From Patescibacteria group bacterium (GTDB taxonomy: Bacteria > Patescibacteriota > JABMPQ01): DNA of 64,000 bases. The stretch's first letter is position 1. The number at the start of each line of letters is the position of its first letter. A model generated the notes under the pieces. That model saw only the letters and a program-made list of their open reading frames with translations, was not told the DNA's origin and did no database searches. The stretch covers positions 6,105 to 70,104 of the forward strand of contig JAHJQX010000024.1 in NCBI GenBank assembly GCA_018818965.1. The letters are read 5' to 3'. The position numbers and the translations under genes were made by a program. Shown in pieces: positions 1-64,000 of the stretch.

Positions 1-2
1 AA

Positions 3-350
3 AAAATGTTAAACGAACTCAAAGACAACGTCGCTGTTTCGGGTGGAGAATTTGATAAATACCTGGAAAGCATCAAAAAGACTGAGGACGACTTGAAAAA
101 AGAATTTAAAGCCAAGGCGGAAAAAAGAACACTTTTTGGCCTGATCTTGCGGGAAATTGCCAAACAAGAAAAAGTGGAAGTAACTACTAAGGAGCTTGAG
201 GAAGAAGTAAAGCACACTACTGGGCATTATCAACACGATAAGCAAATGTTAGAAAAAATCCAGTCGGATGAATATCGGGATTATGCACGTAGTTTACTAG
301 TGAACCGAAAGGTGTTTGAGATGTTGCGGAAGGAATGCGTAGGAAAATAA
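3..350 (+). CDS. tig: Trigger factor, C-terminal part. 5' partial: the reading frame is open to the left edge of the window.
   Basis: ORF 6..350 is open in frame back to position 3. The translation resembles a trigger-factor C-terminal helical domain (…LILREIAKQEKVEVT…RDYARSLLVNRKVFEML). Confidence 0.55.
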   Translation, partial: KMLNELKDNVAVSGGEFDKYLESIKKTEDDLKKEFKAKAEKRTLFGLILREIAKQEKVEVTTKELEEEVKHTTGHYQHDKQMLEKIQSDEYRDYARSLLVNRKVFEMLRKECVGK

Positions 351-380
351 ACTGCGTAAATAAAAAATAATTTTAAAACC

Positions 381-827
381 ATGAAAATCTCCGAAATAAT
401 GCAAACTGACGTCATTGCTGTTGAAGCTGAAACGCCAGTCAAGGAAGTAGCCCAAAAGTTAGTCGATAATAATATCACCGGTATGCCAGTGGTAAAGGGA
501 GATGAAGTAATCGGTCTGGTAACAGAAGCTGATTTAATCATGCAAAAAGCCAAAATTCATATCCCAATGTACATCCAGCTACTTGACAGCGCCCTCTTTC
601 TGGAAGACACAGCTGAAGTGGAAGAAGATTTAAATAAAATACTAGGGATGACCGCCGAAAAGATAATGACCAACCAAGTTGTCACTATTGATGTCGATGA
701 TACGGTGGAGAATCTAGCCACCTTGATTGAAGAACATCATATCAATCCTATCCCCGTCACCGAAAAAAATAAGCTAGTTGGTATTGTCTCCCGCGCTGAC
801 ATTGTAAAATTATTAATCAGGGAATAA
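381..827 (+). CDS. CBS-domain pair protein
   Basis: 148 aa with two CBS-like repeats (…VIAVEAETPVKEVAQKL…ITGMPVV…, …VVTIDVDDTVENLATLIEEHHINPIPVT…). Confidence 0.6.
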   Translation: MKISEIMQTDVIAVEAETPVKEVAQKLVDNNITGMPVVKGDEVIGLVTEADLIMQKAKIHIPMYIQLLDSALFLEDTAEVEEDLNKILGMTAEKIMTNQVVTIDVDDTVENLATLIEEHHINPIPVTEKNKLVGIVSRADIVKLLIRE

Positions 828-837
828 ATCACTCACC

Positions 838-1680
838 ATGAAGTTCGGTGCTCATGTTTCCATCGCTGGTGGCATCGACCAAGCCCCCGCCCGAGCGCAC
901 ATTCTCGGTTGTGAATGCTTTCAAATTTTCTCTCGCTCTCCACGTGGAGGCCAGCCTCTTGCATTGACAGCTAAGTTGATCAAACAATTTAAAGCGGAGT
1001 GTAAAAAATATAAGTTGACTGCTTACTATATTCACACTCCTTATTTTATTAATTACGGATCCAACAATCAACGCATTTATCATGGTTCCGTTTCGGTTGT
1101 CCGTCAGGAGCTTGAGCGGGGAACACAAATTGGCGCCCAATATGTAATAACTCACCTGGGTTCAGCCAAAGATCTTGGCTTAGAAAAAACTTTGACCCAA
1201 ACAATTAAAGGTATTAATAAAACTCTCGCTGGATATAAAGGTAAGACTAAACTTTTAATCGAAACAGCTGCCGGAGCGGGTAAAATAATCGGCGACTCGT
1301 TTGGAGATGTTGCCCATATTTTAAAAAACACACCGCGGAGTGTCGGAGTTTGTTTCGATACCGCGCACGCTTTTGCTTCTGGCTATGATTTGCGAATAGC
1401 GGCTAGTGTTAAAAAAACATTGGCCGAATTTGATCAAACAATCGGGCTAGCGAAGCTAAAATTACTGCACGGCAACGACTCACAAGTGGATCTCAATGCC
1501 CGGATTGACCGTCACGAGCACGTTGGTAAAGGCAAAATAGGGCGAGCAGGGTTTGCTGCCATCACTAAAAACAGTAAGTTGCGCGAGATCAACATGATTG
1601 TGGAAACTCCGGCTGGAGAAGGTAAGGTTGATTCTCGGATTAAAGATATTAAACTACTAAAAGGATGGCGAAAAGGATGA
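838..1680 (+). CDS. nfo: Endonuclease IV (AP endonuclease family 2)
   Basis: 280 aa. Nfo-like motifs FGAHVSIAGG, HTPYFINYGS, ETAAGAG and CFDTAHAFASGYD. SD-like ACTCACC precedes the ATG. Confidence 0.8.
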   Translation: MKFGAHVSIAGGIDQAPARAHILGCECFQIFSRSPRGGQPLALTAKLIKQFKAECKKYKLTAYYIHTPYFINYGSNNQRIYHGSVSVVRQELERGTQIGAQYVITHLGSAKDLGLEKTLTQTIKGINKTLAGYKGKTKLLIETAAGAGKIIGDSFGDVAHILKNTPRSVGVCFDTAHAFASGYDLRIAASVKKTLAEFDQTIGLAKLKLLHGNDSQVDLNARIDRHEHVGKGKIGRAGFAAITKNSKLREINMIVETPAGEGKVDSRIKDIKLLKGWRKG

Positions 1681-2462
1681 ATGATGAAAAAAACCCAACC
1701 CAGCCTCAATTATCAAGCTCAGCCAAACTTCATGCCCGAGAGCATTTTTATGAACACGACTCTGCTCTAGCTAAAATAAAAGCTATTTTCCCGCAGACAG
1801 ATAAAAAGCTGAGGATCTTGGATGTCGGCTGTGGGGATGGAAGATTGGTCGTCGCTTTAATCGAGCAAGGACACACTGTAACCGGCTTGGATATCAATGA
1901 AACAGCAATCGACCAAGCTAAGAAAAGAGGGCTAACAGCAATAAAAGCAGATCTCGAAAGTCCTTGGCCAGTTGATTCTTCTCAATACGATATTATTTTG
2001 ATGTTGGACGTCTTAGAACACGTAGTTGACCAAAACCACCTGTTGGCAGAAAGTCGACGGGTTCTGAAAGCTAACGGGTGTCTGATCATCGCTTATCCCA
2101 ACCACTTTGACATCCGTAACCGACTAAAAATGCTACTGGGCGGCGGTATTGTTCACTGGTCTCATACCAAACACGAAAACGCCAATGCGCCTGATTATTC
2201 CCACTTGCGATTTCTCAGATTTGAGGATCTGATACAGCTGATAAAAAATCACGGCTTCGCTACTGAACAATTGCAATTTAACTTTATGGGTGGCGGTATC
2301 ATTCCCCGTCGCTTGTTACCTTCATCGGTCAGGAAATGGCTACTCAGACGGTATCCAAACCTCCTCTCCGGCAAATTTATCTTGCGGGTGGTAAAAGCAG
2401 ATGGAAAAGATCTAATCCAAGAAAAAACTGTCTTGCTTGATAAGACAGTGGCGGGGATTTAA
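1665..2462 (+). CDS. Class I SAM-dependent methyltransferase
   Basis: SAM-binding motif I LDVGCGDGRL and post-I acidic residue. Overlaps nfo by 16 nt; an alternative start is MNDEK at 1677. Confidence 0.6.
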   Translation: MAKRMNDEKNPTQPQLSSSAKLHAREHFYEHDSALAKIKAIFPQTDKKLRILDVGCGDGRLVVALIEQGHTVTGLDINETAIDQAKKRGLTAIKADLESPWPVDSSQYDIILMLDVLEHVVDQNHLLAESRRVLKANGCLIIAYPNHFDIRNRLKMLLGGGIVHWSHTKHENANAPDYSHLRFLRFEDLIQLIKNHGFATEQLQFNFMGGGIIPRRLLPSSVRKWLLRRYPNLLSGKFILRVVKADGKDLIQEKTVLLDKTVAGI

Positions 2463-2501
2463 ATAAGTAGATATTTTAGATGGTAAATTATTTAAAAATT
2501 T

Positions 2502-3476
2502 ATGCGCCAAAAATATTCTCGCCAACAAATTGAACAAGCCCTAATCCCCTACCAGGTTGGCACAATCAATGAAGCCAAGCTTTTTACTACTGGCATTGAT
2601 AATACCAATATCTATATTAACTCTGATCAAGGTGAAGGTGTGCTTAAAATATATGAAATGTATACTGCCGACAATATAGCCTGCACCCAATTCGAGCTCT
2701 CACTAATGAACAAAGTCAACCAGGGCGGACTACCCGTCCCCCAAGCATACAAAACAGTTGATGGCAATTTTACTTCTCAATCGGGAAATAAACCAGTAGC
2801 TTATATCTCTTTTCTACCTGGAGAAAATATTTATCAGCAACAAATTCCAATTTCCTTAATTAAAGAAATCGGGCAAACTGCAGCCGAATTAGATAAGTGC
2901 TTGCAAAATTTTCAACCCCAGGGTCAAGAACGCTTGGAGTATGATTGGGACGCTAAAAATTTTCTCAAAACAAAGAAATTTCTTCCTCAGCTTGATAAAT
3001 TAGATATCGATCATCAGACAATCAGGGCAGTTTACTCCGAATATCAGGAAATCATTCGGCCAGCTTTAATGAAGTGTCGACGAGGCTATATTCATAATGA
3101 TATAGCAGCTCATAATATTTTAGCTAACAATGATAAACTAACAGCCGTGTTGGATTTCGGTGATGCGGTTTATTCTTATTGGGTATGTGAAATTGCCGTC
3201 ATGATTGTCCAATTATGCATGTATCAGACTGATTGGAAAAACGCTACTGCAGAATTACTCAGTGCCTATCAGGCTGTGATACCTCTTAACAAATCAGAAA
3301 AAGATACCCTGTATTATTTAGCTAAATGTCGCGCTGCCACCATGATTGTCGTTTGCAACAGCTTGTATTATACTGATTCTACTCATAATGACCTAGGAGA
3401 ATTTAGAGATGCTGGGCTAGATTACCTGGATAAGTTAATTAAATTGGGAAAAGAGAATTTTAACTCGTTAATATGA
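2502..3476 (+). CDS. Aminoglycoside/choline/homoserine-kinase-type phosphotransferase (APH family)
   Basis: Brenner motif HNDIAAHNIL and DFGD motif (LDFGDAVYSY). 324 aa. Confidence 0.6.
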   Translation: MRQKYSRQQIEQALIPYQVGTINEAKLFTTGIDNTNIYINSDQGEGVLKIYEMYTADNIACTQFELSLMNKVNQGGLPVPQAYKTVDGNFTSQSGNKPVAYISFLPGENIYQQQIPISLIKEIGQTAAELDKCLQNFQPQGQERLEYDWDAKNFLKTKKFLPQLDKLDIDHQTIRAVYSEYQEIIRPALMKCRRGYIHNDIAAHNILANNDKLTAVLDFGDAVYSYWVCEIAVMIVQLCMYQTDWKNATAELLSAYQAVIPLNKSEKDTLYYLAKCRAATMIVVCNSLYYTDSTHNDLGEFRDAGLDYLDKLIKLGKENFNSLI

Positions 3477-4381
3477 ATGGGGAACGGCCGGAACAAGGCG
3501 ACATAGCCAGAGAACAATCAGAAACCATCACTAGCTTGCGTGACCTCCGCAGTGATTTTCATATGCATACATTGACTAGCCGAGAGGCAGGTGATCCCCG
3601 TGGCACATATACTATGGAGGAACTAGCTGGGTATATTGAAGATCACGTTGGTATTAAAGAAGGTGAAAAGCCTGGGGTTGAATACATTTCTATTACTGAC
3701 CACGCCACCAATGATACGGTCGTGCCCCAAGGACCAGAAGAAAAAGTAGATCAGAGAATTCTAGCGCAAAAAGTAGAAATCGACCGCCTAAATGAGAGCG
3801 GCAAATTTCCTGGCCTAACTGTATTAGCCGGAACGGAGACAGCTTTATCACCAGAGGGTGTTCCAGACGTTAGTAACCATGTTCTTGAGCAGTTAGACGT
3901 GGTAGTAGCTTCAATCCACGAACCACCTGATTTGTCAGGCGAAGAAAGAATGGCAGCATATCGCCAAGCAGTGGAAAATCCCTATATTGATATTTTAGGA
4001 CATCCTTTTGGCGCTACCTGGTGGGGAAAAAGTCACGACTGGTTATCGGAAGAACAGTCGCAGGAGTTGATTGATCTAGCAATAGAGCACGACAAGGCCA
4101 TTGAAATAAATGTTGCTCAACTAGACCATTATCCTTCCACCCTACTACAAATTATAGCGGCTAGTGGAGTCAAGGTGTCTATGGGTACCGATACCCACGA
4201 CAACCCGCAGATCAAAGATCAAAAACCATTGGGTGTCAGCGGCTGGAGGCCTTATGCTAGAACAGCTAGAGCTATAGGAAAAGCAGGAATCAAAAAAGAA
4301 AACATCCTCAACACTTATTCTCTGGCAGAATATCGGGCTTGGCGCCAAACTAGGATCGAAAGATTTACTTCGCCTGCATAA
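3473..4381 (+). CDS. PHP-domain metal-dependent phosphoesterase
   Basis: FHMHT, TDHA, IHEP and GTDTH motifs typical of the PHP family. The 4-nt ATGA overlap with the upstream gene suggests translational coupling. Confidence 0.6.
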   Translation: MNGERPEQGDIAREQSETITSLRDLRSDFHMHTLTSREAGDPRGTYTMEELAGYIEDHVGIKEGEKPGVEYISITDHATNDTVVPQGPEEKVDQRILAQKVEIDRLNESGKFPGLTVLAGTETALSPEGVPDVSNHVLEQLDVVVASIHEPPDLSGEERMAAYRQAVENPYIDILGHPFGATWWGKSHDWLSEEQSQELIDLAIEHDKAIEINVAQLDHYPSTLLQIIAASGVKVSMGTDTHDNPQIKDQKPLGVSGWRPYARTARAIGKAGIKKENILNTYSLAEYRAWRQTRIERFTSPA

Positions 4382-4390
4382 TAAAATACT

Positions 4391-5185
4391 ATGTTCAAAA
4401 AATTTCTTATCAAAACAGTCAAAGATGCTAGTAAGATACTACTAAAAGACTACGGCAAGCTTCGACACCAGGATATCCAGCGCAAAACCAATCTCGAGTT
4501 GGTTACTAAAACTGATCTCAAATCAGAGCATTTTATTATTAAGCAAATTGAGAAAAAATTTCCTGGCCACAGCATCCTCAGTGAAGAAAAAGGCCTGATC
4601 GACAAAAAATCCGATTTTCTCTGGTTGATCGACCCGCTCGATGGTACTAATAATTTCATTATGAGCAACCCTCTCTTTGCCGTAACCATCTCCTTGGCTT
4701 ACAAGGGCGAAGTAGTAGCCGGTGTTGGTTATGCTCCCCGTCTCAAAGAACTCTATTTTACCGAAAAGGGACAGGGAGCTTACCTTAACGGCAAAAGAAT
4801 AAAGGTGTCCAAAGAAAACAAGCTAAGAGAATCCATCCTGCTTTTTTGCCACGGGCATAAGAAGAGAGACTACCAAGAAGTAACCCGCATCTATACTGCT
4901 TTTAAGCTGCGCTGCCGAAGTTTGCGTCAGCTCGGCTCGGCTCTACTTGAATTAGGCTTTGTCGCCGCCGGGCGCTGCGAGAGCCTGATGATTGACGGGC
5001 TGACTACTTGGGACCTAGCCACTGGTGTCTTGCTGGTAAAAGAAGCAGGCGGGAAAGTAACTGATTTTCACGGTCAAGAGTGGAATCTAAAAAGCACTAG
5101 TATCGTTGCCACCAACGGTAAAATTCATAACAAGCTGTTGCCGACTTTGAAAAAATTATCGAAACAATATGGCAAACCTGAATAA
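4391..5185 (+). CDS. suhB: Inositol monophosphatase family protein (SuhB-like)
   Basis: Signature WLIDPLDGTNNF and the metal-binding EE motif (SEEKG). Confidence 0.75.
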   Translation: MFKKFLIKTVKDASKILLKDYGKLRHQDIQRKTNLELVTKTDLKSEHFIIKQIEKKFPGHSILSEEKGLIDKKSDFLWLIDPLDGTNNFIMSNPLFAVTISLAYKGEVVAGVGYAPRLKELYFTEKGQGAYLNGKRIKVSKENKLRESILLFCHGHKKRDYQEVTRIYTAFKLRCRSLRQLGSALLELGFVAAGRCESLMIDGLTTWDLATGVLLVKEAGGKVTDFHGQEWNLKSTSIVATNGKIHNKLLPTLKKLSKQYGKPE

Positions 5186-5819
5186 AATTACTGACGAGAT
5201 TAGCCAGTGCACTTTATGTCCCCTGCATGAAAATCGCACCAACGCCGTCCCAGGAGAAGGCAATCCACGAGCTGATTTACTTTTCATCGGCGAAGGTCCG
5301 GGTAAAAAAGAGGATGAGCTAGGCCGACCCTTTGTTGGTCCAGCCGGGAAACTACTTGAGGAATTGTTGGCGACAATCGGTCTGAAACGTGAAGATGTCT
5401 TTATTGCTAACGTGGTTAAGTGCCGCCCACCCGGTAATCGTGATCCTCTGCCCGAGGAAGTCGAGGCTTGCTGGCCATATCTGCAACAGCAGGTGAATGC
5501 TGTCGACCCTAAGCTTATTATTCTTCTCGGCCGTCACTCACTCGATCGTTTCCTGCCTAATATGAAAATCTCTCAAGCACGCGGTAAACCAATGCGGCGA
5601 GAAGTAGAAAACTTGGGACGCTATGTTTTTTACCCCATTTATCACCCAGCAGCTGCTTTACATAATCCGAACAATCGCCAACCACTAATAGATGACTTTC
5701 AGAAAATCCCGGCGGTGTTGGCAGAAGTTGATAAATTGCCGGAAAAAGACGCGGCCGATGTCGAAATAGAGGATGATATAGCTGAGCCGCAGGAAAAACA
5801 GGCACGGTTGGAGTTGTAA
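5169..5819 (+). CDS. udg: Uracil-DNA glycosylase, family 4
   Basis: Motifs GEGPG..E (FIGEGPGKKEDELGRPFVGPAGKLL) and VVKCRPPGNRDP. Cys residues at CTLCP may form an Fe-S cluster. Confidence 0.75.
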   Translation: MANLNKITDEISQCTLCPLHENRTNAVPGEGNPRADLLFIGEGPGKKEDELGRPFVGPAGKLLEELLATIGLKREDVFIANVVKCRPPGNRDPLPEEVEACWPYLQQQVNAVDPKLIILLGRHSLDRFLPNMKISQARGKPMRREVENLGRYVFYPIYHPAAALHNPNNRQPLIDDFQKIPAVLAEVDKLPEKDAADVEIEDDIAEPQEKQARLEL

Positions 5820-5905
5820 GTCTGTCGATTGTAGGTTCGCCCATGACGAGCCCGTCGAACTGCAGTCCTTCAACTTCACTCAGGGAAAATCCAGAGTAAA
5901 AAAAT

Positions 5906-5937
5906 AAGCTGTAAAGGAAAGCGCTTTGCAGCTTTTT
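5906..5937. terminator. Bidirectional rho-independent terminator between udg (+) and the convergent IDH-family gene (-)
   Basis: Stem aagctgtaaag / ctttgcagctt with one G-U pair. A-run upstream and T-run downstream. Confidence 0.5.
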
Positions 5938-5953
5938 GGATCAGGAACGTTGG

Positions 5954-7141
5954 CTAGGTCGACAACTTCCCGATGATGGCGCTGGTCATCTCGGCGGTTG
6001 TGGCTGCTCCTTGCTCGATCACCTCGGGACCGCCCTTGAGGAACAGCATGTCATAGGTACACACACGGCCCTCCTTGATCACCCCGCCAATGGCCTCGTA
6101 AATGCGCTGGGCCATCTCCCGCTCCTCCAAATGAGTCAGCATCATGGCCGCCGAGAGGATCATCGCGCACGGGTTGACGATGGGCGGATCCAGCTCCGCG
6201 TATTTGGGCGCACTGCCGTGGGTGGGCTCGAACACCGCCACGTCCTGGCCGATGTTGGCGCTGGCGGCAAAGCCCAGACCGCCAATCAAGCCAGCGAAGC
6301 CATCGGAGCCGATGTCACCGAACATGTTGCTGGCGACGATCACGCCGTATTCAGCGGGGTTTTTGGTCAACCACATCATCTGGGCATCGATGTTGGTCTC
6401 CCAGAGCGCGATCCCAGGGAAGTCCTTCGCTACGACCTTGGCCACCTCGCGGAACATGCCACCAGTGGCTCGCATGACGTTGGGCTTCTCGCAGAGGGTG
6501 ACGGACTTGTAGCCGAACTTCTGCGCGTACTTGAAGGCAGCGCGCAGAATCCGCTCGCAAGCCGCTCGGGTGAAGATACGACAGGTGATCGCCAGCTCCT
6601 CGCCCGGCACTCCCTCGAAGGACTTGAACTTCGGGTGCGTACTGAACGCCCTGCGCACCTGCTCCGGCGGATCCGTCCACTCGACGCCGCAATATAGTCC
6701 CTCAGTATTTTGCCGAAAAACGACCACGTCGATTTCCGGTTCGAGGATCTTTTCATCCGATCCTCGCTGAACAAAGTTGAGCGGGTTACCGGGGAAAGTA
6801 CGGCAGGGACGGATGCAGACATCCAGATTGAACTCTCGCCGCAGGCCAACGATGGGACTGTAATACTGGAGACCCCGGTCCTGCAGCTCCGGTGCCAGCT
6901 CGGCCGCCGCCTCTGCCTGCGGCTTGGAGGTGATGGCGCCGAAAAGACCGACCTTGTGCTGGCGCAACAACTTGAGGGTACGATCAGGTAGCGGGTTGCC
7001 CTCGGTGCACCAGTGGCGCCAACCGATGTCGGCAAACACGTACTCGGCATCAAATCTAACCGCCTGGAGGACTCGTATAGCCTCCGCCAACACGATTTTT
7101 CCAATCCCGTCCCCCGGCATGAGTACAATTGTCCTGGTCAT
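5954..7141 (-). CDS. Isocitrate/isopropylmalate dehydrogenase family protein, within a GC-rich segment
   Basis: 395 aa. N-terminal LMPGDGIGKIV, NTEGLYCG and SNMFGDIGSD…GGLGFAASANIG motifs of beta-decarboxylating dehydrogenases. Codon usage is visibly GC3-rich, unlike the flanking genes. Confidence 0.75.
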   Translation of the reverse strand: MTRTIVLMPGDGIGKIVLAEAIRVLQAVRFDAEYVFADIGWRHWCTEGNPLPDRTLKLLRQHKVGLFGAITSKPQAEAAAELAPELQDRGLQYYSPIVGLRREFNLDVCIRPCRTFPGNPLNFVQRGSDEKILEPEIDVVVFRQNTEGLYCGVEWTDPPEQVRRAFSTHPKFKSFEGVPGEELAITCRIFTRAACERILRAAFKYAQKFGYKSVTLCEKPNVMRATGGMFREVAKVVAKDFPGIALWETNIDAQMMWLTKNPAEYGVIVASNMFGDIGSDGFAGLIGGLGFAASANIGQDVAVFEPTHGSAPKYAELDPPIVNPCAMILSAAMMLTHLEEREMAQRIYEAIGGVIKEGRVCTYDMLFLKGGPEVIEQGAATTAEMTSAIIGKLST

Positions 7142-7428
7142 GTAACTCTCCCTTTTGAAGATCCAGACAAAAACAGAGCGACCCCATGCCGCTCCTTACT
7201 AGTCGTTGGTTAGTAATTTAGCATGCTGGCGGAGAAAGTAAAGAATTTCTTGCTATTATACATGAAAAAAGCAGTAAACCTTGACATCTAATAGCTTATA
7301 TGATAGCCTGAGACAGTTTATAATCAAATCGAAAAAAGAAATTAGGCTGGAAGTTTTCTGGTTTGTAACTTTTTTTGAACGCCCGTGTGGCAGACGGGTA
7401 TAACCACCGAACGAGGGAGGAACACGAT

Positions 7429-7629
7429 ATGGTTAACTGGAGACAGAAGTGCGAGGCGTTGGAGAGAAAATATAAGGAACTGGAGCGAACTAGCGCCCTC
7501 TGGGTCGCGGCCAACAACGCCAAAGACGGGCGGATCAAGGAACTGGAGAGTGAACTCGAGAGGCTCAGGCGGCGAGTGGCCACACTCTCGCGACAACGCT
7601 CCTTGAAAAGAGCTGCCCAGGGAGGTTAA
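7429..7629 (+). CDS. Small coiled-coil protein (66 aa), GC-rich
   Basis: MVNWRQKCEALERKYKELER…ELESELERLRRR heptad-rich. Strong SD GAGGGAGG sits 8 nt upstream of the ATG at 7429. The ORF track starts it at 7375. Confidence 0.3.
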   Translation: MVNWRQKCEALERKYKELERTSALWVAANNAKDGRIKELESELERLRRRVATLSRQRSLKRAAQGG

Positions 7630-7632
7630 CCC

Positions 7633-7854
7633 ATGGCCATCTCCTGGCGAGAACACTGTCGGATCGCAGCGGAGGAACGCCTGGATCCTCGTCGTGACTT
7701 CAGCGAAGTCCGGCGACGGGCTGCACTGCGGGCGGTGGCTAATCGCCCCCAACGACGTCCACCGGTGATGATTCCTCCACCGGTAACGGTCACCGCACCA
7801 ATCCGACGTCAGCTCCTTCTTCCCGGTATCTTCCGCACCCAACACCGCCTCTAG
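7633..7854 (+). CDS. Arg/Pro-rich small ORF (73 aa), possibly non-coding
   Basis: Open frame in GC-rich DNA, where chance ORFs are common. No recognisable domain. Confidence 0.12.
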   Translation: MAISWREHCRIAAEERLDPRRDFSEVRRRAALRAVANRPQRRPPVMIPPPVTVTAPIRRQLLLPGIFRTQHRL

Positions 7855-7936
7855 CAACTAAAGAGACGGTTTTTTTATACAAAAAACTGCCCAGGGCAAA
7901 ACAGAGCAGCTAACAATAAACTATTAAAGGATAGAT

Positions 7937-8422
7937 TTACTCGTCCTCTTTCAATTTGATCACCACCTGCCGCTCCGGTTCCTCACCATAGCTGATAGTC
8001 ACTAAATCTTCTTCATCCGCTAGAAAAGTATGAACCACGCGCCGGTCGTAGGCTGGCATCGGGCGCAATATTTCTTTCTCTTTCGTACGACGGACATTGA
8101 GAGCCGCGCTGCGAGCAATACTACGCAAGCTGTCTTCTTTATCTCGTCGGTAGTTATTGACGTCAATTATAAATGGTACTATTTCACCTTCATTTTGTTT
8201 CCGGAGAAGTAAACGCACCACGTACTGGAAGGAAAACAGATTATCACCCGCCTGACCAATCATAATCTTGGCATCGTCAGTTTTGATATTAAGTACTAAA
8301 ACTTCTCTACCTTCTCGTTCTTCCAAGCGCTCAGAAATTTGCCCCGTTACCCCCATCTTATCAATCATCTCTGTTACTATCGTTTTAAGAATGCCAATGT
8401 TTTCCATTTCTATACCAGCCAT
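7937..8422 (-). CDS. jag: Jag/KhpB-like RNA-binding protein (KH + R3H)
   Basis: 161 aa. KH-like N-terminal half and R3H-like C-terminal half (…RRVVHTFLADEEDLVTISYGEEPER…). Sits immediately downstream of yidC as in the conserved cluster. Confidence 0.8.
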   Translation of the reverse strand: MAGIEMENIGILKTIVTEMIDKMGVTGQISERLEEREGREVLVLNIKTDDAKIMIGQAGDNLFSFQYVVRLLLRKQNEGEIVPFIIDVNNYRRDKEDSLRSIARSAALNVRRTKEKEILRPMPAYDRRVVHTFLADEEDLVTISYGEEPERQVVIKLKEDE

Positions 8423-8494
8423 ATATTTAGATTATTCGCTAATAGGCGTCAGTCTATCTTAATTATACAGGCCTGACGTCTAGCAACGACCCAT

Positions 8495-9316
8495 CTACTT
8501 GGCCGGAGTAGCAGACTTTTTCCCACCAGCGCCTTTCTCTTCTTTATTTTCCGGTTTCCACCATTTGATGATTAGATATTGCTGCCCGAGGGCAAATAAG
8601 GTTGTCGTCGCCCAATAAAGAGCCAAACCAGAAGGTAAACTCATAGCGATAAAGACAGTCATTACCGGCAGAAAATAGGTCATTTGCTTGGTCATCATCG
8701 AAGACATGTCAGCCGCAATGCCCTGACCCTTAGCCGATTTCTTCTTATTAGCTCCTTTGGGCATCATCATTCGCGATTGTAAGAACTGGAATATACCAGC
8801 CAAAACTGCCAAAATCAAGTTTGGTTCTGTCATATCCACCAGATTGATAAAGAAGTGGTTAACGGTTTCTGGCTGACTAACAAAAGAATAAAGCTTGTCC
8901 ATGCTTTCTGCATTCATCCCCACTCGGAAAACTCGGTAGAGAGCAAAAATGATTGGTAATTGGACTAACATTGGCAGGCAAGAAGAGGCGGGATTGATCT
9001 TATTCTTCTTATAAAACTCCATCAGCGCCTTGGTCTGCTCTTCCTTATTATCCTTGTGCTGCTGGCGCAACTTGTTCATCTCTGGTTGAAGCTGCTGCAA
9101 AGCCCGCTGGGACTTAGTTGCTTTGACCGACAGTGGCACCAAAACAAGTCGAACCAGTATTGTTACAATAATAATAGCCACCCCGATATCTCCTACCAGA
9201 TTATAACACCAGACCATTAGATTCAGGAGAGGCTGGAATAAGATTGTGTTGTAGATTTCGTAGAACATAATATTAATTTTTCCATTTCCCCGGCTTAGGT
9301 ACCGGATCATGCCCAC
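8495..9316 (-). CDS. yidC: Membrane protein insertase YidC (short Gram-positive/CPR type)
   Basis: Multi-TM 273 aa, YidC-like hydrophobic core with a C-terminal basic tail (KKSATPAK). Synteny yidD-yidC-jag. Confidence 0.85.
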
Positions 9317-9539
9317 CGTGGCTCAAAGGATTACAGCGCAACACTCGCCACGAGGTGAGAAGACTGCCTTTGATCAATCCGTGTCGCTTGATCGCCTGGT
9401 AGCCATACTCAGAGCACGTTGGATGAAAACGACAAAAACCGTAGGGCAACACTCTCGAGAAGATCCCGTGATCCATCGACAGTGTTTTTTGATATAAACG
9501 TATTAGTAATAGAAAGGGAACGCGTATAAATTCAAACAT
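9273..9539 (-). CDS. yidD: Membrane protein insertion efficiency factor YidD
   Basis: 88 aa with a conserved Cys-rich core (…[19 protein letters not shown]…). Overlaps the yidC start. Confidence 0.75.
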
Positions 9540-9541
9540 TG

Positions 9542-9889
9542 CTATTTAACCCCTATTAGACCCGCTTGCTGCAAAACATTTTTAAAAACATTTTCAATCT
9601 CTCGATAGGTTTTATCTGTAGCTTCCGGACGCACCATCACTACCACATCAAATCCCGGCTTGATATCAGCTAGAGCTAAGCGAATCACCTCACGCAAACG
9701 ACGCTTTACTTTATTACGCACGGTTGCTTTCTTTGACACTTTTATCCCGACCAAAAAACCAAAGCGCGATTGCGGCTGATTATTTTTTAATGACTTGATC
9801 GCAATAAACTGATGTTTAAAAAAACGACCATGGCGGTGGACGCGGGCAAAGTCATTATCTTTCTGTAATCTGTTGGCTAGCGGTAACAT
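9542..9889 (-). CDS. rnpA: Ribonuclease P protein component
   Basis: 115 aa, basic, RNR-like motif (…[11 protein letters not shown]…). Located between rpmH and yidD. Confidence 0.85.
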
Positions 9890-9906
9890 ATAATAAAAAG
9901 ATCTCG

Positions 9907-10044
9907 TTAAGCTGACAACCGCTTGCGGCCTTTGGCCCGACGACTTTTCAACACACGACGACCAGATTTGGTACGCATGCGTTTACGAAAACCGTGCTCT
10001 CGTTTTCTTTTTCTTTTCTTAGGTTGATATGTTCTTTTCGGCAT
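9907..10044 (-). CDS. rpmH: 50S ribosomal protein L34
   Basis: Manually translated 45 aa: [45 protein letters not shown]. Below the ORF-track length cut-off. Confidence 0.85.
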
Positions 10045-10120
10045 AGTGGCTTTAAAAATTACAAGCCTATTCTAACAGCTTGCTTCTACTCGGTCAATAA
10101 AGAATGGGTTAATATCAACA

Positions 10121-10149
10121 TTGATTTTTGTCTCAAATTGTGTTAAAAT
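10121..10149 (+). promoter_or_regulatory. Sigma70-like promoter candidate upstream of the 10180 gene
   Basis: TTGATT, 17 nt spacer, then TGT-TAAAAT (extended -10). Confidence 0.3.
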
Positions 10150-10179
10150 GGTAACAACTGGAGAAAATAATAAAAAACG

Positions 10180-10419
10180 ATGTCATATACATACACTGGG
10201 ATTAGAAGCAAGTTCAACACTGATGAGTTTGATTTTACTTCCGAAGGATCGCAAACAAGAGCTCTGGAAGAAATTAAAGAAGTAGCCAAGGGCGGTAAAA
10301 GGGGAGTAAGGCGCACAGAATTAATAAAAATTTTACAGAGAAATATGGGTCGAGACGCAGGCAGAAAGGCTTATAATAAAATTACTGGCGGTAAATCAGG
10401 AGGTTGGTTTGGATTTTAA
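10180..10419 (+). CDS. Basic Gly-rich hypothetical protein (79 aa)
   Basis: ORF with an SD-like GGAG upstream. Shares an R-x-E-[LI]-x-K-x-x-x-[MF]G module with the next ORF. Confidence 0.35.
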   Translation: MSYTYTGIRSKFNTDEFDFTSEGSQTRALEEIKEVAKGGKRGVRRTELIKILQRNMGRDAGRKAYNKITGGKSGGWFGF

Positions 10420-10943
10420 ATAAGTTATTTAATAACTGTAAACCAATGGCACCAAGAATAACTCAAGGGGACTTATATAAAGGAGTAAAACAAGGACTCA
10501 GCGGCCACGGTGGCGCCGCTAGGAGCGGTGCTTTAAATAAATTAGGTATAAAGAAACAGGGGCAAGGTCTACGTAAAGACAAGCACGTGGGTATTATGAA
10601 AACCAAAGTTGGAGCTAATAAATATATGCGGCGAGCTGGATTGAACCGTCTTGAACGCCGAGCGATTATGAAAACTATGTTTGGCTCGGGAAAGGCCGCT
10701 AACATTAAGACTACTGGAACTGATAAATTTGCTAATAATACTCCTGGTAATGCTCCCGCCAGTGGGAAAAAGGTCGGTCTCTTCAGCCGCGGTGACAGTG
10801 CCAGTCGGGCTCGGGCTCAAATCAGCAGACAATTTGGCACTCGTCCCGGCGGGCCTGGTTTTACCAGCGATCGTTCTTCTTCAACTGGCTCTTCTGCTGG
10901 TGGCTCTTCGGGCAGAACCCGTCCAGCTGGTCCCCTATTCTAA
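10404..10943 (+). CDS. Basic Gly/Ser-rich low-complexity hypothetical protein (alternative ATG at 10446)
   Basis: 179 aa, disordered-looking, with repeated GxxxG / KxG modules. C-terminus is SSSTGSSAGGSSGRTRPAGP. No domain recognised. Confidence 0.35.
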   Translation: MVWILNKLFNNCKPMAPRITQGDLYKGVKQGLSGHGGAARSGALNKLGIKKQGQGLRKDKHVGIMKTKVGANKYMRRAGLNRLERRAIMKTMFGSGKAANIKTTGTDKFANNTPGNAPASGKKVGLFSRGDSASRARAQISRQFGTRPGGPGFTSDRSSSTGSSAGGSSGRTRPAGPLF

Positions 10944-10961
10944 ACTAACATAAATTAAAAA

Positions 10962-10988
10962 GCGAAGGGATTCCCCTCGCTTTTTTTA
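10962..10988 (+). terminator. Rho-independent terminator
   Basis: gcgaaggg-att-cccctcgc hairpin followed by T7. Confidence 0.5.
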
Positions 10989-11021
10989 TTATTCAAAAAG
11001 TAGCTGAGATCTGTTATATTA

Positions 11022-11045
11022 AGCCTGCCTACCGGTAGGCAGGCT
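11022..11045. repeat. Perfect 24-nt palindrome agcctgcctaccggtaggcaggct
   Basis: Self-complementary across its full length. Shares the core CCTACC..GGTAGG with the hairpins at 33468-33491 and 44628-44652. Confidence 0.5.
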
Positions 11046-11052
11046 CTGCCGA

Positions 11053-11139
11053 GTAATATAATGGAGAGGTGGCTGAGCGGTTGAAGGCGTCGCTCTCGAA
11101 AAGCGATAGGTTCGCAAGGGCCTCGAGGGTTCAAATCCC
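11053..11139 (+). tRNA. tRNA-Ser (anticodon CGA), type II with long variable arm
   Basis: Acceptor GGAGAGG/CCTCTCC, anticodon loop CTCGAAA, T-arm GAGGG-TTCAAAT-CCCTC, discriminator G. Near-identical layout to the E. coli tRNA-Ser(CGA) sequence as I recall it from memory. Confidence 0.9.
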
Positions 11140-11177
11140 TCCCTCTCCGGTTTTATAGACGTGGATGAATAAAATAA

Positions 11178-11396
11178 TTATAAATATACTTCTTTGCGAT
11201 GCTTTATTCGCAAAATTATTAGAATGGTAATATTCCCTTGATCATCAATATCAAATACCACCCGATAATTTCCAATCCTAAACCGATAAGTTCCTAGTCT
11301 ACTGTCTTTCAGTTTTTTGGCATGCTGCAATGGGTTGCTTTGAACAATATAGAACCGTAATTTTTCCGCTATTCTCTTTTGGATATTTTTCTCCAA
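11178..11396 (-). CDS. RelE/ParE-family type II toxin-like protein (TTG start)
   Basis: 72 aa with a RelE/ParE-like core (…LGTYRFRIGNYRVVFDIDDQGNITILII…). The ORF track used a TTG initiation codon. No antitoxin ORF of 60 aa or more is adjacent. Confidence 0.55.
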   Translation of the reverse strand: MEKNIQKRIAEKLRFYIVQSNPLQHAKKLKDSRLGTYRFRIGNYRVVFDIDDQGNITILIILRIKHRKEVYL

Positions 11397-11400
11397 TGAA

Positions 11401-11430
11401 AAACCACCAGCTTAACGCTGGTGGTTTTTC
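11401..11430. terminator. Bidirectional rho-independent terminator hairpin
   Basis: aaaCCACCAGC-ttaac-GCTGGTGGttttt, an 8-bp perfect stem flanked by A- and T-runs. Confidence 0.55.
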
Positions 11431-11444
11431 CTGTAATAAAAAAA

Positions 11445-11461
11445 GGGCGCTGATGGCGCCC
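11445..11461 (-). terminator. GC hairpin with a T-run on the minus strand
   Basis: GGGCGC-tgatg-GCGCCC. The minus strand continues with tttttttatt. Confidence 0.4.
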
Positions 11462-11599
11462 TTATAAAAATATTTATGGCGCTCAGCGCCCTCAACGTCT
11501 CACGCTATACACTGCTACCCCCCGAAGGGAGTGGCAGAGATCGTTAGTGCGAAACGTGGGCGTCTGAACAAAAATTTAATTTTGTCAAACGTTGAATGA

Positions 11600-12100
11600 T
11601 TCTCTTACCATTCGTGTGGTAGTACGAACTTATTTGGCTCGTCTTACCGATTTTTGTTTTTGTTTATTTCTCGCCGAGGCGAGATCTATAAAGAACAAGT
11701 TATAAACAGTAAGAGATCTCTATAGAAGTAGCTTACCTCTGTAGAAAACTCTTACCCTTTTTCGTAAATCCCTTAACGTTCAACTTGAACACATCATAGC
11801 ACGTTTTTTAAACACAATCAAGGCAATTTTTTCAACATCTGTGGACAAAACCGCTATTTTTTTATTGGTTTACACTAAGCCCTAAAGTAGGCATTACTTG
11901 AAAAATAAATCGCTTAACAACAACTTATCAACAGTTTTCAACAATTTTCTGAACAATACTTTTATCCAAAATTAGGAGGTAATAAGGACTTTTTGGACTG
12001 AGTACCACATCTGGTTATTTGCGCTTAAAAAAGCCTCAATCTTAAAATAACCTGACATTATAGAAATAAATCTTGGATTACTGGACAACTATCTTGAACA
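11600..12100. other. AT-rich non-coding region with DnaA-box-like 9-mers; candidate replication-origin or regulatory region
   Basis: No ORF of 60 aa or more on either strand across about 700 bp. TGTGGACAA at 11840-11848, TTATCAACA at 11925-11933 and TTATCCAAA at 11962-11970 each differ by 1 nt from TTATCCACA. Several short palindromes (tctcgccgaggcgaga, agagatctct). Confidence 0.3.
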
Positions 12101-12110
12101 AAAGGCTTGA

Positions 12111-14888
12111 TTACTTGTCCTGAAGCCATTCCCAGGCGTGAGTGACAACTTGAGCTTTAGGGCAGTATTCTACCTGAGAAGTAGGCAAATTTTTAATAAA
12201 TTCTGCCCCGTATCGGGCTGTTTCCACCCGGTTATCCAAAACGATAAACACCCCCCGATCATCAACGCTTTTTATCAATTGTTGAAAAACTTGGCGCCAT
12301 TTCAATAACGCTTCTGGCAAAGCTGATTGCTGGAAAGCATTTTGACCACCTTGGCTACGCGCCGTAGTGAGAGGATCAGAGAAAAATCCAAAGGGCAGTT
12401 TATGGATAATCAGACAGGCTAATTTTTCTGAGGGAATCTCATTTTTTAATAAAAATTCGTGGGTGACTATTAGAACAGCCTGGTCTTGGTGAAAATATTC
12501 TTGCTTAACTTTATCTTCTCCTCCCGAAATGCCTAATCCCAACACCTTGATGCTCTTTTCCTTCAAAGGCAAAGCTAAATCGGTAAATATTTTTCTGACG
12601 GCCGCTCTACTACCACAAGATATAATTGTTTTCCCTTTCAATTTTGTAGCCATACCCATAACAATTCGTTGTAGATCTTGATGAAAACCGGGCTGGTTAT
12701 GACCAACAATATCAGTGGGCACAATGACCTTGGCCTGCTGGTCATACTGGTAAGGAGCAGCAATGTCATGCTGATTATATTCCTCACCTAGCCCTAAACG
12801 CTCGCGAAAATAATCGGTGTTCGTCTGGTTATTAAAGACCGAAGAAACAAAACTAACTGAGCCCGATTTCGCTAACAAATTGCTCTGCAGAAAATCGCCC
12901 ACCTGCTGGGGTGACAGTGAGAGTTGCAAATAGTTATTGTTCAAGCTCAGCCAAGCCACCTCGTTCGCCTCCGGTTGCAATATTATTTTCTCTAGTTCCT
13001 TGGTCGTATCGTAAAGATCCTGATAAGCACCAGATAGATCACAGTGGATTTCTTGAGCTGATTTTTGCTTCAGGGAGACTAATAATTTATCAAGTTGAGC
13101 CAAAAAAGCATACATGTCTACAATATAATTCTGGCCTGCTTGCTTTACCCGATCCCATTCCGGATACTGCCGCACATCAATATCGAGAGTCAAAGTGAAA
13201 TAGTCACCCCCCACGGCTAAATCCTGTTTCTGCTGGCTAGCAAAGATGCCCAAGACACCGAAAAACAAAGTTGTCTTGTCTTTAATTTTGGTTGCTTGTC
13301 TTATCAGCGCCGCCACTTGGCTCTTAGTAACTTTCTTGAGAAGTGCTTTTCTAGGAATTAGCTGCAAGAACCCCGGATCGTGATCCAACCAAGAAAGCTT
13401 CCTGGTGATACTATTTTCACTCAGCTGGAAACTCAAATAATGGGTAAACTGCTTTTCTAACTCTTGGGCTTCGTCGAAAATTACGTTTTTTATACGCAAA
13501 GATTTTCCTTCGGCAGCTAAAGCAGTGTGATTAAATATTACTACGTCCGATTTCTGCGCTTTTTGAAAAGCATTATAGTAAAAACAATCTTGGTAGTAAG
13601 AACAATTCTTCTGCAAACAGTATTTGACGTCACAATTAACCTGCTCTTCCACCCGATAATCTTCATAGCTCCAAGCCATTTCGGTAAAAAGGCCGAATTG
13701 GGCAATGTCTAGCCAAAGTAGCAGCTTGGCTAAAGCCTCCATCTGGGCAGTCGATAGTTCTGGCTTGTTTTTGAATTGCTCGAAACGCCGTCGACACAAA
13801 TATTTCCGCCGGTCTTCTAGCAAAGCCGGGGTGAAATTGAAGGGGGTAATGTTTTGAACTATTTCCGCTTCCTCGGTAGATAATTGTTTCTGCAAAGAAA
13901 AAGGACTGACAGAAATCGCTACCGATTGGCTGGTCTTTTTCGCCTGAGCCTGATAGGCAGCAGCAACTAGATAGGCTAAATATCGACCAACCCCTGGCCC
14001 AGCGTTAATAATTGACTGTTTGCTACCCGTGAAATCTTTTACTAGCTGCTGCAACAACGCTACTTGGCTTGGTCGGAACTCATAGTTGGTGATGATTTTT
14101 TTTAGCTGCTCTTTCTTTTTAAATAGGGCTTCGATCTCTGTCAGACCTACTCTGCGCTGATCGGTCTTTTTCGGAGTGGTTTTGGGCTTAGCTATTACCT
14201 TACTCTTTTTCTCTTTCTCGCCCCGACGTGCCGATAAAACCTGTTTGAAAACAGCTGCTAACCCCCAATCATGTTTGACCGCATACCTATTAATTTCCTG
14301 CAGAACGCCATAATTTACTTCGTAGATTCTCTTAACTAGTCGCAAAAAAAGATCCTTACTAGCCAAGACATCATCTAAAGCTCGATGACTTTCGATGTGC
14401 TTGATCTTGAGATAATTTGTCAGGACTTCCAAGCTATGAGAAGACAGCTCTGGCACCAACATAGTAGCCAGCTTCCAAGTATCATAGCGAGGGTTAGTCA
14501 ATTCTACTCCTTTACCCGCCAGAAAATTAATATCAAAATTAATATTATGGCCAACGATCGGGTGCTTACCGATAAATTTAACTAAATCATCTTTGACGTC
14601 GGCAAAGGGAGGTGCTTCAACTACCTGTTTGTCCACAATACCCGTAATCGCTGAGACAATGGCCGGAATTTTACCACTCGGCTTAGTCAAAAATTGAAAC
14701 TCCGCCAATACCTTATCACCTTTGAACTTAGCAGCCGCTACTTCAATAATGTCACCGCGGTTAGGCGTGAGATCGGTGGTTTCCAGATCGAGGGCAACGC
14801 AAGTTTTGGGAAAAGTTAGTTTCATGGGTGTCATGGTAGCAGGGTTTGGAGAGGGAGACAAATAAAAAAAGCTTCTTGTTATCATCAA
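12111..14888 (-). CDS. dinG: DinG-family ATP-dependent helicase with N-terminal DnaQ-like 3'-5' exonuclease domain
   Basis: 925 aa. N-terminal DEDDh exonuclease motifs (ALDLETTDL, GHNINFDINFL, HRALDD). Helicase motifs are divergent Walker A (NAGPGVGRY), DEAQ box (IFDEAQELE), an Fe-S Cys cluster (C..C…C..C) and motif VI-like (FIVLDNR). Confidence 0.8.
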   Translation of the reverse strand: MMITRSFFYLSPSPNPATMTPMKLTFPKTCVALDLETTDLTPNRGDIIEVAAAKFKGDKVLAEFQFLTKPSGKIPAIVSAITGIVDKQVVEAPPFADVKDDLVKFIGKHPIVGHNINFDINFLAGKGVELTNPRYDTWKLATMLVPELSSHSLEVLTNYLKIKHIESHRALDDVLASKDLFLRLVKRIYEVNYGVLQEINRYAVKHDWGLAAVFKQVLSARRGEKEKKSKVIAKPKTTPKKTDQRRVGLTEIEALFKKKEQLKKIITNYEFRPSQVALLQQLVKDFTGSKQSIINAGPGVGRYLAYLVAAAYQAQAKKTSQSVAISVSPFSLQKQLSTEEAEIVQNITPFNFTPALLEDRRKYLCRRRFEQFKNKPELSTAQMEALAKLLLWLDIAQFGLFTEMAWSYEDYRVEEQVNCDVKYCLQKNCSYYQDCFYYNAFQKAQKSDVVIFNHTALAAEGKSLRIKNVIFDEAQELEKQFTHYLSFQLSENSITRKLSWLDHDPGFLQLIPRKALLKKVTKSQVAALIRQATKIKDKTTLFFGVLGIFASQQKQDLAVGGDYFTLTLDIDVRQYPEWDRVKQAGQNYIVDMYAFLAQLDKLLVSLKQKSAQEIHCDLSGAYQDLYDTTKELEKIILQPEANEVAWLSLNNNYLQLSLSPQQVGDFLQSNLLAKSGSVSFVSSVFNNQTNTDYFRERLGLGEEYNQHDIAAPYQYDQQAKVIVPTDIVGHNQPGFHQDLQRIVMGMATKLKGKTIISCGSRAAVRKIFTDLALPLKEKSIKVLGLGISGGEDKVKQEYFHQDQAVLIVTHEFLLKNEIPSEKLACLIIHKLPFGFFSDPLTTARSQGGQNAFQQSALPEALLKWRQVFQQLIKSVDDRGVFIVLDNRVETARYGAEFIKNLPTSQVEYCPKAQVVTHAWEWLQDK

Positions 14889-14904
14889 GTAAGCTTAAGA
14901 ACTA

Positions 14905-15240
14905 CTACTGGCCGCAGCCCTTCTTCTGGTGGCAGCGAAGGGGGCAAAGGTTGTAGGTATCACTGCCCACCCGCAAGAAAACCACCTGTACCTTGCGATT
15001 CTTGGCACATGGGTAGATGTAAAAGTTGCCATCAACTAATACATCTTCTAAATGACTAGCAACAACTCTCTGGATCCACCGAAAACCCACTTTGGGAGTT
15101 CCAACCTCCGAGAACCATAGCTTTACCCGACCCAAAACCTCACAGCATCTACCCCCCATCTCATTTCTGATTGCCACCAGGCTATCACGTCCTGAGCCTT
15201 CAACAAACCTTTTCACTTCTGCTGTAGTAGACGCTGGCAC
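14905..15240 (-). CDS. Hypothetical Cys-containing protein (111 aa) upstream of dinG
   Basis: ORF co-directional with dinG, 17 nt apart. C-terminal CPLRCHQKKGCGQ. No recognised domain. Confidence 0.3.
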   Translation of the reverse strand: MPASTTAEVKRFVEGSGRDSLVAIRNEMGGRCCEVLGRVKLWFSEVGTPKVGFRWIQRVVASHLEDVLVDGNFYIYPCAKNRKVQVVFLRVGSDTYNLCPLRCHQKKGCGQ

Positions 15241-15326
15241 CCTTGCCTCCTGTTAAAAGTTCTGGCCAACCGCTAAAATCATTCAAATATAACAAAGTTG
15301 TCAGATCTTACAACCCCAAATTGCTT

Positions 15327-15355
15327 TTGACACTTCCCGCTTTTTCCGCTAGGAT
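15327..15355 (+). promoter_or_regulatory. Promoter candidate for infB
   Basis: TTGACA, 17 nt spacer, TAGGAT, then about 60 nt to the infB ATG. Confidence 0.25.
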
Positions 15356-15413
15356 AGTAGGTAAATAAGATGATTAATGCCTAATTAATTAGCTATCAGA
15401 CATTCTCTAAACT

Positions 15414-17387
15414 ATGCCAACCAAGAAAGCAAAACCGAAGAAAAAGATAACTACAGCTAAGAAAACGACGACCAAAAAGTCAGCCCCAAAGAAAAAGGCT
15501 GAAGTTGTAGTTGAAAAGGAAGAAAAAATCACTGCTAGCCAAGAAGTTCCGACCGAAAAACCGGAAGTTGAGACCACTGCCGAGGACAAAGAAAAACCGG
15601 AAGTTGAAACGATTGCTGAACCCAAAGTCAAAGTAGCCATTCCGCCCACTATCACCGTGCGAGACTTTGCTGACCGTCTGAAAATGACCGTCCCCGAAGT
15701 AATCACCGCTCTAATGAATAATGGTATTATGGCTTCTATCAACGAAGAGGTAGATTATGATACCGCTGCTCTTTTGGCAGAAGAATTAGGTTTTAAAGCC
15801 GAAAAAGAGATCAACGAAGAGGATATCACTAAGGAAAAAGGGGTGCGTAAACAGCTCCAGGAAGAATTTGCCGAAGCAGATGAGTCTGACCTCAAAAACC
15901 GCCCTCCAGTAGTAGCTGTGATGGGTCACGTCGACCATGGTAAAACTAAGTTGCTCGACGCTATTCGCGAAACCAATATCATCGATACGGAAGCTGGCGG
16001 TATTACCCAGAAGATCGGTGCTTATCAAGTTAAAGAAAAAGGGAGGCAAATCACCTTCATTGATACTCCTGGTCACGAAGCCTTTGCCGCTATGCGCGAA
16101 CGAGGAGCGAAGGTGACTGACATCGCTATTTTGGTAGTGGCAGCTGACGACGGGGTCAAACCGCAAACCAAAGAAGCAATCAAACACATCAAAAAAGCGG
16201 GTGTGCCGATGATCGTGGCCATCAACAAAATCGATAAGCCCGAAGCTGATCCGGAAAGAGTGAAAAAAGAACTGGCGGATAACCAAGTAATGCCGGAGGA
16301 ATGGGGTGGCGACACTGTTTGTGTAGCTGTCTCCGCCAAGCAAAAAACTAATATCAACGAACTCCTAGATATGATCTTGCTGGTAGCGGAAATGGAAAAC
16401 TTAAAAGCAAACCCAAAAGCATCAGCCATTGGGACGGTAATCGAGTCCGACAAAAATCCTAAGCGTGGCGTCGAAGCTACTATCTTAGTACAAAACGGTA
16501 CCCTTAAGCAAAGCGACGTAATCACTGTTGGCTCTGTCTACGGCAAAATTAAAGCCATGGAAAATTGCTTAGGTAAACGAATTAATCACGCTAAACCGGC
16601 TACGCCAGTACGGATATTAGGACTAGAATCTGTACCGGAAGTCGGCGACATCCTATTCGCGGAAGAAAGTATTGATAAAGCACGACAAAAAGTTGCCAGA
16701 TTGAAGAAATTTAGCCACCCTGTTGCCCTCAAGGCGGAAAGTAAAGATAAAAAGGGCAAAATTAAAAAATTAAACATCATTCTCAAAGCTGATACTCAAG
16801 GATCGCTAGAAGCAGTAATGGAATCACTAGTAAAAATAAAGTCGGACGAAGTACAGCCCGCTGTCATTAGTTACGGAGTAGGTAAAATTACCGAATCCGA
16901 TATCATGATGGCTACCTCTTCTCTGGCACTAGTCGTTAGCTTCAACACCAGCGTAACCTCAGTCGCCCAACGCATGGCGGAAGATGGAAATATTGAAATT
17001 AAATCGTATGACGTCATCTATAACTTGATCGACGAGATCAAAAAACGCTTAGAAGATATGTTGGAACCAGAAGTTATCCGCACTGATCTAGGTAAATTAG
17101 AAATCCTGGCTGTTTTTCGCACCGAACCGGGCAAAATGATCGTTGGTGGCAAAGTTTTGTCTAAGCACCTGGAAAATAATACGCTGGTACAAGTACTGCG
17201 TGGTAAAAAAGACGAACAGGAAGAGATGGGAACTGGTAAAATTACTAGTTTGCAAACCAATAAAGTAGAAGTAAAAAAAGTCAAGCAAGGTGAAGAGGCG
17301 GGAATTATGTTCGAAGGTGATGTGCGTATTAAAGTGGGAGATATTCTGGAAACTTGGAGGGAAGAAGTCAAAAAGAAAATATTGTAG
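15414..17387 (+). CDS. infB: Translation initiation factor IF-2
   Basis: 657 aa. Lys-rich N-terminus; G-domain motifs GHVDHGKT, DTPGHEAF, NKID. Confidence 0.9.
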   Translation: MPTKKAKPKKKITTAKKTTTKKSAPKKKAEVVVEKEEKITASQEVPTEKPEVETTAEDKEKPEVETIAEPKVKVAIPPTITVRDFADRLKMTVPEVITALMNNGIMASINEEVDYDTAALLAEELGFKAEKEINEEDITKEKGVRKQLQEEFAEADESDLKNRPPVVAVMGHVDHGKTKLLDAIRETNIIDTEAGGITQKIGAYQVKEKGRQITFIDTPGHEAFAAMRERGAKVTDIAILVVAADDGVKPQTKEAIKHIKKAGVPMIVAINKIDKPEADPERVKKELADNQVMPEEWGGDTVCVAVSAKQKTNINELLDMILLVAEMENLKANPKASAIGTVIESDKNPKRGVEATILVQNGTLKQSDVITVGSVYGKIKAMENCLGKRINHAKPATPVRILGLESVPEVGDILFAEESIDKARQKVARLKKFSHPVALKAESKDKKGKIKKLNIILKADTQGSLEAVMESLVKIKSDEVQPAVISYGVGKITESDIMMATSSLALVVSFNTSVTSVAQRMAEDGNIEIKSYDVIYNLIDEIKKRLEDMLEPEVIRTDLGKLEILAVFRTEPGKMIVGGKVLSKHLENNTLVQVLRGKKDEQEEMGTGKITSLQTNKVEVKKVKQGEEAGIMFEGDVRIKVGDILETWREEVKKKIL

Positions 17388-17402
17388 TAAGTTTATCAGC
17401 CC

Positions 17403-17453
17403 GAATATACCTCGGATTAGCGTGATGAATATTCGCGTGGCTCGAGGTATATT
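17403..17453 (+). promoter_or_regulatory. Structured intercistronic hairpin between infB and rbfA
   Basis: An 11-bp stem (gaatatacctcg / cgaggtatatt) encloses an inner palindrome around GAATATTC. Confidence 0.3.
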
Positions 17454-17464
17454 TATATAATGAT

Positions 17465-17848
17465 ATGTCTGTCCGTCTACGCAAGGTCAATCGCCTTGTC
17501 CAACAAGAATTAGGTAAAATAATCAACGAGGAGATGGAACTTCCAGCCGGAGTACTCGTTACTATTGCCAGTGTCCAAACTTCCGTTGACCTCAAACACG
17601 CCACGATTAACATTACCGTTACCCCCAAAGTCAAAACCCCCTCTACTCTCCGCCAGCTAAAACAAAATATCCACCACCTACAAAAATCCCTTAACAAAAG
17701 ATTGGTTCTGCGCTATGTTCCTAAGATTTGCTTTGCACTGGATATAGTACAAGATAAGCTAGATCGAGTAGAAGAACTCCTGCGCCAAGCACGCACAGAT
17801 AATACCAATACATGTTCAGTAAAGTTGAAATCCAAAGAAACCGATTAA
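17465..17848 (+). CDS. rbfA: Ribosome-binding factor A
   Basis: 127 aa with an RbfA-like N-terminus (RVNRLVQQELGKIINEE…). Conserved position after infB. Confidence 0.8.
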   Translation: MSVRLRKVNRLVQQELGKIINEEMELPAGVLVTIASVQTSVDLKHATINITVTPKVKTPSTLRQLKQNIHHLQKSLNKRLVLRYVPKICFALDIVQDKLDRVEELLRQARTDNTNTCSVKLKSKETD

Positions 17849-18786
17849 AATATCTCCTAAAGAAGAGTGATAACTTTTTTATTATCGGTCACGTCAAGCC
17901 GGACGGTGATTCGATTGGCAGCACGCTGGCACTCACTATTGCTCTAACTAGGCTAGGGAAAAATGTTACTCCCGCCTGTGCTGATAAACTGCCTAACCGT
18001 TATGACTTCTTACCTCAATCCCAAATCATAAAAAAACCAAGCGACGTTACCGCAGCTTTAACCAGCGCCAACATTTTGATTGTCGTTGACTGCGGGAGCT
18101 TCCACCTGGCGGGAATCGAAAATTTACAAAGCAACCGGCCATTACCTCTACTTATCAACATTGACCACCACCACGATAACCCCCGCTACGGTACAATTAA
18201 TTTAGTGGAAGATAAACGTTCCTCAACAGCTGAGATAGTCTATGACATTATTAAGATGCTCGAAGTGGAAATTGACGAGCAGATTGCCACTTGTATCCTC
18301 AATGGCATTTTCGTTGATACCGATAGTTTCAAAAACCCTAATACTTCGATCAAAACCCTGCGCATTACTTCCGATCTTCTATCACGGGGAGCCGATTTGG
18401 CTCAAATTACCAGCAGTAATCTCAAGGATAAATCACTCTCCACTCTTAAACTGTGGGGAATTACCCTGGCTCGCATCAAGAAAAATAAACGCCTTGGTAT
18501 TATTTCTACCGCTGTTACCAACAAGGATTTAAAAAGATGTAACGCTACTTATGACGACCTGGAAGGCATTTCTAATTTCCTAAACAGCGTCCCCGACGCC
18601 AAAACATCACTCGTATTATCCGAAAGAAGCGATAATGAGATCAAAGGTAGTCTGCGCACTCTCCACGATAATATTGATGTATCTAAGTTAGCTGCTACAC
18701 TAGGAGGGGGAGGACATAAAAAAGCAGCTGGATTCTCTATCTCCGGCCGGATCGCCAATGAAGGAGGAAAATGGCGGATAGTTTAG
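17812..18786 (+). CDS. nrnA: DHH/DHHA1 phosphoesterase (NrnA-like oligoribonuclease/pAp phosphatase)
   Basis: Motifs GHVKPDGDSIGS, DCGS, NIDHHHDN, and C-terminal DHHA1 GGGGHKKAAG. Confidence 0.75.
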   Translation: MFSKVEIQRNRLKYLLKKSDNFFIIGHVKPDGDSIGSTLALTIALTRLGKNVTPACADKLPNRYDFLPQSQIIKKPSDVTAALTSANILIVVDCGSFHLAGIENLQSNRPLPLLINIDHHHDNPRYGTINLVEDKRSSTAEIVYDIIKMLEVEIDEQIATCILNGIFVDTDSFKNPNTSIKTLRITSDLLSRGADLAQITSSNLKDKSLSTLKLWGITLARIKKNKRLGIISTAVTNKDLKRCNATYDDLEGISNFLNSVPDAKTSLVLSERSDNEIKGSLRTLHDNIDVSKLAATLGGGGHKKAAGFSISGRIANEGGKWRIV

Positions 18787-18813
18787 CTATTAAATTATTT
18801 AATAAAAAAACAA

Positions 18814-19791
18814 ATGCCAGCAAAGCCTTATGAAGAACTCGGTCTCGTCAACACCCGCGAGCTGTTCAAAAACGCGGTTGATGGTGGCTACGCTATCCCC
18901 GCTTACAATTTTAACAATATGGAACAGTTGCAGGCTATTATCACCGCCTGTGCCGAGACTAATTCACCCGTGATTATCCAAGTATCTAAAGGAGCTCGAG
19001 AATATGCCAACGAGACCATGTTACGCTATATGGCTCTGGGGGCAGTTAAAATGGCGCGGAAGATGGGCGCGTCTATCCCCATTTGTCTGCATTTAGATCA
19101 TGGTGATTCTTTTGAAACTTGCCGGTCGTGTGTTGATTCCGGTTTTTCGTCGGTGATGATTGATGGCTCGGCTCATTCCTACGATGAAAACGTGGCTGTT
19201 ACTAAAAAGGTAGTTGAGTATGCCCACAAATATGACGTGACAGTTGAAGGCGAACTTGGCGTGCTCGCCGGCGTAGAAGATGAGGTCTCCAGTGAAGAAT
19301 CTCACTATACCAAACCAGAAGAGGTGGAAGATTTTGTGGGTAAAACAGGTGTCGACAGTCTAGCCATCTCCATCGGCACTTCGCACGGTGCTTTTAAATT
19401 CAAATGTAAGCCCGGCGAGACCCCGCCTCCACTCCGTTTTGACATCTTGGAGGAAATTGAAAAGAAAATTCCTGGTTTTCCGATCGTTTTGCACGGTGCT
19501 TCCTCGGTTCCACCAAAATATATTGAGATTATTAACAAATACGGCGGCAAAATGGAAAACGCCGTCGGGGTGCCAGAAGAGCAACTACGTAAAGCTGCTA
19601 AGTCAGCTGTTTGCAAGATAAATATCGACTCCGATGGTCGTTTAGTAGTCACCGCCATAATCCGCCAGGTGATGGCTGAGCAGCCAGCAGAATTTGACCC
19701 GCGGAAATATCTCGGCCCAGCTCGTGAGGAACTTATTAAGCTGCTTAAGCATAAAAATAAAAATGTCTTAGGATCAGCTGATAAAGCCTAG
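18814..19791 (+). CDS. fba: Fructose-bisphosphate aldolase, class II
   Basis: Motifs HLDHGDSFE, MIDGS and the LHGASSVP zinc-site pattern. Confidence 0.85.
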   Translation: MPAKPYEELGLVNTRELFKNAVDGGYAIPAYNFNNMEQLQAIITACAETNSPVIIQVSKGAREYANETMLRYMALGAVKMARKMGASIPICLHLDHGDSFETCRSCVDSGFSSVMIDGSAHSYDENVAVTKKVVEYAHKYDVTVEGELGVLAGVEDEVSSEESHYTKPEEVEDFVGKTGVDSLAISIGTSHGAFKFKCKPGETPPPLRFDILEEIEKKIPGFPIVLHGASSVPPKYIEIINKYGGKMENAVGVPEEQLRKAAKSAVCKINIDSDGRLVVTAIIRQVMAEQPAEFDPRKYLGPAREELIKLLKHKNKNVLGSADKA

Positions 19792-19900
19792 ACTGTCAAT
19801 CCCATAGACAAACCGCTTCCAAACAATATAATAAACAGTGAAGAGTTTTTTATCCCCCCGCTCAACGTGATAAACTCCGGGTTTGCCTTAATGTAAAACA

Positions 19901-20704
19901 GTGATCAATCTGACCGGTTCAATTATTAGCGGCCTCAAAGCCTACTTTAGTAATCTATCTTGGATAGATTACTTCCTGACCTTCTTGGATATTGTCTTGG
20001 TGGCAGCTATTGTTTATCTGGTTCTTGTTTTTATTAAAGGTACCCGCGCTAGCCGCATTATTTACGGAATTGTGTTGTTAGCCTTAATCTTTGTTCTTGG
20101 CCGTGTTTTAGATCTTAAAACGCTTAATTGGTCACTCAAACACATCGCCACCCTGATCATTGTAGCCATCCCAGTAGTATTCCAGCCCGAACTGCGTCGT
20201 GCTTTGGAAAAATTGGGTCGTAGTCGCTTCTTTAAAGAAGTGCTGACCCGAAAACAAGTAGGGAAAATAATTAACGAGATCATTAAAACCGCCCGTATTC
20301 TACAGAAAAACAAGGTTGGCGCTCTTATCGTGATCAAAAGACAAACCGGGCTAGATGATTTTATCGAAAGTGGAACTACCATTGACGCTGAGCTTTCCAA
20401 CGAATTATTACTAAATTTGTTTTTCCCCAACTCTCCTCTCCATGACGGAGCGGTGATTATTAAAGAGGGACGCGTGGCTGCCGCTGGTTGTATGCTACCT
20501 CTCTCTCAGGGGGAATATTCTTACACACACGGTACGCGTCACCGCGCTGCCTTAGGTATTACCGAAGAAACAGATGCGATCGCTATCGTGATTTCCGAAG
20601 AAAGAGGAGCTATCTCTCTTAGTCATAACGGTAAACTACTTGAAAACATAAACGAAGAAGATTTAGAGAAAAAACTACTTGAACTATTAAAGGAAACGCC
20701 ATAA
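19901..20704 (+). CDS. cdaA: Diadenylate cyclase CdaA (DisA_N / DAC domain), 3 TM N-terminus, GTG start
   Basis: Motifs DGA (HDGAVII) and RHRAALGITEETDAIAIVISEERG. Confidence 0.85.
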   Translation: MINLTGSIISGLKAYFSNLSWIDYFLTFLDIVLVAAIVYLVLVFIKGTRASRIIYGIVLLALIFVLGRVLDLKTLNWSLKHIATLIIVAIPVVFQPELRRALEKLGRSRFFKEVLTRKQVGKIINEIIKTARILQKNKVGALIVIKRQTGLDDFIESGTTIDAELSNELLLNLFFPNSPLHDGAVIIKEGRVAAAGCMLPLSQGEYSYTHGTRHRAALGITEETDAIAIVISEERGAISLSHNGKLLENINEEDLEKKLLELLKETP

Positions 20705-20706
20705 GA

Positions 20707-21912
20707 ATGCCCAATATTCTTTCCAAAAACCTACCCCTTAAATTACTGGCTATTGTTGCGGCTGTTTTTCTGTGGTTTTACGTGATCAATGAAGGTTACG
20801 AAGTTGGTTTTGTTGATGCCGAGATACCAATTGAAACTTACAATTTAGCTGAAGATCTAGCGGTAGCTAGTGAACTGGGCACTGCTAAAATTAAAGTACG
20901 AGCGCCCGCTCAAAGCTGGTCAAAAATATCCTCCGAGAACATTACTGCTTTTGTTGACTTAAAAGGCATCCGCAAAGGGATTTTCTCCAAAGAAGTAAAG
21001 GTATCAGTTGATGATCCTTCTATCACCATTCTCGACGTCGATCCCGAAAAAATCGGTGTCACTCTCGAAGAGCTACAAACCCTGAGCAAAGAAATAGAAG
21101 TTGAGACAACCGGTAACGTAAATGAAGCTTATGAAACTCAAGATCCTACTGTCAGCCCCAATAAAGTAGAGATCAAAGGATCCCAAACCAGCATCGAGAA
21201 AGTTAACAAGATAGTGGCACCCGTCACTCTCAACGGCGAAATGACAGAAATTAAAACTCAAGTGGAATTAGAAGCTCGCGACAGTAATAACCAAAAAATT
21301 ACCAATTTAGTCATCATTCCTAAAATTGCTGAGATCACTATCCCAATTAGAAAGCAAAACGAAATAAAAACGGTTGGTATTAAAGCAAATATTATCGGCA
21401 ACCCGGCTAGTGGTTACTGGGTCAAGGAAACAACCATTACTCCCAATTCGGTGGCGGTGCAGGGGAATGCTGATACTATTAGCGATTTATCATATTTGAA
21501 CACCCAAAAAATAGATATATCCAATATTACTACTACGACCGAAAAAAGTATTGCCCTCGATTTGCCAAATGAGGTAACAACAATAGACACCAACCAAGTT
21601 ACAGTCAAAATCGAGGTAGAAGCACAAACTATCAGTAAGACAGCAACCGCTACCCCCCGCTATACTGGTCTAGCAGCTGATTTGCGAGTGGCTTTAGCTT
21701 CACCGAGTACAGTTTCGGTACAAGTCACAGGACCGGCTCCTAAGCTCAATGCCCTCAAAGAAGGAGAGATTGCTGCTACTATTAATCTGAGTGGTAAAAG
21801 TTCGGGCAGCTACACCATGCCTATCTCAAATAATATGATTTCTCTACCAACTGACATTTCTTTGAAGAGTCTTGACACTAAGGAAATTCAGATTATTATA
21901 CAGGGAAAATAA
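20707..21912 (+). CDS. cdaR: YbbR-domain protein CdaR (CdaA regulator)
   Basis: N-terminal TM followed by repeated YbbR-like beta modules. The cdaA-cdaR gene order is conserved. Confidence 0.65.
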   Translation: MPNILSKNLPLKLLAIVAAVFLWFYVINEGYEVGFVDAEIPIETYNLAEDLAVASELGTAKIKVRAPAQSWSKISSENITAFVDLKGIRKGIFSKEVKVSVDDPSITILDVDPEKIGVTLEELQTLSKEIEVETTGNVNEAYETQDPTVSPNKVEIKGSQTSIEKVNKIVAPVTLNGEMTEIKTQVELEARDSNNQKITNLVIIPKIAEITIPIRKQNEIKTVGIKANIIGNPASGYWVKETTITPNSVAVQGNADTISDLSYLNTQKIDISNITTTTEKSIALDLPNEVTTIDTNQVTVKIEVEAQTISKTATATPRYTGLAADLRVALASPSTVSVQVTGPAPKLNALKEGEIAATINLSGKSSGSYTMPISNNMISLPTDISLKSLDTKEIQIIIQGK

Positions 21913-21945
21913 TCAACAGAGCAATCAATCAGATAATTGAATAGA

Positions 21946-22077
21946 ATGAAGGGAATCAAGGCTAAGATAAAACGTTATTCCAAAATGTCGCTTACAGCAG
22001 TGGTAGCTGGTTTTTTTGGCGCCATTTTGATTACTGTGTTGGCCTTATTTGTCCGACGACGGAAAAAGAAAAAATAA
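21946..22077 (+). CDS. Small membrane protein (43 aa) with poly-basic tail
   Basis: MKGIKAKIKRYSKMSLTAVVAGFFGAILITVLALFVRRRKKKK. Below the ORF-track cut-off. Followed by a terminator. Confidence 0.25.
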   Translation: MKGIKAKIKRYSKMSLTAVVAGFFGAILITVLALFVRRRKKKK

Positions 22078-22098
22078 TTTTAGATTGCCGAATATATC

Positions 22099-22122
22099 GC
22101 CCCTGCTAGTCAGGGGCTTTTT
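22099..22122 (+). terminator. Rho-independent terminator
   Basis: GCCCCTG-ctagt-CAGGGGC followed by ttttt. Confidence 0.5.
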
Positions 22123-22150
22123 GGATAAAAAAATCTTCTTCTTATATATC

Positions 22151-25100
22151 TTAATTTTCTTTCCCCTCTCGAATCCAGGTGACTGCTACTACCGTTGTTG
22201 CTACCACTAGCAACGCCAGTAAAGCTATCCAATAAAGAGTAGTACTGTCCGTTTTTGTCGTTCCACTTTGTTTCTCGGCACTATTAACTACAAAGCGAGC
22301 AATCTCTACTTTCTCGCTCAAATCACCCTCCAAATCCTGTGACTGCGCCAACACTTTGTGCTCGCCTGGCTCAAACGTCTGCGGATTGACAGCTACTTCC
22401 CAAATACCGTCTTTGTCAGCGGTAGTAGTTGTCTTCAAATTTATTTCACTGTGGATGAAAATTGTGACTTTGTGGCCAGCACCTGTCTTGCCCCGCAAAG
22501 CTAGATCCTCGCCCAGATCTACCGAATATTTTTTGCTAAAATCATCCACTCGGGCTGAACCAATATGAGTGATAGTAGGTGGTGATACCTGATCTTCCTC
22601 GGTTTCGCTGAGAACTTCCAGCGGAGTAACCGCCACTGTGTCTGGCTTGCTTTCTTCTTGCGAGGAAGTGATGACAGTGGGGGTACCGCCATAATAATCT
22701 GAGGTTGTAGTTGTAGTCACCGTTTTCACACCCTCTTCTTCCGTTTCGGTTATTTCCGGGCTAGCAGCAAAGTAGCCAAAATTCACCCCATCTTTTGCTT
22801 GGTCATCACTTGCTAGCTCAACTACCTTGGCGCTGGCACTAGTGGTTAATTGATATCCCGCTGGAACACTACTCACCACCAAATAACGCTTGGCTGATAA
22901 ACCACCAAAGCTATAATCGCCGTTGGCGTCGGTAGTGCTAGTGGTGACATAAAAGTCAGAATCTTCATCTAAAGCTTCATTATCATTAGAATCTTCATAA
23001 AGTTTTACCTTAACGCCAACCAATCCACTTTCGTCAGCATCACGGCTGCCATTTTGGCTACCATCCTCCCAAACTAAGCCTCTGATCTTACCAGTCGGCT
23101 CGCTTTCTATTAAAGCATCCTCAGCTAAGCTCACCCCAAAGTCAATATTAGAATACTCTTGTCCCTCTTCTATCTTTATTATTTGTGGATTATTGTCAGT
23201 GGTTACCGTCGAATCCGTAGCCGGCAAAGTAGATTTCTCTAATTGAACAATGTAGGTATCGGCCGATAGGTTGTTATAAACATAGCGGCCAGATGAGTCG
23301 GTCTCAACTTCCTTGGTTAAAGTATCGCTACTTGTTTCTAATGATCCGCTATCATCAGTATCCTGATAAAGTTTTATCTTGACTTGCTCAACACCTTTTT
23401 CATCTTGATCCTTATTTTTGTCACCATTATTATCATACCAAACTATACCCTTTATAGTGCTAGTAGCGAGAGAGGTTGTTTCCTCCTGTACTGGATTAGT
23501 TACTTGGTTACTAGCTTGTACCCCAGCACTTTCGCTAAAAACTACATCAGCAACATTAATCACTTTACTGCCTTCTGGGATATTAACTACTTTAACCCGG
23601 AAAACTACATAACCACTACTGCCGGGTAAAATATCGCCTAATTTAAACTTTATTTTATTATTGCTATAGTTGACTGCGTCAGAATCATTGGCGTCAGTTT
23701 GAGAATTACCATTAAACCCGGCTGAACCTTCAATGTAAGTAGCGCCTGCCGGGATACTGTCGGCAATGTTAAAATTGGTAGCCTTGGCTTTGCCTTTATT
23801 GCTGTAGTCAACACGGTAGGTCAGCTCGTCCCCTACTCTCACCTCTTGGCCATCGTCCTTGTAGGGCGAGGGATTTTCCTGGTAGTAGCGAACCACTCCC
23901 GCTGCCGCGGCTGCCAAACCACCAATCAGTAAAACGGCGACTAAAGTCTTAGTACGGCCACCTTTCACTTTGGTGGCTACCCCCACACCCCGATCACCGG
24001 CTGGCAAATTAGAATCTAAATCATATAAGATAAGCTGGGAGATTGAATTTTTTCTTGGCGCTAGCTGTCGATTGTTGCGACTCATCACTGCACTCAAACG
24101 CCGTGGCTCCTTTAACAGTAAAATGAGAATTATTAGCGTTGCCAGGGCTGCCAGTGAATATAAGTACTGGGTAAAATTTCCAGAACTGCTTCCCAAGCCC
24201 CCCAAAAGATAAGGCAAGCCGGAACTACTACCTGCATTTTCATTGATCTCAACCGTCTTGGCTACTCCGATGTCCGGATTTTTACCTGTGACGACGACAA
24301 AAGTTTGGGTAGCAGACCAACCGCTCTCAGCTCCTTCATCATCCTTAGTCTTTACCCGATAGTAATATTGAAAATTGTCATCCAAGTCTTGCGGAACAGT
24401 CAGGCGAGTAACACTTGGCTGGGTAGAAAATATGGTGGCGCTATCGAATTTACTATTATCATCGAGTTGCACCAGATAGCTTAATTTATCAGTCGAGTCG
24501 GCTTTATCCGGATCGGAAGCCGCACCCCAATAGATAGTTGGCTTAAGAACTTTAACTTCTCCCCCCTGATGAGGGTTGAACCCGGACTGTGGTGCCTGGG
24601 GAGCAATATTATTTTTATCTAAAACAATGCGTTGCACTGATGAATAGCCAGATTGGGCGTTATGATTATCTACTGTCCTTACTCGCCAGTGATATTTAAT
24701 GCCATCTGATAAATTTTGGAAATTGTCCAACTGACTAATTTGGATCTCAGTTGCTTTGACCCCTGTGGTAGTTGAATCTATTGATTGAAACCCAGCGTTG
24801 TCATCTAATTCTACTACATAAGTAAGGCTGTCCTCAGTATCAACATCAGTCGCCTGGCTCCATTTTAGTTTATCTTGATCAGTTAATTTTTTATCGTTCT
24901 CCGGCGACAAAGTGGCCGGAGGATTAGGGTAACGGTTATATTCAACCGTCACCTTATCCAGAACTGGCACAGATGCTACTGTTTCAGTACTAAAACTAGC
25001 TTTGTATTGCAGATAACGATCAGGGGGAGACTGCACTTTTTCCCCGGCCTTCCCATATTTTTTACTCCAAGCCGACCAATTAGTGCCGTCAGTGGAAGTC

Positions 25101-25909
25101 CTGGTCTGTAAATTCAATTCTGTACCCGTGGGATTACTACCTGACCAGTTAATTTTTTCAAAACTAGCTACCGGATGTGTACCTAGATCTAAAACTGGCG
25201 AGGTATAATTCGACTGGTCGGATAAAAAGGCGATATAATCAATTTGGGTTTTGCCTCTGACTAGAAAGCCATACACTCGATTAATCTTGTTACCTGGTTG
25301 CAACTTATCTAAGTCTTTCTCTAAATCTCTGGTTATGGTATACCACTGGCCGTCATTTACGCCCTCAATCTCGTAAGTAAGATAACCCTTATTATTATTG
25401 TTGGATACTCCCTCTTTCCCCGGCTTGTATTGAAGATAACGGTGCCCATCAGTGGTAAAAACAGAAACATACAAGCGAAAATCTTTACTAAGATGACGTG
25501 CTTTCCATTGGATAGTGTACGGTCCTAAATGGTTAGCTGGATATATAAAACCAGTGCCTACCCCATCGCCCGGGTCAGTGCTAGTTAAATCAATAATGCG
25601 ACTATTCAATCCCGCATCGAGCACATTGGCTACTGCCCCCGGTGGCTGATTGTCATATACTTTCCAACCGACAGTATCTCCATCTTCAGCGTCTTCATAC
25701 GTTACTCCATCAACTAATTTCACCTGATCTTTTTTGATTTCCAAGTCAGGATTATCAGTTGAGCCTTGATTAAAATCAGCTTGAGTCGCTTGTTCCCAAG
25801 TACCAGCTTCCACTAAAAAAGGGACTAACAATAAAAGTCCCAAGGCAACAGAGATAGTAGCTAAAACCTCCCAAAGACTCCGGCTGGTAAAAATTTTTAC
25901 TTTTCCCAT
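22151..25909 (-). CDS. Giant surface/adhesin-like protein (1252 aa) with multiple TM segments, DUF11-like, SdrD-B/Cna-B-like repeats and a C-terminal membrane anchor
   Basis: N-terminal signal/TM. Two approximately 100-aa tandem repeats (…LSYLVQLDDN…YYYRVKTKDDEG…). Two internal TM helices around residues 565-590 and 650-672. A conserved-repeat (DUF11)-like segment (GDELTYRVDYSNKGKAKA). Two Asp-rich SdrD-B-like domains (DTDDSGSLE…YVYNNLSADTY; DSNDNEALD…YSFGGLSAKRY). A Thr-rich linker, then a C-terminal TM (IALLALLVVATTVVAVTWI). Confidence 0.7.
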   Translation of the reverse strand: MGKVKIFTSRSLWEVLATISVALGLLLLVPFLVEAGTWEQATQADFNQGSTDNPDLEIKKDQVKLVDGVTYEDAEDGDTVGWKVYDNQPPGAVANVLDAGLNSRIIDLTSTDPGDGVGTGFIYPANHLGPYTIQWKARHLSKDFRLYVSVFTTDGHRYLQYKPGKEGVSNNNNKGYLTYEIEGVNDGQWYTITRDLEKDLDKLQPGNKINRVYGFLVRGKTQIDYIAFLSDQSNYTSPVLDLGTHPVASFEKINWSGSNPTGTELNLQTRTSTDGTNWSAWSKKYGKAGEKVQSPPDRYLQYKASFSTETVASVPVLDKVTVEYNRYPNPPATLSPENDKKLTDQDKLKWSQATDVDTEDSLTYVVELDDNAGFQSIDSTTTGVKATEIQISQLDNFQNLSDGIKYHWRVRTVDNHNAQSGYSSVQRIVLDKNNIAPQAPQSGFNPHQGGEVKVLKPTIYWGAASDPDKADSTDKLSYLVQLDDNSKFDSATIFSTQPSVTRLTVPQDLDDNFQYYYRVKTKDDEGAESGWSATQTFVVVTGKNPDIGVAKTVEINENAGSSSGLPYLLGGLGSSSGNFTQYLYSLAALATLIILILLLKEPRRLSAVMSRNNRQLAPRKNSISQLILYDLDSNLPAGDRGVGVATKVKGGRTKTLVAVLLIGGLAAAAAGVVRYYQENPSPYKDDGQEVRVGDELTYRVDYSNKGKAKATNFNIADSIPAGATYIEGSAGFNGNSQTDANDSDAVNYSNNKIKFKLGDILPGSSGYVVFRVKVVNIPEGSKVINVADVVFSESAGVQASNQVTNPVQEETTSLATSTIKGIVWYDNNGDKNKDQDEKGVEQVKIKLYQDTDDSGSLETSSDTLTKEVETDSSGRYVYNNLSADTYIVQLEKSTLPATDSTVTTDNNPQIIKIEEGQEYSNIDFGVSLAEDALIESEPTGKIRGLVWEDGSQNGSRDADESGLVGVKVKLYEDSNDNEALDEDSDFYVTTSTTDANGDYSFGGLSAKRYLVVSSVPAGYQLTTSASAKVVELASDDQAKDGVNFGYFAASPEITETEEEGVKTVTTTTTSDYYGGTPTVITSSQEESKPDTVAVTPLEVLSETEEDQVSPPTITHIGSARVDDFSKKYSVDLGEDLALRGKTGAGHKVTIFIHSEINLKTTTTADKDGIWEVAVNPQTFEPGEHKVLAQSQDLEGDLSEKVEIARFVVNSAEKQSGTTKTDSTTLYWIALLALLVVATTVVAVTWIREGKEN

Positions 25910-26050
25910 GTGATTATCTTCGGATTATTCATTATTATATCATTTCATATTGCGAATGTCAAAGAAAGAAGTCAAGATTCTTTCTGCAGCAAAAGATGGC
26001 TCAATAAAAATATTTATGTTAAAATTCTCTTTAGTCGACTAATAATACAT

Positions 26051-27175
26051 ATGTCTACCACTGAAATAATCATAATCGCAGCTGTTGCCATAGTTGCCTA
26101 TCTTATTTGGACTAATCGTAGCCGATTGGCTCAAGTGACTAAGGGTTTCGGTTCTCGTACTAGTGTCTTAGATTCGTATTCTCGTGACCTAACCGCCCAA
26201 GCTAGAGCAGGCAAGCTCGATCCGGTGATTAACCGTAAAAAAGAAATCACCCGCGTTATCCAAATCCTTTCTCGCCGTACCAAAAACAATCCTATCCTCT
26301 TGGGAGAGGCTGGAGTGGGCAAAACCGCCATTGCCGAAGGATTAGCACAGAAGATTGCTCGCGGAGAAATACCAAGTAGTTTAAAAGACAAGCGAGTATT
26401 AGCTATTAATGTCAGCGGCATGATCGCCGGAACAAAATATCGTGGTGAATTTGAGGGCCGTCTCAAAAAAATCATGGAGGAAATCAGACAAGCCGGGCGG
26501 AAAATAATCCTCTTTATTGATGAGGTGCACGTTCTTCTAGAAGCCAAAGGAGCCGAGGGAGCTATGGATCCGTCTGATATTTTGAAGCCTCCACTCGCCC
26601 GCGGAGACTTACAAGCCATCGGCGCCACTACATACCAAGATTACGAGAAGTACATTAAACCAGACGAAAGCCTAGAAAGACGGTTTCAGCCAGTTATTGT
26701 CAACCCACCTACTATCAAAATGACAATTGAAATACTCAAAGGTATCGCCTCTGTTTACGAAAAACACCACCGAGTTAAATATATGCCGGAAGCATTAAAA
26801 GCTGCAGCTGTACTTTCAGAAAAATATATTAAAAATCGGTTTTTACCAGACAAGGCAATTGATCTAATAGACGAAGCGGCTGCTAAAGTAAGGCTAAAAG
26901 CAGTCAATCTCCCTAATCGGATTGAAAAACTAGAAGCAGAAATTATTAGACTCGACCAAATTCATCAAAACGCTACTAGCAAGAGAAAAAAATCTCTCTT
27001 AGATAAGAAAAAGGTTACCAGAATGAAAAGGGTGGCTGAACTTAATATAGCCCGTGACAAAGATCAGAATGGAACTGAACTACCACCAGTTAACGCCGAT
27101 GATATCAGAGACGTTTTGGCGGACTGGATTGGCCAGCCAAAAAACAAAATTACCAAAACTTTACAAATCAAATAA
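26051..27175 (+). CDS. Membrane-anchored AAA+ protein homologous to ClpB/ClpC D1 only (no Clp_N, no D2)
   Basis: N-terminal TM (TEIIIIAAVAIVAYLIW). Clp D1 signature LDPVINRKKEITRVIQILSRRTKNNPILLGEAGVGKTAI, Walker B ILFIDEVH, sensor-2 region. The gene ends right after the D2-preceding signature (NADDIRDVLADWIGQP). The ORF track's upstream extension to 25910 is judged spurious. Confidence 0.65.
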   Translation: MSTTEIIIIAAVAIVAYLIWTNRSRLAQVTKGFGSRTSVLDSYSRDLTAQARAGKLDPVINRKKEITRVIQILSRRTKNNPILLGEAGVGKTAIAEGLAQKIARGEIPSSLKDKRVLAINVSGMIAGTKYRGEFEGRLKKIMEEIRQAGRKIILFIDEVHVLLEAKGAEGAMDPSDILKPPLARGDLQAIGATTYQDYEKYIKPDESLERRFQPVIVNPPTIKMTIEILKGIASVYEKHHRVKYMPEALKAAAVLSEKYIKNRFLPDKAIDLIDEAAAKVRLKAVNLPNRIEKLEAEIIRLDQIHQNATSKRKKSLLDKKKVTRMKRVAELNIARDKDQNGTELPPVNADDIRDVLADWIGQPKNKITKTLQIK

Positions 27176-27187
27176 GTCTCCTAAATA

Positions 27188-27240
27188 AAAAAGCCTGGGG
27201 GGAAATATTACCTCTACCCGAGGTATTTTTCCTGTCCAGG
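27188..27240 (-). terminator. Hairpin terminator for the convergent genes; the T-run is on the minus strand
   Basis: cctggggggaaatattacctc … gaggtatttttcctgtccagg imperfect long stem. The minus strand continues with cttttttat. Confidence 0.4.
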
Positions 27241-27384
27241 CTCGTAGTACTTCCCTTCCCCGTCTTCACAAACGTACTTCTTCCACCACTGGCGACTGTA
27301 GTAGGACGCCAGACATGCCAGAAAGGCTGGCGTTGTGAAGACAAAACGCACCCATCCCCCCATCGAGGTTCTTGATAGTTCCAT
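27214..27384 (-). CDS. Small membrane protein (56 aa), manually found
   Basis: MELSRTSMGGWVRFVFTTPAFLACLASYYSRQWWKKYVCEDGEGKYYEPGQEKYLG. One hydrophobic helix. Ends inside the terminator hairpin. Below the ORF-track cut-off. Confidence 0.3.
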   Translation of the reverse strand: MELSRTSMGGWVRFVFTTPAFLACLASYYSRQWWKKYVCEDGEGKYYEPGQEKYLG

Positions 27385-27778
27385 TATTAACCCTTTTCCT
27401 CATCGTTTACAGGTGTGAATCCCCCCTCCATCGCCCCCACAAAGAACAAAAGTTCCATGGCTTTCCATCCTACTACAACCATAACACCTGTCAACAGTCT
27501 CAAATTACTGCTAACTAGCCCAAATAAACACCTTGCTTTCTTATTTTTTTCATGCTAAACTCTGGTCAGAAAAATGAAAATATTAAGTAATCATCCCTCT
27601 GAGCTGTAACTCAATCCTGTATCGAAAGTATCAAAATCTTCAGTCTATAAATTCTTCAATGAAATTACAATTCCCCCATTACTCGCCTTCAAATCTTCTT
27701 TGCGGATAATAGATCCGTTGTAATTTCGTGCCCGTTAACAAAGATCCCTCGTCAGATTCTTAGACAGGATCGACTTGT

Positions 27779-29341
27779 TTGGACAGCTCCAGAGACAGAA
27801 AGGTAAATAAAATGACAACAATAGCAGTCGTCGTAATCGCCGTCGTTTTTTTGGTTAGTGGCGGTTTGGTTGGTTATGTGGTACGTAAAAGTATTGCTAA
27901 CCGCAAAAAAGAAAATGCTGAGGCCAAAGTAGAAAAAATCCTTAGCGATGCTAAAAACAAGAGTAAAGAAATCTTACTGGCCGCGAAAGATGAAGCTCTT
28001 AAAGTCATCGAAACAGCTAAAAAGGAGGAGAAAGAGCGGCGCGATAAACTCATCAGTCTAGAGGAACGAGTGAGTACTCGGGAGAAAAATTTTGACCAGA
28101 AGCTTGATCAGCTTGAGCAAAGACAAAAACAACTAGATAGTGAAGAAAATAACATCCAAAAAACCAAGCAAGAATTAGGCGAAATCAGAAAAAAGCAAAT
28201 CGCTACTCTAGAAAAAGTAGCCAAGCTCACCCAAGACAAGGCCAAAGATGTGTTGTTGGAAATGGTGGAAAAGGACATGAAAGACGACATTTTGGCCCGG
28301 ATGAACAAGCTGAAGAAAATAGGACAAGAGGAGGCGGATAAAAAAGCTCGAGAAATTATCGCGTCTACTATCGATCGCATGGCTGCCAGTCAAGCAGCCG
28401 AATCCACGACCACTACTATCAGCCTCCCTTCAGATGAAATGAAGGGTCGTATCATTGGCCGCGAAGGTCGTAATATCAAACGGATCGAGGAGATGACTGG
28501 GGCCGAGATTATTGTCGACGACACCCCCCAGGCTATCGTTATTTCCGGTTTTAGTCCCGTTCGCCGGCAGATTGCTAAGCGAGCTTTGGAAACATTAATC
28601 GCCGATGGCCGCATCCACCCCACTAAAATTGAAGAAGCTATTAATAAAGCTAAGCAGGAATTAGGCAAAGAAATTAAAGAGACAGGTGAAGAAGCTGTTT
28701 TTGATCTCGGTATCGCTGATTTCGAGCCTAAGCTTGTTCAGTTGATTGGCCGACTCAAATTCCGTACTAGTTACGGACAGAACGTACTAATGCACTCGAT
28801 CGAAGTAGCAAACTTTGCTGCTTTAATAGCCGAAGAGTTGGGCGCCAACGTATCACTGGCTAAAAAAGCTGGCCTACTCCATGATATCGGTAAGGCTGTT
28901 GATCATGACGTCGAAGGCACCCATATTGAAATCGGTAAAACCATCTTGAAAAAATTTGGCGTTTCGGAAGATGTTATTCATGCCATGGAATGTCACCACG
29001 GTGACTTCGAACCACAAAGTGTGGAAGCTTTCATTGTTAAAGCCGCTGATGGCATTTCTGGTGCTCGTCCCGGAGCACGTAAAGACACTTTCGAGAAGTA
29101 TATCAAGCGCCTAGAAGACCTAGAAAATATTGCCAACAATATGGATGGGGTAGAAAAAACTTACGCCATTCAGGCCGGACGCGAGATTAGAGTTTTCGTC
29201 ACGCCAGATAAGGTAGACGACTTAGAAGCCGTCAAACTAGCTAAGAAAATCGCCGAGCAGGTTGAGGCCGAACTAAAATATCCGGGTGAAATTAGAGTAA
29301 ATGTGATTCGGGAGACACGAGCGATTGAGTATGCGCGGTAA
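27779..29341 (+). CDS. rny: Ribonuclease Y
   Basis: N-terminal TM, long coiled-coil, KH domain (GRIIGREGRNIKRIE) and HD domain (LLHDIGKAVDH…HH). Confidence 0.85.
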   Translation: MDSSRDRKVNKMTTIAVVVIAVVFLVSGGLVGYVVRKSIANRKKENAEAKVEKILSDAKNKSKEILLAAKDEALKVIETAKKEEKERRDKLISLEERVSTREKNFDQKLDQLEQRQKQLDSEENNIQKTKQELGEIRKKQIATLEKVAKLTQDKAKDVLLEMVEKDMKDDILARMNKLKKIGQEEADKKAREIIASTIDRMAASQAAESTTTTISLPSDEMKGRIIGREGRNIKRIEEMTGAEIIVDDTPQAIVISGFSPVRRQIAKRALETLIADGRIHPTKIEEAINKAKQELGKEIKETGEEAVFDLGIADFEPKLVQLIGRLKFRTSYGQNVLMHSIEVANFAALIAEELGANVSLAKKAGLLHDIGKAVDHDVEGTHIEIGKTILKKFGVSEDVIHAMECHHGDFEPQSVEAFIVKAADGISGARPGARKDTFEKYIKRLEDLENIANNMDGVEKTYAIQAGREIRVFVTPDKVDDLEAVKLAKKIAEQVEAELKYPGEIRVNVIRETRAIEYAR

Positions 29342-29368
29342 TATCTAGTTCAAGATAAGGGGGGGACA

Positions 29369-30919
29369 ATGGTAACCAAAAATCCACTATCTCTGCTCGA
29401 CGCTGGGCAGCTTGAAGCTGTCACCGCGCGCAATCAACACATATTGTGTTTGGCCGGCGCTGGCTCGGGCAAAACACGGGTGCTCACTACCCGTGTTTTT
29501 TATTTGGTCAATAAATTGCGGGTGCGGCCAGAGAATATTTTGGCGATTACTTTTACCAAAAATGCGGCCACCGAAATGGTTGAACGCCTGGGTACACTCG
29601 GCATCAACACCGACCAGCTTTGGTGCCGCACTTTTCACAGTGCTTGTTATAAAATCCTGCGGGAGAGTGATGGCGGTAGGCAACTTAACATCATCGACGA
29701 AGCTACGCAGGAGCGTGCCCTGAAAAAATGCCTAGCTGACCTCAGTCAGCAAGCGGAGTTTGGTTACCGATTAGCCCAATTTTTAGAAGAAAACAATTGG
29801 CCATTATATCTCTTTGCCGGGGAAGTAAACAGAGCCATTCACGAATGTAAAAATTATTCCGTAACGCCAGCGGAGATACACCGCCGCTGTCACCAAATTG
29901 AGGACGAAGATATCAAAGAATTTTATCAATTATTTGGCGTGATTTTTGCCACCTACCAGAATTACCTAGCAATAAGACACGAAATGGACTTCTCCGATTT
30001 AATTAGTAAGGTTTTAACGACGCTACAGACCGACCGCCGGGCACGAGAAAAATACCAAAACAAATTCAAATACATTCTAGTCGATGAGTTCCAGGACGTT
30101 AATCACGGACAGGTGCAGTTACTTGATCTACTCAAGGGTTGCCACAGCAAACTCTTTGCCGTCGGTGACGATTGGCAAGCAATCTACGGCTGGCGAGGCG
30201 GGGACGTAAAATATATCTTGCGCTTTAAGAAAAATTATCAGCAAGATTGTCGTCAGATCATCTTACCTTTTAATTATCGCAGCGACGGCAACATCGTCCA
30301 GGCCGCCAGTAAGTGTATCGGCCGCAATCACCAGCAGTGTCGCAAGAAAATAAAGTCATTTCACTCCGCCGTCACCAAAATTAAAATTTTCCGGGGAGAA
30401 AATGGTGAAAGTTGTCACGCATTTGTGCTAAAGGAGATCGCGGCGCTGATCCAAAGTGGCGCGCAACCAAAAAACATCATGATCCTGGGTAGAAATTGGA
30501 AACATGTAGATTTTTTTATCGAGCAATTTTCTAAAAATTCAGTTCCCAAGCTTGTCGAGGAACCAAATTTTGACACCCCGCAAAGTAATCCTTCGACAGG
30601 CTCAGGATTTACTAAAAATCCTAATAGTCAAGACATCAATATCACCACCATCCACAGCGCCAAGGGACTGGAATGCGACTTTGTTTTCTTGGTTGGTCTA
30701 CACCGCGGGCGGGGTGGCTTTCCCAATATCAAAGAGGACCACGAGCTGCGCAAAATAATTAAGGAAACAACTCGCCCGGAGCGCCTAGCGGAAGAACGCC
30801 GCTGTTTCTATGTGGCTATCACTAGAGCAAAAAATAAACTATATCTGGTGACGGAGAAAAATAATGAGTCGATTTTCATCAAAGAAGTGCCGCGGCGGTT
30901 TTGTGAACATTCTCCCTAG
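29369..30919 (+). CDS. UvrD/Rep/PcrA-family superfamily-1 DNA helicase, short form (516 aa), Cys-rich
   Basis: Motif I GAGSGKTRVL, motif II LVDEFQDVN, motif III GDDWQAIYGWRGG, motif IV NYRS, motif V/VI TIHSAKGLECDFVFLVG. Lacks the long 2B/C-terminal region of canonical UvrD. Confidence 0.7.
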   Translation: MVTKNPLSLLDAGQLEAVTARNQHILCLAGAGSGKTRVLTTRVFYLVNKLRVRPENILAITFTKNAATEMVERLGTLGINTDQLWCRTFHSACYKILRESDGGRQLNIIDEATQERALKKCLADLSQQAEFGYRLAQFLEENNWPLYLFAGEVNRAIHECKNYSVTPAEIHRRCHQIEDEDIKEFYQLFGVIFATYQNYLAIRHEMDFSDLISKVLTTLQTDRRAREKYQNKFKYILVDEFQDVNHGQVQLLDLLKGCHSKLFAVGDDWQAIYGWRGGDVKYILRFKKNYQQDCRQIILPFNYRSDGNIVQAASKCIGRNHQQCRKKIKSFHSAVTKIKIFRGENGESCHAFVLKEIAALIQSGAQPKNIMILGRNWKHVDFFIEQFSKNSVPKLVEEPNFDTPQSNPSTGSGFTKNPNSQDINITTIHSAKGLECDFVFLVGLHRGRGGFPNIKEDHELRKIIKETTRPERLAEERRCFYVAITRAKNKLYLVTEKNNESIFIKEVPRRFCEHSP

Positions 30920-30993
30920 ACTCTACCCCCTTCAATAAGGTATAATGCACGTTAAATAATCGGGAGGTCGTTTTTTAAACTAATCTAAAAACT

Positions 30994-33450
30994 ATGCCTC
31001 AAGTAGCTCGAGACAAAAAAAACATTCTCTGGTTCCGGGAAATCGGTAATAAAGATGTCGGCCTCGTGGGTGGCAAGAATGCCTCGCTCGGTGAGATGTA
31101 CAACAACCTCCGGCGCAAAGGCGTCCAAGTGCCAAATGGATTTGCCATCACCGCCCACGCTTATCGTCATTTTCTGGAAAGTGCTGGAATTACTAAAAAG
31201 ATTGAGAATATTCTTAAAGGACTCGATACCACTAACCTCAAGCAATTAGCCGAGAGGGGTTATCGAGTGCGCGAGACAATCCTCGGGGCTGAGATACCTA
31301 AGGATTTAGAAGAAGAGATTTCTCAGGCCTACCACAAATTAAGCAAAGAAGCGAAACGAAGCTATTTAGATGTAGCTGTGCGCAGCTCGGCCACCGCTGA
31401 AGATCTGCCCGACGCTTCATTCGCTGGCCAACAAGAGACCTTCTTAAATATTAAGGGTGAATACGAAGTTATTCTCGCTACCAAGCGTTGTATGGCTTCT
31501 CTGTTCACTAATCGAGCCATCTCTTACCGTGAAGATAAGGGATTTGATCACTTTGATCTCGCTCTCTCAGTAGTAGTTCAGCGAATGGTGCGCTCTGATG
31601 AAGCCGTTTCTGGAGTAATGTTCTCAATCGACACTGAGTCGGGCTTTCAAAACGCCATCCTGATCAACGCTTCCTATGGCCTGGGTGAGATGGTAGTCCA
31701 GGGTAAAGTTGACCCCGATGAATTTTATGTCTTCAAGCCGACACTGCTAGAAGGAGTTAGTCTCAAGAAAAAAGCTAAAAAAGGCTTATGGTTTAAATAC
31801 GCGCCAATTGTCGGCAAGACTCTGGGTTCCAAAAAGATCAAAATGATCTACTCTCCGGAAGGAGCGGAAAGCGTTCGAGAAGTTCCTACTCTACCCAGTG
31901 AACAAAAAGTGTTTTGCCTCAAGGAGCGCGATGCTCTTCAGCTCGCCTACTGGGCTTGCCTGATCGAAGATTATTATGGCAAGCCAATGGATATCGAGTG
32001 GGCGCTCGATGGTTTAACTGGCGAATTTTACATTGTCCAAGCCCGACCAGAGACAATTCACTCGCAGGACAACAAGAAAATTCTCGAAGAATACAAATTA
32101 TCAAAGAGGGGAAAAATTATTGCTGAGGGCGTTAGTGTTGGTTCCAAAATTGGTGCTGGTAAAGCCCGGCTAATCAAAAATGCTTCTGAGATTGGTAAAT
32201 TTAAAAAAGACGAGGTGCTAATTACTGAGATCACTGACCCCGACTGGGAACCAATTATGAAGATAGCTTCGGCCATAGTGACTAACTCGGGTGGACGGAC
32301 TTCTCACGCTGCTATTGTCTCCCGTGAACTGGGTATACCCTGTGTCGTTGGCACCCAAAACGCTACCCAGACCATTAAATCTGGCCAAGAAATCACTGCT
32401 TCTTGCGCCGAGGGTGAGCGAGGCTACGTCTATGAAGGTAAAATACCCTTCAAGATAGATCGCACTGATCTATCCAAGCTTAAACCAACCAAAGTAAAGC
32501 TGATGCAGATCGTAGCTGACCCTTCAATGGTGTTCGACTACGCCCAAATTCCTAATTCTGGTGTTGGTCTCGCCCGCGAGGAAATGATTATTCTCAATCA
32601 TATCAAAATCCATCCCCTCGCCTTGATACATTTCGATAAAGTCAAAGATAGCGAAACCCGCGAGAAAATAAAAGAACTAACCTACGGCTGGAAAAGCCGC
32701 GAAGAGTTTTACGTTAAAAAACTGGCGGAGGGTGTTGGCCGGATTGTAGCCGCCTACTGGCCTAATCCCGTAATCGTTCGTTTAGCTGATTTCAAAAGTA
32801 ACGAGTACGCTAATTTGATTGGCGGTAAATATTTTGAGCCACACGAAGAAAACCCAATGCTTGGTTGGCGCGGCGCTAGTCGATTTTATTCAGAAAAATA
32901 TAAAGCGGCTTTTGCCCTGGAATGTGAAGCGTTGCGGATCGTGCGCGAAGAAATGGGACTTATGAACATGTGGCTGATGGTACCTTTCTGCCGTACCCCT
33001 GAGGAAGGCAAAGAAGTATTGAAACTGATTGATAAATTCGGCCTCAAACGGGGTAGTGGTAAAGATCGTCTAAAGATCATCGCTATGTGTGAAATCCCAT
33101 CCAATGTGCTACTCGCTGATGAATTCCTGAAAATATTCGATGGTTTCTCGATTGGTTCTAACGACTTGACTCAGCTTACTCTTGGTCTTGATCGAGATTC
33201 CAGTCTGGTTGCTCATATTTACGACGAACGTAATCCAGCTATTAAGCAATTGCTGGCTATGGCGATTAAAGCAGCCAAAAAAGCGAAAAAATATATCGGC
33301 ATCTGTGGCCAAGCTCCGTCTGACTTCCCCGAGATCGCTGAGTTCTTGGTCGATCAAGGCATCGATAGTATGGCTCTTACCCCCGACAGCGTTATGAAGA
33401 CAATGGTTAATATCTCCAAGTACGAGGAAAAAAAGCGGAAGAAAAAATAG
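30994..33450 (+). CDS. ppsA: Phosphoenolpyruvate synthase (pyruvate, water dikinase)
   Basis: 818 aa. N-terminal ATP-grasp region, the phosphohistidine mobile domain GGRTSHAAIVSRELGIPCVVG, and a C-terminal PEP-utilising TIM barrel. Confidence 0.85.
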   Translation: MPQVARDKKNILWFREIGNKDVGLVGGKNASLGEMYNNLRRKGVQVPNGFAITAHAYRHFLESAGITKKIENILKGLDTTNLKQLAERGYRVRETILGAEIPKDLEEEISQAYHKLSKEAKRSYLDVAVRSSATAEDLPDASFAGQQETFLNIKGEYEVILATKRCMASLFTNRAISYREDKGFDHFDLALSVVVQRMVRSDEAVSGVMFSIDTESGFQNAILINASYGLGEMVVQGKVDPDEFYVFKPTLLEGVSLKKKAKKGLWFKYAPIVGKTLGSKKIKMIYSPEGAESVREVPTLPSEQKVFCLKERDALQLAYWACLIEDYYGKPMDIEWALDGLTGEFYIVQARPETIHSQDNKKILEEYKLSKRGKIIAEGVSVGSKIGAGKARLIKNASEIGKFKKDEVLITEITDPDWEPIMKIASAIVTNSGGRTSHAAIVSRELGIPCVVGTQNATQTIKSGQEITASCAEGERGYVYEGKIPFKIDRTDLSKLKPTKVKLMQIVADPSMVFDYAQIPNSGVGLAREEMIILNHIKIHPLALIHFDKVKDSETREKIKELTYGWKSREEFYVKKLAEGVGRIVAAYWPNPVIVRLADFKSNEYANLIGGKYFEPHEENPMLGWRGASRFYSEKYKAAFALECEALRIVREEMGLMNMWLMVPFCRTPEEGKEVLKLIDKFGLKRGSGKDRLKIIAMCEIPSNVLLADEFLKIFDGFSIGSNDLTQLTLGLDRDSSLVAHIYDERNPAIKQLLAMAIKAAKKAKKYIGICGQAPSDFPEIAEFLVDQGIDSMALTPDSVMKTMVNISKYEEKKRKKK

Positions 33451-33463
33451 CGAACCCCGGTGC

Positions 33464-33497
33464 AAAAAGAGCCTACCAATCGGTAGGCTCTTTGTTT
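33464..33497. terminator. Bidirectional terminator between ppsA and the convergent membrane-protein gene
   Basis: AGAGCCTACC-aatc-GGTAGGCTCT followed by TTGTTT, with an A-run upstream. Confidence 0.5.
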
Positions 33498-33517
33498 AAA
33501 TAAATATTTTCTTTTGA

Positions 33518-33997
33518 TTAATGACCAACTTGATAAACCAGATGACCAACATAGTGCGAACTTATTATAACTACCAATGCTATCGCCAAATGTTCTGCTA
33601 CTACTTTCCAGGTTGACTCCTCTTTATTTTGTAAGGCCGTATAATAACTAAAACAAGCAATTAGTAGCAACCCCCAGATTATACTGACAATAATGGCTGG
33701 TGTAAGCGATAACAGCAAGACAGGGGCCACAAAACTAAGAGCCACGATTAATTTAGAAAAAAAGGTAGCTAGCGTCGCCTCCCATATTTCTCTAGTACTA
33801 TGCGCATTCTCCGACTCCTCTGATATATGAATACCAAGCGCATCCGACATCCCATCAGCCAAAGCAATTACCACCACACCGCCAATCACCGCTGCTATCG
33901 ATTGAGTGCTAGAGCTCAGTCCTACCATTAGACCAAGAGTGGTAATAACTCCTGAAGCTAAACCGAAACCTAAGCCTTTTTTAATTGATGTTTTCAT
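33518..33997 (-). CDS. Integral membrane protein, possibly VIT1/CCC1-family-like
   Basis: 159 aa, 4-5 TM. Segments such as GLASGVITTLGLMVGL resemble VIT-family C-terminal halves. Weak assignment. Confidence 0.35.
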   Translation of the reverse strand: MKTSIKKGLGFGLASGVITTLGLMVGLSSSTQSIAAVIGGVVVIALADGMSDALGIHISEESENAHSTREIWEATLATFFSKLIVALSFVAPVLLLSLTPAIIVSIIWGLLLIACFSYYTALQNKEESTWKVVAEHLAIALVVIISSHYVGHLVYQVGH

Positions 33998-34255
33998 TTA
34001 TTTCTTATAAATATATTTAACCCAGAGCTTCTTTAAAAACGGCAACGTCAAAGTCGATAGCATAAACGCTGCTGCTGGCACAATTGCGTTAAGCCAAGGT
34101 CTTTCGATATCAATCGCCCAGAGATATATCCCGATTGCTAAATAGGTAGAAGTTATCAGAATAATTTTGCGCGAGTAGGAAAGTTCCCAGGCTTTACCCG
34201 CTTCTACTTTTTTATTCCTTTGTTTTAGTTCTTCGATTTCTTTTTCAATGTTCAT
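33998..34255 (-). CDS. Small 2-TM membrane protein
   Basis: 85 aa. Hydrophobic segments LITSTYLAIGIYLWAI and AIVPAAAFMLSTLTL. Confidence 0.3.
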   Translation of the reverse strand: MNIEKEIEELKQRNKKVEAGKAWELSYSRKIILITSTYLAIGIYLWAIDIERPWLNAIVPAAAFMLSTLTLPFLKKLWVKYIYKK

Positions 34256-35274
34256 GATTTTTTATTGATAAACTCTAATTTCTTTAACAATTCATGAAAC
34301 CCTCTAATTAAATCTTGACGCGCGTAGCACTCCGCTGACGTCACCCATAAATAATCTTGATGCTCCGTCGGACTATAAGTAATTTCTACTGGCTCATCCA
34401 GCACCGTCCGATAAGTCGGTAGAATCAAAAATATATCATCATAGTCCCAAGTAAAAGCTCCCAGAAATTCTAACCTTTCGGGAGCAACTTTAAAACCTAC
34501 TTCTTCCTCTATTTCCCTAACTACGGCCAATTTATCGCTTTCCCCAATATCTACCTTGCCTGCTGCTAGCCCCCAGGTATCTCCTTGCGGCTTCTCCGGA
34601 TGACGATGAAGAATTAAAAACTTACCATCATATTCGATAAAACAAGCCGCGGTACGAACAATTTCCTTGTCGTTTTTAATTGTCAAATCAATAATCTTCT
34701 CAAATTCAGCGAAATCCTTATATAAATACCCCGCTAATCCAAACTCCTGAGCCACTTCGATGTTGTCCTGATCATTATCCCAGTACATAATTTCATTTTT
34801 CTCGACACCATTTCCTCCCACAGTTTCGTAAACTTTCCGCCAAAAACGCTTATCCGTTTTTTCGCAGCCAATGTCCGCCGAAGAAAAAATTTCAGCAAAC
34901 AATTTGCCAAACCCCATCTCCTCTCGCAAATACTCTGTGCGATATTTTTCATTGTCAGTAGCTAGATAGCATTTTATGTCTTGCGATTGTAGCTCCTTTA
35001 TTTTTTCTATCATTTTCTGGTCAACATGATGCTCAGCCTTAAACCAGTATTGCAAAAACTCATCAACTGACCCCGTCCATTTCCACTTGGGCAAAAATGG
35101 CTTTAGCTCCTCTTTGATATCAGCTCGACCCACTTTGCAATCAGCAAACACACCATTAAAAAACGGGAGCATCTCGTCCGCTGAGATGCCAAATTCTTTA
35201 CAATATTGGATGCTGAACATTTCGGATTTGATTACTACCCCATCGGCATCGAAAATTATGTCTTTCACGCTCAT
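34252..35274 (-). CDS. HAD-like hydrolase :: NUDIX hydrolase fusion protein
   Basis: The preferred start is the internal ATG (MSVKDIIFDADG, HAD motif I). The ORF-track extension to 35604 overlaps the divergent cutA and is rejected. C-terminal NUDIX box GKVDIGESDKLAVVREIEEEVG. Confidence 0.6.
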   Translation of the reverse strand: MSVKDIIFDADGVVIKSEMFSIQYCKEFGISADEMLPFFNGVFADCKVGRADIKEELKPFLPKWKWTGSVDEFLQYWFKAEHHVDQKMIEKIKELQSQDIKCYLATDNEKYRTEYLREEMGFGKLFAEIFSSADIGCEKTDKRFWRKVYETVGGNGVEKNEIMYWDNDQDNIEVAQEFGLAGYLYKDFAEFEKIIDLTIKNDKEIVRTAACFIEYDGKFLILHRHPEKPQGDTWGLAAGKVDIGESDKLAVVREIEEEVGFKVAPERLEFLGAFTWDYDDIFLILPTYRTVLDEPVEITYSPTEHQDYLWVTSAECYARQDLIRGFHELLKKLEFINKKS

Positions 35275-35304
35275 ATGATATAATTCAATATAATAATCAA
35301 AACT

Positions 35305-35619
35305 ATGAACCACATTTTCATTTACATCACTAATCCTAGCAAAACAGTCGCTAAAAAAATAGCGAAAATGCTGTTGCAAAAAAAGCTTATTGCCTGCGCG
35401 AACATTTTTCCTATCGATAGTATGTACTGGTGGCAGGGTAAAATAGTCGAAGAAAGAGAATTTACTCTTCTGGGCAAAACAGCAGACAAGTATTTTCCTG
35501 CTATCAAAAGAGAAATAAAAGCCATTCACCCCTATAAAATCCCTTGCATCACTAAAATAGCGGCTGAACCTAACCAAAAATACCAAAAATGGCTCTCTGG
35601 CCAACTAGAAAAGCCCTAG
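35305..35619 (+). CDS. cutA: Divalent-cation tolerance protein CutA
   Basis: 104 aa with CutA1-like core (IACANIFPIDSMYWWQGKI…). Confidence 0.7.
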   Translation: MNHIFIYITNPSKTVAKKIAKMLLQKKLIACANIFPIDSMYWWQGKIVEEREFTLLGKTADKYFPAIKREIKAIHPYKIPCITKIAAEPNQKYQKWLSGQLEKP

Positions 35620-35704
35620 CCAAACCTTATTTTTTATGCTATAATAAAGCAAATTTCGCAAATACAATTCCATTTATAAAAATTAAAACAAAAAACAACT
35701 CCAG

Positions 35705-37438
35705 ATGCTTCTAGATATTAAAAAACTCAAAATAAGTTTAGTTGAGAAGGGTTTAATTAATTCCCACGATTTTGATGTGCTTGTAGCCAAAGCAACCAAA
35801 GAAAAAAAGGAGATTACTGACATATTGCTGTCAGAAAACATCGTTACTGAAGAAAATTTATACCAAGAATTATCCCGCCAAATTAAAATACCTTTCGTTG
35901 ATTTGTCAAAAACTATTATCCGTAAGGATATCTTGTTTCAAATTCCGGAATTAATCGCTAAAAAGCATGAAATTATTGCTTTTTCCGAAGACGAAACTGG
36001 TCTCGGGGTCGCCATGACCAATCCCGAAGATTTACAGACAATAGAGTCCATCAAAAAAAAGGTTGGTAAACACATCGAGCCTTATGTAGCCAGTAAAGGT
36101 GATATTTTTTCGGCTCTCAAACAATATCGTCGCGGACTACGCCAAGAGTTCAAAGATATTATTGATCAAAGTTTGGCCATTTCACGGACTGCAAGTGACG
36201 ATGACCTAGAAAAACTAGCAGAAAATCTCCCTATTGTCCGAATCGTTAATACTTTGATTGACCATGCTATTTTACAAAACGCCAGCGATATCCACATCGA
36301 GCCTCTGGAAAAGAATGTGATCATCAGATTCCGGATAGACGGCATTTTACATGACGTTATTGTTCTACCTAAAGAAATTCTAGCCGGAATTGTCGCGCGT
36401 ATTAAGGTACTAGCTAATTTAAAAATTGACGAACACCGTCTACCGCAAGACGGACGTTTCAAGATAGAAAAAGATGAACAGAAAATTTCTTTCCGGGTTT
36501 CTATTATCCCAATATTCGACGGCGAGAAAGTGGTAACCCGCCTCTTGGTCGAATCAGGGCGTATTTTATCTTTAGAAGAGCTGGGCTTTCAGAGTTCTGC
36601 CCTTGCGATAACCAAAAGAAACGTTAACAAGCCAAACGGCCTTATCTTAGTTACTGGTCCGACTGGTTCTGGTAAAACCACCACTCTCTACTCGATCATG
36701 AATATGCTCAATACGACCGAAGTTAATATTGCCACTATCGAAGATCCCATCGAATATCGAATGCCTCGTATCAACCAAAGTCAGGTTAAGCCTAAAATCG
36801 GTTTTACTTTCTCCACCGGACTGCGGTCTCTAGTGCGTCAAGATCCAGATATTATTATGGTCGGTGAAATCCGCGACGAAGAGACAGTTGAAATGGCTAT
36901 TCATTCAGCCCTAACTGGTCATTTAGTTCTCTCTACTCTACACACCATGAGTGCTGCCGGGGCTCCTCCTCGTTTGATCGATATGAAAGCCAAGCCTTTT
37001 CTGGTAGCTTCTACTTTGAATCTAATTATCGCTCAACGATTGGTTCGACGTATTTGTAAAAACTGCCGTGAAGAATACAAACTCGATGCAAAAAAGATCG
37101 CCATACTAGAAAAAGAATTTGATATGGAGAAAATAATGCCAGCGTTGTTACAAGAAAAGGTAATTACTGCAAAGAAGCCATTATCTGAACTAACTTTTTA
37201 CCGGGGCAAGGGCTGTGAGCACTGCAATTTGCAGGGTTACAAGGGACGAACAGGAATTTACGAAACATTAGAAACAACCGAAACTATTAAAGACTTAATT
37301 GTAGACTCAGCGCCCACAGAAAAAATTCAAGCTCAGGCTGTGTCCGAAGGGATGATTACTATGCTTCAGGATGGCTTTATCAAAGCTTTATTAGGATTTA
37401 CTACTATTGACGAAATATTACGAGTCACCAAAGAATAA
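35705..37438 (+). CDS. pilB: Type IV pilus assembly ATPase PilB (GspE family)
   Basis: N-terminal T2SSE_N-like domain; Walker A LVTGPTGSGKTTT, Asp box, His box, tetra-Cys (CKNC…CEHC). TATAAT about 60 nt upstream. Confidence 0.85.
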   Translation: MLLDIKKLKISLVEKGLINSHDFDVLVAKATKEKKEITDILLSENIVTEENLYQELSRQIKIPFVDLSKTIIRKDILFQIPELIAKKHEIIAFSEDETGLGVAMTNPEDLQTIESIKKKVGKHIEPYVASKGDIFSALKQYRRGLRQEFKDIIDQSLAISRTASDDDLEKLAENLPIVRIVNTLIDHAILQNASDIHIEPLEKNVIIRFRIDGILHDVIVLPKEILAGIVARIKVLANLKIDEHRLPQDGRFKIEKDEQKISFRVSIIPIFDGEKVVTRLLVESGRILSLEELGFQSSALAITKRNVNKPNGLILVTGPTGSGKTTTLYSIMNMLNTTEVNIATIEDPIEYRMPRINQSQVKPKIGFTFSTGLRSLVRQDPDIIMVGEIRDEETVEMAIHSALTGHLVLSTLHTMSAAGAPPRLIDMKAKPFLVASTLNLIIAQRLVRRICKNCREEYKLDAKKIAILEKEFDMEKIMPALLQEKVITAKKPLSELTFYRGKGCEHCNLQGYKGRTGIYETLETTETIKDLIVDSAPTEKIQAQAVSEGMITMLQDGFIKALLGFTTIDEILRVTKE

Positions 37439-37445
37439 CTAGAAA

Positions 37446-38663
37446 ATGCCTAAATTCACTTACACCGCCCGTGATCAAAAAGGGCAAATAAAAAGGGGGG
37501 TGCTAAACGCAAACAATAAAAGTAGCTTGGCGGAAACTCTGCGTGATCAGGGTTTATTGCTAACCCAGGCAGAATCAGACTCAGATGGAAAAAGAAAAAC
37601 GCATAAAAACACCTCTTCTCTTTTCGGTGGAGTTTCGACTATTGACAAGATAATGTTTACTAAAAATCTGCAGGTGATGATCAAATCGGGACTTTCGATT
37701 CTACGCGCCCTTGATATCCTCAATCGCCAAACAGCTAATAAAAAATTCAAAAAAACTATCGGCGACATTCGCCAGAGCGTAGAGAAAGGGACTGAATTAG
37801 CTAGCAGTTTAAGATCATACCCCAAAATATTTTCTCCCTTTTTCGTTAGTATGATCAAAGTAGGTGAAGTTAGTGGTAAGCTAGAGGACGTATTGGCCGA
37901 ACTAGCTACTCAAATGAAAAAAGATCGTGATCTGATGGTTAAGGTGAGAAGTGCCATGATGTACCCCTCGGTAGTTTTAATGACCATGTTTACAGTAATC
38001 ATTTTAATGCTAGCTTTCGTTCTGCCTAAATTGACTGACATTTTCAAAGACTTCCAGGTAGAATTGCCACTCACTACCAAAATACTAATTGGTTTTTCTG
38101 AGTTAATACAATCCTACGGAATATTCGTCTTGCTGGGAGGAATTATTATTATTATCCTATTCGTCCTTTATTCTCGAACCAAGGGTGGAAGAGAGAAAAT
38201 CCACGCTCTTAACCTACGACTGTTTATTCTTGGTCCCATCCTCAAACAAATTAACCTGGCTCGCTTCTCTCGTACCATGGGCACTCTTTTGCGCAGTGGC
38301 ATCCCAATTGTTGAAGCTCTTAGCATCACTAGTGACGTTCTTGGAAATGTACATTACAAAAAAGTAATGTCAGATGCTGCCAACAAGATTAAAAAAGGAG
38401 TAAAATTAGTCGATATTTTAGAAGAAAGCAAAAAACTATTCCCCCCTCTAACTACTCAGATGGTTATGGTAGGAGAAGAGACCGGCACTTTAGATAATAT
38501 TCTCGAGGAAGTAGCTGATTTCTATGAGGGCGAATTGACCGAGACAATGAATAATCTCTCCTCTATCCTCGAACCAGTACTAATGGTATTATTAGGGTTG
38601 GGAGTAGGTATTGTGGCTGTTTCTATCGTTTCGCCTATTTACTCATTGATGGAAAATTTTTAA
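37446..38663 (+). CDS. pilC: Type IV pilus inner-membrane platform protein PilC (GspF family)
   Basis: 405 aa. Two GspF-like repeats with 3 TM segments. Confidence 0.85.
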   Translation: MPKFTYTARDQKGQIKRGVLNANNKSSLAETLRDQGLLLTQAESDSDGKRKTHKNTSSLFGGVSTIDKIMFTKNLQVMIKSGLSILRALDILNRQTANKKFKKTIGDIRQSVEKGTELASSLRSYPKIFSPFFVSMIKVGEVSGKLEDVLAELATQMKKDRDLMVKVRSAMMYPSVVLMTMFTVIILMLAFVLPKLTDIFKDFQVELPLTTKILIGFSELIQSYGIFVLLGGIIIIILFVLYSRTKGGREKIHALNLRLFILGPILKQINLARFSRTMGTLLRSGIPIVEALSITSDVLGNVHYKKVMSDAANKIKKGVKLVDILEESKKLFPPLTTQMVMVGEETGTLDNILEEVADFYEGELTETMNNLSSILEPVLMVLLGLGVGIVAVSIVSPIYSLMENF

Positions 38664-38675
38664 TAATTTTAAATC

Positions 38676-39995
38676 TTGTACAAAAACCACCGAGACAAGG
38701 GAACAACTCTGATCGAAATTTTAGTAGCCATTACTATTATTGGTATTGTTTTTGTAGCGATCTTCGCCATCTTCCGCATGGTGATCCAAAGCTCTGCCAT
38801 TAGTGAAGCACGCACCACTGCTACCGGCCTCGCTAACCAGCAAATGGAGATGATCCATAATTTACCCTACAACGATATCGCTACCACTAGCGGTTGGCCG
38901 CAGGGTGACATCCCTAGCACCAAAACTGAAGTCCTCAACAACATTACCTTTACTATCAATACTAATGTCAATTACGTTGACAATCCCTTTGATGACACAG
39001 TACCCATCGATACTCTAGGAGCCGACTACAAAAAAGTAAAAGTGGAGGTTTCTTGGGATAAATTTTATAGTGGTACGCCCGTTATTTTACACACTGACAT
39101 TTCATCCCGGGGCATAGAAGAAACCGAACAGCCAGGAGGGGTATTATACATCAAAGTCTTCGACGCTAATAATCAACCGGTAGCCGGAGCTAATATTCAA
39201 GTTGTCAACAATGATCTGAGCCTTAATTTTTCTGATACAACCAATAATGCTGGTGAGAGAGTATTTTACGCTCTCACTCCAGATAGTGGAGCCAATTATG
39301 AAATTCTGGTGACAAAGGGCGGCTACACTACTGACTATACCTCGGAGATTACTCCCGAAATGCCCGATCCCGATAATCCTCACCGTTCTATCTTTGAAGG
39401 ACAAGTGGAAACAGCCAGCTTCACAATTGATATTGTTAGCTCACTGACTATTAACACCCAAGACGATAGTGATCCTCCTTCCTCCCTGGCGAATATACCT
39501 TTGACCATCACCGGAGAAAGACGTTTAGGTCTAGGCAGTGAAAATGAGTTGGTGCCAAGAAATAAGTTCGAAGGACAACAAACTGATGGCTCAGGGCAGT
39601 TAACTTTATCTAATATTGAATGGGATTCATATAACATTACAGAGGAGGATGCCAATTACGATATTGCTGAAATAAACCCTCCCAACCCAACCAATGTCGC
39701 CCCCAATGAGAACCTAACTACTATCCTTACTCTAGTCAGTCACGCTGCTCATACTTTGCGTGTAGTTGTATCAGACAACAACGATAATCCTCTTGCCGAT
39801 ACCAGTGTACGCCTTTATGGTAATGGCTTTGATGAGACAAAGCAGACTAGTGCTGTCGGCCAAGTTTTTTTTACCCCTCTACAACAAGCAACCTATAATC
39901 TAGAAATAACCAAGTCGGGCTATATCAGTTTTTCCGATACAAGCGAAGTAGAAGAGCAAACCGTTAGAGAAGTAGTAATGGCGACACAATCATGA
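38676..39995 (+). CDS. Large prepilin-type N-terminal domain protein (439 aa), minor-pilin/tip-adhesin candidate
   Basis: Class III signal-like DKG|TTLIEILVAITIIGIV with Glu at +5, and an unusual Thr at +1. Long beta-rich C-terminal region including a carboxypeptidase-regulatory-like segment. Confidence 0.55.
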   Translation: MYKNHRDKGTTLIEILVAITIIGIVFVAIFAIFRMVIQSSAISEARTTATGLANQQMEMIHNLPYNDIATTSGWPQGDIPSTKTEVLNNITFTINTNVNYVDNPFDDTVPIDTLGADYKKVKVEVSWDKFYSGTPVILHTDISSRGIEETEQPGGVLYIKVFDANNQPVAGANIQVVNNDLSLNFSDTTNNAGERVFYALTPDSGANYEILVTKGGYTTDYTSEITPEMPDPDNPHRSIFEGQVETASFTIDIVSSLTINTQDDSDPPSSLANIPLTITGERRLGLGSENELVPRNKFEGQQTDGSGQLTLSNIEWDSYNITEEDANYDIAEINPPNPTNVAPNENLTTILTLVSHAAHTLRVVVSDNNDNPLADTSVRLYGNGFDETKQTSAVGQVFFTPLQQATYNLEITKSGYISFSDTSEVEEQTVREVVMATQS

Positions 39996-40615
39996 AGCAG
40001 CTTCAACCCACTAAAAATCGATCGGCCGGTTTTACTATTCTCGAGATGATAATAGTATTTGGAGTTTTTGGGGTGGCTCTTGTTGTCACTACTTCCTACT
40101 TTTGGATGAGTCTGCGAGTGCAAAACAAAAGCGTTAAGCATATTGTGGCGCAAGACAATGCTCGACGAGCCCTGACTGCCATGGCCGGAGAAATCAGAAG
40201 TAATATGTACTCCGACGCTGGTTCTTATCCAATTGAAGTGGCCGAGGGGCAATCGCTTATTTTCTACACCAACATCGATGATGACGTTAACGCCGAAAGG
40301 GTGCGCTATTTTCTCGACGGCACTGACCTAAAACGAGGAGTGATTGAACCTTCGGGACAACCGCCAACCTATTCTAGTGTCAATGAACAAATCAATACCC
40401 TATCTAGTTACAACGCCAATGGGGTAAATGACATTTTTACCTATTATGATCGTGACTACGACGGGACAACTAGTCCCTTACCTTCCCCGGTAAATAAGAG
40501 TAAAATTAGATTGATCAAAATTAATCTTACCATTGACGTTGATAGCAATACCCCACCAGACCCGATCACTGTTACAACCGAAGCCCAACTTAGGAATTTA
40601 AAGGACAATCTATAA
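39992..40615 (+). CDS. Prepilin-type (pseudo)pilin
   Basis: …RSAG|FTILEMIIVFGVFGVALVV canonical G|FTxxE prepilin cleavage motif. 207 aa. Confidence 0.6.
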   Translation: MKQLQPTKNRSAGFTILEMIIVFGVFGVALVVTTSYFWMSLRVQNKSVKHIVAQDNARRALTAMAGEIRSNMYSDAGSYPIEVAEGQSLIFYTNIDDDVNAERVRYFLDGTDLKRGVIEPSGQPPTYSSVNEQINTLSSYNANGVNDIFTYYDRDYDGTTSPLPSPVNKSKIRLIKINLTIDVDSNTPPDPITVTTEAQLRNLKDNL

Positions 40616-40620
40616 ACAAT

Positions 40621-42015
40621 ATGGTACGGCAACCTACTAAAACACAAACCGGTGGCATTCTGGTACTAGTAATAGTATTTTGCGCTGTCTTCATGGCTAT
40701 CGGCGTTTCCCTGATCCAGATTATGTCACTATTACATAAAGCTTCTTTGAAAAAACAAAATCTAGAACAAGCTTTTCAGGTTGCCGAGGCAGGTATAAAT
40801 TTCTACAAATGGCGATTGGCACACGAACCAGAAAATTATAGTGGGGGCGGCGCTGACTACGACTACTATAATATCGACGGCAATAAAATAGGGTACTATC
40901 ATTTAGAAATTGGCGAGCCACCTTTGGGTTCGACGGTGGTGACTGTTACTTCGACCGGATATACCGACAGTGACCCCAACCTCTCTCGTACTCTAGAAGC
41001 CCGTTTAGCTGTCCCCTCCCTCTCTGACTACGCTTTTTTGACCAACAGTAACGCCTGGATTGGTGAAAGTGAAGAAATAGTAGGAAGAATGCACTCTAAC
41101 GGGGGAGTGCGTTTTGACGGTGAATCTGATTCAACTGTAGATAGCCCACTCGAAACGTATATTTGTGGAACAGAGCATGGTTGTAATAACGAAGAGCACG
41201 TGGGAGTCTGGGGTACAGGGGAAATTCAAGAATTATGGCGTTTTCCTCCTACCCATCCTATTAACTCTATTGACTTCAACCAAATAATACTTGACCTGGC
41301 TGATATGAAAGCAGAAGCACAAGCTGACGGTACCTACTTAGGAGACTCTGGTGAATTTGGTTGGCATCTTGAATTCGACTATAATTCTTCTACTTTCAAA
41401 GCCTCAAAGGTGACTCAGGTACACCAGACTTATGGCTGGGACTTTACTGATGGTTGGCAGTGGCGCAATATTGATATCAAATCAGAAACGACAGCCCAAC
41501 AATATAATTTGCCGGCTAACGGTATTATATTTGTGGAAGACCAGGCCTGGGTAGACGGGGAAATTGACCAAAGGCTGACTGTGGCTTCCGCTAATTTCAC
41601 TGATCCAAACGTGGAAACTAGTATTATCATTAATGATGATATAGTCTACGACAATAAAGACGGTAGCTCAGCTATGGGATTGATTGCCCAAAAAGACATC
41701 CTAGTCCCCTTATACAGTCCCGAGAAACTAGAAGTAGACGCCGCTCTATTGGCCCAAGGTGGTCATTGTTTTCGTTACTATTACCCCGAGAGCTGGTACG
41801 GCCAAGATGCTAAGAAAGATCTAATCGAAATTTGGGGAAGTGTTATTACTAATACCATCTGGACTTGGAGTTGGGTTGATTGTGATACTTGTCCAGTAAC
41901 ATCTGGCTATATTGATACCGAAACAACCTATGATCCCTATTTAACTTACGGACCGCCACCGGAGTTCCCTACCAGTGGGGAATATGAGCTTGTTACTTGG
42001 CAGGAAGTAAAATAA
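40621..42015 (+). CDS. Pilus-associated hypothetical protein with N-terminal TM (PilX-like?)
   Basis: 464 aa. N-terminal GGILVLVIVFCAVFMAIG. Located within the pilus operon. No recognised domain. Confidence 0.35.
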   Translation: MVRQPTKTQTGGILVLVIVFCAVFMAIGVSLIQIMSLLHKASLKKQNLEQAFQVAEAGINFYKWRLAHEPENYSGGGADYDYYNIDGNKIGYYHLEIGEPPLGSTVVTVTSTGYTDSDPNLSRTLEARLAVPSLSDYAFLTNSNAWIGESEEIVGRMHSNGGVRFDGESDSTVDSPLETYICGTEHGCNNEEHVGVWGTGEIQELWRFPPTHPINSIDFNQIILDLADMKAEAQADGTYLGDSGEFGWHLEFDYNSSTFKASKVTQVHQTYGWDFTDGWQWRNIDIKSETTAQQYNLPANGIIFVEDQAWVDGEIDQRLTVASANFTDPNVETSIIINDDIVYDNKDGSSAMGLIAQKDILVPLYSPEKLEVDAALLAQGGHCFRYYYPESWYGQDAKKDLIEIWGSVITNTIWTWSWVDCDTCPVTSGYIDTETTYDPYLTYGPPPEFPTSGEYELVTWQEVK

Positions 42016-42018
42016 CCT

Positions 42019-43101
42019 ATGTTCAATCCATTTAATAAAAGTAAAAAGGCCTTCGGCTTAGAAATAAGTGACTTTTCTTTAAAAGCTCTCTGGTTCAATC
42101 AAAAGAGACAAGGTTTAACTGTGGCCGGATACAACCGCTTGGATCTACCCAAAGGCTTGGTAGTAGAAGGAGAAATTAAAAAAAGTGACGAAGTGGCTAA
42201 TTTACTGCAACAGTTAGTAGAAGAAGCTAAGCCGCAAAAAATAGCTATTCCCCGCGTTATTAGCTCTCTGCCGGAAAATAAAACTTTCGTGCGCATTATC
42301 GAAATTCCTAAAATGACTCAGCAAGAAATATCGGAGGCAGTCCGATGGGAAGCTGAACACCATATTCCTCTGTCAATCAGTGATGTTTATTTAGACTGGC
42401 AAATATTATCAGAAAAAGATAGCAAAATAAAGTTACTACTAGCTGCTGCTGATAAGAAATTAGTAGAAGGATACGTGGACACCCTGGAGAAAGCCAAGCT
42501 TAGTCCACAAGCCTTGGAATTAGAGGCAGCTGCTGAGGGACGAACCTTGATCAAAGAGAATGAAACTACTAAACAGACTTATCTTATTGTTGATATCGGG
42601 GCAACCAAAACAATGTTTAGTATCTTATCATCTGAGGTAATCTACTTTAGCTCTAGTATCACTAAAGTATCAGGGAACTTTTTCACTAAAACAATTGCTG
42701 ATTGCCTCAACGCCAAAAAAGAAGAGGCGGAAAAAACTAAAGTTGCTTGTTGTAGCCCCCAAATATCTGAGAAAGAGCAAGCTGTCCTCGACGCTATTCA
42801 TCCCGCCTTTGATGAGTTGGCTAAAGAAATAGAAAAAATAGAACATTATTTTTTCTACAACTTTGACCAGACTAGTGATAAAATAAATGTTATTTTATGC
42901 GGTGGCGGAGCTGGACTTTTTGGAATTGCCCCTTATCTTTCTTTGAAACTCAAACAAAAAGTACGGCTAGGTGATCCTTGGCTTAATGTTCCCCTAACTG
43001 AACATCCCCCGTTAGCTCTAGCTCAGGCTTTGGGCTATACACAAGTAATTGGTTTAGCTCTACGCGGAATTAGACCAAATGAGTATACGACTCAATTATA
43101 G
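42019..43101 (+). CDS. pilM: Type IV pilus assembly protein PilM (actin-like ATPase fold)
   Basis: 360 aa. The N-terminal FGLEIS…LKAL start and the DIGATKT phosphate-binding-like loop are typical of PilM. Confidence 0.7.
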   Translation: MFNPFNKSKKAFGLEISDFSLKALWFNQKRQGLTVAGYNRLDLPKGLVVEGEIKKSDEVANLLQQLVEEAKPQKIAIPRVISSLPENKTFVRIIEIPKMTQQEISEAVRWEAEHHIPLSISDVYLDWQILSEKDSKIKLLLAAADKKLVEGYVDTLEKAKLSPQALELEAAAEGRTLIKENETTKQTYLIVDIGATKTMFSILSSEVIYFSSSITKVSGNFFTKTIADCLNAKKEEAEKTKVACCSPQISEKEQAVLDAIHPAFDELAKEIEKIEHYFFYNFDQTSDKINVILCGGGAGLFGIAPYLSLKLKQKVRLGDPWLNVPLTEHPPLALAQALGYTQVIGLALRGIRPNEYTTQL

Positions 43102-43104
43102 ACT

Positions 43105-43665
43105 ATGATTACTATTAATCTCTTACCAAAAAGATTCAAAAGGAGGGCGGATATAGAAAGAATTAACCTATCTATCGTCGCTATGTTAATCTTGCTTTTT
43201 GTTATTGTTGGTTTGACTATCGAATTATTATTTGCCACTAAAAAATTCCTTAATGCTAATATTGAAACTTTAGAAAGTCAGCAACAGGCCTATGAAGATT
43301 TCTTTACTTCTGATGTCAATAAAGACATCAACGATAAAATAGTAAAAACTAATCAACTAGCTATCCAAGTAGGTAAAATACAGGCCGGCCGAACCAGCTG
43401 GTCAGAACTATTGACTGAATTAGCTATCGTCACCCCTCCCGAAATAAAGCTAACCGATATTCAAAGTAATATACTGAATAAATCTATCACCATCTCAGGA
43501 AGAGCAGAAACTCGTGACCGACTTTTAGACTACAGTAAAAGTTTAGAAAGCTCCGATTATTTTGCTAGTGTAGACTTGCCTTCCTCCTACCTTAGCAGTC
43601 CGACTGATATTTCCTTTGAAATAAAAGCAAATCTGTCTCTAGCTACATCATCAGCTGGAGATTAA
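43105..43665 (+). CDS. pilN: Type IV pilus assembly protein PilN
   Basis: Canonical PilN start INLLP followed by a TM. 186 aa. Position after pilM. Confidence 0.6.
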   Translation: MITINLLPKRFKRRADIERINLSIVAMLILLFVIVGLTIELLFATKKFLNANIETLESQQQAYEDFFTSDVNKDINDKIVKTNQLAIQVGKIQAGRTSWSELLTELAIVTPPEIKLTDIQSNILNKSITISGRAETRDRLLDYSKSLESSDYFASVDLPSSYLSSPTDISFEIKANLSLATSSAGD

Positions 43666-43672
43666 CAAAGTT

Positions 43673-44296
43673 ATGAAACTCACCAAACAAAAAATATATA
43701 TTGCGGTTGTGGTTATCGTTGTTGCTTTGATAGCGATAACTGCTTTTCTAGCAGTGCCCCTGGTGCAAGATATTTATTCTCTGACCGCTGATCTCCAACA
43801 AAATAGAAACGAACTGGCAGCAGCTGAGGCCAAAGGAAAAAATCTTAAACAGATCAAAGACAACCAGCAGGTAACAGAGACTAACTCCAAAAAACTGGAT
43901 CAAACACTGATTTCTCGTGATAATACCCTCGATCTTATCTTGCCAATTGAAAAAATTGCTAGTAAAAATAACGTCGAGCAAAAAATTGATATTGTGAATG
44001 TGGATCCCGATGAGGGGAAAAAGAGTAACAGCCAGAAAGAGGAGGAAACCAACTATGCCCTAAAGGACATTCCTTACTTGTCGATCAACATCAGCCTAAA
44101 AGGAGAATTTAAAAACATCGCTTCCTATATTCTGGACCTGGAAAGTATCGGGGTGTATACCGACATTACCAACATCACCATCAGCGCTCCTAAAGCCACT
44201 TCCAGTACCTCTAATAAACCAACGGCTGAAGACGGGAATGCCACTGATGGCCGACTGAATGTCGGTTTACAATTACGAGCTTTTACTAGTGAATAG
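43673..44296 (+). CDS. pilO: PilO-like bitopic protein
   Basis: N-terminal TM and coiled coil. Position after pilN. Confidence 0.45.
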   Translation: MKLTKQKIYIAVVVIVVALIAITAFLAVPLVQDIYSLTADLQQNRNELAAAEAKGKNLKQIKDNQQVTETNSKKLDQTLISRDNTLDLILPIEKIASKNNVEQKIDIVNVDPDEGKKSNSQKEEETNYALKDIPYLSINISLKGEFKNIASYILDLESIGVYTDITNITISAPKATSSTSNKPTAEDGNATDGRLNVGLQLRAFTSE

Positions 44297-44305
44297 AATA
44301 TTTAT

Positions 44306-44605
44306 ATGAAACTAAGAGTAGACCAACTGCGTCAATTAAAAAAAGAAATGGTCCCATACTTGAAGGGGCATGTCGAACAAGTGGTTATAGCCAGTATTTT
44401 AATTATAGTTGTTATCGGAGCAACCTACAGTTCGTTGCTTTTTTACCGCTTTGCTTTAAGTTCCAAAACAACAACCACCGAAGTCGCTACTAAGATAATA
44501 AAGGTGCGAGTGGAAGAAGAAACCCTACAAAAAATTGATGCTGATAAAAAAATTGATCAAGTCTTACAAGAAAAGCTGGAAAAGGCCAGGGATCCTTTCA
44601 AATAA
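44306..44605 (+). CDS. Small bitopic membrane protein (PilP-like position)
   Basis: 99 aa with one TM. Last gene before the terminator. Confidence 0.3.
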   Translation: MKLRVDQLRQLKKEMVPYLKGHVEQVVIASILIIVVIGATYSSLLFYRFALSSKTTTTEVATKIIKVRVEEETLQKIDADKKIDQVLQEKLEKARDPFK

Positions 44606-44625
44606 ACGACTGATCTATAAACAAA

Positions 44626-44659
44626 AACTACCGGACATACATCGGCCGGTAGTTTTTTA
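44626..44659. terminator. Bidirectional terminator between the pilus operon (+) and the convergent minus-strand operon
   Basis: AACTACCGG…CCGGTAGTT stem, tttttt downstream, A-run upstream. Confidence 0.5.
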
Positions 44660-44699
44660 TTACCTCAGAGCCACAGCGACGGGGACTAAGCTTGCCAGC

Positions 44700-46562
44700 T
44701 TAGTGATCACTATCTTTGCTATAGCCAAAACCGCGCCAGAGCATTTTTTTGTCTTGAGAAGAAAATGAGAACAAGAAGGTGTCAAATGATTCTAGATAAC
44801 TTCGTTGAGTTGCGTTCAACTTTAGATAGTCAGTTAAATCATCAACATCAAAATAAAATATATTTTCGCTGCGCCAGCTAGCAGCTTCGCCGTAAGAAAG
44901 ACTGAAATGCCTTTTGTTAACCAGCAGCTTTCCAGATGTTTTAGAATCGCTAGCTATTAGTAATTTCTTTAAAGATTCAAGTGAAGTGCTGGCTAGTAAC
45001 TTATCTCCTAAGATAATATAGGAAATATTATCACTTAGGCTCTCGCTAGTGACACTCCGTACCGTCATACCTGCAAAATCCATGTCAGCGAACTGAAAAG
45101 CCTCTTTATTGGGTAACAGCTCCTGAGCTTTACTACCATCAGAAAGAATAATCTCCTGAGTGACAGGATAAACTGAACCCAAATAATTAGCTACCGCTTC
45201 CTCAACTACTGCCATCTGGGTTTTTACTTGTTCCCCATTTTTAAGTTGAAAAACAAAATCGTAATTAGTCTGACCGTCGCTGTGATCGAGAGCAATCAAA
45301 TACTCATCGTCGAGATACTTTAACAAATCATCTTGTAAATTAAGGCGAGACTTCTCTTCGATGTTGCGCTGGAAATTATTAAGGTGGAATTCCACCGTTG
45401 GACTTTTTTCCGTTAGATCTTGTTTGAATTCCGTTAAATCACCACTGAAATCGTTGCCTGTGATAAATCCAGAAATATCAGTAGGCAAATAATTGATTAA
45501 TTTTTGGGAAATTCTCTGGCCAGTATGACTATCTTGACGTTGAGCTGTTATATCAAGCAATAAGCCTCCTTCTTTGGCTTCCATGGTAACTAGGGCATCT
45601 TGTACATCAGCCAACATCAGCTCCCACAACACTGACATATTATTAGTTGAAGGAATATGGGCTGATAATTGAGTTGGTTGTAAGTAAAGATACAAAAACT
45701 TCTCTCGCAAGGTTAAAGGATTAAAATTAGGTAGATTAGTTGATTGCGCCAGAGTGATATATTCCTGTTGGTTAGTTTTAATAACTGCCTGGAGATGACT
45801 TTGGCTCTGACTGATAATCAAGTAGTCATCGAGAAATAAGCAATGGACTAGTAAGCTACCGTCCTGGCTATTAATACTAATAATTTCCTCTCCTTGGAAA
45901 TCCTGGCGAGTAATCTCAGTTCGATAACCGATTTTTCGCAAAGCGTTTTCAGCTGCTGGCTTGTCAAACAAATCAACAATAAACACCCAGTTTTCGGTAG
46001 TAACTACTTCCCCGTTTTCGTCATCATTATCGCCGCTAGCAGGGAAATAACTAAAATAAAGATTGCGACCGAGAAATGGCTTAAGGTCGGTAGCAAACTT
46101 GACGCCTAGCGGCTCCATTTGTTGGTCAATAAAACTAGTGCCCTTCCTAATTACAGTGTCGTGTTGCTTGGCCAAATCAGCTAGAGGTTTATTTTTCTGC
46201 TCATCAGGGAAAAGAATACCGGCGATGTTAATTTGTCCATAAATCAAAGCATCATTCGGTACTAGAGCAGCGGCAGTACTCTGGACAGCAAAAAGTTGCC
46301 AATAGAGAAGGCTGCCGATAACCACTAAGCCCAACACCCCAACCAAAACAGCTAGCAATCCTTTGTAAAAATTATACGCTACCGATCTCCCTCTTTTTTT
46401 CTCTTCCTTAATCTTCACAACATTTTTAGCAGGCAAGGAGCGCCACCGACTAGAACGATTGCGAATATCATTAACCTGAGGCCCGGATTTAGTCAAATCT
46501 TCCTGACTTTTCTTCTTGCGACTATGCCCAACTGTAATTTTAATTTTTTTCTTTCTGCTCAT
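44700..46562 (-). CDS. Large membrane-anchored hypothetical protein (620 aa), paralog of the upstream gene
   Basis: Basic N-terminus, single TM (LLAVLVGVLGLVVIGSLLYW), large extracytoplasmic region. Same architecture as 46566..48242. Confidence 0.5.
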   Translation of the reverse strand: MSRKKKIKITVGHSRKKKSQEDLTKSGPQVNDIRNRSSRWRSLPAKNVVKIKEEKKRGRSVAYNFYKGLLAVLVGVLGLVVIGSLLYWQLFAVQSTAAALVPNDALIYGQINIAGILFPDEQKNKPLADLAKQHDTVIRKGTSFIDQQMEPLGVKFATDLKPFLGRNLYFSYFPASGDNDDENGEVVTTENWVFIVDLFDKPAAENALRKIGYRTEITRQDFQGEEIISINSQDGSLLVHCLFLDDYLIISQSQSHLQAVIKTNQQEYITLAQSTNLPNFNPLTLREKFLYLYLQPTQLSAHIPSTNNMSVLWELMLADVQDALVTMEAKEGGLLLDITAQRQDSHTGQRISQKLINYLPTDISGFITGNDFSGDLTEFKQDLTEKSPTVEFHLNNFQRNIEEKSRLNLQDDLLKYLDDEYLIALDHSDGQTNYDFVFQLKNGEQVKTQMAVVEEAVANYLGSVYPVTQEIILSDGSKAQELLPNKEAFQFADMDFAGMTVRSVTSESLSDNISYIILGDKLLASTSLESLKKLLIASDSKTSGKLLVNKRHFSLSYGEAASWRSENIFYFDVDDLTDYLKLNATQRSYLESFDTFLFSFSSQDKKMLWRGFGYSKDSDH

Positions 46563-46565
46563 AAA

Positions 46566-48242
46566 TTAATCTTCTTTAACTGATAGGAAGCCTTCGGCCC
46601 AGCCGCCTTCATTAGAGCTTTGGCTCAAGAATCCCACTCCCCGTAGTCGTCGATACTCATCCTGGAGCGTATCATATTCTAAATAGTTGAAGTTATCCAA
46701 CCAGGTGAGAGAGTGAGGCAAATTAAGATACACTAAACGGGTAGCTTTCTCAGAATTAATTTCCTGATAAGTGTTGCGGAAAATTTCATTTTCAGCTAGG
46801 ACATCTCTCGTCGTACCCTCAGCAGCGTCAACCAAACTACCGAAAGCTTTCGGACCAGTAGCTATAATTATTTTATCTGTTAATACAGCGTAGTAGATAT
46901 CAACTTTAATGCTGGCTGGCAACTTGGCCAAGCGATAGGGCACATTTTTGTATGTTTGGTCAATAAACCCTACTTGTCCTTCGCCCTCCTTGACTATTTT
47001 ATCATTAATCTCTCGAACCGCCAATTCTTCAAGTTTCTTCATTTTGTCTTCGGCCTCTTCTCTCTTCTCTCTCGCCAATATTAGTCCAGCTGACAATCCT
47101 TTCTCTTCTTTTTCCGGGAAAATAGCAAGTCCATAACGCCCCTCTAGCATAGTAAAAATATCTTTGTCTAAATCTAAGCCAAGCTGCAAAGATATCCCCT
47201 TCTTAAGTAGCTCAATCTTAGCTTCACGTTCTTCCTGACTAAGCCCTTCCTCTGAGCTTACCAATAGACGCTCGGCTAGAGATTGAATCTCTTGCCCTTC
47301 CCAATAAAAGGCGGTGTTGGCCGGGACACTGTTCGCCAGATCAGGTTTGAAATCTTTCTTCTTTTCATACGATTCATTATCTCCGCCCAACAAGGTAGTC
47401 ATCTGTATCCCATTGTCCCGAGCCTTAAATACAATACCCATATTAAAACGACTGTCACTGGAAATCTGCCCCAAGAAAGGGATATTTATCTGGTCACTAA
47501 GCTCGGTAACTTCTCGTAGGCTTTCTACCAGATCAACAAAGGCAAAAACAGTAAAATCATCACCTTTCAGTTTTCTTTTTATGCGCCGGTAGACTCGGTC
47601 AGAGGACAAAGACTTATTGCGCCCGATGACCGTATCAATCATCATTTTAATGCCAGCGGGATCTTCTGAAAATAGCAAGAAATTCTCATAAAAAGCATAA
47701 GCCATACCCTCTTGGCTACTTTCAATATAAACAATTTCCGTCCCTCGAAATTCTTCGGTACTGACTACACTGCCTCGCTTTTTGACATTCTCATTGATAG
47801 TACCGAGAATATCTTTGGCTTTAACCAAGTTCTTAATTTCAACAACGTGAGCTGATTTATTTTCACGGCTGCTCAATTTTACCTTACTGATAACTAACTT
47901 CTCCCCTAGCCATGATTTCAGATCGCCTTCTTCAATTTTTAAGTTGTCTTTGGAGATGCCTCGGAAAAATTGTCCTTCGATGTAACGCTTGAATATTTCC
48001 TCATCGCCTAAATTAATTGCTAGTTTATCCAAAGCGTTGTTTTGCTCAGAATTTGGGTTGATATCTATCAGCAAGAAGGTAATCGGGTTCTCAGGGATAA
48101 AATTTTCCGGCTTAAGACGTCGAAAAAATTTATAATAAGATATTAGACCCACCACCAACAAAACTGCCACCGTCATTATACCTAAACGCAGCCAGAATTT
48201 CTTCTTCTTCCTTTTTATTTCATTTCTACGGCGTTGAGACAT
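46566..48242 (-). CDS. Large membrane-anchored hypothetical protein (558 aa), paralog of the downstream gene
   Basis: Basic N-terminus (RRRNEIKRKKKK), TM (IMTVAVLLVVGLISYY), large extracytoplasmic region. Confidence 0.5.
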   Translation of the reverse strand: MSQRRRNEIKRKKKKFWLRLGIMTVAVLLVVGLISYYKFFRRLKPENFIPENPITFLLIDINPNSEQNNALDKLAINLGDEEIFKRYIEGQFFRGISKDNLKIEEGDLKSWLGEKLVISKVKLSSRENKSAHVVEIKNLVKAKDILGTINENVKKRGSVVSTEEFRGTEIVYIESSQEGMAYAFYENFLLFSEDPAGIKMMIDTVIGRNKSLSSDRVYRRIKRKLKGDDFTVFAFVDLVESLREVTELSDQINIPFLGQISSDSRFNMGIVFKARDNGIQMTTLLGGDNESYEKKKDFKPDLANSVPANTAFYWEGQEIQSLAERLLVSSEEGLSQEEREAKIELLKKGISLQLGLDLDKDIFTMLEGRYGLAIFPEKEEKGLSAGLILAREKREEAEDKMKKLEELAVREINDKIVKEGEGQVGFIDQTYKNVPYRLAKLPASIKVDIYYAVLTDKIIIATGPKAFGSLVDAAEGTTRDVLAENEIFRNTYQEINSEKATRLVYLNLPHSLTWLDNFNYLEYDTLQDEYRRLRGVGFLSQSSNEGGWAEGFLSVKED

Positions 48243-48253
48243 AACGCACGATT

Positions 48254-50335
48254 TTATTTATCAATCAGCGCTAAATTTATCCGACCCATCTCATCAATCT
48301 CAATCACTTTAACTTTCACGGTATCTCCCATTTTCACCACATCTTCAACTTTATTAACTCGTTGTTTGGACAATTTTGAGATATGAATCATACCATCTGT
48401 GCCTGGGAAAATCTCGACGAAAGCACCAAAATCCATGATGCGAACTACCTTACCAGTATACTCTTCGCCTAATTCAGCTTCTTTAGTTAGATCATCAACC
48501 CAAGTTCGAGCTTCCTGCATCTTCTTTTCGTCGACTGAGGTAATAGTCACTGAACCATCATCCTCAATATCAATTTCTACCCCCGTTTTATCAATGATCG
48601 CATTGATCATTTTACCACCAGGACCAATTACATCCCGTATTTTCTCCGGATTTATTTTGAAAGTAACTATTCTAGGGGCATATTCTGATAATTCCGGTCG
48701 GGGCTTATCAATTACCTTATTCATTGCCTCTAGTAATTCCAGACGAGCCTTCTTGGCCTGAGCAAAGGTATCAGCTACCATATCATCGGTTAAGCCATGC
48801 GTTTTAGTATCCATCTGAACAGCTGTGATACCATCTGTGGTACCGGCAACCTTAAAGTCCATGCCACCTACAGTATCTTCTAAGTCTTGCAGGTCAGTCA
48901 AAATCTTATAATCACCGTTACCATTTTGCACCAGACCCATCGCTATACCAGCCACAGCTTTCTTGATCGGCACGCCAGCGTCCATCAAAGCTAAAGAAGA
49001 TCCACAAGTAGAGGCCATTGAAGAAGAACCATTAGAACCTAATACTTCCGATACCAAGCGAATAGTATAAGGAAAATCTTCCTTATCGGGGACAACTGCC
49101 TCGAGAGCCTTCTCGGCTAGAGCACCATGTCCGATATCACGTCGGGAAGGACCACGCAGCGGCTGCACTTCGCCAACGCTGAAAGGAGGAAAATTATAGT
49201 GATGCATAAAGCGTTTTTTGTATTCCTCTTCCATGCCGTCAATTATCTGCTCTTTGCCAGGAGATCCTAGAGTGGTTATGGTTAAGACCTGTGTCTCACC
49301 CCGCATGAAATAACCTGAACCATGAACGCGTGGTAAGGCACCAGCTTCAATATCCAAGGTTCTGATTTCGTCCATTTTACGACCGCCGATTCTTTTTTCA
49401 TCCTTAAAAACACCTTCGCTAATAAGCCGCTCTAGAGTAGCAAAATAGGTATTTTTGATATTAATTTTTTGCTCCTCACCAAACTCCTCAATTAGCTGTG
49501 CCACAATCTCATCGCCCAAATTATAAATAATTTTCTTTCGCTCAGTCTTTTGCTCAGTGAACAAAATGTCGTTTAGCTTAGCTGAAGCTAACTCCTCCAC
49601 CTTTTGTTTAAGCTTCTCGTCAATTTCGGGAGCTGGCAGGTCTTTTTTCTCTTTGCCGATTTCTTTTTGCGCTTTGGCAATCAAGTCAATTACCTTCTTG
49701 ACGTGTTTTTTACCAAATTCGACAGCCGTTAAAAATGTCTCTTCGTCTGCTTCCTTGGCGCCAGCTTCTACCATGATTACTTTTCCCTCTCCGGTAACAG
49801 CTAGAATAAGGTCTATGATTGATTTCTGACGCGCTGCGAAGGTAGGATTTAATACCAATTCACCATCAACCTGTCCAACCCTGACTGCGGCCATTATCTG
49901 AGAAAAAGGGATGTCAGAGATAGTTAAAGCGCAGCTAGCAGCGATTAAAGCCGGAATGTCAGGATCGTTCTCCTCGTCAAAAGACAGGACATCAACAATG
50001 ACCTGAATATCGTTTCTAATGTGTTGCGGGAACAGAGGTCGCAGAGCACGATCAATTACCCGCGAACTGATGACTGCCTCATCGGATGGACGGCCTTCTT
50101 TTTTGATAAAACGAGAGCCTTTGATTTTGCCTGCGGCGTAGAGTTTTTCTTCATAATCAACCATTAGGGGGAAATAATCCACTTCGCCCCGAACATCATC
50201 GCTCATGACGACTGTTGCCAGTACTTTAGTATCACCATATTGGACGGTGACCGATCCATTGGTCTGCTGAGCATAACGCCCGCTGCCAATAACTAGTTTC
50301 TTTCCTCCAACTTCTGCCTCAAATGTTTTCTCCAT
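48254..50335 (-). CDS. pnp: Polynucleotide phosphorylase
   Basis: 693 aa. Two RNase PH domains, KH (…IGPGGKMINAII…) and a C-terminal S1 domain. Confidence 0.9.
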   Translation of the reverse strand: MEKTFEAEVGGKKLVIGSGRYAQQTNGSVTVQYGDTKVLATVVMSDDVRGEVDYFPLMVDYEEKLYAAGKIKGSRFIKKEGRPSDEAVISSRVIDRALRPLFPQHIRNDIQVIVDVLSFDEENDPDIPALIAASCALTISDIPFSQIMAAVRVGQVDGELVLNPTFAARQKSIIDLILAVTGEGKVIMVEAGAKEADEETFLTAVEFGKKHVKKVIDLIAKAQKEIGKEKKDLPAPEIDEKLKQKVEELASAKLNDILFTEQKTERKKIIYNLGDEIVAQLIEEFGEEQKINIKNTYFATLERLISEGVFKDEKRIGGRKMDEIRTLDIEAGALPRVHGSGYFMRGETQVLTITTLGSPGKEQIIDGMEEEYKKRFMHHYNFPPFSVGEVQPLRGPSRRDIGHGALAEKALEAVVPDKEDFPYTIRLVSEVLGSNGSSSMASTCGSSLALMDAGVPIKKAVAGIAMGLVQNGNGDYKILTDLQDLEDTVGGMDFKVAGTTDGITAVQMDTKTHGLTDDMVADTFAQAKKARLELLEAMNKVIDKPRPELSEYAPRIVTFKINPEKIRDVIGPGGKMINAIIDKTGVEIDIEDDGSVTITSVDEKKMQEARTWVDDLTKEAELGEEYTGKVVRIMDFGAFVEIFPGTDGMIHISKLSKQRVNKVEDVVKMGDTVKVKVIEIDEMGRINLALIDK

Positions 50336-50368
50336 GAGAAATTTTTCCTTTCTTGTCCCAGGAGAAAG

Positions 50369-50388
50369 CGGATATCAAGGAATAGCGG
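50369..50388 (-). promoter_or_regulatory. Hairpin in the pnp 5' leader
   Basis: GAAATATC-ggct-GATATTTC perfect 8-bp stem, 33 nt upstream of the pnp start. Confidence 0.3.
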
Positions 50389-50454
50389 GAAATATCGGCT
50401 GATATTTCACAGTAACCCATGATATACTCAATTTTCCTGGAACTGAATTATCAA

Positions 50455-50967
50455 TTAACTTATTAAGAACTTCTTATCCTTCTCCAAATCAATAAAATCA
50501 TCGGCTTCTTCGATTAACTTGGAAGAAGCACTTTTTTTAAAAGCTACCAACTCTACTTTACAACTCATCGCTCTCTTTAAATGCTGCACCAGCGGAATAA
50601 AGTCACCATCACCAGAAACTATTACGACCGTATCAAGCTTAGGGGCAAATTCGATTGTGTCCATCGCGATTCCGATGTCCCAATCACCTTTTTTCGCTCC
50701 ACCATAGAATATCTGGAGATCTTTAGCTCTCACTTCATAGCCAAATTTTTCTAGAGCGCCGAAAAAGTCCTTTTCTTTCGCAAAAACGTCAGTCTTAATC
50801 ACATAGGCCACGGCTCGAATTAATTTTCGATCAGCTACTGCTGCTTGTAAGACTTCCTTAAAATTTACTTTCTTTTTATAAAGCGCCCGAGCTGAATAAT
50901 ATAGATTCTGGACATCCACAAACACTCCGATACGCTGCTCTTTATGCTTTGAAGCTATCTGCGACAT
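50455..50967 (-). CDS. NYN-domain (LabA-like, PIN-fold) putative RNase
   Basis: 170 aa. Motifs GVFVDVQNLYYSA, VSGDGDF. Inserted between rpsO and pnp. Confidence 0.7.
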   Translation of the reverse strand: MSQIASKHKEQRIGVFVDVQNLYYSARALYKKKVNFKEVLQAAVADRKLIRAVAYVIKTDVFAKEKDFFGALEKFGYEVRAKDLQIFYGGAKKGDWDIGIAMDTIEFAPKLDTVVIVSGDGDFIPLVQHLKRAMSCKVELVAFKKSASSKLIEEADDFIDLEKDKKFLIS

Positions 50968-50974
50968 ATAATGC

Positions 50975-51241
50975 TTATTTCTTCAACCCTAATTTCTTAA
51001 TTAATTTCTCATATCTCTTTTCATCTTCTCGCTTGAGATAACTGAGTAGTTTCCGCCGCTGATTAACTTTACCTAGTAGGCCACGGCGAGAAGACTCGTC
51101 TTTCTTGTGCTTCTTAAGATGTTTAGCCAGATAATCAATTTCCGCACTGAGAATGGCAATTTGCACCTCTGGCGACCCCGTATCGCCTTTCTTAGTAGCG
51201 TATTTGACGATCAGATTGTCTTTTTTCTTTTTAGTCAGCAT
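50975..51241 (-). CDS. rpsO: 30S ribosomal protein S15
   Basis: 88 aa with S15 signature (…[30 protein letters not shown]…). Confidence 0.85.
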
Positions 51242-51397
51242 GTTTTTTCGTCCGCGATTTTCCAGTATCCAGTAGAAACAGAAAATAGCCGTTAACTACT
51301 CGGCTAAACCAGAAAATCGTAGTTATTTAATATCTAACATCTGCCTGTCAACAGATAGGCTAGTCTATACTAGCACACTAGTTGGATTTAGCAAGGG

Positions 51398-51426
51398 TTG
51401 TCGCTACTGACGATGTGTCGTACAAT
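51398..51426 (+). promoter_or_regulatory. Promoter candidate for xerD
   Basis: TTGTCG, 17 nt spacer, TACAAT. Confidence 0.3.
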
Positions 51427-51496
51427 GTTAGGTGTTAGAGACTGTTTAAAATATTTCTAGTAGTCCTGCCACCTGAAACCCATAACCTATCCCCTC

Positions 51497-52444
51497 ATGC
51501 CCCAAAAGGCTAACAACCAGATTAATTCCCTCCTCACCGAATTCCTCGAGTACTGCGAGATTGAAAAAAACCACAGCCAAAAAACGATTAAGAATTACGA
51601 TCATTATCTGTGTCGTTTTTTAATTTGGGCGGAAATCAATGAGCCGGAACAAATCACTCTCGATTTGATTAGAAAATATCGCATTTATCTCAATCGCCTG
51701 CAAGACGATAAAGGTAATAATCTCAAGAAAATCACTCAAAGTTATCACATCATTGCTATTCGTGCCTTCTTGAAGTACCTAGCCAAGCGTGATATCAAAA
51801 CCTTAGCCTCGGAAAAAATTGAGTTGCCCAAAATTCCAGAGAGAACCGTAGACTTTCTCGATGAATCCGAACTTGAAAGATTACTAGCGACCCCTGACAC
51901 TTCTGACGCCAGAGGCCTACGCGACAAATCTATCCTGGAGCTACTTTTCAGCACCGGTATGCGTATTTCTGAGCTGGTGTCCGTCAATTGCAATCAGATC
52001 GGAGCTAATAAAGACGAACTCACCATTCGCGGGAAAGGCGACAAACCACGCGTGGTTTTTATTTCCCCGGCAGCGAAAAAATGGATTGAGCTATACCTCA
52101 AAAAACGACACGATAACTGCCCGGCACTTTTTATCAACTATCCGCGCGGCCAGACTAAGAAAGAAGATCCCAGCAACCCTGACTTTCGCCGCCTCACTCC
52201 ACGCAGCATCCAGAGAATTATTAGTAAATACGCCAAGCTGGCCGGAATAACTAAAAAAGTGACACCTCATGTCCTGCGTCACTCGATGGCGACTGATTTA
52301 CTGTCCTCCGGGGCTGACATTCGTTCGGTTCAGGCCATGCTCGGCCATAGCAACATCTCCACTACCCAAATTTACACTCACGTGACGGATAAGGGACTTA
52401 AAGAAGTACACCGGGCGTTCCATGGGAAACAAAGGAAGGGTTAA
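51497..52444 (+). CDS. xerD: Tyrosine recombinase XerC/XerD family
   Basis: 315 aa. Catalytic R…HxLRH…Y: LRHSMATDLL, GHSNISTTQIYTH. Confidence 0.8.
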   Translation: MPQKANNQINSLLTEFLEYCEIEKNHSQKTIKNYDHYLCRFLIWAEINEPEQITLDLIRKYRIYLNRLQDDKGNNLKKITQSYHIIAIRAFLKYLAKRDIKTLASEKIELPKIPERTVDFLDESELERLLATPDTSDARGLRDKSILELLFSTGMRISELVSVNCNQIGANKDELTIRGKGDKPRVVFISPAAKKWIELYLKKRHDNCPALFINYPRGQTKKEDPSNPDFRRLTPRSIQRIISKYAKLAGITKKVTPHVLRHSMATDLLSSGADIRSVQAMLGHSNISTTQIYTHVTDKGLKEVHRAFHGKQRKG

Positions 52445-52519
52445 CATTTCTTCCCTAAAAATATACACTAAGTAAATCCCTGGAAAAAAGAACGAACCTT
52501 TCACATACAAGGAGGCGAC

Positions 52520-53446
52520 ATGCCTTTTCTTCTACTCAATGGGAGAAAACCTAGATGGTTGGGCGATCTCATGAGGCTCGCCCAGAAACACGGTTGTGAA
52601 TGCTGTACAACCGGATCGGAGTATAGAATAGCGGAGGCTCTGACAGGTCTCGCCGGAAATGGCGATGGTTTCGCTGGCATACTGGGGGGAGATGGCAGTA
52701 TACAGCAATACCTGACGGCTGCCCTACGACGAAACCTGGCAGCCGAACTCACTGTCGCTCCTCTGGGTGGAGGAACGATGGAACAGCTCCTCAACTGGTT
52801 GGGTTGGAAAGGCACCCCACCACAAATCGCCAGTCAAGTCATTCAAGCTCACCAGTGGGGTAAACTGCGTACCCGAGAAGTTCCTCTGCTGCAAGTTGAG
52901 CATGATGGCAAAGTCCACTACGGATTTATGTTTTTGGTGGGTCCATTGGTTCGCCTGCTCAACAAATATGACCGGGAGGGAAGAAGCGTTTGGCGGGCTT
53001 GTGCCACTGCTGGCTGGTCATCTCTGGCAGCCCTTACCGGGTGGCCAAGAAGATATCAGCGGCTAATCCACCCTGCCCAGACAGAAATCACCCTCGATGG
53101 TCATCCGCGGGACAACTTTAAAAGTCCAACAATCGTCATCGCTTCCATGTTCGACCGCATGGTCTTTCGCTTCCGGCCTTTTTTGCCCGCAGGCGATAGT
53201 CCAGAGTCTGGTAAATTCTTCACCATACTCTCAGACCTGTCACCTTTTGAGATTGTGGCCAGGATCCCCCTCTTTCATCAAGGGCGCGTCCCCGAAAGCT
53301 TGCATCTCCTAAATCATCCGGGCAGTAGATTGACTGTAAAGACTGCTGAGAAATTCTGCACTGTCGACGGCGAGCTCATCCCGATCAAGCCTGGTGAGCC
53401 AATCACCATCACGATCGGTCCAACTGTCAAACTGGTTGTTCCTTGA
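52520..53446 (+). CDS. Diacylglycerol-kinase-catalytic-domain (DAGK_cat / YegS-like) lipid kinase family protein, GC-rich
   Basis: GGDGS motif (ILGGDGSIQQYL) and downstream DGE. Strong SD AAGGAGG. Local GC content is visibly higher than in neighbouring genes. Confidence 0.55.
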   Translation: MPFLLLNGRKPRWLGDLMRLAQKHGCECCTTGSEYRIAEALTGLAGNGDGFAGILGGDGSIQQYLTAALRRNLAAELTVAPLGGGTMEQLLNWLGWKGTPPQIASQVIQAHQWGKLRTREVPLLQVEHDGKVHYGFMFLVGPLVRLLNKYDREGRSVWRACATAGWSSLAALTGWPRRYQRLIHPAQTEITLDGHPRDNFKSPTIVIASMFDRMVFRFRPFLPAGDSPESGKFFTILSDLSPFEIVARIPLFHQGRVPESLHLLNHPGSRLTVKTAEKFCTVDGELIPIKPGEPITITIGPTVKLVVP

Positions 53447-53456
53447 TCAACACCGA

Positions 53457-53488
53457 GACTGTCCCCCTCCGGATAGTCTTTTTTTTTA
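53457..53488 (+). terminator. Rho-independent terminator
   Basis: GACTGTCC-cccctc-GGATAGTC followed by T9. Confidence 0.5.
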
Positions 53489-53570
53489 TTAAAGAGGATC
53501 CCTAAACCCCTTGCGTCTTTCCCTAAACCACGCTAAGGTATTTTTACTGATCAATTTAATTTTCATCATT

Positions 53571-53879
53571 ATGCCAATCACTAAAGCCGCTAAAAAAGCG
53601 TTGAGACAATCGAAAAAACGCCAACAGTGCAATATTAGAATCAAAAACCGGATCAAAACAATCACCCGTCAGGTGAATGATTTGATTAAGGCCGGTAAGA
53701 AAGTAGAAGCAGAGAAGGCTTTGCAAAAAGCATATTCAGCCCTAGACAAAGCAACCAAAAAGAAAAAGATTAAGAAAAATACCGCGGCGCGGCGCAAGTC
53801 ACGACTAGCCAGCGCAGTAAATAAAGCGGGAGGTAAAAAAAAGCAAACTAAAACTACCACCCCAAAGACCAAAAAATAA
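53571..53879 (+). CDS. rpsT: 30S ribosomal protein S20
   Basis: MPITKAAKKALRQSKKRQQ… is a typical S20 start. The ORF-track start at 53511 is likely too early. Confidence 0.8.
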   Translation: MPITKAAKKALRQSKKRQQCNIRIKNRIKTITRQVNDLIKAGKKVEAEKALQKAYSALDKATKKKKIKKNTAARRKSRLASAVNKAGGKKKQTKTTTPKTKK

Positions 53880-53935
53880 TACTTATATTAAAAAACAGCT
53901 TGGCCATAGGCTGTTTTTTGTTTTCACTCACCTTT

Positions 53936-54883
53936 CTAACCACACAACCCCACTACTAATAAATCCAGGCCCAACTGCGGCTCAATTTTACTGGTTTTAA
54001 TCGCCTCGTCCAAATCTAGCAGCTTACGATAAATCATCTTTAATCCGGCTGAACTATAATTACTCGCCTGCTGAGCTGTTTTCTGAGCAACGAACGGATG
54101 CATCTTCGCTTCTTTGGCTATACTGCGTTGGTTACTACCATTTTCTAGCAATTCTTTAACAATCAACAGATTACGAAATTGATAAGTAATCATGCTGAGT
54201 AAATAAAGGGCATGTTCACCGGATGACAATTGATCATGCAGCAATTTCAAAGCGTTCTCTCTATCCTTGCGTCCCAAAGCGTCCACAAAATTAAAAATAT
54301 TAGTATCTAACTTAGCTTTTACTAACTCATCAATATCTTCCGCCGTAATTTCAACGCCTTTCTTATAAGTAACCAACTTGTCTATTTCCTGCGCCATCTG
54401 CCAGAGATCATTGCCGACATAGGCGGCTAATTTACTAGCTGTATCGGCAGCAATCTTACCACCTCGGCTAACAACTTCAGCAGCAATCCATTTATTCAAG
54501 GCTTGGCCAATTAACAATGTAACTTCCTCCGCCTGACCCTGTTTAGCTAGTAATTTAAATAATTTAGCCCGTTTGTCTGGCACGCCCGCTTCCCAAAAAA
54601 CTACCACTGAGCTCTCCGGCAAACCCTGACTAAGTAAATCGGCAATCCCTGCCAAGAGACTTTTATTTTTCCCACCCAGAATATTCTCGACTATAATTAG
54701 CCTCTTCTCACCCATAAAAGGCGTTGCCTGGACAGCATTTTTCAGTTCGGCCAACTCTACCTGTCTACCATCCAGCTCCTGTAAATTAATGCCGGAAGAA
54801 TCCTTAGCTAGGAAGTTGGCTTTAAGTTTATTTAGTTTTTGACGCGAACGATAATTGTCCTCGCCGTAGAGAAAGATAAGCAT
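53936..54883 (-). CDS. holA: DNA polymerase III delta subunit
   Basis: 315 aa. N-terminal RFC-like fold without a Walker A; the helical C-terminal domain is typical of HolA. Confidence 0.7.
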   Translation of the reverse strand: MLIFLYGEDNYRSRQKLNKLKANFLAKDSSGINLQELDGRQVELAELKNAVQATPFMGEKRLIIVENILGGKNKSLLAGIADLLSQGLPESSVVVFWEAGVPDKRAKLFKLLAKQGQAEEVTLLIGQALNKWIAAEVVSRGGKIAADTASKLAAYVGNDLWQMAQEIDKLVTYKKGVEITAEDIDELVKAKLDTNIFNFVDALGRKDRENALKLLHDQLSSGEHALYLLSMITYQFRNLLIVKELLENGSNQRSIAKEAKMHPFVAQKTAQQASNYSSAGLKMIYRKLLDLDEAIKTSKIEPQLGLDLLVVGLCG

Positions 54884-55108
54884 AAAAATTTAGTAAGTTC
54901 ATTATAGTTGTTCTGCGAACATTGCGAAGTTTGATGAGCCTGAGAATAAAACAACTATAATGAACTTACCCCAACAACTTTCTCAGTGTACCGCAAATCA
55001 GTCATGTGAACAATAAAGGCGACGGATACGTCAGCTGATAATCGCCGCGTGAATAAAATCTCCTTCCTCACCCCAGACAGTGCCCAACGCCCAGGTGTAG
55101 ATTCTATT

Positions 55109-55507
55109 CTAACTCGTCGCCTTTTTTTCTTTCCCACCCACAACTTCCCTAATTTTGTACAGCAGCTCATCGTAGTCAAAAGGTTTTTCCAGAACGCCTT
55201 TTATTATTCCCAGGCGTTTCATTTCCTCTTGAGAGTTTATCACTGAAGAAAGGGGTAGGGCAGAAATAAGAATCACCGGCACCTTTGGCAGTCGATCATC
55301 CTGCGACATCTTTTGACAGACTTCCACGCCATTTAGATCTGGCATCATGACATCAAGAACCATCACGTCATAATTATATTTTTTCAGTTTGGCCAGCGCG
55401 CCGCGGCCACCATGCGCGACATCAACTCGACACTTAAGCTCATCGGCGACAATTTCTTGAATAATCTCGGCGATGTCTTTATTATTATCCACTATTAAGA
55501 TTTGCAT
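55109..55507 (-). CDS. Stand-alone response-regulator receiver (CheY-like) protein
   Basis: MQILIVDNNKD…DVMVLDVMMPDLNGVEV. Conserved D-D…D…K receiver pattern. Confidence 0.75.
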   Translation of the reverse strand: MQILIVDNNKDIAEIIQEIVADELKCRVDVAHGGRGALAKLKKYNYDVMVLDVMMPDLNGVEVCQKMSQDDRLPKVPVILISALPLSSVINSQEEMKRLGIIKGVLEKPFDYDELLYKIREVVGGKEKKATS

Positions 55508-55509
55508 AA

Positions 55510-55770
55510 TTATTTGTCCTCCGGTAAAACGGCTGATTTAACATTTACTCCTTTAATTTTACCTAACAGCCCAGTGAAAGCACCTAACTGATCAGTATTA
55601 GCCCGCATCAGTATGCCAAATAATGAATTCTGCTTTCGCGGATCGGGAACCTGGATTGAGCCCATCATATACCGTTCAAATTTACTCATCACGCTGACAA
55701 TATCTAGGAAAGCACGTGAACCAGACGGAAAACTTATTAAGATAAATGCCATTCGCGGATATTGAGACAT
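55510..55770 (-). CDS. Small ACT-like/regulatory domain protein
   Basis: 86 aa with a beta-alpha-beta-beta-alpha-beta style pattern (AFILISFPSGSRAFLDIVSVMS…LFGILMRANTDQLGAFTGLL). Only 2 nt from the receiver gene. Confidence 0.3.
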   Translation of the reverse strand: MSQYPRMAFILISFPSGSRAFLDIVSVMSKFERYMMGSIQVPDPRKQNSLFGILMRANTDQLGAFTGLLGKIKGVNVKSAVLPEDK

Positions 55771-56045
55771 AAAATTTTTTGTTAATAGACGCTCTCACCC
55801 AGATAGACAGAAAGTTCTCGCAGAATTAAAAAATCCCGCCGGGGAAACCAAGCGAGACATTAGCCAAATTGAAAATATATTTTGATTGCATTTGTTTGTC
55901 CTCGTGATCAGACTTCGCCCGTCATCGACTTATCGCCGGGAAAATCAAGTCCTCGCACTTAGATTTATTTCTTACAGATATTTTAGCGCTAATTTATTTC
56001 TGCGCCAGTTAATATTTGGGGATAAAATTGGGATAATTGTTACCT

Positions 56046-56780
56046 CTAATTAATATTATGATCATAGCACTTCCCGCCGCCAAAGCTATAATGCCAATAT
56101 TCTCCTTGATATGATTTTCCGCCCACCGCTTTCATTGAGGCTTTCAATATATTTCTTAATTTTGTAATCGGATAACGATTAGCCGTTATATAGCCAAGGC
56201 CTTGATAGCTTGAGGGATTATCCCGCCTAGGATCTAGTTTACGCCCAGCTGAGCCATGATTAGAATTACGATTAAATTCGTCAAACCTTGATCCCAGCCA
56301 AATTTCTCTAATTGTCCCGTCCTTCATCCTGTAACCTAAAGTGGCATCCAAAACTTTACCTTTATTATGACCAGAAATATTTGCCGCTACATAGGCTCGA
56401 CTAACATTATTTCTTTTTGCCCAATCAGCCATCGCGTGAGTTGCTTTGTGTGGCCGATATCCATCCTTGACTATAATATGAATATTATTAGCCATTTCCG
56501 TGCTAAAACCATTTTCTATTAAATTACCCCGCACGATTTCTTGTAATGTATCTAATTTCTTCACGACGTCAGGGTCGAGCCAAACTTCTTTCGCCTCATA
56601 ACCTGGCACTGGTTCACCAGTAAAATTCCGCTTTGTAGCATAAACCGGATCGATCACCACCTCGTCTCGTCTCACTTGTGCCCCCCCTTCTAGTAGCGGC
56701 CATTTGCCTAAAATGAGGATCCCTATCAACACAACCGGGATGAGCCAACACCTCGCCAGGCTTACCAGCCGCATAGACAC
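56046..56780 (-). CDS. Peptidase M15 (VanX/DdpX-like D-Ala-D-Ala dipeptidase family) with N-terminal signal/TM
   Basis: SxHxxGxAxD-like ISGHNKGKVLD and C-terminal GEYWHYSF (EWWHF-like) motifs. Confidence 0.55.
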   Translation of the reverse strand: MSMRLVSLARCWLIPVVLIGILILGKWPLLEGGAQVRRDEVVIDPVYATKRNFTGEPVPGYEAKEVWLDPDVVKKLDTLQEIVRGNLIENGFSTEMANNIHIIVKDGYRPHKATHAMADWAKRNNVSRAYVAANISGHNKGKVLDATLGYRMKDGTIREIWLGSRFDEFNRNSNHGSAGRKLDPRRDNPSSYQGLGYITANRYPITKLRNILKASMKAVGGKSYQGEYWHYSFGGGKCYDHNIN

Positions 56781-57045
56781 CAGTAGCAGCAGCCAAAGCT
56801 CCTATAAAACCACGCCGACTGACTCCCTTGGGTCGGCTATTTTGGTTACTTGATTGGCCTGGATCATCATCCAGCGATTTTTCATCTGTTCTTCTTGGAT
56901 CATTCAAAGCATCAACTTCAAAAGTAAGCTGATCCCCAGCGATATCTTCGCTGTTCTCTCGATCAAGTCCTTCAAGTTCTTCACTATACGACTCAGGTTG
57001 AAGATCATCTATAATTTCGTCAATTGGTGGTCTTTCTGGACTCAT
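56614..57045 (-). CDS. Acidic protein with twin-arginine (Tat) signal-like segment; overlaps the M15 gene (possible frameshift)
   Basis: Acidic 75-aa N-terminus, then SRRGFIGALAAATGVYAAG (RR-x-F-[IL]-G Tat motif). The 167-nt out-of-frame overlap with 56046..56780 spans a C7 tract at 56681-56687. Confidence 0.3.
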   Translation of the reverse strand: MSPERPPIDEIIDDLQPESYSEELEGLDRENSEDIAGDQLTFEVDALNDPRRTDEKSLDDDPGQSSNQNSRPKGVSRRGFIGALAAATGVYAAGKPGEVLAHPGCVDRDPHFRQMAATRRGGTSETRRGGDRSGLCYKAEFYW

Positions 57046-57248
57046 ATGCTTTGTTAGTTATAACTCCCCTGTCCAATATTATATCTAACTGATTGTAGAT
57101 TGACAAGAAGCATAATATATAATACACTACAGTTATGGTTATTATTTGCTGTCTACAATTCAAAAAAGCAAAGAAAAGCCCAACTTTCCGTTGTGGAGTT
57201 TCTTTGTTTAATTTGTAGCTACTAAATAAAGCTTAAATCAAGAATCAG

Positions 57249-57273
57249 AAACCTCCATAACGGAGGTTTTTTT
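57249..57273 (+). terminator. Terminator-like hairpin immediately upstream of the zinc-ribbon gene
   Basis: AACCTCC-ataac-GGAGGTT followed by T6. Confidence 0.45.
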
Positions 57274-57301
57274 GTGCACCTTGAAAAAGGAGATGGCGAA
57301 A

Positions 57302-57640
57302 ATGGAATGTTCAAAGTGTGGAACTGGCATGAGGCGCATGCTCGACAGAGAGCTCACAACAAAGACTTACCCCTACTGCGGTAGGCCACTACTCGTAAGA
57401 GATCTCTACCAATATACATGCAGCTCTTGCGGTCACCAAGAGGTTCGAGGGGAAAACCTCCGACCATATCTGGAATGTCCGAACTGCCCGACTCTGGTCG
57501 AAATGGAGCCGCGATATTTCTACATTGACGAAAAGGGGGATCGTCACAACGAGTGTCGCGAAGATTACGACAAACCCCCGACGCTAGCCGAAGTTTACCT
57601 GTTTGTCTGCCACCGCTGTGGATGCCAGGAGAAGATGTAG
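57302..57640 (+). CDS. Multi-CxxC zinc-ribbon protein
   Basis: MECSKCG…YCG…CSSCGHQ…CPNCP…CHRCGC. SD AAGGAG sits 9 nt upstream of the ATG at 57302. The ORF track begins at the TTG at 57272. Confidence 0.5.
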   Translation: MECSKCGTGMRRMLDRELTTKTYPYCGRPLLVRDLYQYTCSSCGHQEVRGENLRPYLECPNCPTLVEMEPRYFYIDEKGDRHNECREDYDKPPTLAEVYLFVCHRCGCQEKM

Positions 57641-57704
57641 ATAAATTACCATCCAAAATACCAGAAAGGAGAATCTGATAAAATGTCCCGAATGCGAAGG
57701 TGAG

Positions 57705-57908
57705 TTGGAACTATGGATGGTCCAGGGATGGTATGCTAGTGGACCATCGCCAAAATGTGGACATCAGTGTCCCACCTGCGACATCAAGCTACTCGAATAC
57801 ACTTCACTGTGCGGAGAGCCGATACTGATAAATATCTCACGGCAAGAACCGAGTGAGCCGATGGGTGAATTTATCACTAGAGAGCTGCAAAAACAGAACG
57901 CCAACTGA
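57705..57908 (+). CDS. Second CxxC zinc-ribbon mini-protein (paralogous; start uncertain)
   Basis: …KCGHQCPTC…LCGEP. The frame is open upstream to 57645 (…KCPECEGE…) but has no in-frame ATG; the track uses a TTG. Confidence 0.35.
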   Translation: MELWMVQGWYASGPSPKCGHQCPTCDIKLLEYTSLCGEPILINISRQEPSEPMGEFITRELQKQNAN

Positions 57909-57931
57909 CCTGTACCTTATTTCGTACGTTA

Positions 57932-57960
57932 AAAGGATCCAATTTAAGATCCTTTTTTTA
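57932..57960. terminator. Bidirectional terminator between the zinc-ribbon genes (+) and the MFS gene (-)
   Basis: AAAGGATC-caatttaa-GATCCTTT followed by T7. Confidence 0.5.
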
Positions 57961-57987
57961 TTTTGGATCAATAACGTCTCAAAACAT

Positions 57988-59229
57988 TCAAGAAATTTTA
58001 CTCTCAACATCCAAAATCCTTGGCCGCCTGATAACAAAATAAACAAAGTATACCAATAAAATAACTCCTAATAATCCATAACCACTAAATATCGAGAAAT
58101 GGTCTGAAAAAAAGGCAAAACCTAGGCCGACCAGAATTGAAAATCCATTAAGAAATAGAGATTGAAATGATTCTACCGTCGCCCGGTGTTTTGAGTCGGT
58201 GTGATGATGGATATATCCTAAAACAAGCGGTGAAATTATTCCCAAGGCAAAGAAAGCCAGCAATAATGGAATAAGACTTAATAATGATTTTGTGTATAGC
58301 GAAAGAAGCACGAAGATAATTGCCAACAAGAGAATCAAAATTAAAGCTGAATTTAACTTGATTTTATTTTTCAATCGATGAGCGACAAATCCACCTGAGC
58401 CTTCCAGTAAAAGCCTAATTGAAGTGATTACGCCAAAGAACAATAAGGGTAAACTAATTGCTTGAAAAAATAATTGGCTATACTCATCTAACTCCATTAG
58501 GACTGCCCCGGTGATCACGCCATATAGGATTATGAATCTAAGACTTGAGTGGTTAAAAACAAATTTTCCGGCGTCTTTGATATGCTGCCAGTACTCCACT
58601 TCCTCAGTCGTCGTGTGAATTTTTGGCTCACGCATGGTTGCCGCGATTAAAAATGCTACGGGAATACTAAATAACGACCACCAATAGACACTTACTAAGC
58701 CCGAATAATGAGCAATCGCTCCACCCAAAACAATTGCCAGGCTATTCCCCAAATAATGAATAAATTTTTCCCGACCCAAAAATCTCTCAAAATTATTTTC
58801 TTCCTTAATGGTTTTTAGTGAATCATAGATTAAAGCGTTGGCAGTTCCGGATTTAAGTACTACTCCCAAAGCAGCAGTAATTGAGGCAATCGCGAACACC
58901 CAAAAATTGTAGGCAAAGATTGGCACCAGAAATTCAAAAAAGGCAAAAAAGGCACCTAGTAGCAATACATTTTTTCTACTCCATCTATCCGCCAATGCTC
59001 CCGAGGGAACTTCTAGAACTAACACGATCACAAAAAAGATAATATCCAAGTAAACCATTTGCGTGACCGAAAGTCCCCGCGCTTGCTGGAAAATTCTTTC
59101 AACCACATAAGCAAAAATAAAAGCCGAGAAGAAAGTGAATAAATAATACTTCCGCAGGTTGGCTCGTAATTTTTTTATGACTTGGCTATCCATGGCTGAT
59201 TTGATATTTTCTGAATTGTTTATTTCCAC
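57988..59229 (-). CDS. MFS transporter
   Basis: 413 aa, about 12 TM. MFS-like loop motif GALADRWSRKNVLLLG. Confidence 0.8.
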   Translation of the reverse strand: MEINNSENIKSAMDSQVIKKLRANLRKYYLFTFFSAFIFAYVVERIFQQARGLSVTQMVYLDIIFFVIVLVLEVPSGALADRWSRKNVLLLGAFFAFFEFLVPIFAYNFWVFAIASITAALGVVLKSGTANALIYDSLKTIKEENNFERFLGREKFIHYLGNSLAIVLGGAIAHYSGLVSVYWWSLFSIPVAFLIAATMREPKIHTTTEEVEYWQHIKDAGKFVFNHSSLRFIILYGVITGAVLMELDEYSQLFFQAISLPLLFFGVITSIRLLLEGSGGFVAHRLKNKIKLNSALILILLLAIIFVLLSLYTKSLLSLIPLLLAFFALGIISPLVLGYIHHHTDSKHRATVESFQSLFLNGFSILVGLGFAFFSDHFSIFSGYGLLGVILLVYFVYFVIRRPRILDVESKIS

Positions 59230-59747
59230 GACTTGGATAATTTAATAATTTTAGTAATAAATTCTTTCTTGGCTTCAGTATAAGCTGCGCGGTCTTCGGC
59301 AAATTGTTCGGCCAGTTTTTCTTTGAGAGCGGTATATTCCTCGCGAGCTAACTTATTTTTTCGTAAGTAGTCGCGAAATAATATCGAATCCTGCCAGCCC
59401 GATTCGCTGCCCGCCAGCACGATACTAAGGTGGTGCGTTCTGTTTTCTTCTGGCCCCTTGGCAAAAAAATATCTATCAGGAAATTTGTGTCGGTAAGAAT
59501 ACCCTAATCCTCGTAGTGGCTCAATAAATCCTTCGATTATTGAATCATCCAGTGGAGAAACAGCCATCCTGATGTCAATTATTGGTTTGGCGGGAACGCC
59601 CGGTATGGCGGTGCTACCAACATGCTCAATGGCGACCATACGATCTTTAAAAGTATCCGCCAGCAATTTCTTTTCTTCGGCAAAAACCAGTGCCCACTCG
59701 TCATGCGCGCTAGCCAATTTTACTGTTCCACGTTTGAGACCAAGCAT
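59220..59747 (-). CDS. GrpB-family (UPF0157, nucleotidyltransferase-fold) protein
   Basis: IEHVGSTAIPGVPAKPIIDI is the GrpB signature. Confidence 0.7.
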   Translation of the reverse strand: MLGLKRGTVKLASAHDEWALVFAEEKKLLADTFKDRMVAIEHVGSTAIPGVPAKPIIDIRMAVSPLDDSIIEGFIEPLRGLGYSYRHKFPDRYFFAKGPEENRTHHLSIVLAGSESGWQDSILFRDYLRKNKLAREEYTALKEKLAEQFAEDRAAYTEAKKEFITKIIKLSKSWK

Positions 59748-59771
59748 GAATTGTCTTTGGTAATTGATAAA

Positions 59772-60695
59772 TTATATTTGGATGGTGGTTTTAAAAACAA
59801 TCACTGCCTTCCCCATTATTTTCCCCAATAAGGGTTGTCCATTTTTATCTAAATCCATTATCACCTCTACTAACCCTGCTCGACCCACTGAAAATCCCTG
59901 CCTTACTTTGAATTTAAGTTGATTTTTCTCACTTGAGATTAGTTGATGTTTTATTAAATACGCTCCCAATGCTCCTCCTGAACTGCCATTAACGGGATCT
60001 TCATTAATCCCCATGGCCGGCCCAAACATTCTAGCATTAATAAAATATTTTGGATCGGGAGTATCTTTAGTAAAGACAAAATAACCATTACAGCCAACTT
60101 CTTGGCTAATATCGGTAAGTTTTGCATAATCCGGCTCAATATTTTTTAATTTACCATATGATTTTATACAAATCATTATTTTACTGTGACCAGTGGAAAC
60201 AATTTGCACTGGCACATTTTCCAAAAGATCATCGGGAGTAATTTTTAAGGCTTCACATATTTTATCGGTAATGTCTTTTCCAAATGGGGTCGCAAATTCT
60301 ATCTCTCCCTGAGTCATGACAATTTCATAATCATTATCTTCTCTGATTATATCAACTGGCAGGTTTCCTGCTTTGACTTTTTGAATAATCCTGGTAGTAG
60401 GCAGATTGTTTTCAATCGCCCGAGCATAATGAGCGGCTATCGTAGCGTGTCCACACATGGGCACTTCTGTCCTGGGAGTGAAAAATCGTACCTGGACATC
60501 ATGATCAGCCGCATTTGATGGGAAAATAAAAGCAGTTTCTGAATTATTCATTTCTCTGGCGATCATTTGCATGTCAGATTCTTTAAGACCCTCAGCATTT
60601 GTAATAACGCCAGCTGGATTACCAGTAAATTTTTCAGTTGTGAAGGAGTCGATTTGGTATAAATTGTATTTTTTCATTTTATAACTTAGTCGCAT
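59772..60695 (-). CDS. PhzF-family isomerase (phenazine-biosynthesis-like)
   Basis: YQIDSFT…FTGNPAGV… and ETAFI motifs. 307 aa. Confidence 0.8.
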   Translation of the reverse strand: MRLSYKMKKYNLYQIDSFTTEKFTGNPAGVITNAEGLKESDMQMIAREMNNSETAFIFPSNAADHDVQVRFFTPRTEVPMCGHATIAAHYARAIENNLPTTRIIQKVKAGNLPVDIIREDNDYEIVMTQGEIEFATPFGKDITDKICEALKITPDDLLENVPVQIVSTGHSKIMICIKSYGKLKNIEPDYAKLTDISQEVGCNGYFVFTKDTPDPKYFINARMFGPAMGINEDPVNGSSGGALGAYLIKHQLISSEKNQLKFKVRQGFSVGRAGLVEVIMDLDKNGQPLLGKIMGKAVIVFKTTIQI

Positions 60696-60722
60696 TATTT
60701 CTCGAAAGATTAACCCAAATCA

Positions 60723-61517
60723 TCACTTTTTACAAACATAGAATATAGGTGATTTAAAAGAATTAAAACTCTTCGACAATGAAGCTTCCATTCCCTCGGC
60801 ATCTTTGCTAGACAACTCACTCATTCTTTTGCGCATTTCAATTTTAAAACCAGCATTTTTTATTTGTGACTCAACTTCTTTCTGACTGGTAAGATGAATA
60901 AACTGTTTTCGCCTGGTCCCTCCTTCCGAATAAGGGCGTTTAAAAAATAGATCACCAAAATCCACTTCTTTTACTTTAAATCCCAGCGGCTTCAATAAAT
61001 ATAATTTTATCCACTGGATTAGCCAAAAGAATAAATAATTGCCAGTATAATATCTTTGGTGTGCGACTAAAATAAAATACCCACCTGGCTTCATTGTCCG
61101 ATGAATTTCCGCCAGAGCCTTTTTGCGATTTTCCTTGCCAGGGATTTGCACCCAGCCATTGTTCGCAAATATAGCCCCAGCAAAATAGTTATCGGGAAAC
61201 TCAAGGCTAGTAGCGTCACCAACCCGATAATCAATATTTAGATTTTTAGATGAGGCTATCTTTTTTGCGCTGTCGATCATTTTGGGGGTGATATCAACGC
61301 CGATAACATCAAATCCCTTTTGTGTTAGCGCTATAGCAGTCCTACCTGACCCACAACCAATATCCAGTATTTTAGTTTCGGGCTTAAAATATTGGCTGAC
61401 CAATTTTTCTTCGCTTTCCCAAAAACCTCGTCTGGCAATTTCCGCATATCTTTCTTGTGTCCATCTTGAACCGAATTCATCAATACTCTCTTTTTTGATT
61501 TGTTCAATTTTGTTCAC
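60723..61517 (-). CDS. Class I SAM-dependent methyltransferase
   Basis: ILDIGCGSGRTAI motif I. Confidence 0.75.
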   Translation of the reverse strand: MNKIEQIKKESIDEFGSRWTQERYAEIARRGFWESEEKLVSQYFKPETKILDIGCGSGRTAIALTQKGFDVIGVDITPKMIDSAKKIASSKNLNIDYRVGDATSLEFPDNYFAGAIFANNGWVQIPGKENRKKALAEIHRTMKPGGYFILVAHQRYYTGNYLFFWLIQWIKLYLLKPLGFKVKEVDFGDLFFKRPYSEGGTRRKQFIHLTSQKEVESQIKNAGFKIEMRKRMSELSSKDAEGMEASLSKSFNSFKSPIFYVCKK

Positions 61518-61541
61518 GGATTAAATATAATTTTTATCCTT

Positions 61542-62357
61542 CTATTTGGGGATATTTTTGGGATACGGAATTGGAAATACTCCTTTTAAATTCATTACTG
61601 TGGGTGAAGTAGTTTTTGCATTCATTTTTGCTATAAAACTGAATTTTTCAATAGCTAGAAGTTCGCTCGTACTCATTTCTGGATGATATTTGTTGACTAA
61701 ATCAGCTGCTTCTGGAGCAGTGAAATAACAAAGAATATGATTGGCTGCTTCGAGTAAACGCTTCAAAATATCTGTACGATAATACATAGATGTTTGATCT
61801 GACAAAACGCAAGACAATTTTTTTTCTTTACTAAGCACTATTTTTTCTAACACTTCTTCATTTATAAAGTTATGAGCTTCATCTAGCCCAAGCGTTCGAT
61901 TTTCGCCACTAGTAATTTGCAAAAACTGCTTCACTAGATAGATACCAAGATCTCTTGCTCCATCTGTACCTAAAGTTCTGTAGTCAAGTGTGCACAGAAG
62001 AAACTTTTGGGCGTCATTCTTCATTTCTTCAAAATCAATTTCTTGTTGGAATTTTTCAACATTTTCTTTAAAAGTGCCCATTCGTGCTTCAAATACCACA
62101 ACTTTGTCTACCTTGTCCGCCGGAATGTATGTTTGAATATCTTTCACGAGATCACCGTATGGATCAATAAACATACCACCCCGACTATTGTGGATGTCTG
62201 AAATTATGATGTCTTCAAGCGTAGCTGACTTGCCCTGCCCTGCACGACCGAATAAATGCATGATTCCAGGACGCTTTTCTAGGGGAAGACAAAAAATTTC
62301 TCCATTTTCTCGCACACCAATCGGCGTCAACCCCTCTTTTATAGTACTTGTGCTCAT
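61542..62357 (-). CDS. P-loop NTPase, DUF87/HerA-VirB4-clade-like (short, 271 aa)
   Basis: Walker A FGRAGQGKS, followed by IDPYGD (the DPxGE-type motif of HerA/VirB4/TraG-like ATPases), and Walker B LGLDEAHNF. Confidence 0.5.
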   Translation of the reverse strand: MSTSTIKEGLTPIGVRENGEIFCLPLEKRPGIMHLFGRAGQGKSATLEDIIISDIHNSRGGMFIDPYGDLVKDIQTYIPADKVDKVVVFEARMGTFKENVEKFQQEIDFEEMKNDAQKFLLCTLDYRTLGTDGARDLGIYLVKQFLQITSGENRTLGLDEAHNFINEEVLEKIVLSKEKKLSCVLSDQTSMYYRTDILKRLLEAANHILCYFTAPEAADLVNKYHPEMSTSELLAIEKFSFIAKMNAKTTSPTVMNLKGVFPIPYPKNIPK

Positions 62358-62370
62358 ATGAATAAGTTAG

Positions 62371-62781
62371 TTAATGATTAATTTGTTGGGAAAATGGGGT
62401 TTTTGGGTCCACCTTGACCTTATCATCTGGAATACTCGGTGCATGAATAGTAAAATAAATCGTATCTTCCACAAATTCTCCAAGGGTAATATTATTTGTG
62501 TCAATAAATAGAAAATCACCAGTTTTCACTTCCACCCGATCTTTATTAATGGTAAAAAAAGCCCTACCTTCCAATATTAACAATATCTCTACTTTTTTCT
62601 GATGATAATGACTAGGACAAACATGGCCTGCTTTCTGTTCTTTAAATTGAACCTCGACTTTGTCTGTCTTGCAAGGATGGCCTTCGTCAAAAAAAGATCC
62701 AATAAACCAACCTTTTCTATTCTCAAACTCAGAATACCGACCAATAAAATATTTACCGTTCTTTAATTTATTTTCGTCCAT
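62371..62781 (-). CDS. Cupin-domain protein
   Basis: His-rich G(X)5HXH-like HVCPSHYH…E and a second motif (G…HAP). Confidence 0.5.
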   Translation of the reverse strand: MDENKLKNGKYFIGRYSEFENRKGWFIGSFFDEGHPCKTDKVEVQFKEQKAGHVCPSHYHQKKVEILLILEGRAFFTINKDRVEVKTGDFLFIDTNNITLGEFVEDTIYFTIHAPSIPDDKVKVDPKTPFSQQINH

Positions 62782-62791
62782 AAGCTTTTGC

Positions 62792-64000
62792 TTAAATTTC
62801 TAACCCCCGCAACTCCCCCCAATTATCACCCACCTGCAAATCCACCTTTAGAGCCACATCAAGCTCATAGGCTCCTTCCATTATTTTCTTAACCTCCTGA
62901 GCCACTTCCTCCACCTTGTCATGCTTCACTTCAAACACTAACTCGTCATGTACTTGCAAAAGCATCCTCACTTCATTTTGTGTATCTGTGTTAATTCGCC
63001 TGTCCCGCAAGCTTGCGGGGTTCAAATCTGTACCAATCTGTGTCATTGCTAGATCCTTGGCCACCTCAATCATCGCTACCTTAATAATATCAGCGCTTGT
63101 CCCCTGTACCGGCATATTAATCGCCATCCGCTCGGCTGCCGCCACTTGCGGGCCTTTGCCAGTCAATTCCGGCAAATAACGTCGTCGTCCCAACAAAGTT
63201 TCGACATAACCCTTCTCCCGGGCAAACTTTATCGTCTCATCAATGTATTTCTGTAAAGCGGGAAAACTAGCAAAGTAATTATCAATAAATTTCTTCGCTT
63301 CGGCTCGACTAATATCTAACCGTTGCGCCAAGCCAAACGCTCCCATGCCATACAACACGCCAAAATTCACCGTCTTAGCCATCCGTCGTTCGCTTTTATC
63401 AATCGCTCCAATGTCTTTTTTAAAAATAATAGCCGCCGTAGCCGCGTGAATGTCCTGATCCTGGGCAAAAGCAGCCAGCAAGTTCTTATCCTGCGCAATG
63501 TGCGCCACTACCCGCAAATCGATCTGCGAATAATCGACCGAAAGTAACGTCCAACCTGCCTCGCCGGCAGGCAGGCTCGATTCCGCCACAAAAGCTTGTC
63601 GAATCTGCCGTCCCACCTGTGTCCGCACGGGGATATTTTGCAGATTAGGATCCGAGGAAGATAGTCGCCCGGTGGCCGTTACTGTTTGATTAAAGCTAGT
63701 GTGTACTCGGCCAGTTTTGGCGTTGACTAGCTTTGGCAAAGCATCAAGGTAGGTATTTTTTAACTTCACCAACTCTCGATATTGCTCGATCAAGGGGACA
63801 ATCTTGTGTTTTCCTTTAATTTTAGCCAACTCAGGAGCCGCCGTAGAATAGCCAGTGGTTGTTTTTTTGACGCCCTCGGCTGATATCTTGAGCTGCGCGA
63901 ATAATATTTTCGACAGCTGCTGGGTAGAATTAATATTGAAAGCTTTCGTGTCAGCTTTTTCGTAGATTTTAGCCGTCAAACCTTCCACTTTCTTGCTAAC
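62792..64000 (-). CDS. polA: DNA polymerase I, polymerase domain. Partial: the N-terminal part lies beyond the right edge of the window.
   Basis: Motif A region, motif B RRMAKTVNFGVLYGMGAFGL, motif C LLQVHDELVFE. The ORF is open to the window end. Confidence 0.85.
   Translation of the reverse strand, partial: VSKKVEGLTAKIYEKADTKAFNINSTQQLSKILFAQLKISAEGVKKTTTGYSTAAPELAKIKGKHKIVPLIEQYRELVKLKNTYLDALPKLVNAKTGRVHTSFNQTVTATGRLSSSDPNLQNIPVRTQVGRQIRQAFVAESSLPAGEAGWTLLSVDYSQIDLRVVAHIAQDKNLLAAFAQDQDIHAATAAIIFKKDIGAIDKSERRMAKTVNFGVLYGMGAFGLAQRLDISRAEAKKFIDNYFASFPALQKYIDETIKFAREKGYVETLLGRRRYLPELTGKGPQVAAAERMAINMPVQGTSADIIKVAMIEVAKDLAMTQIGTDLNPASLRDRRINTDTQNEVRMLLQVHDELVFEVKHDKVEEVAQEVKKIMEGAYELDVALKVDLQVGDNWGELRGLEI

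Follow-up and report, generated by a model that had tools for sequence, protein, structure and literature searches.

A foreign dehydrogenase gene of the isocitrate/isopropylmalate dehydrogenase superfamily at a variable site in a Patescibacteria genome

CPR bacteria are thought to live on a minimal metabolism that is patched by occasional gene transfer. In light of this view, a GC-rich gene encoding a β-decarboxylating dehydrogenase, which resides between housekeeping genes of such an organism, raises the question of where it comes from, how it is expressed and which reaction it may catalyze. The gene is part of a stretch of 64,000 nucleotides, here termed the window, from a Parcubacteria/Patescibacteria (CPR) bacterium. 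This assignment is reflected in the YidC protein of the window, which is 78-80% identical to its counterparts in MAGs of a 'Parcubacteria group bacterium', and in a GenBank MAG of a 'Patescibacteria group bacterium', which contains the exact Jag (MBU1178161.1) and dehydrogenase proteins. The gene content is typical for CPR, with type IV pilus genes and glycolysis, and no TCA-cycle genes were found within the 64-kb window. The features of the locus are listed in the table.

Features of the dehydrogenase locus and its flanks, with positions counted from the first letter of the window
Feature	Position	Strand	Evidence and remarks
UDG, family-4 uracil-DNA glycosylase, host flank	5169..5819	+	Pfam UDG, E 9e-37; GC3 0.44; converges on dehydrogenase
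Bidirectional intrinsic terminator, common to UDG and dehydrogenase	5891..5939		Stem 5906-5934; A7 before, T5 after
Dehydrogenase, 395 aa, Iso_dh family, '394-aa SPIV/KY' clade, MBU1178159.1	5954..7141	-	PF00180; GC3 0.77
AT-rich divergent regulatory spacer	7142..7428		Conserved with sister species; GC 0.30-0.39; promoter/terminator scan
Dehydrogenase ribosome-binding site AAAGGGAGAG	~7147-7156	-	In spacer
Leader hairpin followed by U-run, dehydrogenase side	7195-7175, U-run 7174-7165	-	In spacer
Palindrome TTACTA-N9-TAGTAA, dehydrogenase side	7196-7216	-	In spacer
TTGACA, sA side	7281-7286	+	In spacer
Promoter-like TTGATT-16-TATCAT, dehydrogenase side	7327-7300	-	Sequence scan
sA Shine-Dalgarno GAGGGAGG	7413-7420	+	GGGAGG, 8 nt upstream of ATG
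sA, 66-aa coiled-coil protein with basic tail	7429..7629	+	Divergent from dehydrogenase; Logan gene call agrees
sB, possible 73-aa Arg/Pro-rich ORF	7633..7854	+	GGGAGG Shine-Dalgarno 7 nt upstream of ATG; called by Logan gene caller
Intrinsic terminator of sA/sB unit	7844..7877	+	Stem CCGC.CTCT/AGAG.CGG, then T7; -8.2 kcal/mol, z -2.7
Terminator of host jag/khpB operon	7877..7910	-	Terminator scan and fold; conserved in L002, L003
Jag/KhpB (KH and R3H), host flank	7937..8422	-	Pfam R3H, KH_KhpA-B; last gene of rpmH-rnpA-yidD-yidC-jag cluster

The initial annotation had described a segment of about 2 kb that is far richer in GC than its surroundings and uses GC3-rich codons, and all quantifications of GC, GC3 and tetranucleotide composition bear this out. 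The GC content is 0.59-0.61 between positions 5950 and 7150 and 0.57-0.67 between 7450 and 7850, compared to about 0.42 in the remainder of the 64 kb. The GC3 of the dehydrogenase exceeds that of the 54 other open reading frames (0.408 ± 0.062, maximum 0.59) with a z of about 5.9, and the 1.2-kb piece at 6001-7200 is the strongest tetranucleotide outlier of the window (z 6.2), with a profile that is less distant from high-GC non-CPR loci (0.023-0.037) than from the genome it resides in (0.055). Long overlapping reading frames in several frames, also pointed out at the outset, are present in the segment. What did not hold is its uniformity: the segment is a composite of the dehydrogenase coding sequence, an AT-rich trough at 7200-7400 and a second GC-rich block at 7429-7854, whose one or two small proteins are encoded on the strand opposite to the dehydrogenase. 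The bidirectional terminator proposed at 5906-5937 and the AT-rich region of 290 bp at 7142-7430 are both real. The former contains an 11-bp stem with a fold energy of -14.2 kcal/mol (z -2.6) on the plus strand and -8.5 on the minus strand, and its sequence occurs once in the 64-kb window. Both elements had been regarded as the boundaries of the foreign segment, which is correct for their positions but not for their nature, as they belong to the conserved portion of the host locus and do not mark the edges of foreign DNA.

The abrupt compositional jump could have originated from a chimera, formed during assembly or binning, that joins a high-GC gene to a CPR contig, as the initial annotation had considered. 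The contigs of the closest relatives (L002, L003 and L063) break at or in the site, and high-GC organisms with related genes are found in the same samples. Conversely, a MEGAHIT contig deposited at ENA is 99.988% identical over 17.1 kb, with two SNPs elsewhere and the same joins, which are equally found in Logan, JGI and GenBank MAG contigs. CPR sequence is present on both sides within single contigs, a sister species displays the same layout in three separate sample assemblies and the conserved AT-rich leader and ribosome-binding site directly abut the gene. With its junctions spanned in several other assemblies, the linkage of the gene to its host is real and the artefact is close to refuted.

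The intact protein on the minus strand, assigned early on to the β-decarboxylating dehydrogenases, comprises a full-length Iso_dh domain (PF00180, E 1e-78, 265 bits at a cutoff of 27) with residues 4-388 covering profile positions 1-347 of 348. Its nearest homologues share 67-72% of their residues and are all of non-CPR origin (Aminicenantes, Anaerolineales, Acidobacteriota and others), as is every named protein among the best 120 matches. In a neighbor-joining tree, the enzyme is placed inside the 394-aa clade, where it has the longest terminal branch and is sister to the whole sampled clade; the BLASTP and phylogenetic analyses that had been recommended thus do not group it with CPR homologues. 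Based on the deviation in GC3 and tetranucleotide composition, the non-CPR nearest homologues and the discordant gene tree, we judge the gene to be foreign, in line with the horizontal acquisition suggested by the initial annotation. The assumption that this acquisition was recent is not supported, in view of the moderate identity to the best homologue (72%), of the long terminal branch and of a slot that is common to the sister species. The same best identity of just 72% prevents us from naming a donor.

The gene is located between convergent housekeeping genes, with UDG and Jag pointing towards each other, at a site whose content is different in every one of four related species. The housekeeping genes follow the topology (W,L065),(L066,(L002,L003)), where W is the window and L067 the outgroup, and UDG shows 83-87% amino acid identity in related CPR species. 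In L066 and L067, the space between Jag and UDG is occupied by other GC-rich filler without a dehydrogenase, which defines the gene as accessory, since half of the four related species with a resolved site lack it. The sister species (L064 and L065) contains a dehydrogenase at the site, which is only 59% identical to that of the window at the protein and 64% at the nucleotide level, whereas the housekeeping neighbours are 77-89% identical. It belongs to another subfamily of about 372 residues, as opposed to about 394 for the clade of the window enzyme, and each of the two proteins is of full length for its own clade. The expectation that this class of genes would not be found in CPR was therefore half right: the sister also has an Iso_dh protein in this place, although of a different subfamily. 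The sister enzyme is 76-91% identical to high-GC non-CPR proteins encoded on contigs with 65-68% GC, which harbour LeuC/D-like genes, Hyp genes, a Ser/Thr kinase and giant TPR genes. Its composition, its discordant tree and its presence and absence in relatives are those of a horizontally acquired genomic islet.

These relationships bear on the proposal of an ancient, vertically inherited CPR gene, whose high GC would be upheld by selection or by a recombination hot spot with GC-biased gene conversion, and not reflect transfer. Such a history would be in accord with recombination at the locus, as manifested in the mosaic alleles of L064 and L065, with fillers that are GC-rich in all four species and with a window gene for which no close donor was found. 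We nevertheless consider it highly improbable, as more than 100 proteins from unrelated phyla (67-72%) resemble the enzyme more closely than does that of the sister, despite the similarity of the housekeeping neighbours, as the gene is missing from L066 and the outgroup L067 and as the sister enzyme nests among the 65-68% GC contigs with full operons.

In contrast to the discordant coding sequences, the DNA that surrounds them is shared. The spacer with its ribosome-binding site and the terminator are near-identical in the window and L065, and sA is homologous; the terminator is equally near-identical in L064, missing from L066 and faintly alignable in L067. Within the spacer, the region at about 7165-7236 is approximately 85-92% identical to L064/L065, compared to about 64% for the adjoining coding sequence. 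Both one-sided changes that distinguish the leader hairpin from that of the sister preserve its pairing, and a 19-nt core of the spacer was found only in dehydrogenase-bearing CPR loci, while spacer and leader have no match in Rfam. From the conservation of spacer, ribosome-binding site, terminator and sA around discordant coding sequences we conclude that the locus probably constitutes a conserved expression slot, which holds exchangeable foreign Iso_dh coding sequences from high-GC non-CPR sources. The gap between UDG and jag is a hypervariable site of the clade that accumulates GC-rich foreign DNA and the slot, consisting of sA, the AT-rich divergent promoter, leader and ribosome-binding site, the coding sequence and the bidirectional terminator, probably arose there in the common ancestor of the window organism and its sister. 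As the occupied slot is common to both, it predates their split. The coding sequence would subsequently have been exchanged, leaving a member of the 394-aa clade in the window and of the 372-aa clade in the sister, presumably by recombination with DNA that the cell acquired from its neighbours. Expression would proceed from a host-type promoter in the spacer via the conserved leader with its palindrome and terminator-like hairpin.

The two occupied loci allow either the replacement of an ancestral dehydrogenase or two separate captures, and a near-exact swap at start and stop between genes that are only 64% identical speaks against exchange. In the case of two independent captures, the ancestor would have contained sA, the spacer and the terminator only, into which each lineage inserted a different Iso_dh gene without any replacement. 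This would conform with coding sequences from different clades, each complete by the standard of its clade already from its first codons, with the mechanistic difficulty of homologous replacement at 64% identity and with a site that takes up varied foreign DNA, as evident from four fillers in four species. It would, however, demand two insertions at the same few nucleotides behind a ribosome-binding site that previously served no gene, and the strong conservation of leader and ribosome-binding site implies continuous service to a downstream gene. In addition, the sA family was found in the retrieved DNA only beside the dehydrogenase. We thus regard two captures as unlikely and retain the slot with an exchangeable coding sequence as our preferred explanation.

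The alleles of the sister argue for ongoing exchange at the locus. L064 and L065 differ solely in about 700 bp within the dehydrogenase gene and are 100% identical elsewhere. The differences reside mostly in third codon positions, and the central tract of the gene in L065 is 96-98% identical at the nucleotide level to the non-CPR locus L071. With a contig coverage of just 4-7x, this near-identical tract could also be a chimera of the assembly graph. Signs of mobility were not encountered at the segment, with respect to mobility genes, target-site duplications or inverted repeats, and flanking repeats do not exceed chance. No recombinase is located within 40 kb, the nearest being at 51.5 kb. 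The flank motifs and sA have no matches in viral contigs, phages and plasmids, and plasmid homologues of the dehydrogenase show at most 36% identity.

In the sister species, the equivalent position is taken by a 79-aa reading frame that is homologous to the small protein sA (44% identity, E 1e-12). Besides one variant that is 98% identical, an exhaustive search retrieved 29 relatives, all but one of which contain 61-103 residues, with LWIAAN.AKDERI.ELE as common motif. A regulatory role of sA would be speculation. An extended version of the slot hypothesis, which we consider quite unlikely, would view sA, the spacer with its leader and the terminator as a dedicated platform for capture and expression, into which foreign Iso_dh coding sequences are repeatedly written by recombination with environmental DNA acquired via the type IV pilus and competence, so that the coding sequence would be refreshed faster than it drifts towards host composition, and where sA would regulate expression via the TTACTA-N9-TAGTAA palindrome or the leader hairpin. 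If true, such a platform would do what an integron does but with no integrase, and the locus would directly attest to inter-phylum gene conversion still under way in CPR.

The functional properties of the enzyme were approached from its sequence and a structural model. An AF2 model shows a two-domain fold with high confidence (pLDDT 88, pTM 0.89), which in Foldseek matches structures of IDH, HICDH and IPMDH with a probability of 1.00 and query-normalised TM scores of 0.75-0.80 and thus does not discriminate between the three. The protein retains 103 of the 105 columns that are conserved to at least 99% in both subfamilies (about 240 sequences). R101, R111, R143, Y150, K219, D252, D276 and D280 are all present and align with the equivalent residues of the Methylococcus capsulatus NAD-IDH (6LKY) and of Thermus HICDH. 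In this family, the three arginines bind the substrate, the tyrosine and lysine form the catalytic pair and the aspartates coordinate the metal. Since every Arg, Tyr, Lys and Asp position of the active site is retained, the enzyme is most likely catalytically competent. Among the 165 columns with a conservation of at least 97% within its own clade, it deviates at 8, with Q102R and E225A as examples. This number exceeds that of any of the 119 sampled clade members (median 0, maximum 7), so that the enzyme may have undergone a degree of relaxation or functional drift.

These deviations would fit a non-functional passenger, a piece of stray foreign DNA fixed by drift at a neutral site, either unexpressed or useless and in the process of decay. 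The longest terminal branch in the tree, the lack of the gene in two relatives and the lack of an aconitase- or homoaconitase-type partner in the window point in the same direction. Other features speak for a maintained gene: a reading frame of 395 codons has stayed open although stop codons soon arise in GC-rich DNA within an AT-biased genome, no catalytic or metal-binding residue has been lost, the structure is modelled with confidence, promoter, leader, ribosome-binding site and terminator are conserved across species and the sister keeps an equivalent enzyme with alleles that differ mainly at synonymous sites. A passenger therefore appears very unlikely.

The assignment of a substrate is less straightforward, as the protein is below all NCBIfam equivalog cutoffs. 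The HICDH models rank best (AksF2, 266 bits at a cutoff of 540; AksF, 246 at 500). Among the IDH models, which included TIGR00183, TIGR00175, NF006529 and others, the highest score is 229 bits for NF006529 (cutoff 510), with 178 for TIGR00183 (567), and the protein equally fails the LeuB models TIGR00169 (172.5 bits, cutoff 353) and NF002898 (226, cutoff 393) and the tartrate/D-malate dehydrogenase model TIGR02089 (190, cutoff 470). With Thermus thermophilus HICDH (1X0L, 3ASJ, 4YB4) and the archaeal AksF-LEU3_arch group it shares the same fold (Foldseek TM 0.76/0.90, 34% identity), the GA(I/A)TS motif and the aligned substrate arginines, Tyr/Lys pair and three aspartates. AksF2 and LEU3_arch are its best-scoring NCBIfam models, and in non-CPR relatives the gene resides beside homoaconitase-type genes. 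Unlike HICDH, the window enzyme fails the curated cutoffs by a wide margin and contains some 50-60 additional residues, with insertions at approximately 73-92 and 118-182. It carries HGSAPKY instead of the NAD-type HGSAPDI and is found in a CPR genome without a homoaconitase partner. Its Val98 is aligned with Arg85, the specificity residue of Thermus HICDH. The best match in the PDB, by sequence as well as by fold, is 6LKY (195 bits, TM 0.77/0.89). Bacterial IDHs, including 6LKY and E. coli NADP-IDH (e.g. 1AI2), share the conserved catalytic residues, but identity is just 28-34% and the Ser-x-Asn motif of IDH is replaced by S95-P-I97, which is invariant in both clades and which aligns with S-V-N in 6LKY. 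Ile97 takes the place of Asn115 of E. coli IDH, which binds the γ-carboxylate of isocitrate.

The family is defined by the signature YYSPIV(G/R)LRQ and by HGSAPKY, which is found in 119 of 120 members of each of the two clades. We take the Lys-Tyr of the latter to be equivalent to the NADP-binding Lys344 and Tyr345 of E. coli NADP-IDH and, because of this resemblance to an NADP-dependent enzyme, the motif suggests a use of NADP+. We infer a substrate class of the homoisocitrate or isocitrate type, where a 3-substituted (2R,3S)-malate would be converted to a 2-oxoacid, CO2 and NADPH. This is consistent with the genomic context of relatives: in the 394-aa clade, a 658-aa partner scores above the threshold of the NCBIfam homoaconitase equivalog TIGR00139 (796 bits, cutoff 530) and the split partners of the 372-aa clade pass the hacA_fam/IPMI_arch subfamily models, while one of three contexts examined in the 394-aa clade is without an aconitase-type neighbour. 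As no aconitase-family partner is encoded in the 64-kb window or adjoins the gene in the loci of the sister, the enzyme would depend on a substrate supplied by the surroundings of the cell or by the host organism.

Several features of the locus resemble known processes. Omelchenko and colleagues reportedly described, in 2003, xenologous gene displacement in situ, where a distant homologue replaces a gene at the same operon position. The locus is similar in that it keeps its position, flanks and regulatory DNA whereas the coding sequence originates from another lineage of the superfamily. It differs, as the displaced unit is an accessory foreign gene and not a core operon member, as the breakpoints match the ends of the coding sequence within a few codons and as an allele in the sister population contains a fresh internal tract that is 96-98% identical to a non-CPR gene. 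Lateral gene acquisition by CPR bacteria is of a known kind and has been documented for metabolic genes such as those of glycolytic enzymes, NiFe hydrogenases and RuBisCO (Jaffe et al., 2020, PMC7304191), in a study whose main text contains no mention of isocitrate or of the TCA cycle. As in these cases, a sparsely distributed metabolic gene shows discord between gene and species tree and has non-CPR nearest relatives. In contrast to them, the composition is still fully donor-like and the insertion site, a relative with an empty site and a sister xenologue in the same slot are directly visible. The variable site, the sister's enzyme of another subfamily and the shared control DNA with sA are new.

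A single locus thus offers a view on CPR gene transfer that extends from empty sites to an occupied site, a different xenologue behind the same control DNA and an allele with a near-identical non-CPR tract. It may serve as test case for how CPR bacteria acquire and express foreign enzymes, for which neighbours supply the DNA and for the role of a lone NADP-type hydroxyacid dehydrogenase in the absence of a TCA cycle, which might provide NADPH or a 2-oxoacid from scavenged substrates. It also draws attention to the two SPIV/KY clades of the IDH/IPMDH superfamily, which are large, uncharacterised and inconsistently named in annotations, and whose genes show linkage to homoaconitase-type genes across many phyla.

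Within the second GC-rich block, the coding status of sB is uncertain. It is weakly similar to a 71-aa reading frame of L067 (E 0.025), has no family match in profile searches and its GC1 is higher than its GC3, which is atypical for coding sequence. The ENA record lists a competing reading frame of 171 codons on the minus strand (7342-7857), which is probably spurious because it is antisense to the conserved sA gene. A hairpin and T-run comparable to the terminator of the sA/sB unit is found in the tail of L003.

The base composition of the segment containing the dehydrogenase deviates strongly from its surroundings, and the anomaly claimed in the initial annotation is real, as it is manifested in GC content, GC3 and tetranucleotide usage alike. 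The GC content amounts to about 0.60 over 5950-7150 and to 0.57-0.67 over 7450-7850, with an AT-rich trough (0.30-0.39) at 7200-7400, compared to about 0.42 in the remainder of the 64-kb window. The 395-codon open reading frame (ORF) of the enzyme displays a GC3 of 0.77, compared to a mean of 0.408 ± 0.062 and a maximum of 0.59 in the 54 other ORFs, and 6001-7200 emerges as top tetranucleotide outlier (z 6.2) in a 1.2-kb scan of the window, and the profile of the dehydrogenase resembles that of high-GC non-CPR loci more than that of the genome carrying it. Also present are the overlapping spurious ORFs, the hairpin and the AT-rich spacer that had been described. Although the segment is GC-rich, it is not the single 2-kb unit initially proposed but a composite, in which a conserved AT-rich regulatory spacer separates the coding sequence of the dehydrogenase from a further GC-rich block with small proteins encoded on the opposite strand.

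A chimeric assembly join, which had been considered as alternative source of this anomaly, can be rejected, since the same joins are found in ENA MEGAHIT, Logan and JGI contigs. The ENA MEGAHIT contig, which reaches 4 kb past the window start, is 99.988% identical to window 1-17141, and the two positions at which it differs (2782 and 3218) lie outside the segment. A Logan contig from a different run covers YidC, Jag, the small genes sB and sA and the dehydrogenase up to codon 185, and a 71.9-kb JGI contig encodes the same dehydrogenase protein. Proteins identical to Jag and the dehydrogenase are deposited in GenBank (MBU1178161.1 and MBU1178159.1) on an 82.5-kb contig of a 'Patescibacteria group bacterium', and the YidC of the window is 78-80% identical to that of 'Parcubacteria group bacterium' MAGs. 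A metagenome scan with Jag revealed no informative close relatives. The neighbouring genes are of housekeeping type (UDG, inositol monophosphatase and the jag, yidC, yidD, rnpA, rpmH cluster), and the remaining window encodes glycolytic enzymes, DisA, RNase Y, PNPase and type IV pilus genes, whose cluster bears on DNA uptake. Neither aconitase nor citrate synthase was found among the genes of the remaining window.

The 395-aa protein belongs to the Iso_dh superfamily, whose domain it matches in full length (PF00180, E 1e-78), and has a confidently predicted canonical fold (pLDDT 88). This model matches structures of isocitrate dehydrogenase (IDH), homoisocitrate dehydrogenase and isopropylmalate dehydrogenase at TM 0.75-0.80 and 28-34% identity, so that these three enzymes are not separable by structure comparison. 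All NCBIfam equivalog cutoffs were missed by a wide margin, the top model being the homoisocitrate dehydrogenase AksF2 (266 bits vs 540), and the curated models rule out an identity as classical IDH, LeuB, AksF or tartrate dehydrogenase. The enzyme retains 103 of the 105 columns that are conserved at ≥99% in two related clades, including R101, R111, R143, Y150, K219, D252, D276 and D280, and it deviates at eight of the 165 columns conserved at ≥97% in its own clade, which exceeds every sampled member. The two clades of interest, named '394-aa' (containing the window enzyme) and '372-aa' (containing that of a sister species) by protein size, share a YYSPIV(G/R)LRQ motif. Both carry an Ile in place of the isocitrate-binding Asn of classical IDHs and a Val at the position of Arg85 in the Thermus homoisocitrate dehydrogenase, and their HGSAPKY motif resembles the Lys-Tyr pair of E. 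coli IDH, which constitutes the NADP-type residues of that protein.

Further indication comes from the genomic context of relatives. In two of the three non-CPR contexts examined, the gene of the 394-aa clade is followed by one encoding a 658-aa protein, which in the non-CPR locus L060, the sole context scored, passes the curated homoaconitase model (796 bits vs 530). In non-CPR genomes, the gene of the 372-aa clade resides amid LeuC/LeuD-like subunits passing homoaconitate hydratase and isopropylmalate isomerase family models. No partner isomerase was found in the DNA of the CPR genome, and the literature search returned nothing relevant on this enzyme class in CPR. From the residue signatures and the homoaconitase-type partners outside of CPR, we infer that the protein would act as NADP-linked oxidative decarboxylase of a 3-substituted malate of putative homoisocitrate/isocitrate type.

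The corresponding locus of related CPR species was recovered through Jag homologues. As the stretch that separates the convergent UDG and jag units is filled differently in each of four species, it is a hypervariable site, which holds GC-rich DNA in all four and seems to collect foreign DNA in each species examined. A tree of four flanking proteins groups the window with the sister species locus L065 and the related contig L066 with the pair of L002 and L003, with L067 as outgroup; among the four species with resolved site, the arrangement with a dehydrogenase is restricted to the pair of window and L065. Contigs of the closest relatives (L002, L003 and L063) stop just past Jag or within the dehydrogenase, which suggests that assemblies routinely fragment at the variable site through strain heterogeneity or coverage change.

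Coordinates and organization of features in the window and in related loci
Feature	Coordinates (strand)	Description
Hairpin	5906-5934
Dehydrogenase	5954..7141(-)	395 aa
Leader of dehydrogenase	7165-7236(-)	Non-coding; conserved above flanking genes between species (two distinct sequences)
Leader hairpin and U-run	7195-7165	Two changes preserve pairing
Palindrome	7196-7216	TTACTA-N9-TAGTAA
171-aa ORF	7342-7857(-)	ENA record
sA	7429-7629(+)	66 aa; coiled coil
sB	7633-7854(+)	Possible 73-aa ORF
Small ORFs beside tRNA-Ser(CGA)	10180-10943(+)	Two, overlapping
Surface-type protein	22151-25909(-)	1252 aa; SdrD_B, DUF11, Ig-like domains
Type IV pilus cluster	35705-44296	PilB-like ATPase, PilC, large pseudopilin (N-methylation motif), PilM, PilN
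DUF3352 paralogues	44700-48242(-)	Tandem pair; 620 and 558 aa
Tyrosine recombinase	51497-53446	Phage_integrase family, XerC/D-like; then 308-aa ORF without Pfam match; apart from the studied segment, only kilobase of the window near GC 0.50
122-aa ORF	57272-57640(+)	Highest GC3 outside the studied segment (0.59); no Pfam match
Site, window (Jag to UDG)		sB, sA, AT-rich spacer, 395-aa gene; 394-aa clade
Site, L064/L065 (Jag to UDG)		79-aa sA homologue, AT-rich spacer, 381-aa gene; 372-aa clade
Site, L066 (Jag to UDG)	L066:2167-2894	739-bp GC-rich filler, unrelated 159-aa ORF without family assignment; GC of the L066 and L067 fillers up to 0.63; no dehydrogenase
Site, L067 (Jag to UDG)	L067:2643-3150	523-bp GC-rich filler, unrelated 71-aa ORF without family assignment; no dehydrogenase
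Dehydrogenase allele, L064	L064:4952-6094	Sister species
Dehydrogenase allele, L065	L065:3816-4961	Sister species
Compared gene, L071	L071:749-1873	Non-CPR locus
Contig ends		L002, 2443; L003, 7645; L063, 11955

A comparison of the window with L065 reveals a pronounced difference between control DNA and coding sequence. From the ribosome binding site (RBS) outward, the conserved part of the spacer is about 85-92% identical and includes the RBS AAAGGGAG(G)AGTTA, a TTGACA box, the palindrome and the leader hairpin with its U-run. The bidirectional terminator is near-identical, and sA is homologous in both (44% identity, E 1e-12). In the leader, the palindrome precedes the hairpin and U-run, which are located immediately upstream of the RBS; this region, which has no match in Rfam, could comprise an operator plus attenuator. 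The dehydrogenase coding sequences share 59% identity at the amino acid and 64% at the nucleotide level and belong to different clades, each being full length for its clade from the first codons on. The sister enzyme (GC3 0.85-0.89) deviates at none of the 140 conserved columns of its clade and is 76-91% identical to proteins on contigs of 65-68% GC. On these contigs, aconitase-family subunits are encoded, in several cases together with Hyp genes, Ser/Thr kinases and giant TPR proteins, and some of the contigs stem from the sequencing projects that also yielded the CPR contigs. The most economical explanation would be a single slot that originated in the common ancestor, followed by replacement of its coding sequence in at least one lineage. 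As a possible alternative, a dehydrogenase would have been captured twice independently into the same slot. A tandem duplication followed by loss to account for the two subfamilies is rejected, because both genes share RBS and leader.

With respect to the origin of the window enzyme, its top 120 database matches are proteins of about 394 aa with 67-72% identity, the named ones among them originating from Aminicenantes, Anaerolineales, Acidobacteriota, Calditrichia and Phycisphaerae. By neighbour joining, the window enzyme branches as sister to the entire set of 119 sampled clade members and forms the longest terminal branch (0.213 vs a median of 0.068). Judged from these relationships, the clade of origin is clear, yet no single donor can be named. 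The proposal of a recent horizontal acquisition is supported with respect to the horizontal origin, whereas 'recent' is unproven for this gene. As candidate remnant of donor flanking genes, a 42-nt stretch 3' of the L065 gene aligned to non-CPR operons no better than shuffled sequences, and blastx and tblastx searches of all fillers against dehydrogenases and non-CPR loci yielded scattered noise only. As the search for repeats, an integrase and matches among phages, plasmids and IMG/VR entries came back empty, an identity of the segment as fragment of a transposon, prophage or plasmid is rejected.

In the sister species, the loci L064 and L065, which originate from sibling samples, show 100% identity from YidC through Jag, the small ORF and the spacer up to ~290 nt into the dehydrogenase, then 69-93% identity for about 700 nt and 100% identity again thereafter. 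The divergent tract of L065 shows 96-98% nucleotide identity to the gene of L071, a non-CPR locus of 67% GC, to which the ends of the L065 gene are only 73-87% identical. The differences between both alleles distribute over the codon positions as 18/21/56, indicating that both are under purifying selection. The tract represents either a gene conversion of very recent date, with a high-GC neighbour as donor, or an assembly-graph chimera arising in contigs of low coverage.

That CPR bacteria acquire metabolic genes laterally is established (PMC7304191), and the dehydrogenase had already been deposited publicly under a generic name; the core finding thus falls within a known pattern. To this pattern, our analysis adds the resolved history of the Jag-UDG site, the small sA family, a conserved expression slot whose xenologues represent two Iso_dh clades not yet characterised and, in the sister population, a tract of possible live conversion between phyla.

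The sA gene is preceded by a GGGAGG Shine-Dalgarno sequence and in all DNA retrieved was found solely beside the dehydrogenase of CPR loci. Besides one 98%-identical variant, an exhaustive search identified 29 relatives, all but one of 61-103 aa, which define an Arg/Ala-rich family with the motif ELE..C.LWIAAN.AKDERI.ELE....LR.RVARLSR followed by a basic tail. Neither Pfam nor PHROG covers this family, and no members were found in plasmids, phages or IMG/VR. Gene calls conflict in this region, as the ENA record contains the 171-aa ORF and the Logan record sA and sB at 7429-7854(+). The conservation of sA supports the plus-strand call, with sB being less certain as a coding gene than sA, and the 171-aa ORF, which lacks a family match and lies antisense to the conserved sA gene, is probably spurious. 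A structured RNA at 7380-7860 was also considered (Rfam empty at gathering thresholds with chance-level matches up to E 10, fold z -1.6), a reading that was dropped in favour of a protein gene because homologues of sA were found. Elsewhere in the window, the overlapping ORFs beside tRNA-Ser(CGA) encode a 79-aa protein, for which conservation in the sister species amounts to 87%, and a Gly/Arg/Ser-rich protein of 179 aa, for which it amounts to only 42-53%.

Follow-up and report, generated by a model that had tools for sequence, protein, structure and literature searches.

In the 64,000-nt stretch of Patescibacteria DNA analysed here (the window), the divergent neighbours of rpmH are two small genes, orfA and orfB, which form an operon confined to a small clade of Parcubacteria (Patescibacteria/CPR). 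Both genuinely encode proteins and are under purifying selection, and their family is tiny and without detectable relatives. As a whole explanation we tentatively propose, at a little short of an even chance, a clade-specific operon of abundant nucleic-acid-binding accessory proteins.

An operon divergent from the rpmH cluster

The rpmH side of the locus is canonical: Pfam identifies all five genes of the rpmH-rnpA-yidD-yidC-jag cluster on one strand and in the usual order (7937-10044, minus strand), so that the cluster is indeed complete, as an earlier note on this DNA had stated. The genes, all on the minus strand, are rpmH, encoding ribosomal protein bL34 (9907..10044; Ribosomal_L34, 1.8e-22), rnpA, encoding the RNase P protein (9542..9889; Ribonuclease_P, 9.6e-25), yidD (9273..9539; YidD, 1.7e-25), the membrane insertase gene yidC (8495..9268; 60KD_IMP, 1.2e-51) and, last in the cluster, jag/khpB with its R3H and KH domains (7937..8422; R3H 2.6e-15, KH_KhpA-B 5.5e-06). 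The yidC frame reaches a GTG at 9316; homologues favour the ATG at 9268, which gives 257 aa, the product length in relatives (gene calls of L001 and L009, and alignment). On the plus strand, and diverging from rpmH as described before, lie orfA (10180..10419, 79 aa) and, after a gap of 26 nt, orfB (10446..10943). The latter had been given as about 165-179 aa: the 165-aa form from the ATG at 10446 stands, since all homologues begin at a Met aligned with it, and the 179-aa form from a TTG is unsupported. A tRNA-Ser(CGA) gene (11062..11150, plus strand; ARAGORN, Rfam tRNA 56.9 bits) is the conserved downstream neighbour and the only RNA element at the locus above the Rfam gathering threshold. Directly downstream of the pair, besides this tRNA gene, there is also a ParE toxin gene.

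The pair and rpmH have back-to-back promoters. That of orfA-orfB (10121..10149, plus strand), proposed earlier as sigma70-like, is recovered by a promoter scan as TTGATT, a 17-nt spacer and TAAAAT with a TG extended -10 (9 of 12 with the TG), and is 23 bp from the -35 box of the rpmH promoter (10069..10097, minus strand; TTGACC, 17-nt spacer, TAGAAT and TG extended -10, 10 of 12). Near-consensus and near-invariant overall, the orfA-orfB promoter has ATTGATTT and TGnTAnAAT unchanged in seven loci, the marine L095 included; both rpmH hexamers are kept in the five loci covering that stretch. A conserved A-rich leader, GAGAAAATAATAAAAAAC (10159..10179, plus strand; alignment), directly precedes the orfA ATG, and no Shine-Dalgarno motif is found at working distance before this codon, such motifs being rare in the source genome (7 of 40 genes). 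Beyond orfB, a hairpin followed by a T-run (10957..10992, plus strand) probably serves as intrinsic terminator for the orfA-orfB transcript. Either strand can form it: the terminator scan calls it on the minus strand with 13 pairs, it is also found as an inverted repeat, and on the plus strand the stem contains a single A-C mismatch, with TTTTTTTAT after it. The shared promoter, the short gap and the hairpin terminator make orfA and orfB a two-gene operon.

Purifying selection and module exchange

For orfA, dN/dS is 0.07 between the window and L001 (dS 1.1); for orfB it is 0.047 between L005 and L007 (dS 0.32) and 0.16-0.24 for more distant pairs. Such purifying selection speaks for translation of the ORFs. 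That they might instead be ORFs by chance, or parts of a non-coding RNA, could be suggested by the missing Shine-Dalgarno, the low-complexity tail of B and the database annotation as "hypothetical protein", but dN/dS values of 0.05-0.24 with saturated synonymous sites effectively refute the idea, to which we give next to no credence: the frames remain intact in seven lineages despite indels, AlphaFold2 confidence is good, genes without a Shine-Dalgarno are the norm here (33 of 40) and Rfam finds nothing in the region.

The flanking DNA of L005 and L007 is 88-93% identical; gene A has been swapped exactly, from the start codon to the A-B spacer, and identity between the two A proteins is 29-36%, the value varying with the way alignment positions are counted. 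A types and B N-domain types are found in all four combinations, B is a mosaic, and its tail types assort independently of its N-domain types. From these patterns, lineages exchange modules (the type of A, of the B N-domain and of the B tail) by recombination, which suggests that the modules act as generic, interchangeable binders and not as a specific pair in tight co-evolution. The locus offers a clean case of cassette exchange by homologous recombination between related uncultivated CPR lineages.

Predicted architecture of the two proteins

Both proteins had been described as low-complexity. This holds for residues 84-165 of B; A and residues 1-80 of B are compact in AlphaFold2 models, and the pair is not simply low-complexity because both members carry a predicted folded domain. 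Each is predicted to consist of a compact domain of ~75 residues with four helices, followed by a Gly-rich flexible segment with a basic-basic-x-G-hydrophobic-F-[S/G] motif; B is predicted to add a disordered Ser/Gly/Arg-rich tail of 85 residues with a conserved 35-residue block. The two models, computed from thin alignments of only 4 and 7 sequences, have a similar order of predicted secondary-structure elements.

Protein A has a pI of 10.1 and 15% Gly. Its model is compact (mean pLDDT 82, pTM 0.69), with a predicted domain at residues 1-72 and then a Gly-rich tail ending in GGWFGF. In every A tail a Lys/Gly run leads up to a [L/W/G]F[W/S/G] tip: type-2 proteins end in ...KGKKKSGGLFSGLFGG, their tail being KKKSGGLFSGLFGG, and the type-1 tips are only 3-4 residues long. 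Protein B is more basic (pI 11.9, net charge +26, 18% Gly). Its N-terminal domain (residues 1-80; 10446..10685, plus strand; pLDDT 80-91) has the predicted order strand-helix-helix-strand-helix-helix and many conserved Lys/Arg, of which K32, K36, K37, R43, K54, R63 and R71 are invariant in the alignment; its conservation extends to the partial proteins of L093 and L095. The tail (residues 81-165; 10686..10943, plus strand) is Ser/Gly/Arg-rich and predicted to be disordered (pLDDT 42-52), with a conserved block KKxG[LMV]F[SG]RGDSASRARAQI..QFG..GPG[FY]TSDRS and a C-terminus RPxGPLF; the tip is not universal, being RPPKLVT in L001. No other protein of the window shares the tail motifs of the pair. 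One match of the B tail elsewhere, in L045 (E = 3e-4), is compositional, because it falls on the C-terminal tail, rich in Gly, Ser and Lys, of a high-GC YidC.

A common origin of A and B is not supported. The earlier note had proposed a shared R-x-E-[LI]-x-K-x-x-x-[MF]G module, but this pattern literally fits neither protein; the 16-mers quoted for it agree at 5 of 16 positions and score 20 under BLOSUM62, a value attained by 93% of shuffles, and hhalign gives a probability of 0.2-0.4% for A against B (local and global modes, enlarged alignments). Gly-Lys repeats had likewise been ascribed to both proteins, and Tandem Repeats Finder reports none; an hhalign self-comparison for an internal repeat in B is negative.

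Two specific identities were considered for A and rejected. Weak PDB matches (E >=0.1) prompted an EF-hand at residues 28-63, for which one would expect a 12-residue loop D-x-[DN]-x-[DN]-G...E between two helices and an EF-hand pair fold. We reject this lead because the loop, KGGKRGVRRTE, is basic and lacks acidic ligands, and because no EF-hand fold is matched: none of the 50 listed Foldseek PDB matches for A is an EF-hand protein. A double-glycine bacteriocin leader (..EEIKEVAKGG) was dismissed by inspection: the hydrophobic spacing is wrong, A is predicted to be folded, and the window holds no C39-peptidase exporter.

A family without detectable relatives

That neither protein has a recognisable domain is borne out by Pfam, NCBIfam, PHROGs and PADLOC, which give no match even when the homologues are included. 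Word-indexed searches return 4 and 7 proteins, and an exhaustive profile search of 1.84 billion protein representatives recovers, besides the family itself, no more than a single fragment and one low-complexity match. Against PDB sequence profiles all E values are above 0.09 (best for B, uS12 at E = 0.45; for A, the EF-hand proteins at E >=0.1), and Foldseek against PDB and BFVD returns nothing with E below ~1, so that the structure prediction and profile comparison suggested in the earlier note yield compact folds without a match to known families. A scan of viral contigs finds no viral relative of B. None of the homologues is annotated as a known nucleoid or ribosomal protein, and there is no Pfam, NCBIfam or solved-structure match of A or B to known nucleoid-associated or ribosomal families. 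The non-significant fold matches (E of 1 or more) include helix-hairpin-helix glycosylases and NusB.

In being taxonomically restricted, unannotated and small, the two proteins resemble the 54,343 lineage-specific unknown gene-family clusters catalogued in Patescibacteria (PMC9132574), and as it stands the pair is one among these tens of thousands of families. It differs from them by its fixed synteny, its invariant promoter, purifying selection and confident fold predictions.

dnaA and the history of the site

The absence of dnaA beside the cluster, as first noticed, is confirmed: neither dnaA nor dnaN nor a remnant of them is present in the window or the contig flanks read. The six frames of the window contain no DnaA Walker-A or domain IV signature motif; tblastn of 10 proteins (DnaA and DnaN of related loci) gives a best E of 0.12 against the window; Pfam places its large ORFs in families other than DnaA; and no DnaA is listed in the gene calls of the contig flanks (~6 kb upstream, ~10 kb downstream). 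It was also fair to say that dnaA-dnaN normally sits at this site. Of the related metagenome loci, 38 include sequence upstream of rpmH; in 22 of them the immediate divergent neighbour is a DnaA-motif ORF, and 9 more have one within ~1.7 kb of rpmH (31 of 38 in total); a Pfam check of one such locus finds DnaA plus DnaN. In Patescibacteria, DnaA, DnaN, RnpA and RpmH are reported to be commonly co-located (PMC12102498). Compared with this bacterial rpmH-dnaA order, the rpmH-side half of our locus is complete and canonical, whereas the divergent neighbours are orfA, orfB and tRNA-Ser, and the rpmH-orfA spacer lacks a DnaA box: none with at most one mismatch occurs in 10045-10179 or in 10180-11061, against a density of 3.2 per kb in the rpmH-dnaA spacers of relatives.

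A search for homologues at the same locus, as the earlier note had advised, shows the pair to be kept at this position in at least seven lineages, always adjacent and in the same order (for orfA, the window ORF and six homologues, at the same locus wherever context exists). Synteny with the rpmH-rnpA-yidD-yidC-jag cluster holds in L001-L006 and L009, and the short contigs L093 and L095 carry the pair beside those parts of the cluster that they contain; tRNA-Ser(CGA) follows orfB in the window, L001, L005 and L007. In L014, the closest relative outside the pair-bearing clade (YidC 62% identical), rpmH faces tRNA-Ser(CGA) across ~300 nt, with no orfA, orfB or remnant. Two other close relatives, L013 and L016, also have no dnaA at the site, and L013 has prs and tyrS there. 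The rpmH-dnaA linkage was therefore already broken in the wider clade, a rearrangement of known kind. The earlier statement that the pair stands in place of dnaA is thus misleading as history: the pair sits in the gap between rpmH and tRNA-Ser and is not a substitution for dnaA-dnaN, and no connection between the pair and dnaA is demonstrated, because the wider clade had already lost the linkage. Small ORFs beside rpmH in the high-GC loci L050, L051, L055 and L063 have the look of chance ORFs and bear no relation to the pair.

Further downstream, 0.9-1.5 kb from orfB, lies a cluster of DnaA-box-like 9-mers (11840-12409). It is statistically real (3 boxes within 714 nt and 5 within 650 nt, where shuffles give 0.15 and 0.18) and is absent from L001 and L005, both of which have orfA-orfB. 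The locus has no GC-skew switch.

Possible functions of the pair

Within the overall proposal, that A and B are abundant polyanion-binding accessory proteins which bind nucleic acid seems to us possible rather than probable. The suggestion draws on their charge, the conserved basic residues and the strong promoter, with abundance judged solely from promoter quality. The ligand could be DNA of the nucleoid, or else RNA, ribosomal or other; the B tail and the conserved Lys/Arg in the folded domains would make the contacts, and the hydrophobic tips, together with the conserved block of the tail, would serve for docking to a partner or surface. Like HU/IHF, Hc1-like proteins, bL34 and bS21, A and B are small with a very high pI, and B has a disordered basic tail; the strong promoter of the pair stands back-to-back with that of rpmH, a ribosomal-protein gene. 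Unlike these proteins, however, A and B have no sequence or fold match, the B tail is Ser/Gly/Arg-rich rather than Lys/Ala/Pro-rich, and the family occurs in no more than a handful of lineages. A high basic charge together with hydrophobic or aromatic tips would be just as compatible with attachment to an anionic membrane.

A and B could alternatively be peripheral membrane proteins whose Lys/Gly segments and hydrophobic or aromatic tips target the membrane in the manner of MinD with its C-terminal amphipathic helix, perhaps acting with yidC and yidD; we consider this unlikely, though worth keeping in view. The membrane-targeting sequence of MinD comprises residues 256-270 (PMC8155659). Type-2 A proteins, ending in ...KGKKKSGGLFSGLFGG, share with E. 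coli MinD (KKGFLKRLFGG, ending in ...EEEKKGFLKRLFGG) the terminal pattern G-hydrophobic-hydrophobic-x-x-hydrophobic-hydrophobic-G-G, all A tails have the [L/W/G]F[W/S/G] tip, and B has an internal KKVGLFS and a terminal GPLF. Yet the A tails have hydrophobic moments of 0.12-0.42, lower than the 0.48 of MinD, contain no basic residues inside the hydrophobic repeat and are very rich in glycine, which disfavours a helix, and the type-1 tips are very short; the remainder of the proteins is unrelated to MinD, neither A nor B has a transmembrane segment or signal peptide, and the pair is divergent from yidC and not co-transcribed with it. Very improbable, in our view, is a mobile or conflict cassette beside a tRNA gene, for instance a toxin-antitoxin-like or addiction module. 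Two small co-transcribed genes, the exact swap of gene A between ~90%-identical genomes, the mosaic B, and the tRNA and ParE toxin genes next door would all suit it. What speaks against it is the single fixed chromosomal site in every lineage, not a sporadic distribution, and the invariant housekeeping-type promoter; PADLOC, Pfam and PHROGs give no match to type II toxin-antitoxin or defence systems, no viral copy of B was found, the pair is on the 5' side of the tRNA gene, AlphaFold2 predicts an enzyme-like domain in neither protein, and the A types mix freely with the B types, the opposite of cognate toxin-antitoxin specificity.

A part in replication seems to us slightly more improbable still: the proteins would act at the DnaA-box-like cluster or bind the sliding clamp through their LF tips, partly compensating the relocation of dnaA-dnaN. 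The site does hold dnaA-dnaN in most relatives and the box cluster is significant, but in L014 dnaA is already gone from the site and the pair is not there, the cluster is missing in L001 and L005 despite the pair, a GC-skew switch is not seen at this position and neither protein resembles any replication protein. The beta-clamp-binding motif has the consensus QL[SD]LF. Among the B proteins, P0002 ends in QGKLF and resembles it; it is the only one of five with the Gln (AGPLF in the window, SGPLF in L005), and L001, with PKLVT, has no LF tip at all. We are similarly doubtful of the more ambitious notion that A and B are a new class of abundant chromatin-like or ribosome-associated proteins peculiar to one Parcubacteria clade, or, more radically, origin-associated factors working with the downstream box cluster in a lineage where dnaA left the origin region or was lost; it would be compatible with two domains that match no known fold and with the significance of the box cluster.

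For about half of the genes of CPR bacteria no function is assigned. If A and B prove to be abundant nucleic-acid- or membrane-binding proteins, they would be a clade-specific addition to a very reduced CPR cell biology. As two small, confidently predicted domains without a match to known folds, they would be easy targets for structural and biochemical work.

A conserved gene pair divergent from rpmH

The rpmH-rnpA-yidD-yidC-jag cluster is complete on the minus strand, as the earlier note described it, with a clear Pfam match for each of its five genes: rpmH (9907-10044), rnpA (9542-9889), yidD (9273-9539), yidC (8495-9316, its homologues preferring the ATG at 9268) and jag/khpB (7937-8422). 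Divergent from rpmH, on the plus strand, are orfA (10180-10419), encoding A (79 aa, pI 10.1, 15% Gly), and orfB, listed as an ORF at 10404-10943 with a TTG start and 179 aa. Because every homologue begins at the Met aligned with ATG 10446, the orfB product B is 165 aa long (pI 11.9, net charge +26, 18% Gly); of the sizes first proposed, 79 and 165 aa stand, while the TTG start and its 179 aa do not.

Homologues at the same locus of other CPR genomes, which the earlier note had suggested looking for, do exist, in the same order and position: profile search recovers six homologues of A, a 5.8-billion-cluster collection holds three full-length homologues of B (47-58% identical), and wherever context exists orfA and orfB sit side by side, always in this order, and point away from rpmH. 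The metagenome loci carrying the pair are L001-L004, L005, L006, L007, L009, L092, L093 and L095-L098, the last four including marine contigs, one from a TARA sample. Far from being untranslated, as had been allowed for, orfA and orfB are real, conserved genes under purifying selection: Nei-Gojobori dN/dS is 0.07 for A (window versus L001, dS 1.1), 0.047 for B between L005 and L007 (dS 0.32) and 0.16-0.24 for B in more distant pairs, with 0.02-0.11 for rnpA, jag and yidC in the same pairs. B evolves faster than its neighbours: between the window and L001 its identity is 54%, whereas rnpA, jag and yidC reach 77-88%.

Few parts of the locus are as well conserved as the 135-nt rpmH-orfA spacer, where two promoters stand back to back, both having a TG extended -10: TTGACC-17-TAGAAT on the minus strand (10097 down to 10069) for rpmH and TTGATT-17-TAAAAT for orfA (10121-10149, plus strand), the latter recovered by our scan where it had been proposed. 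The pattern ATTGATTT plus TGnTAnAAT is invariant in 7/7 loci, including a marine one. From this conserved promoter, an A-B gap of 26 nt and a hairpin with T-run ending the unit (10957-10992), we infer that orfA-orfB is probably a constitutively well-expressed two-gene operon. An A-rich leader lies just 5' of the orfA ATG; of 40 window genes checked, only 7 show a Shine-Dalgarno-like motif 6-18 nt ahead of the start codon, which makes its absence here uninformative, and the source organism seems to initiate translation largely without Shine-Dalgarno pairing.

Predicted folds and shared features of A and B

A and B belong to no described family. Both are "hypothetical protein" in the source MAG (MBU1178166.1, MBU1178167.1) and match nothing in profile libraries (Pfam, NCBIfam, PHROGs, PADLOC), in keeping with the claim that neither has a recognisable domain and with no sign of known nucleoid or ribosomal homologues; HMMER, run exhaustively with a profile against 1.84 billion representatives, returned only the family itself, a 69-aa fragment and a low-complexity match. 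AlphaFold2 predicts A (7 sequences; mean pLDDT 82, pTM 0.69) as E2-3, H5-12, H22-35, E43-44, H45-56 and H58-69 with residues 73-79 disordered, and B (4 sequences) as E4-6, H7-17, H23-33, E47-51, H54-64 and H68-79, with pLDDT 80-91 over residues 1-80 and a disordered region at 84-165 (pLDDT 42-52). The description "low-complexity" thus suits the B tail but not the predicted folded domains of A and B 1-80. The order of predicted elements is similar in the two proteins; profile-profile comparison detects no homology between them (probability 0.2-0.4%).

The module said to be shared by A and B does not survive scrutiny: neither protein fits its pattern as written, the two 16-mers agree at 5/16 positions and score 20 in BLOSUM62, a value that 93% of shuffled pairs reach, and the quoted segments fall on non-equivalent AlphaFold2 elements, strand 2 and helix 3 in A and helix 4 in B. 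The best 16-mer pairing of the real proteins scores 25, reached by 46% of shuffled pairs. The proposed Gly-Lys repeats are likewise not detected by Tandem Repeats Finder, nor does profile self-comparison find an internal repeat in B. orfB does carry a 20-nt direct repeat (10593-10612 and 10665-10684, 80% identical, 72 nt apart) coding for IMKTKVG and IMKTMFG, on different predicted secondary-structure elements. The feature that A and B do have in common is a short motif, basic-basic-x-G-hydrophobic-F-[S/G]. All A proteins close with [L/W/G]F[W/S/G] after a Lys/Gly run; within the B tail, low-complexity as it is, lies a strongly conserved block, KKxG[LMV]F[SG]RGDSASRARAQI..QFG..GPG[FY]TSDRS, and 4/5 B proteins end in RPxG[PK]LF. 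In the B domain the Lys/Arg residues K32, K36, K37, R43, K54, R63 and R71 are invariant, and they are also kept in the divergent marine protein.

Unknown families of narrow taxonomic range abound in this phylum, one study cataloguing 54,343 lineage-specific clusters in Patescibacteria (PMC9132574). The pair is set apart only by how well its being functional is supported: synteny is fixed, the promoter does not vary, selection is purifying and the folds are predicted with confidence.

History of the site

That dnaA and dnaN are absent from the locus was borne out throughout: no reading frame of the window contains a DnaA Walker-A or signature motif; Pfam assigns all other large window ORFs elsewhere (among them IF-2, RNase Y, UvrD, PPDK, PNPase, PolA, a type IV pilus cluster and XerC/D-like integrases); tblastn of ten DnaA and DnaN queries, taken from related loci, against the window gives a best E of 0.12; and DnaA is not among the gene calls ~6 kb upstream and ~10 kb downstream. 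That dnaA normally sits here also holds. Among 79 metagenome loci related through YidC, 38 have usable DNA upstream of rpmH; a DnaA-motif ORF is the immediate divergent neighbour of rpmH in 22, usually followed by an ORF of ~370-390 aa, and lies within ~1.7 kb in 9 more. In L018, one such locus, Pfam confirms DnaA and DnaN. The dnaA-dnaN spacer of nearer dnaA-bearing relatives (19-29% GC, 2-5 DnaA boxes) fits an origin, as expected. In a survey of Patescibacteria, DnaA, DnaN, RnpA and RpmH are reported to be commonly co-located (PMC12102498).

The pair does not, however, stand "in place" of dnaA, since the closest pair-less relatives by YidC identity already lack dnaA beside rpmH: L013 (55%) has prs and tyrS at the site, L016 (52%) shows no DnaA-motif ORF across its available 1.3 kb, and in L014 (62%, the closest; region 22-549) rpmH faces tRNA-Ser(CGA) across a ~300-nt gap with no ORF and without DNA resemblance to orfA or orfB. 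This gap contains GC-rich hairpins. The same tRNA gene lies 3' of orfB in the window (11062-11150), L001, L005 and L007. The simplest history is that the wider clade lost the rpmH-dnaA linkage first, and that the pair later arose or inserted in the rpmH/tRNA-Ser gap of a sub-clade; alternatively, L014 lost the pair. A broken rpmH-dnaA gene order is a known kind of rearrangement.

Mosaic evolution of the pair

The DNA flanking gene A is 88-93% identical between L005 and L007 on both sides, and from start codon to A-B spacer (L005:2383-2661, L007:108-377) there is no DNA similarity; one genome encodes an 89-aa type-2 A and the other an 81-aa type-1 A, the identity between these proteins being 29-36%, according to the way of counting the alignment. 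Between these two genomes gene A has been replaced exactly, as a cassette, a clean exchange of some added interest. The B N-domain of the window is 66% identical to that of L001 versus 35% to L005, and its tail 65% to L005 versus 32% to L001; N-domain and tail types assort independently, and A type and B N-domain type are found in all four combinations. Together, the cassette swap and this assortment point to exchange of modules by recombination between uncultivated CPR lineages and speak against A and B having co-evolved tightly as a pair.

Possible functions

The reading we favour, tentatively, is that A and B are abundant polyanion-binding proteins that would bind nucleic acid on the nucleoid or ribosome, as suggested by their extreme basic charge, the conserved basic residues on small helical domains, the disordered Ser/Gly/Arg tail and a strong promoter paired with that of a ribosomal-protein gene. 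The main rival, membrane binding, is rather unlikely. Type-2 A tails (KKKSGGLFSGLFGG) resemble the C-terminal end of E. coli MinD (EEEKKGFLKRLFGG), which is membrane-targeting (PMC8155659); the hydrophobic moments of A tails are lower (0.12-0.42 versus 0.48). We give little credence to a toxin-antitoxin or mobile cassette.

A replication-linked pair is hardly probable. Within 11397-12450, a 714-nt non-coding stretch flanked by a ParE-like ORF and a DinG-like gene holds three DnaA-box-like 9-mers (at most 1 mismatch to TTATCCACA), with two more just inside the dinG 3' end; the five boxes are at 11840-, 11925+, 11962+, 12232+ and 12401-. No other such cluster occurs in the window or in L001, L005, L009, L011 and L013, and its counts of 3 and 5 compare with 0.15 and 0.18 in dinucleotide shuffles, 0/1000 of which reach them; GC skew does not switch at this position, and neither L001 nor L005 conserves the stretch. 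An orphan or vestigial origin is one possible identity for the cluster, a DnaA-regulated promoter another. For the pair, a role that is origin-linked or chromatin-like and tied to this cluster (11.84-12.41 kb), possibly in a lineage without local dnaA, seems to us quite improbable. What probability these readings leave over belongs to functions not named here.

Other features of the window

The ParE-family ORF (11178-11396, minus strand; 72 aa, TTG start) covers only profile positions 28-89 and has no antitoxin gene upstream; its L001 counterpart is an 89-aa ParE with a 102-aa partner, and the window copy looks like a truncated, decaying toxin-antitoxin module. In the adjacent 925-aa protein (12111-14888, minus strand), an RNase T/DnaQ-like exonuclease domain at the N-terminus is joined to a C-terminal DinG-type helicase domain. 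Beyond jag, an isocitrate/isopropylmalate dehydrogenase-family gene (5954-7141, minus strand), also found in L002, L003 and L009, was probably acquired horizontally, given that it lies in a 56% GC island (5954-7857; window ~42%) and has a Shine-Dalgarno-like GGGAGAG, unlike most window genes. Between it and jag gene calls disagree: one assembly has a 171-aa ORF without Pfam match (7342-7857, minus strand), and relatives have a 93-aa plus-strand gene at the position equivalent to 7375-7629, where the window ORF (plus strand) encodes an 84-aa protein of coiled-coil appearance. The type IV pilus assembly cluster (35705-44296) comprises T2SSE ATPase, T2SSF, PilM, PilN and a pilin-like protein with carboxypeptidase-regulatory-like domains, and is followed on the opposite strand by two tandem DUF3352 paralogues (44700-48242).

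Follow-up and report, generated by a model that had tools for sequence, protein, structure and literature searches.

The Hsp100/Clp unfoldases are known from textbooks as proteins with two rings. The loop that docks the ClpP protease is located in the second ring (D2), which in two-ring Clp proteins is preceded by the closing helix of the D1 small subdomain. The rings belong to different clades, D1 to the same 'classic' AAA clade as Msp1/ATAD1 and FtsH, and D2 to the HCLR clade. In ClpB and ClpC D1 is the weaker, regulatory motor, structures of both proteins place the N-domain and hence the D1 N-terminus on the substrate-entry face, and in some Hsp100s, such as ClpB, D1 oligomerizes poorly once separated from D2. 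Skd3 (human CLPB), an Hsp100 derivative that works with one ring, has a new N-terminal region with a hydrophobic segment in it, and to our knowledge all single-ring derivatives described so far (Skd3, torsins, and the relatives of ClpX and HslU) retain a D2-type ring. Bacteria are thought to obtain membrane-protein extraction and quality control mainly from FtsH. In the ultra-small Patescibacteria (CPR) the envelope, the giant surface proteins and the host-dependent lifestyle are poorly understood, and literature searches on the architecture discussed here and on ClpP in Patescibacteria yielded no account of a D1-only or membrane-anchored Hsp100 in the CPR.

The 64-kb stretch of patescibacterial DNA analysed here, referred to as the window, encodes a protein in which a single transmembrane (TM) helix is followed by a D1 module and a stop codon. 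All of its parts are known; what is new is their arrangement, a D1-only, membrane-anchored member of the ClpC family that constitutes an undescribed variant.

The gene and its protein

The open reading frame at 26051-27175 of the plus strand (ATG 26051, TAA 27173-27175) encodes 374 amino acids. The reading frame itself, an identical public protein (NCBI MBU1178179.1, 'AAA family ATPase', Patescibacteria group bacterium), the domain matches and an AlphaFold2 model identify it as a complete gene for a TM-anchored, D1-only ClpC-like AAA+ protein. The GC content of the gene, 42.5%, is that of the window. A longer reading of 421 residues from a GTG at 25910 (the JGI call) is unlikely: this start is unsupported, homologs begin with MSTTE or MSVTE, and the extension would cover the 141-bp divergent intergenic region including the promoter of the upstream minus-strand gene.

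Within the 374 residues Pfam recognizes AAA (residues 82-215) and AAA_lid_9 (residues 222-317, E = 2.9e-30) and nothing else; Clp_N/Clp R (PF02861), UVR (PF02151), AAA_2 (PF07724) and ClpB_D2-small (PF10431) gave no Pfam match. In NCBIfam the protein aligns with the D1 part of the ClpB, ClpA, ClpV, ClpG and ClpK models, for example with positions 152-442 of 853 in ClpB (E = 1e-116, 391 bits versus a cutoff of 1232) and 163-448 in ClpA (341 bits versus a cutoff of 993), and all scores lie far under the five equivalog cutoffs, none of which is reached. No curated NCBIfam or Pfam family covers a protein of TM helix and D1 alone as a unit. The closest solved structures are those of S. aureus and B. 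subtilis ClpC (E about 1e-108, about 51% identity in tblastn and Foldseek, 50-52% to ClpC D1). Residues 18/27-370 of the query correspond to residues 141/152-494 of the 810-818 residues of ClpC, the start falling on the N-domain/D1 linker (TPTLDSLARDLT in ClpC, TSVLDSYSRDLT in the 374-residue protein) and the end on the closing helix of the D1 small subdomain (EDIAEVIAGWTGIP in ClpC, DDIRDVLADWIGQP here). Since the alignment covers D1 only and stops at ClpC residue 494, on EDIAEVIAGWTGIP, the protein ends, as judged by alignment, exactly at the D1/D2 boundary of ClpC (around residue 494). The initial annotation had likewise placed the end of the gene at the motif that normally introduces D2 and had proposed this alignment as a check.

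How is the protein built? The features given in the following all lie on the plus strand. The N-terminal TM helix (residues about 2-22, STTEIIIIAAVAIVAYLIWTN, 26054-26116) was recognized by Kyte-Doolittle analysis, residues 1-22 being hydrophobic with a 19-residue mean of 2.17, and by an AlphaFold2 helix at residues 3-21; together with the missing PF02861 match this substantiates the proposal that a TM helix replaces Clp_N. A short, basic and flexible linker (residues 23-37, 26117-26161, with pLDDT below 50 at 28-35) leads to the large alpha/beta subdomain of D1 (residues 38-220, 26162-26710), which is delimited by the Pfam AAA match, the ClpC alignment and Foldseek. This subdomain contains Walker A (GEAGVGKT, residues 85-92, 26303-26326), which is read directly from the sequence and invariant in the family described below. 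It also contains pore loop 1 with the substrate-gripping Tyr130 (GTKYRGEFE, residues 127-135, 26429-26455), assigned by family invariance and by identity to the ClpC motif. Walker B (ILFIDE, residues 153-158, 26507-26524) and the arginine-finger pair R210/R211 within LERRFQ (26678-26683) were assigned by family invariance, and the pair presumably acts in trans as it does in the D1 of ClpB and ClpC. The small, or lid, helices (residues 222-285, 26714-26905) carry LPDKAIDLIDE and rest on the AAA_lid_9 match and the invariant columns 263-275. They are followed by a short two-helix coiled coil at the position of the ClpC M-domain (residues 287-340, 26909-27070; AlphaFold2 helices 287-307 and 311-340), in line with the short coiled coil noted initially, and by the D1 closing helix (residues 345-362, PPVNADDIRDVLADWIGQ, 27083-27136), which aligns to ClpC residues of about 476-494. 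A consensus scan places a terminator-like hairpin (TACCTC-TACCC-GAGGTA, then a T-run) at 27209-27235, 34 nt 3' of the stop codon.

The AlphaFold2 monomer model, built on 30 homologs and with a mean pLDDT of 86.9, shows a helix at residues 3-21, disorder at 28-35, the D1 alpha/beta and lid subdomains, the coil at 287-340 and a last helix at 349-360, and Foldseek superimposes it on the D1 of ClpC and ClpC1 with an rmsd of 2.1-2.6 Å over about 330 columns. The initial annotation had called D1 canonical, which holds for Walker A and B, the pore loop and the arginine pair but not for the sensor-2 it had listed: the conserved element at that place is the lid motif R263-x-LPDKAIDLIDE, and we know of no canonical sensor-2 arginine in Hsp100 D1 modules.

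A D1-only family in Patescibacteria

Is this architecture peculiar to one genome? The initial annotation had suggested looking for D1-only homologs in other CPR genomes. A homology search detected about 50 further protein clusters with a TM helix, D1 and a stop (330-440 residues, 49-79% identity), and all members with a source name are Patescibacteria, that is Parcubacteria, Uhrbacteria or Doudnabacteria. Every complete member carries a hydrophobic helix at its N-terminus (Kyte-Doolittle mean about 1.3-2.9, above 1.6 in nearly all cases; the exceptions are P0027 with 1.58 and P0061 with 1.33) and stops just past the W-x-G helix. An exhaustive profile search of 1.84 billion representatives yielded at least nine distinct 50%-identity clusters of the same architecture among the best 150 matches. 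The highest scorers of this search, P0121-P0124, were rejected as relatives of a new architecture, being chimeric duplicated or spliced D1 fragments; they resemble assembly or gene-call chimeras, and high scores in this representative library can be artefacts. A scan of genome contigs, meant as a taxonomic survey, returned mostly firmicute and cyanobacterial ClpC and two CPR loci only.

A neighbour-joining tree was calculated on 252 core D1 columns of 37 anchored short proteins and 56 two-ring representatives. The 37 anchored proteins form one clade against the two-ring Hsp100s in 93 of 100 bootstraps, and the nearest two-ring relatives are of the ClpC type (Leptospira ClpC, plant ClpC1). On this tree the D1-only family has a single evolutionary origin. 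Moreover, comparison with the 79%-identical homolog gives a dN/dS of 0.064, at a dS close to saturation, and the D1-only form is under strong purifying selection. Which residues are retained? Invariant among 30 members are G85, G88, V89, G90 and K91 of Walker A, the pore loop in its full length of nine residues (G127-T-K-Y130-R-G-E-F-E135), F155-I-D-E158 of Walker B, T194 of sensor-1, both arginines of the R210/R211 pair and, in the lid, the motif R263-x-LPDKAID-x-x-DE. P345 and V347 of the closing helix likewise do not vary, W359 is kept in at least 90% of the members, and positions L84, R150, D176 and K261 set the family apart from two-ring proteins. The least conserved part is the coil at the M-domain position, the element that regulates ClpC and ClpB: its length ranges from 12 to 78 residues across the family, and it is almost deleted in the subclade of 330-341-residue proteins. 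In the lineage of the window it is strongly basic (net charge +6 to +12, and +6 in the 374-residue protein). On these comparisons the gene is intact, under selection and conserved across many Patescibacteria, not broken, and the proposal of a novel truncated, membrane-tethered AAA+ protein is supported by some 50 patescibacterial clusters, their single clade, purifying selection and invariant motifs.

The topology of the anchor was analysed over 36 members. At the N-terminus, the stretch free of charged residues is 23 residues long in the median. The flank before the helix comprises 0-7 residues and on average carries a net charge of -0.3, as against +2.6 for the 12 residues that follow the helix, and the distance from the helix end to the first D1 motif is 17 residues in the median (range 13-35). 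By the positive-inside rule an uncleaved anchor with the N-terminus outside and the C-terminus inside is predicted, which would leave the ATPase in the cytoplasm. As the tether is so short and the D1 N-terminus lies on the entry face in ClpC and ClpB, the entry face of the ring would point to the membrane.

Genomic context and mode of action

D2-like sequence was searched for by tblastn with D2-containing ClpC queries. Such sequence is found neither in the 64-kb window, in any frame, where the only match is D1 itself, nor in about 135 kb around the homologs, in agreement with the original observation that no D2 follows downstream. Furthermore, the surroundings of the ATPase gene, out to about 10 kb, are free of D2-type genes in all eight contexts examined (the window, L001/L002, L003/L004, L005/L006, L007, L010, L011 and L012). 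An 818-residue reading frame at 30994, although of ClpC-like length, encodes a PEP-utilising enzyme and not ClpC. ClpP, FtsH, Lon and other Clp genes or proteases are absent among the 30 largest reading frames of the window, and for membership in a defence system PADLOC returned weak, generic AAA matches only.

An all-against-all comparison of the reading frames within about 10 kb in the same eight contexts detected no conserved neighbour, as no family besides the ATPase is common to more than two lineages; an operon or neighbour that would point to a pathway is thus not conserved in these contexts. Synteny in this comparison is lineage-local only. The 79% relative (L007) keeps the downstream order RNase Y, UvrD-like helicase and PEP-utilising enzyme, and the 65% relative (L001/L002) keeps the divergent giant surface protein upstream. 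Secreted or membrane proteins (CARDB, FG-GAP, CorA, M50-like) are frequent neighbours, a functional hint that is suggestive at most, and an M50-like peptidase is encoded directly downstream of the ATPase in L011 and no more than 7 kb away in L003. In the window the next gene, for RNase Y, begins 600 bp downstream of the ATPase stop, and the gap (27176-27778) contains no convincing gene, no Rfam match and no tRNA; a 56-residue minus-strand reading frame (27214-27384) is also present there. At the same position L007, the closest relative, has a 413-residue minus-strand gene without Pfam domain, of which no trace is left in the gap; similarity to L007, there to the DNA preceding RNase Y, is confined to about the last 70 bp of the gap (27658-27730).

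The window contains a number of other features. The surface protein transcribed divergently from the ATPase gene (22151-25909, minus strand) is a giant of 1252 residues that combines SdrD_B, DUF11/CLIPPER and Ig-like domains with hydrophobic segments at both termini and in the middle; its promoter (25962-25934, minus strand) is a perfect TTGACA-17-TATAAT with extended TG, and a 1278-residue ortholog occupies the same position beside the 65%-identical ATPase. At 19901-21912 (plus strand) the gene for a CdaA-like diadenylate cyclase with a DAC domain precedes that for a CdaR-like protein with four YbbR repeats, an arrangement that resembles an operon for c-di-AMP synthesis, and a DHH/DHHA1 phosphoesterase gene (17812-18786) is located just upstream of the cyclase. 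A type IV pilus cluster (35705-44296, plus strand) encodes a PilB-like T2SSE ATPase with MshEN, a PilC-like T2SSF protein, PilM, a 439-residue pilin-like protein (N_methyl, CarboxypepD_reg, SpaA) and a 464-residue protein without Pfam match. Two tandem DUF3352 paralogs (620 and 558 residues, 44700-48242, minus strand) adjoin PNPase (48254-50335). On the minus strand, 12111-14888 encodes a 925-residue fusion of an N-terminal RNase_T-type exonuclease with a DinG-like helicase C-terminal domain, and 62792-63988, at the window edge, a 398-residue reading frame with a family-A DNA polymerase domain only.

How could a D1 ring act on its own? The best explanation, to which we lean with modest confidence, is a functional stand-alone ATPase derived from ClpC, a hexameric threading ring that faces the membrane and acts as extractase or unfoldase. 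It would descend from a ClpC-type Hsp100 that, in a patescibacterial ancestor, lost Clp_N together with all of D2 and acquired a single TM helix at the N-terminus. The hexameric ring would form on the cytoplasmic face of the membrane and, because the anchor occupies the place of the ClpC N-domain and the tether measures only some 13-17 residues, would turn its substrate-entry face to the bilayer. Tyr130 could then grip the cytoplasmic tails or loops of proteins in or near the membrane, and ATP hydrolysis would pull or unfold them, so that the ring would serve as membrane-protein extractase or unfoldase after the manner of Msp1/ATAD1 or of the AAA ring of FtsH. Docking of ClpP would not be expected since the docking loop belongs to the missing D2; the product would for this reason be released for refolding or handed to other proteases. 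An ATP-driven threading ring would be the most economical reading because the residues for hydrolysis in an oligomer and for gripping a polypeptide are invariant. Arginine fingers matter only in an oligomer, and their invariance lends indirect support to a closed, ATP-hydrolysing ring. In addition, a stand-alone D1 ring is less odd than it seems at first look, as D1 shares the 'classic' clade with Msp1/ATAD1 and FtsH. Points against the explanation are the poor oligomerization of D1 without D2 in some Hsp100s, the lack of a conserved operon pointing to a pathway in the eight contexts, and a regulatory coil that varies and is almost lost in subclades. 'Unfoldase or holdase', the function offered by the initial annotation, is a reading of the sequence, and within it the invariant pore-loop tyrosine and arginine fingers would speak more for an actively threading ATPase than for a passive holdase.

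It could be imagined instead that the protein is half of a split or partnered machine, in which the D1 ring sits on a separate D2-type ring, on FtsH or on an M50/S41 peptidase and is a membrane-tethered entry or regulatory ring rather than an autonomous motor. The exact end at the D1/D2 junction with an intact closing helix means that a stacking surface could persist, and the M50-like peptidase gene directly downstream in one context and within 7 kb in another would provide a candidate partner. However, D2-like sequence is missing from the window and from the 135 kb or so around the homologs, no neighbour is conserved over the eight contexts, the ATPase gene has its own terminator-like signal, and a family that is old, forms one clade and possesses an anchor of its own does not resemble a recent gene fission. 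Both the partnership as such and the role as a non-motor entry ring are, in our judgement, improbable, if deserving of attention. Slightly less probable still is an ATP switch that does not translocate polypeptides, such as a membrane-bound scaffold, holdase or regulator. This would suit the regulatory, weaker-motor role of D1 in ClpB and ClpC, and the basic coil (+6 to +12) might lie on the membrane or bind partners; but the pore loop with Tyr130, both arginine fingers and Walker B are invariant down to 49% identity, a degree of conservation that is hard to explain without hydrolysis-coupled gripping of substrate.

The initial annotation had also allowed for a gene remnant. In this reading the gene is a clpC cut short by an indel around 27.17 kb, be it a true remnant or an error of assembly or sequencing. 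The sole point in favour is that most Hsp100 proteins have two rings. Dozens of independent assemblies have the stop codon at this same place, dN/dS is 0.06, no D2 remnant exists in any frame, and in the 79%-identical relative the downstream DNA is occupied by an unrelated gene on the opposite strand. The conservation data refute this explanation, to which we assign a negligible probability; a D2 half nearby and a lack of conservation, named at the outset as what would refute the observation, were both looked for in vain.

Comparison with known systems

The closest relatives by sequence are the ClpC proteins (B. subtilis, S. aureus ClpC/MecB, Mycobacterium ClpC1), whose D1 is about 50% identical over some 340 residues and has the same fold. 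Common to both are GTKYRGEFE as pore loop, the Walker motifs and arginine fingers, a short coil of two helices in the place of the M-domain, and the helix that closes D1. In contrast to the family, ClpC (about 810-820 residues versus 374 here) possesses Clp_N and a D2 with the ClpP-docking loop, and it is in the place of the N-domain that the family has its TM helix. Among the hallmarks of class I Hsp100/Clp proteins the D1 module is thus present, whereas D2 and Clp_N are absent and the NCBIfam cutoffs are not attained. Those of the ClpC subfamily are missing as well, both the UVR-type M-domain with Phe436 (PF02151 has no match, and the Phe436 position aligns to a basic KRK) and, with D2, the ClpP-docking loop. 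Database entries label members 'AAA family ATPase' or 'ATP-dependent Clp protease ATP-binding subunit'; the latter is probably wrong in function, as without D2 there is no docking loop for ClpP, and it is misleading in that it implies a ClpP partnership which the architecture cannot support. NBD1 of ClpB/Hsp104 is similar as well, as indicated by the ClpB model match and by the solved NBD1 fragments 4HSE and 1JBK, but ClpB/Hsp104 have a long four-helix M-domain and a D2, whereas the coil of the family is short and ClpC-like and D2 is lacking.

The eukaryotic membrane-protein extractases Msp1/ATAD1 resemble the family in architecture only, with an N-terminal TM helix, a short linker, and one classic-type cytosolic AAA ring whose pore faces the membrane. 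The TM helix and a single AAA module predicted to lie in the cytoplasm are found here too, but the sequence does not belong to the Msp1 clade and is not related beyond the AAA fold: all strong PDB matches are Clp/Hsp100 D1 modules, non-Clp AAA proteins appearing at E of about 2e-4 or weaker. The lid and coil are of the Clp type, and extraction would be a likeness by analogy only. FtsH is likewise a bacterial AAA+ ring that has an N-terminal membrane anchor and faces the bilayer, but it differs in its two TM helices, its periplasmic domain and its fused M41 metalloprotease, none of which is found here. The membrane tether suggests an activity in membrane-protein quality control or extraction. 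Going further, the family might be a lineage-specific, autonomous, membrane-bolted D1-only Hsp100 of Patescibacteria. As the bacterial equivalent of Msp1/ATAD1 it would extract or unfold proteins of the membrane and surface, or draw polypeptides inward at the membrane, and it would be the first natural D1-only motor, a proposal that we regard as tentative and on the whole rather doubtful. A conserved natural D1-only ring, if true, would mean that D1 can be a motor alone and would provide a minimal system for D1 mechanics. Skd3 is a precedent for a single AAA+ ring with a new N-terminal region, but its ring is of the D2 type (HCLR clade), it carries ankyrin repeats and it resides in the mitochondrial intermembrane space, whereas the family described here is of the D1 type and bacterial. 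The D1-only ring would therein be the mirror image of the D2-only Skd3 and possibly a bacterial analogue of the membrane-protein extractases.
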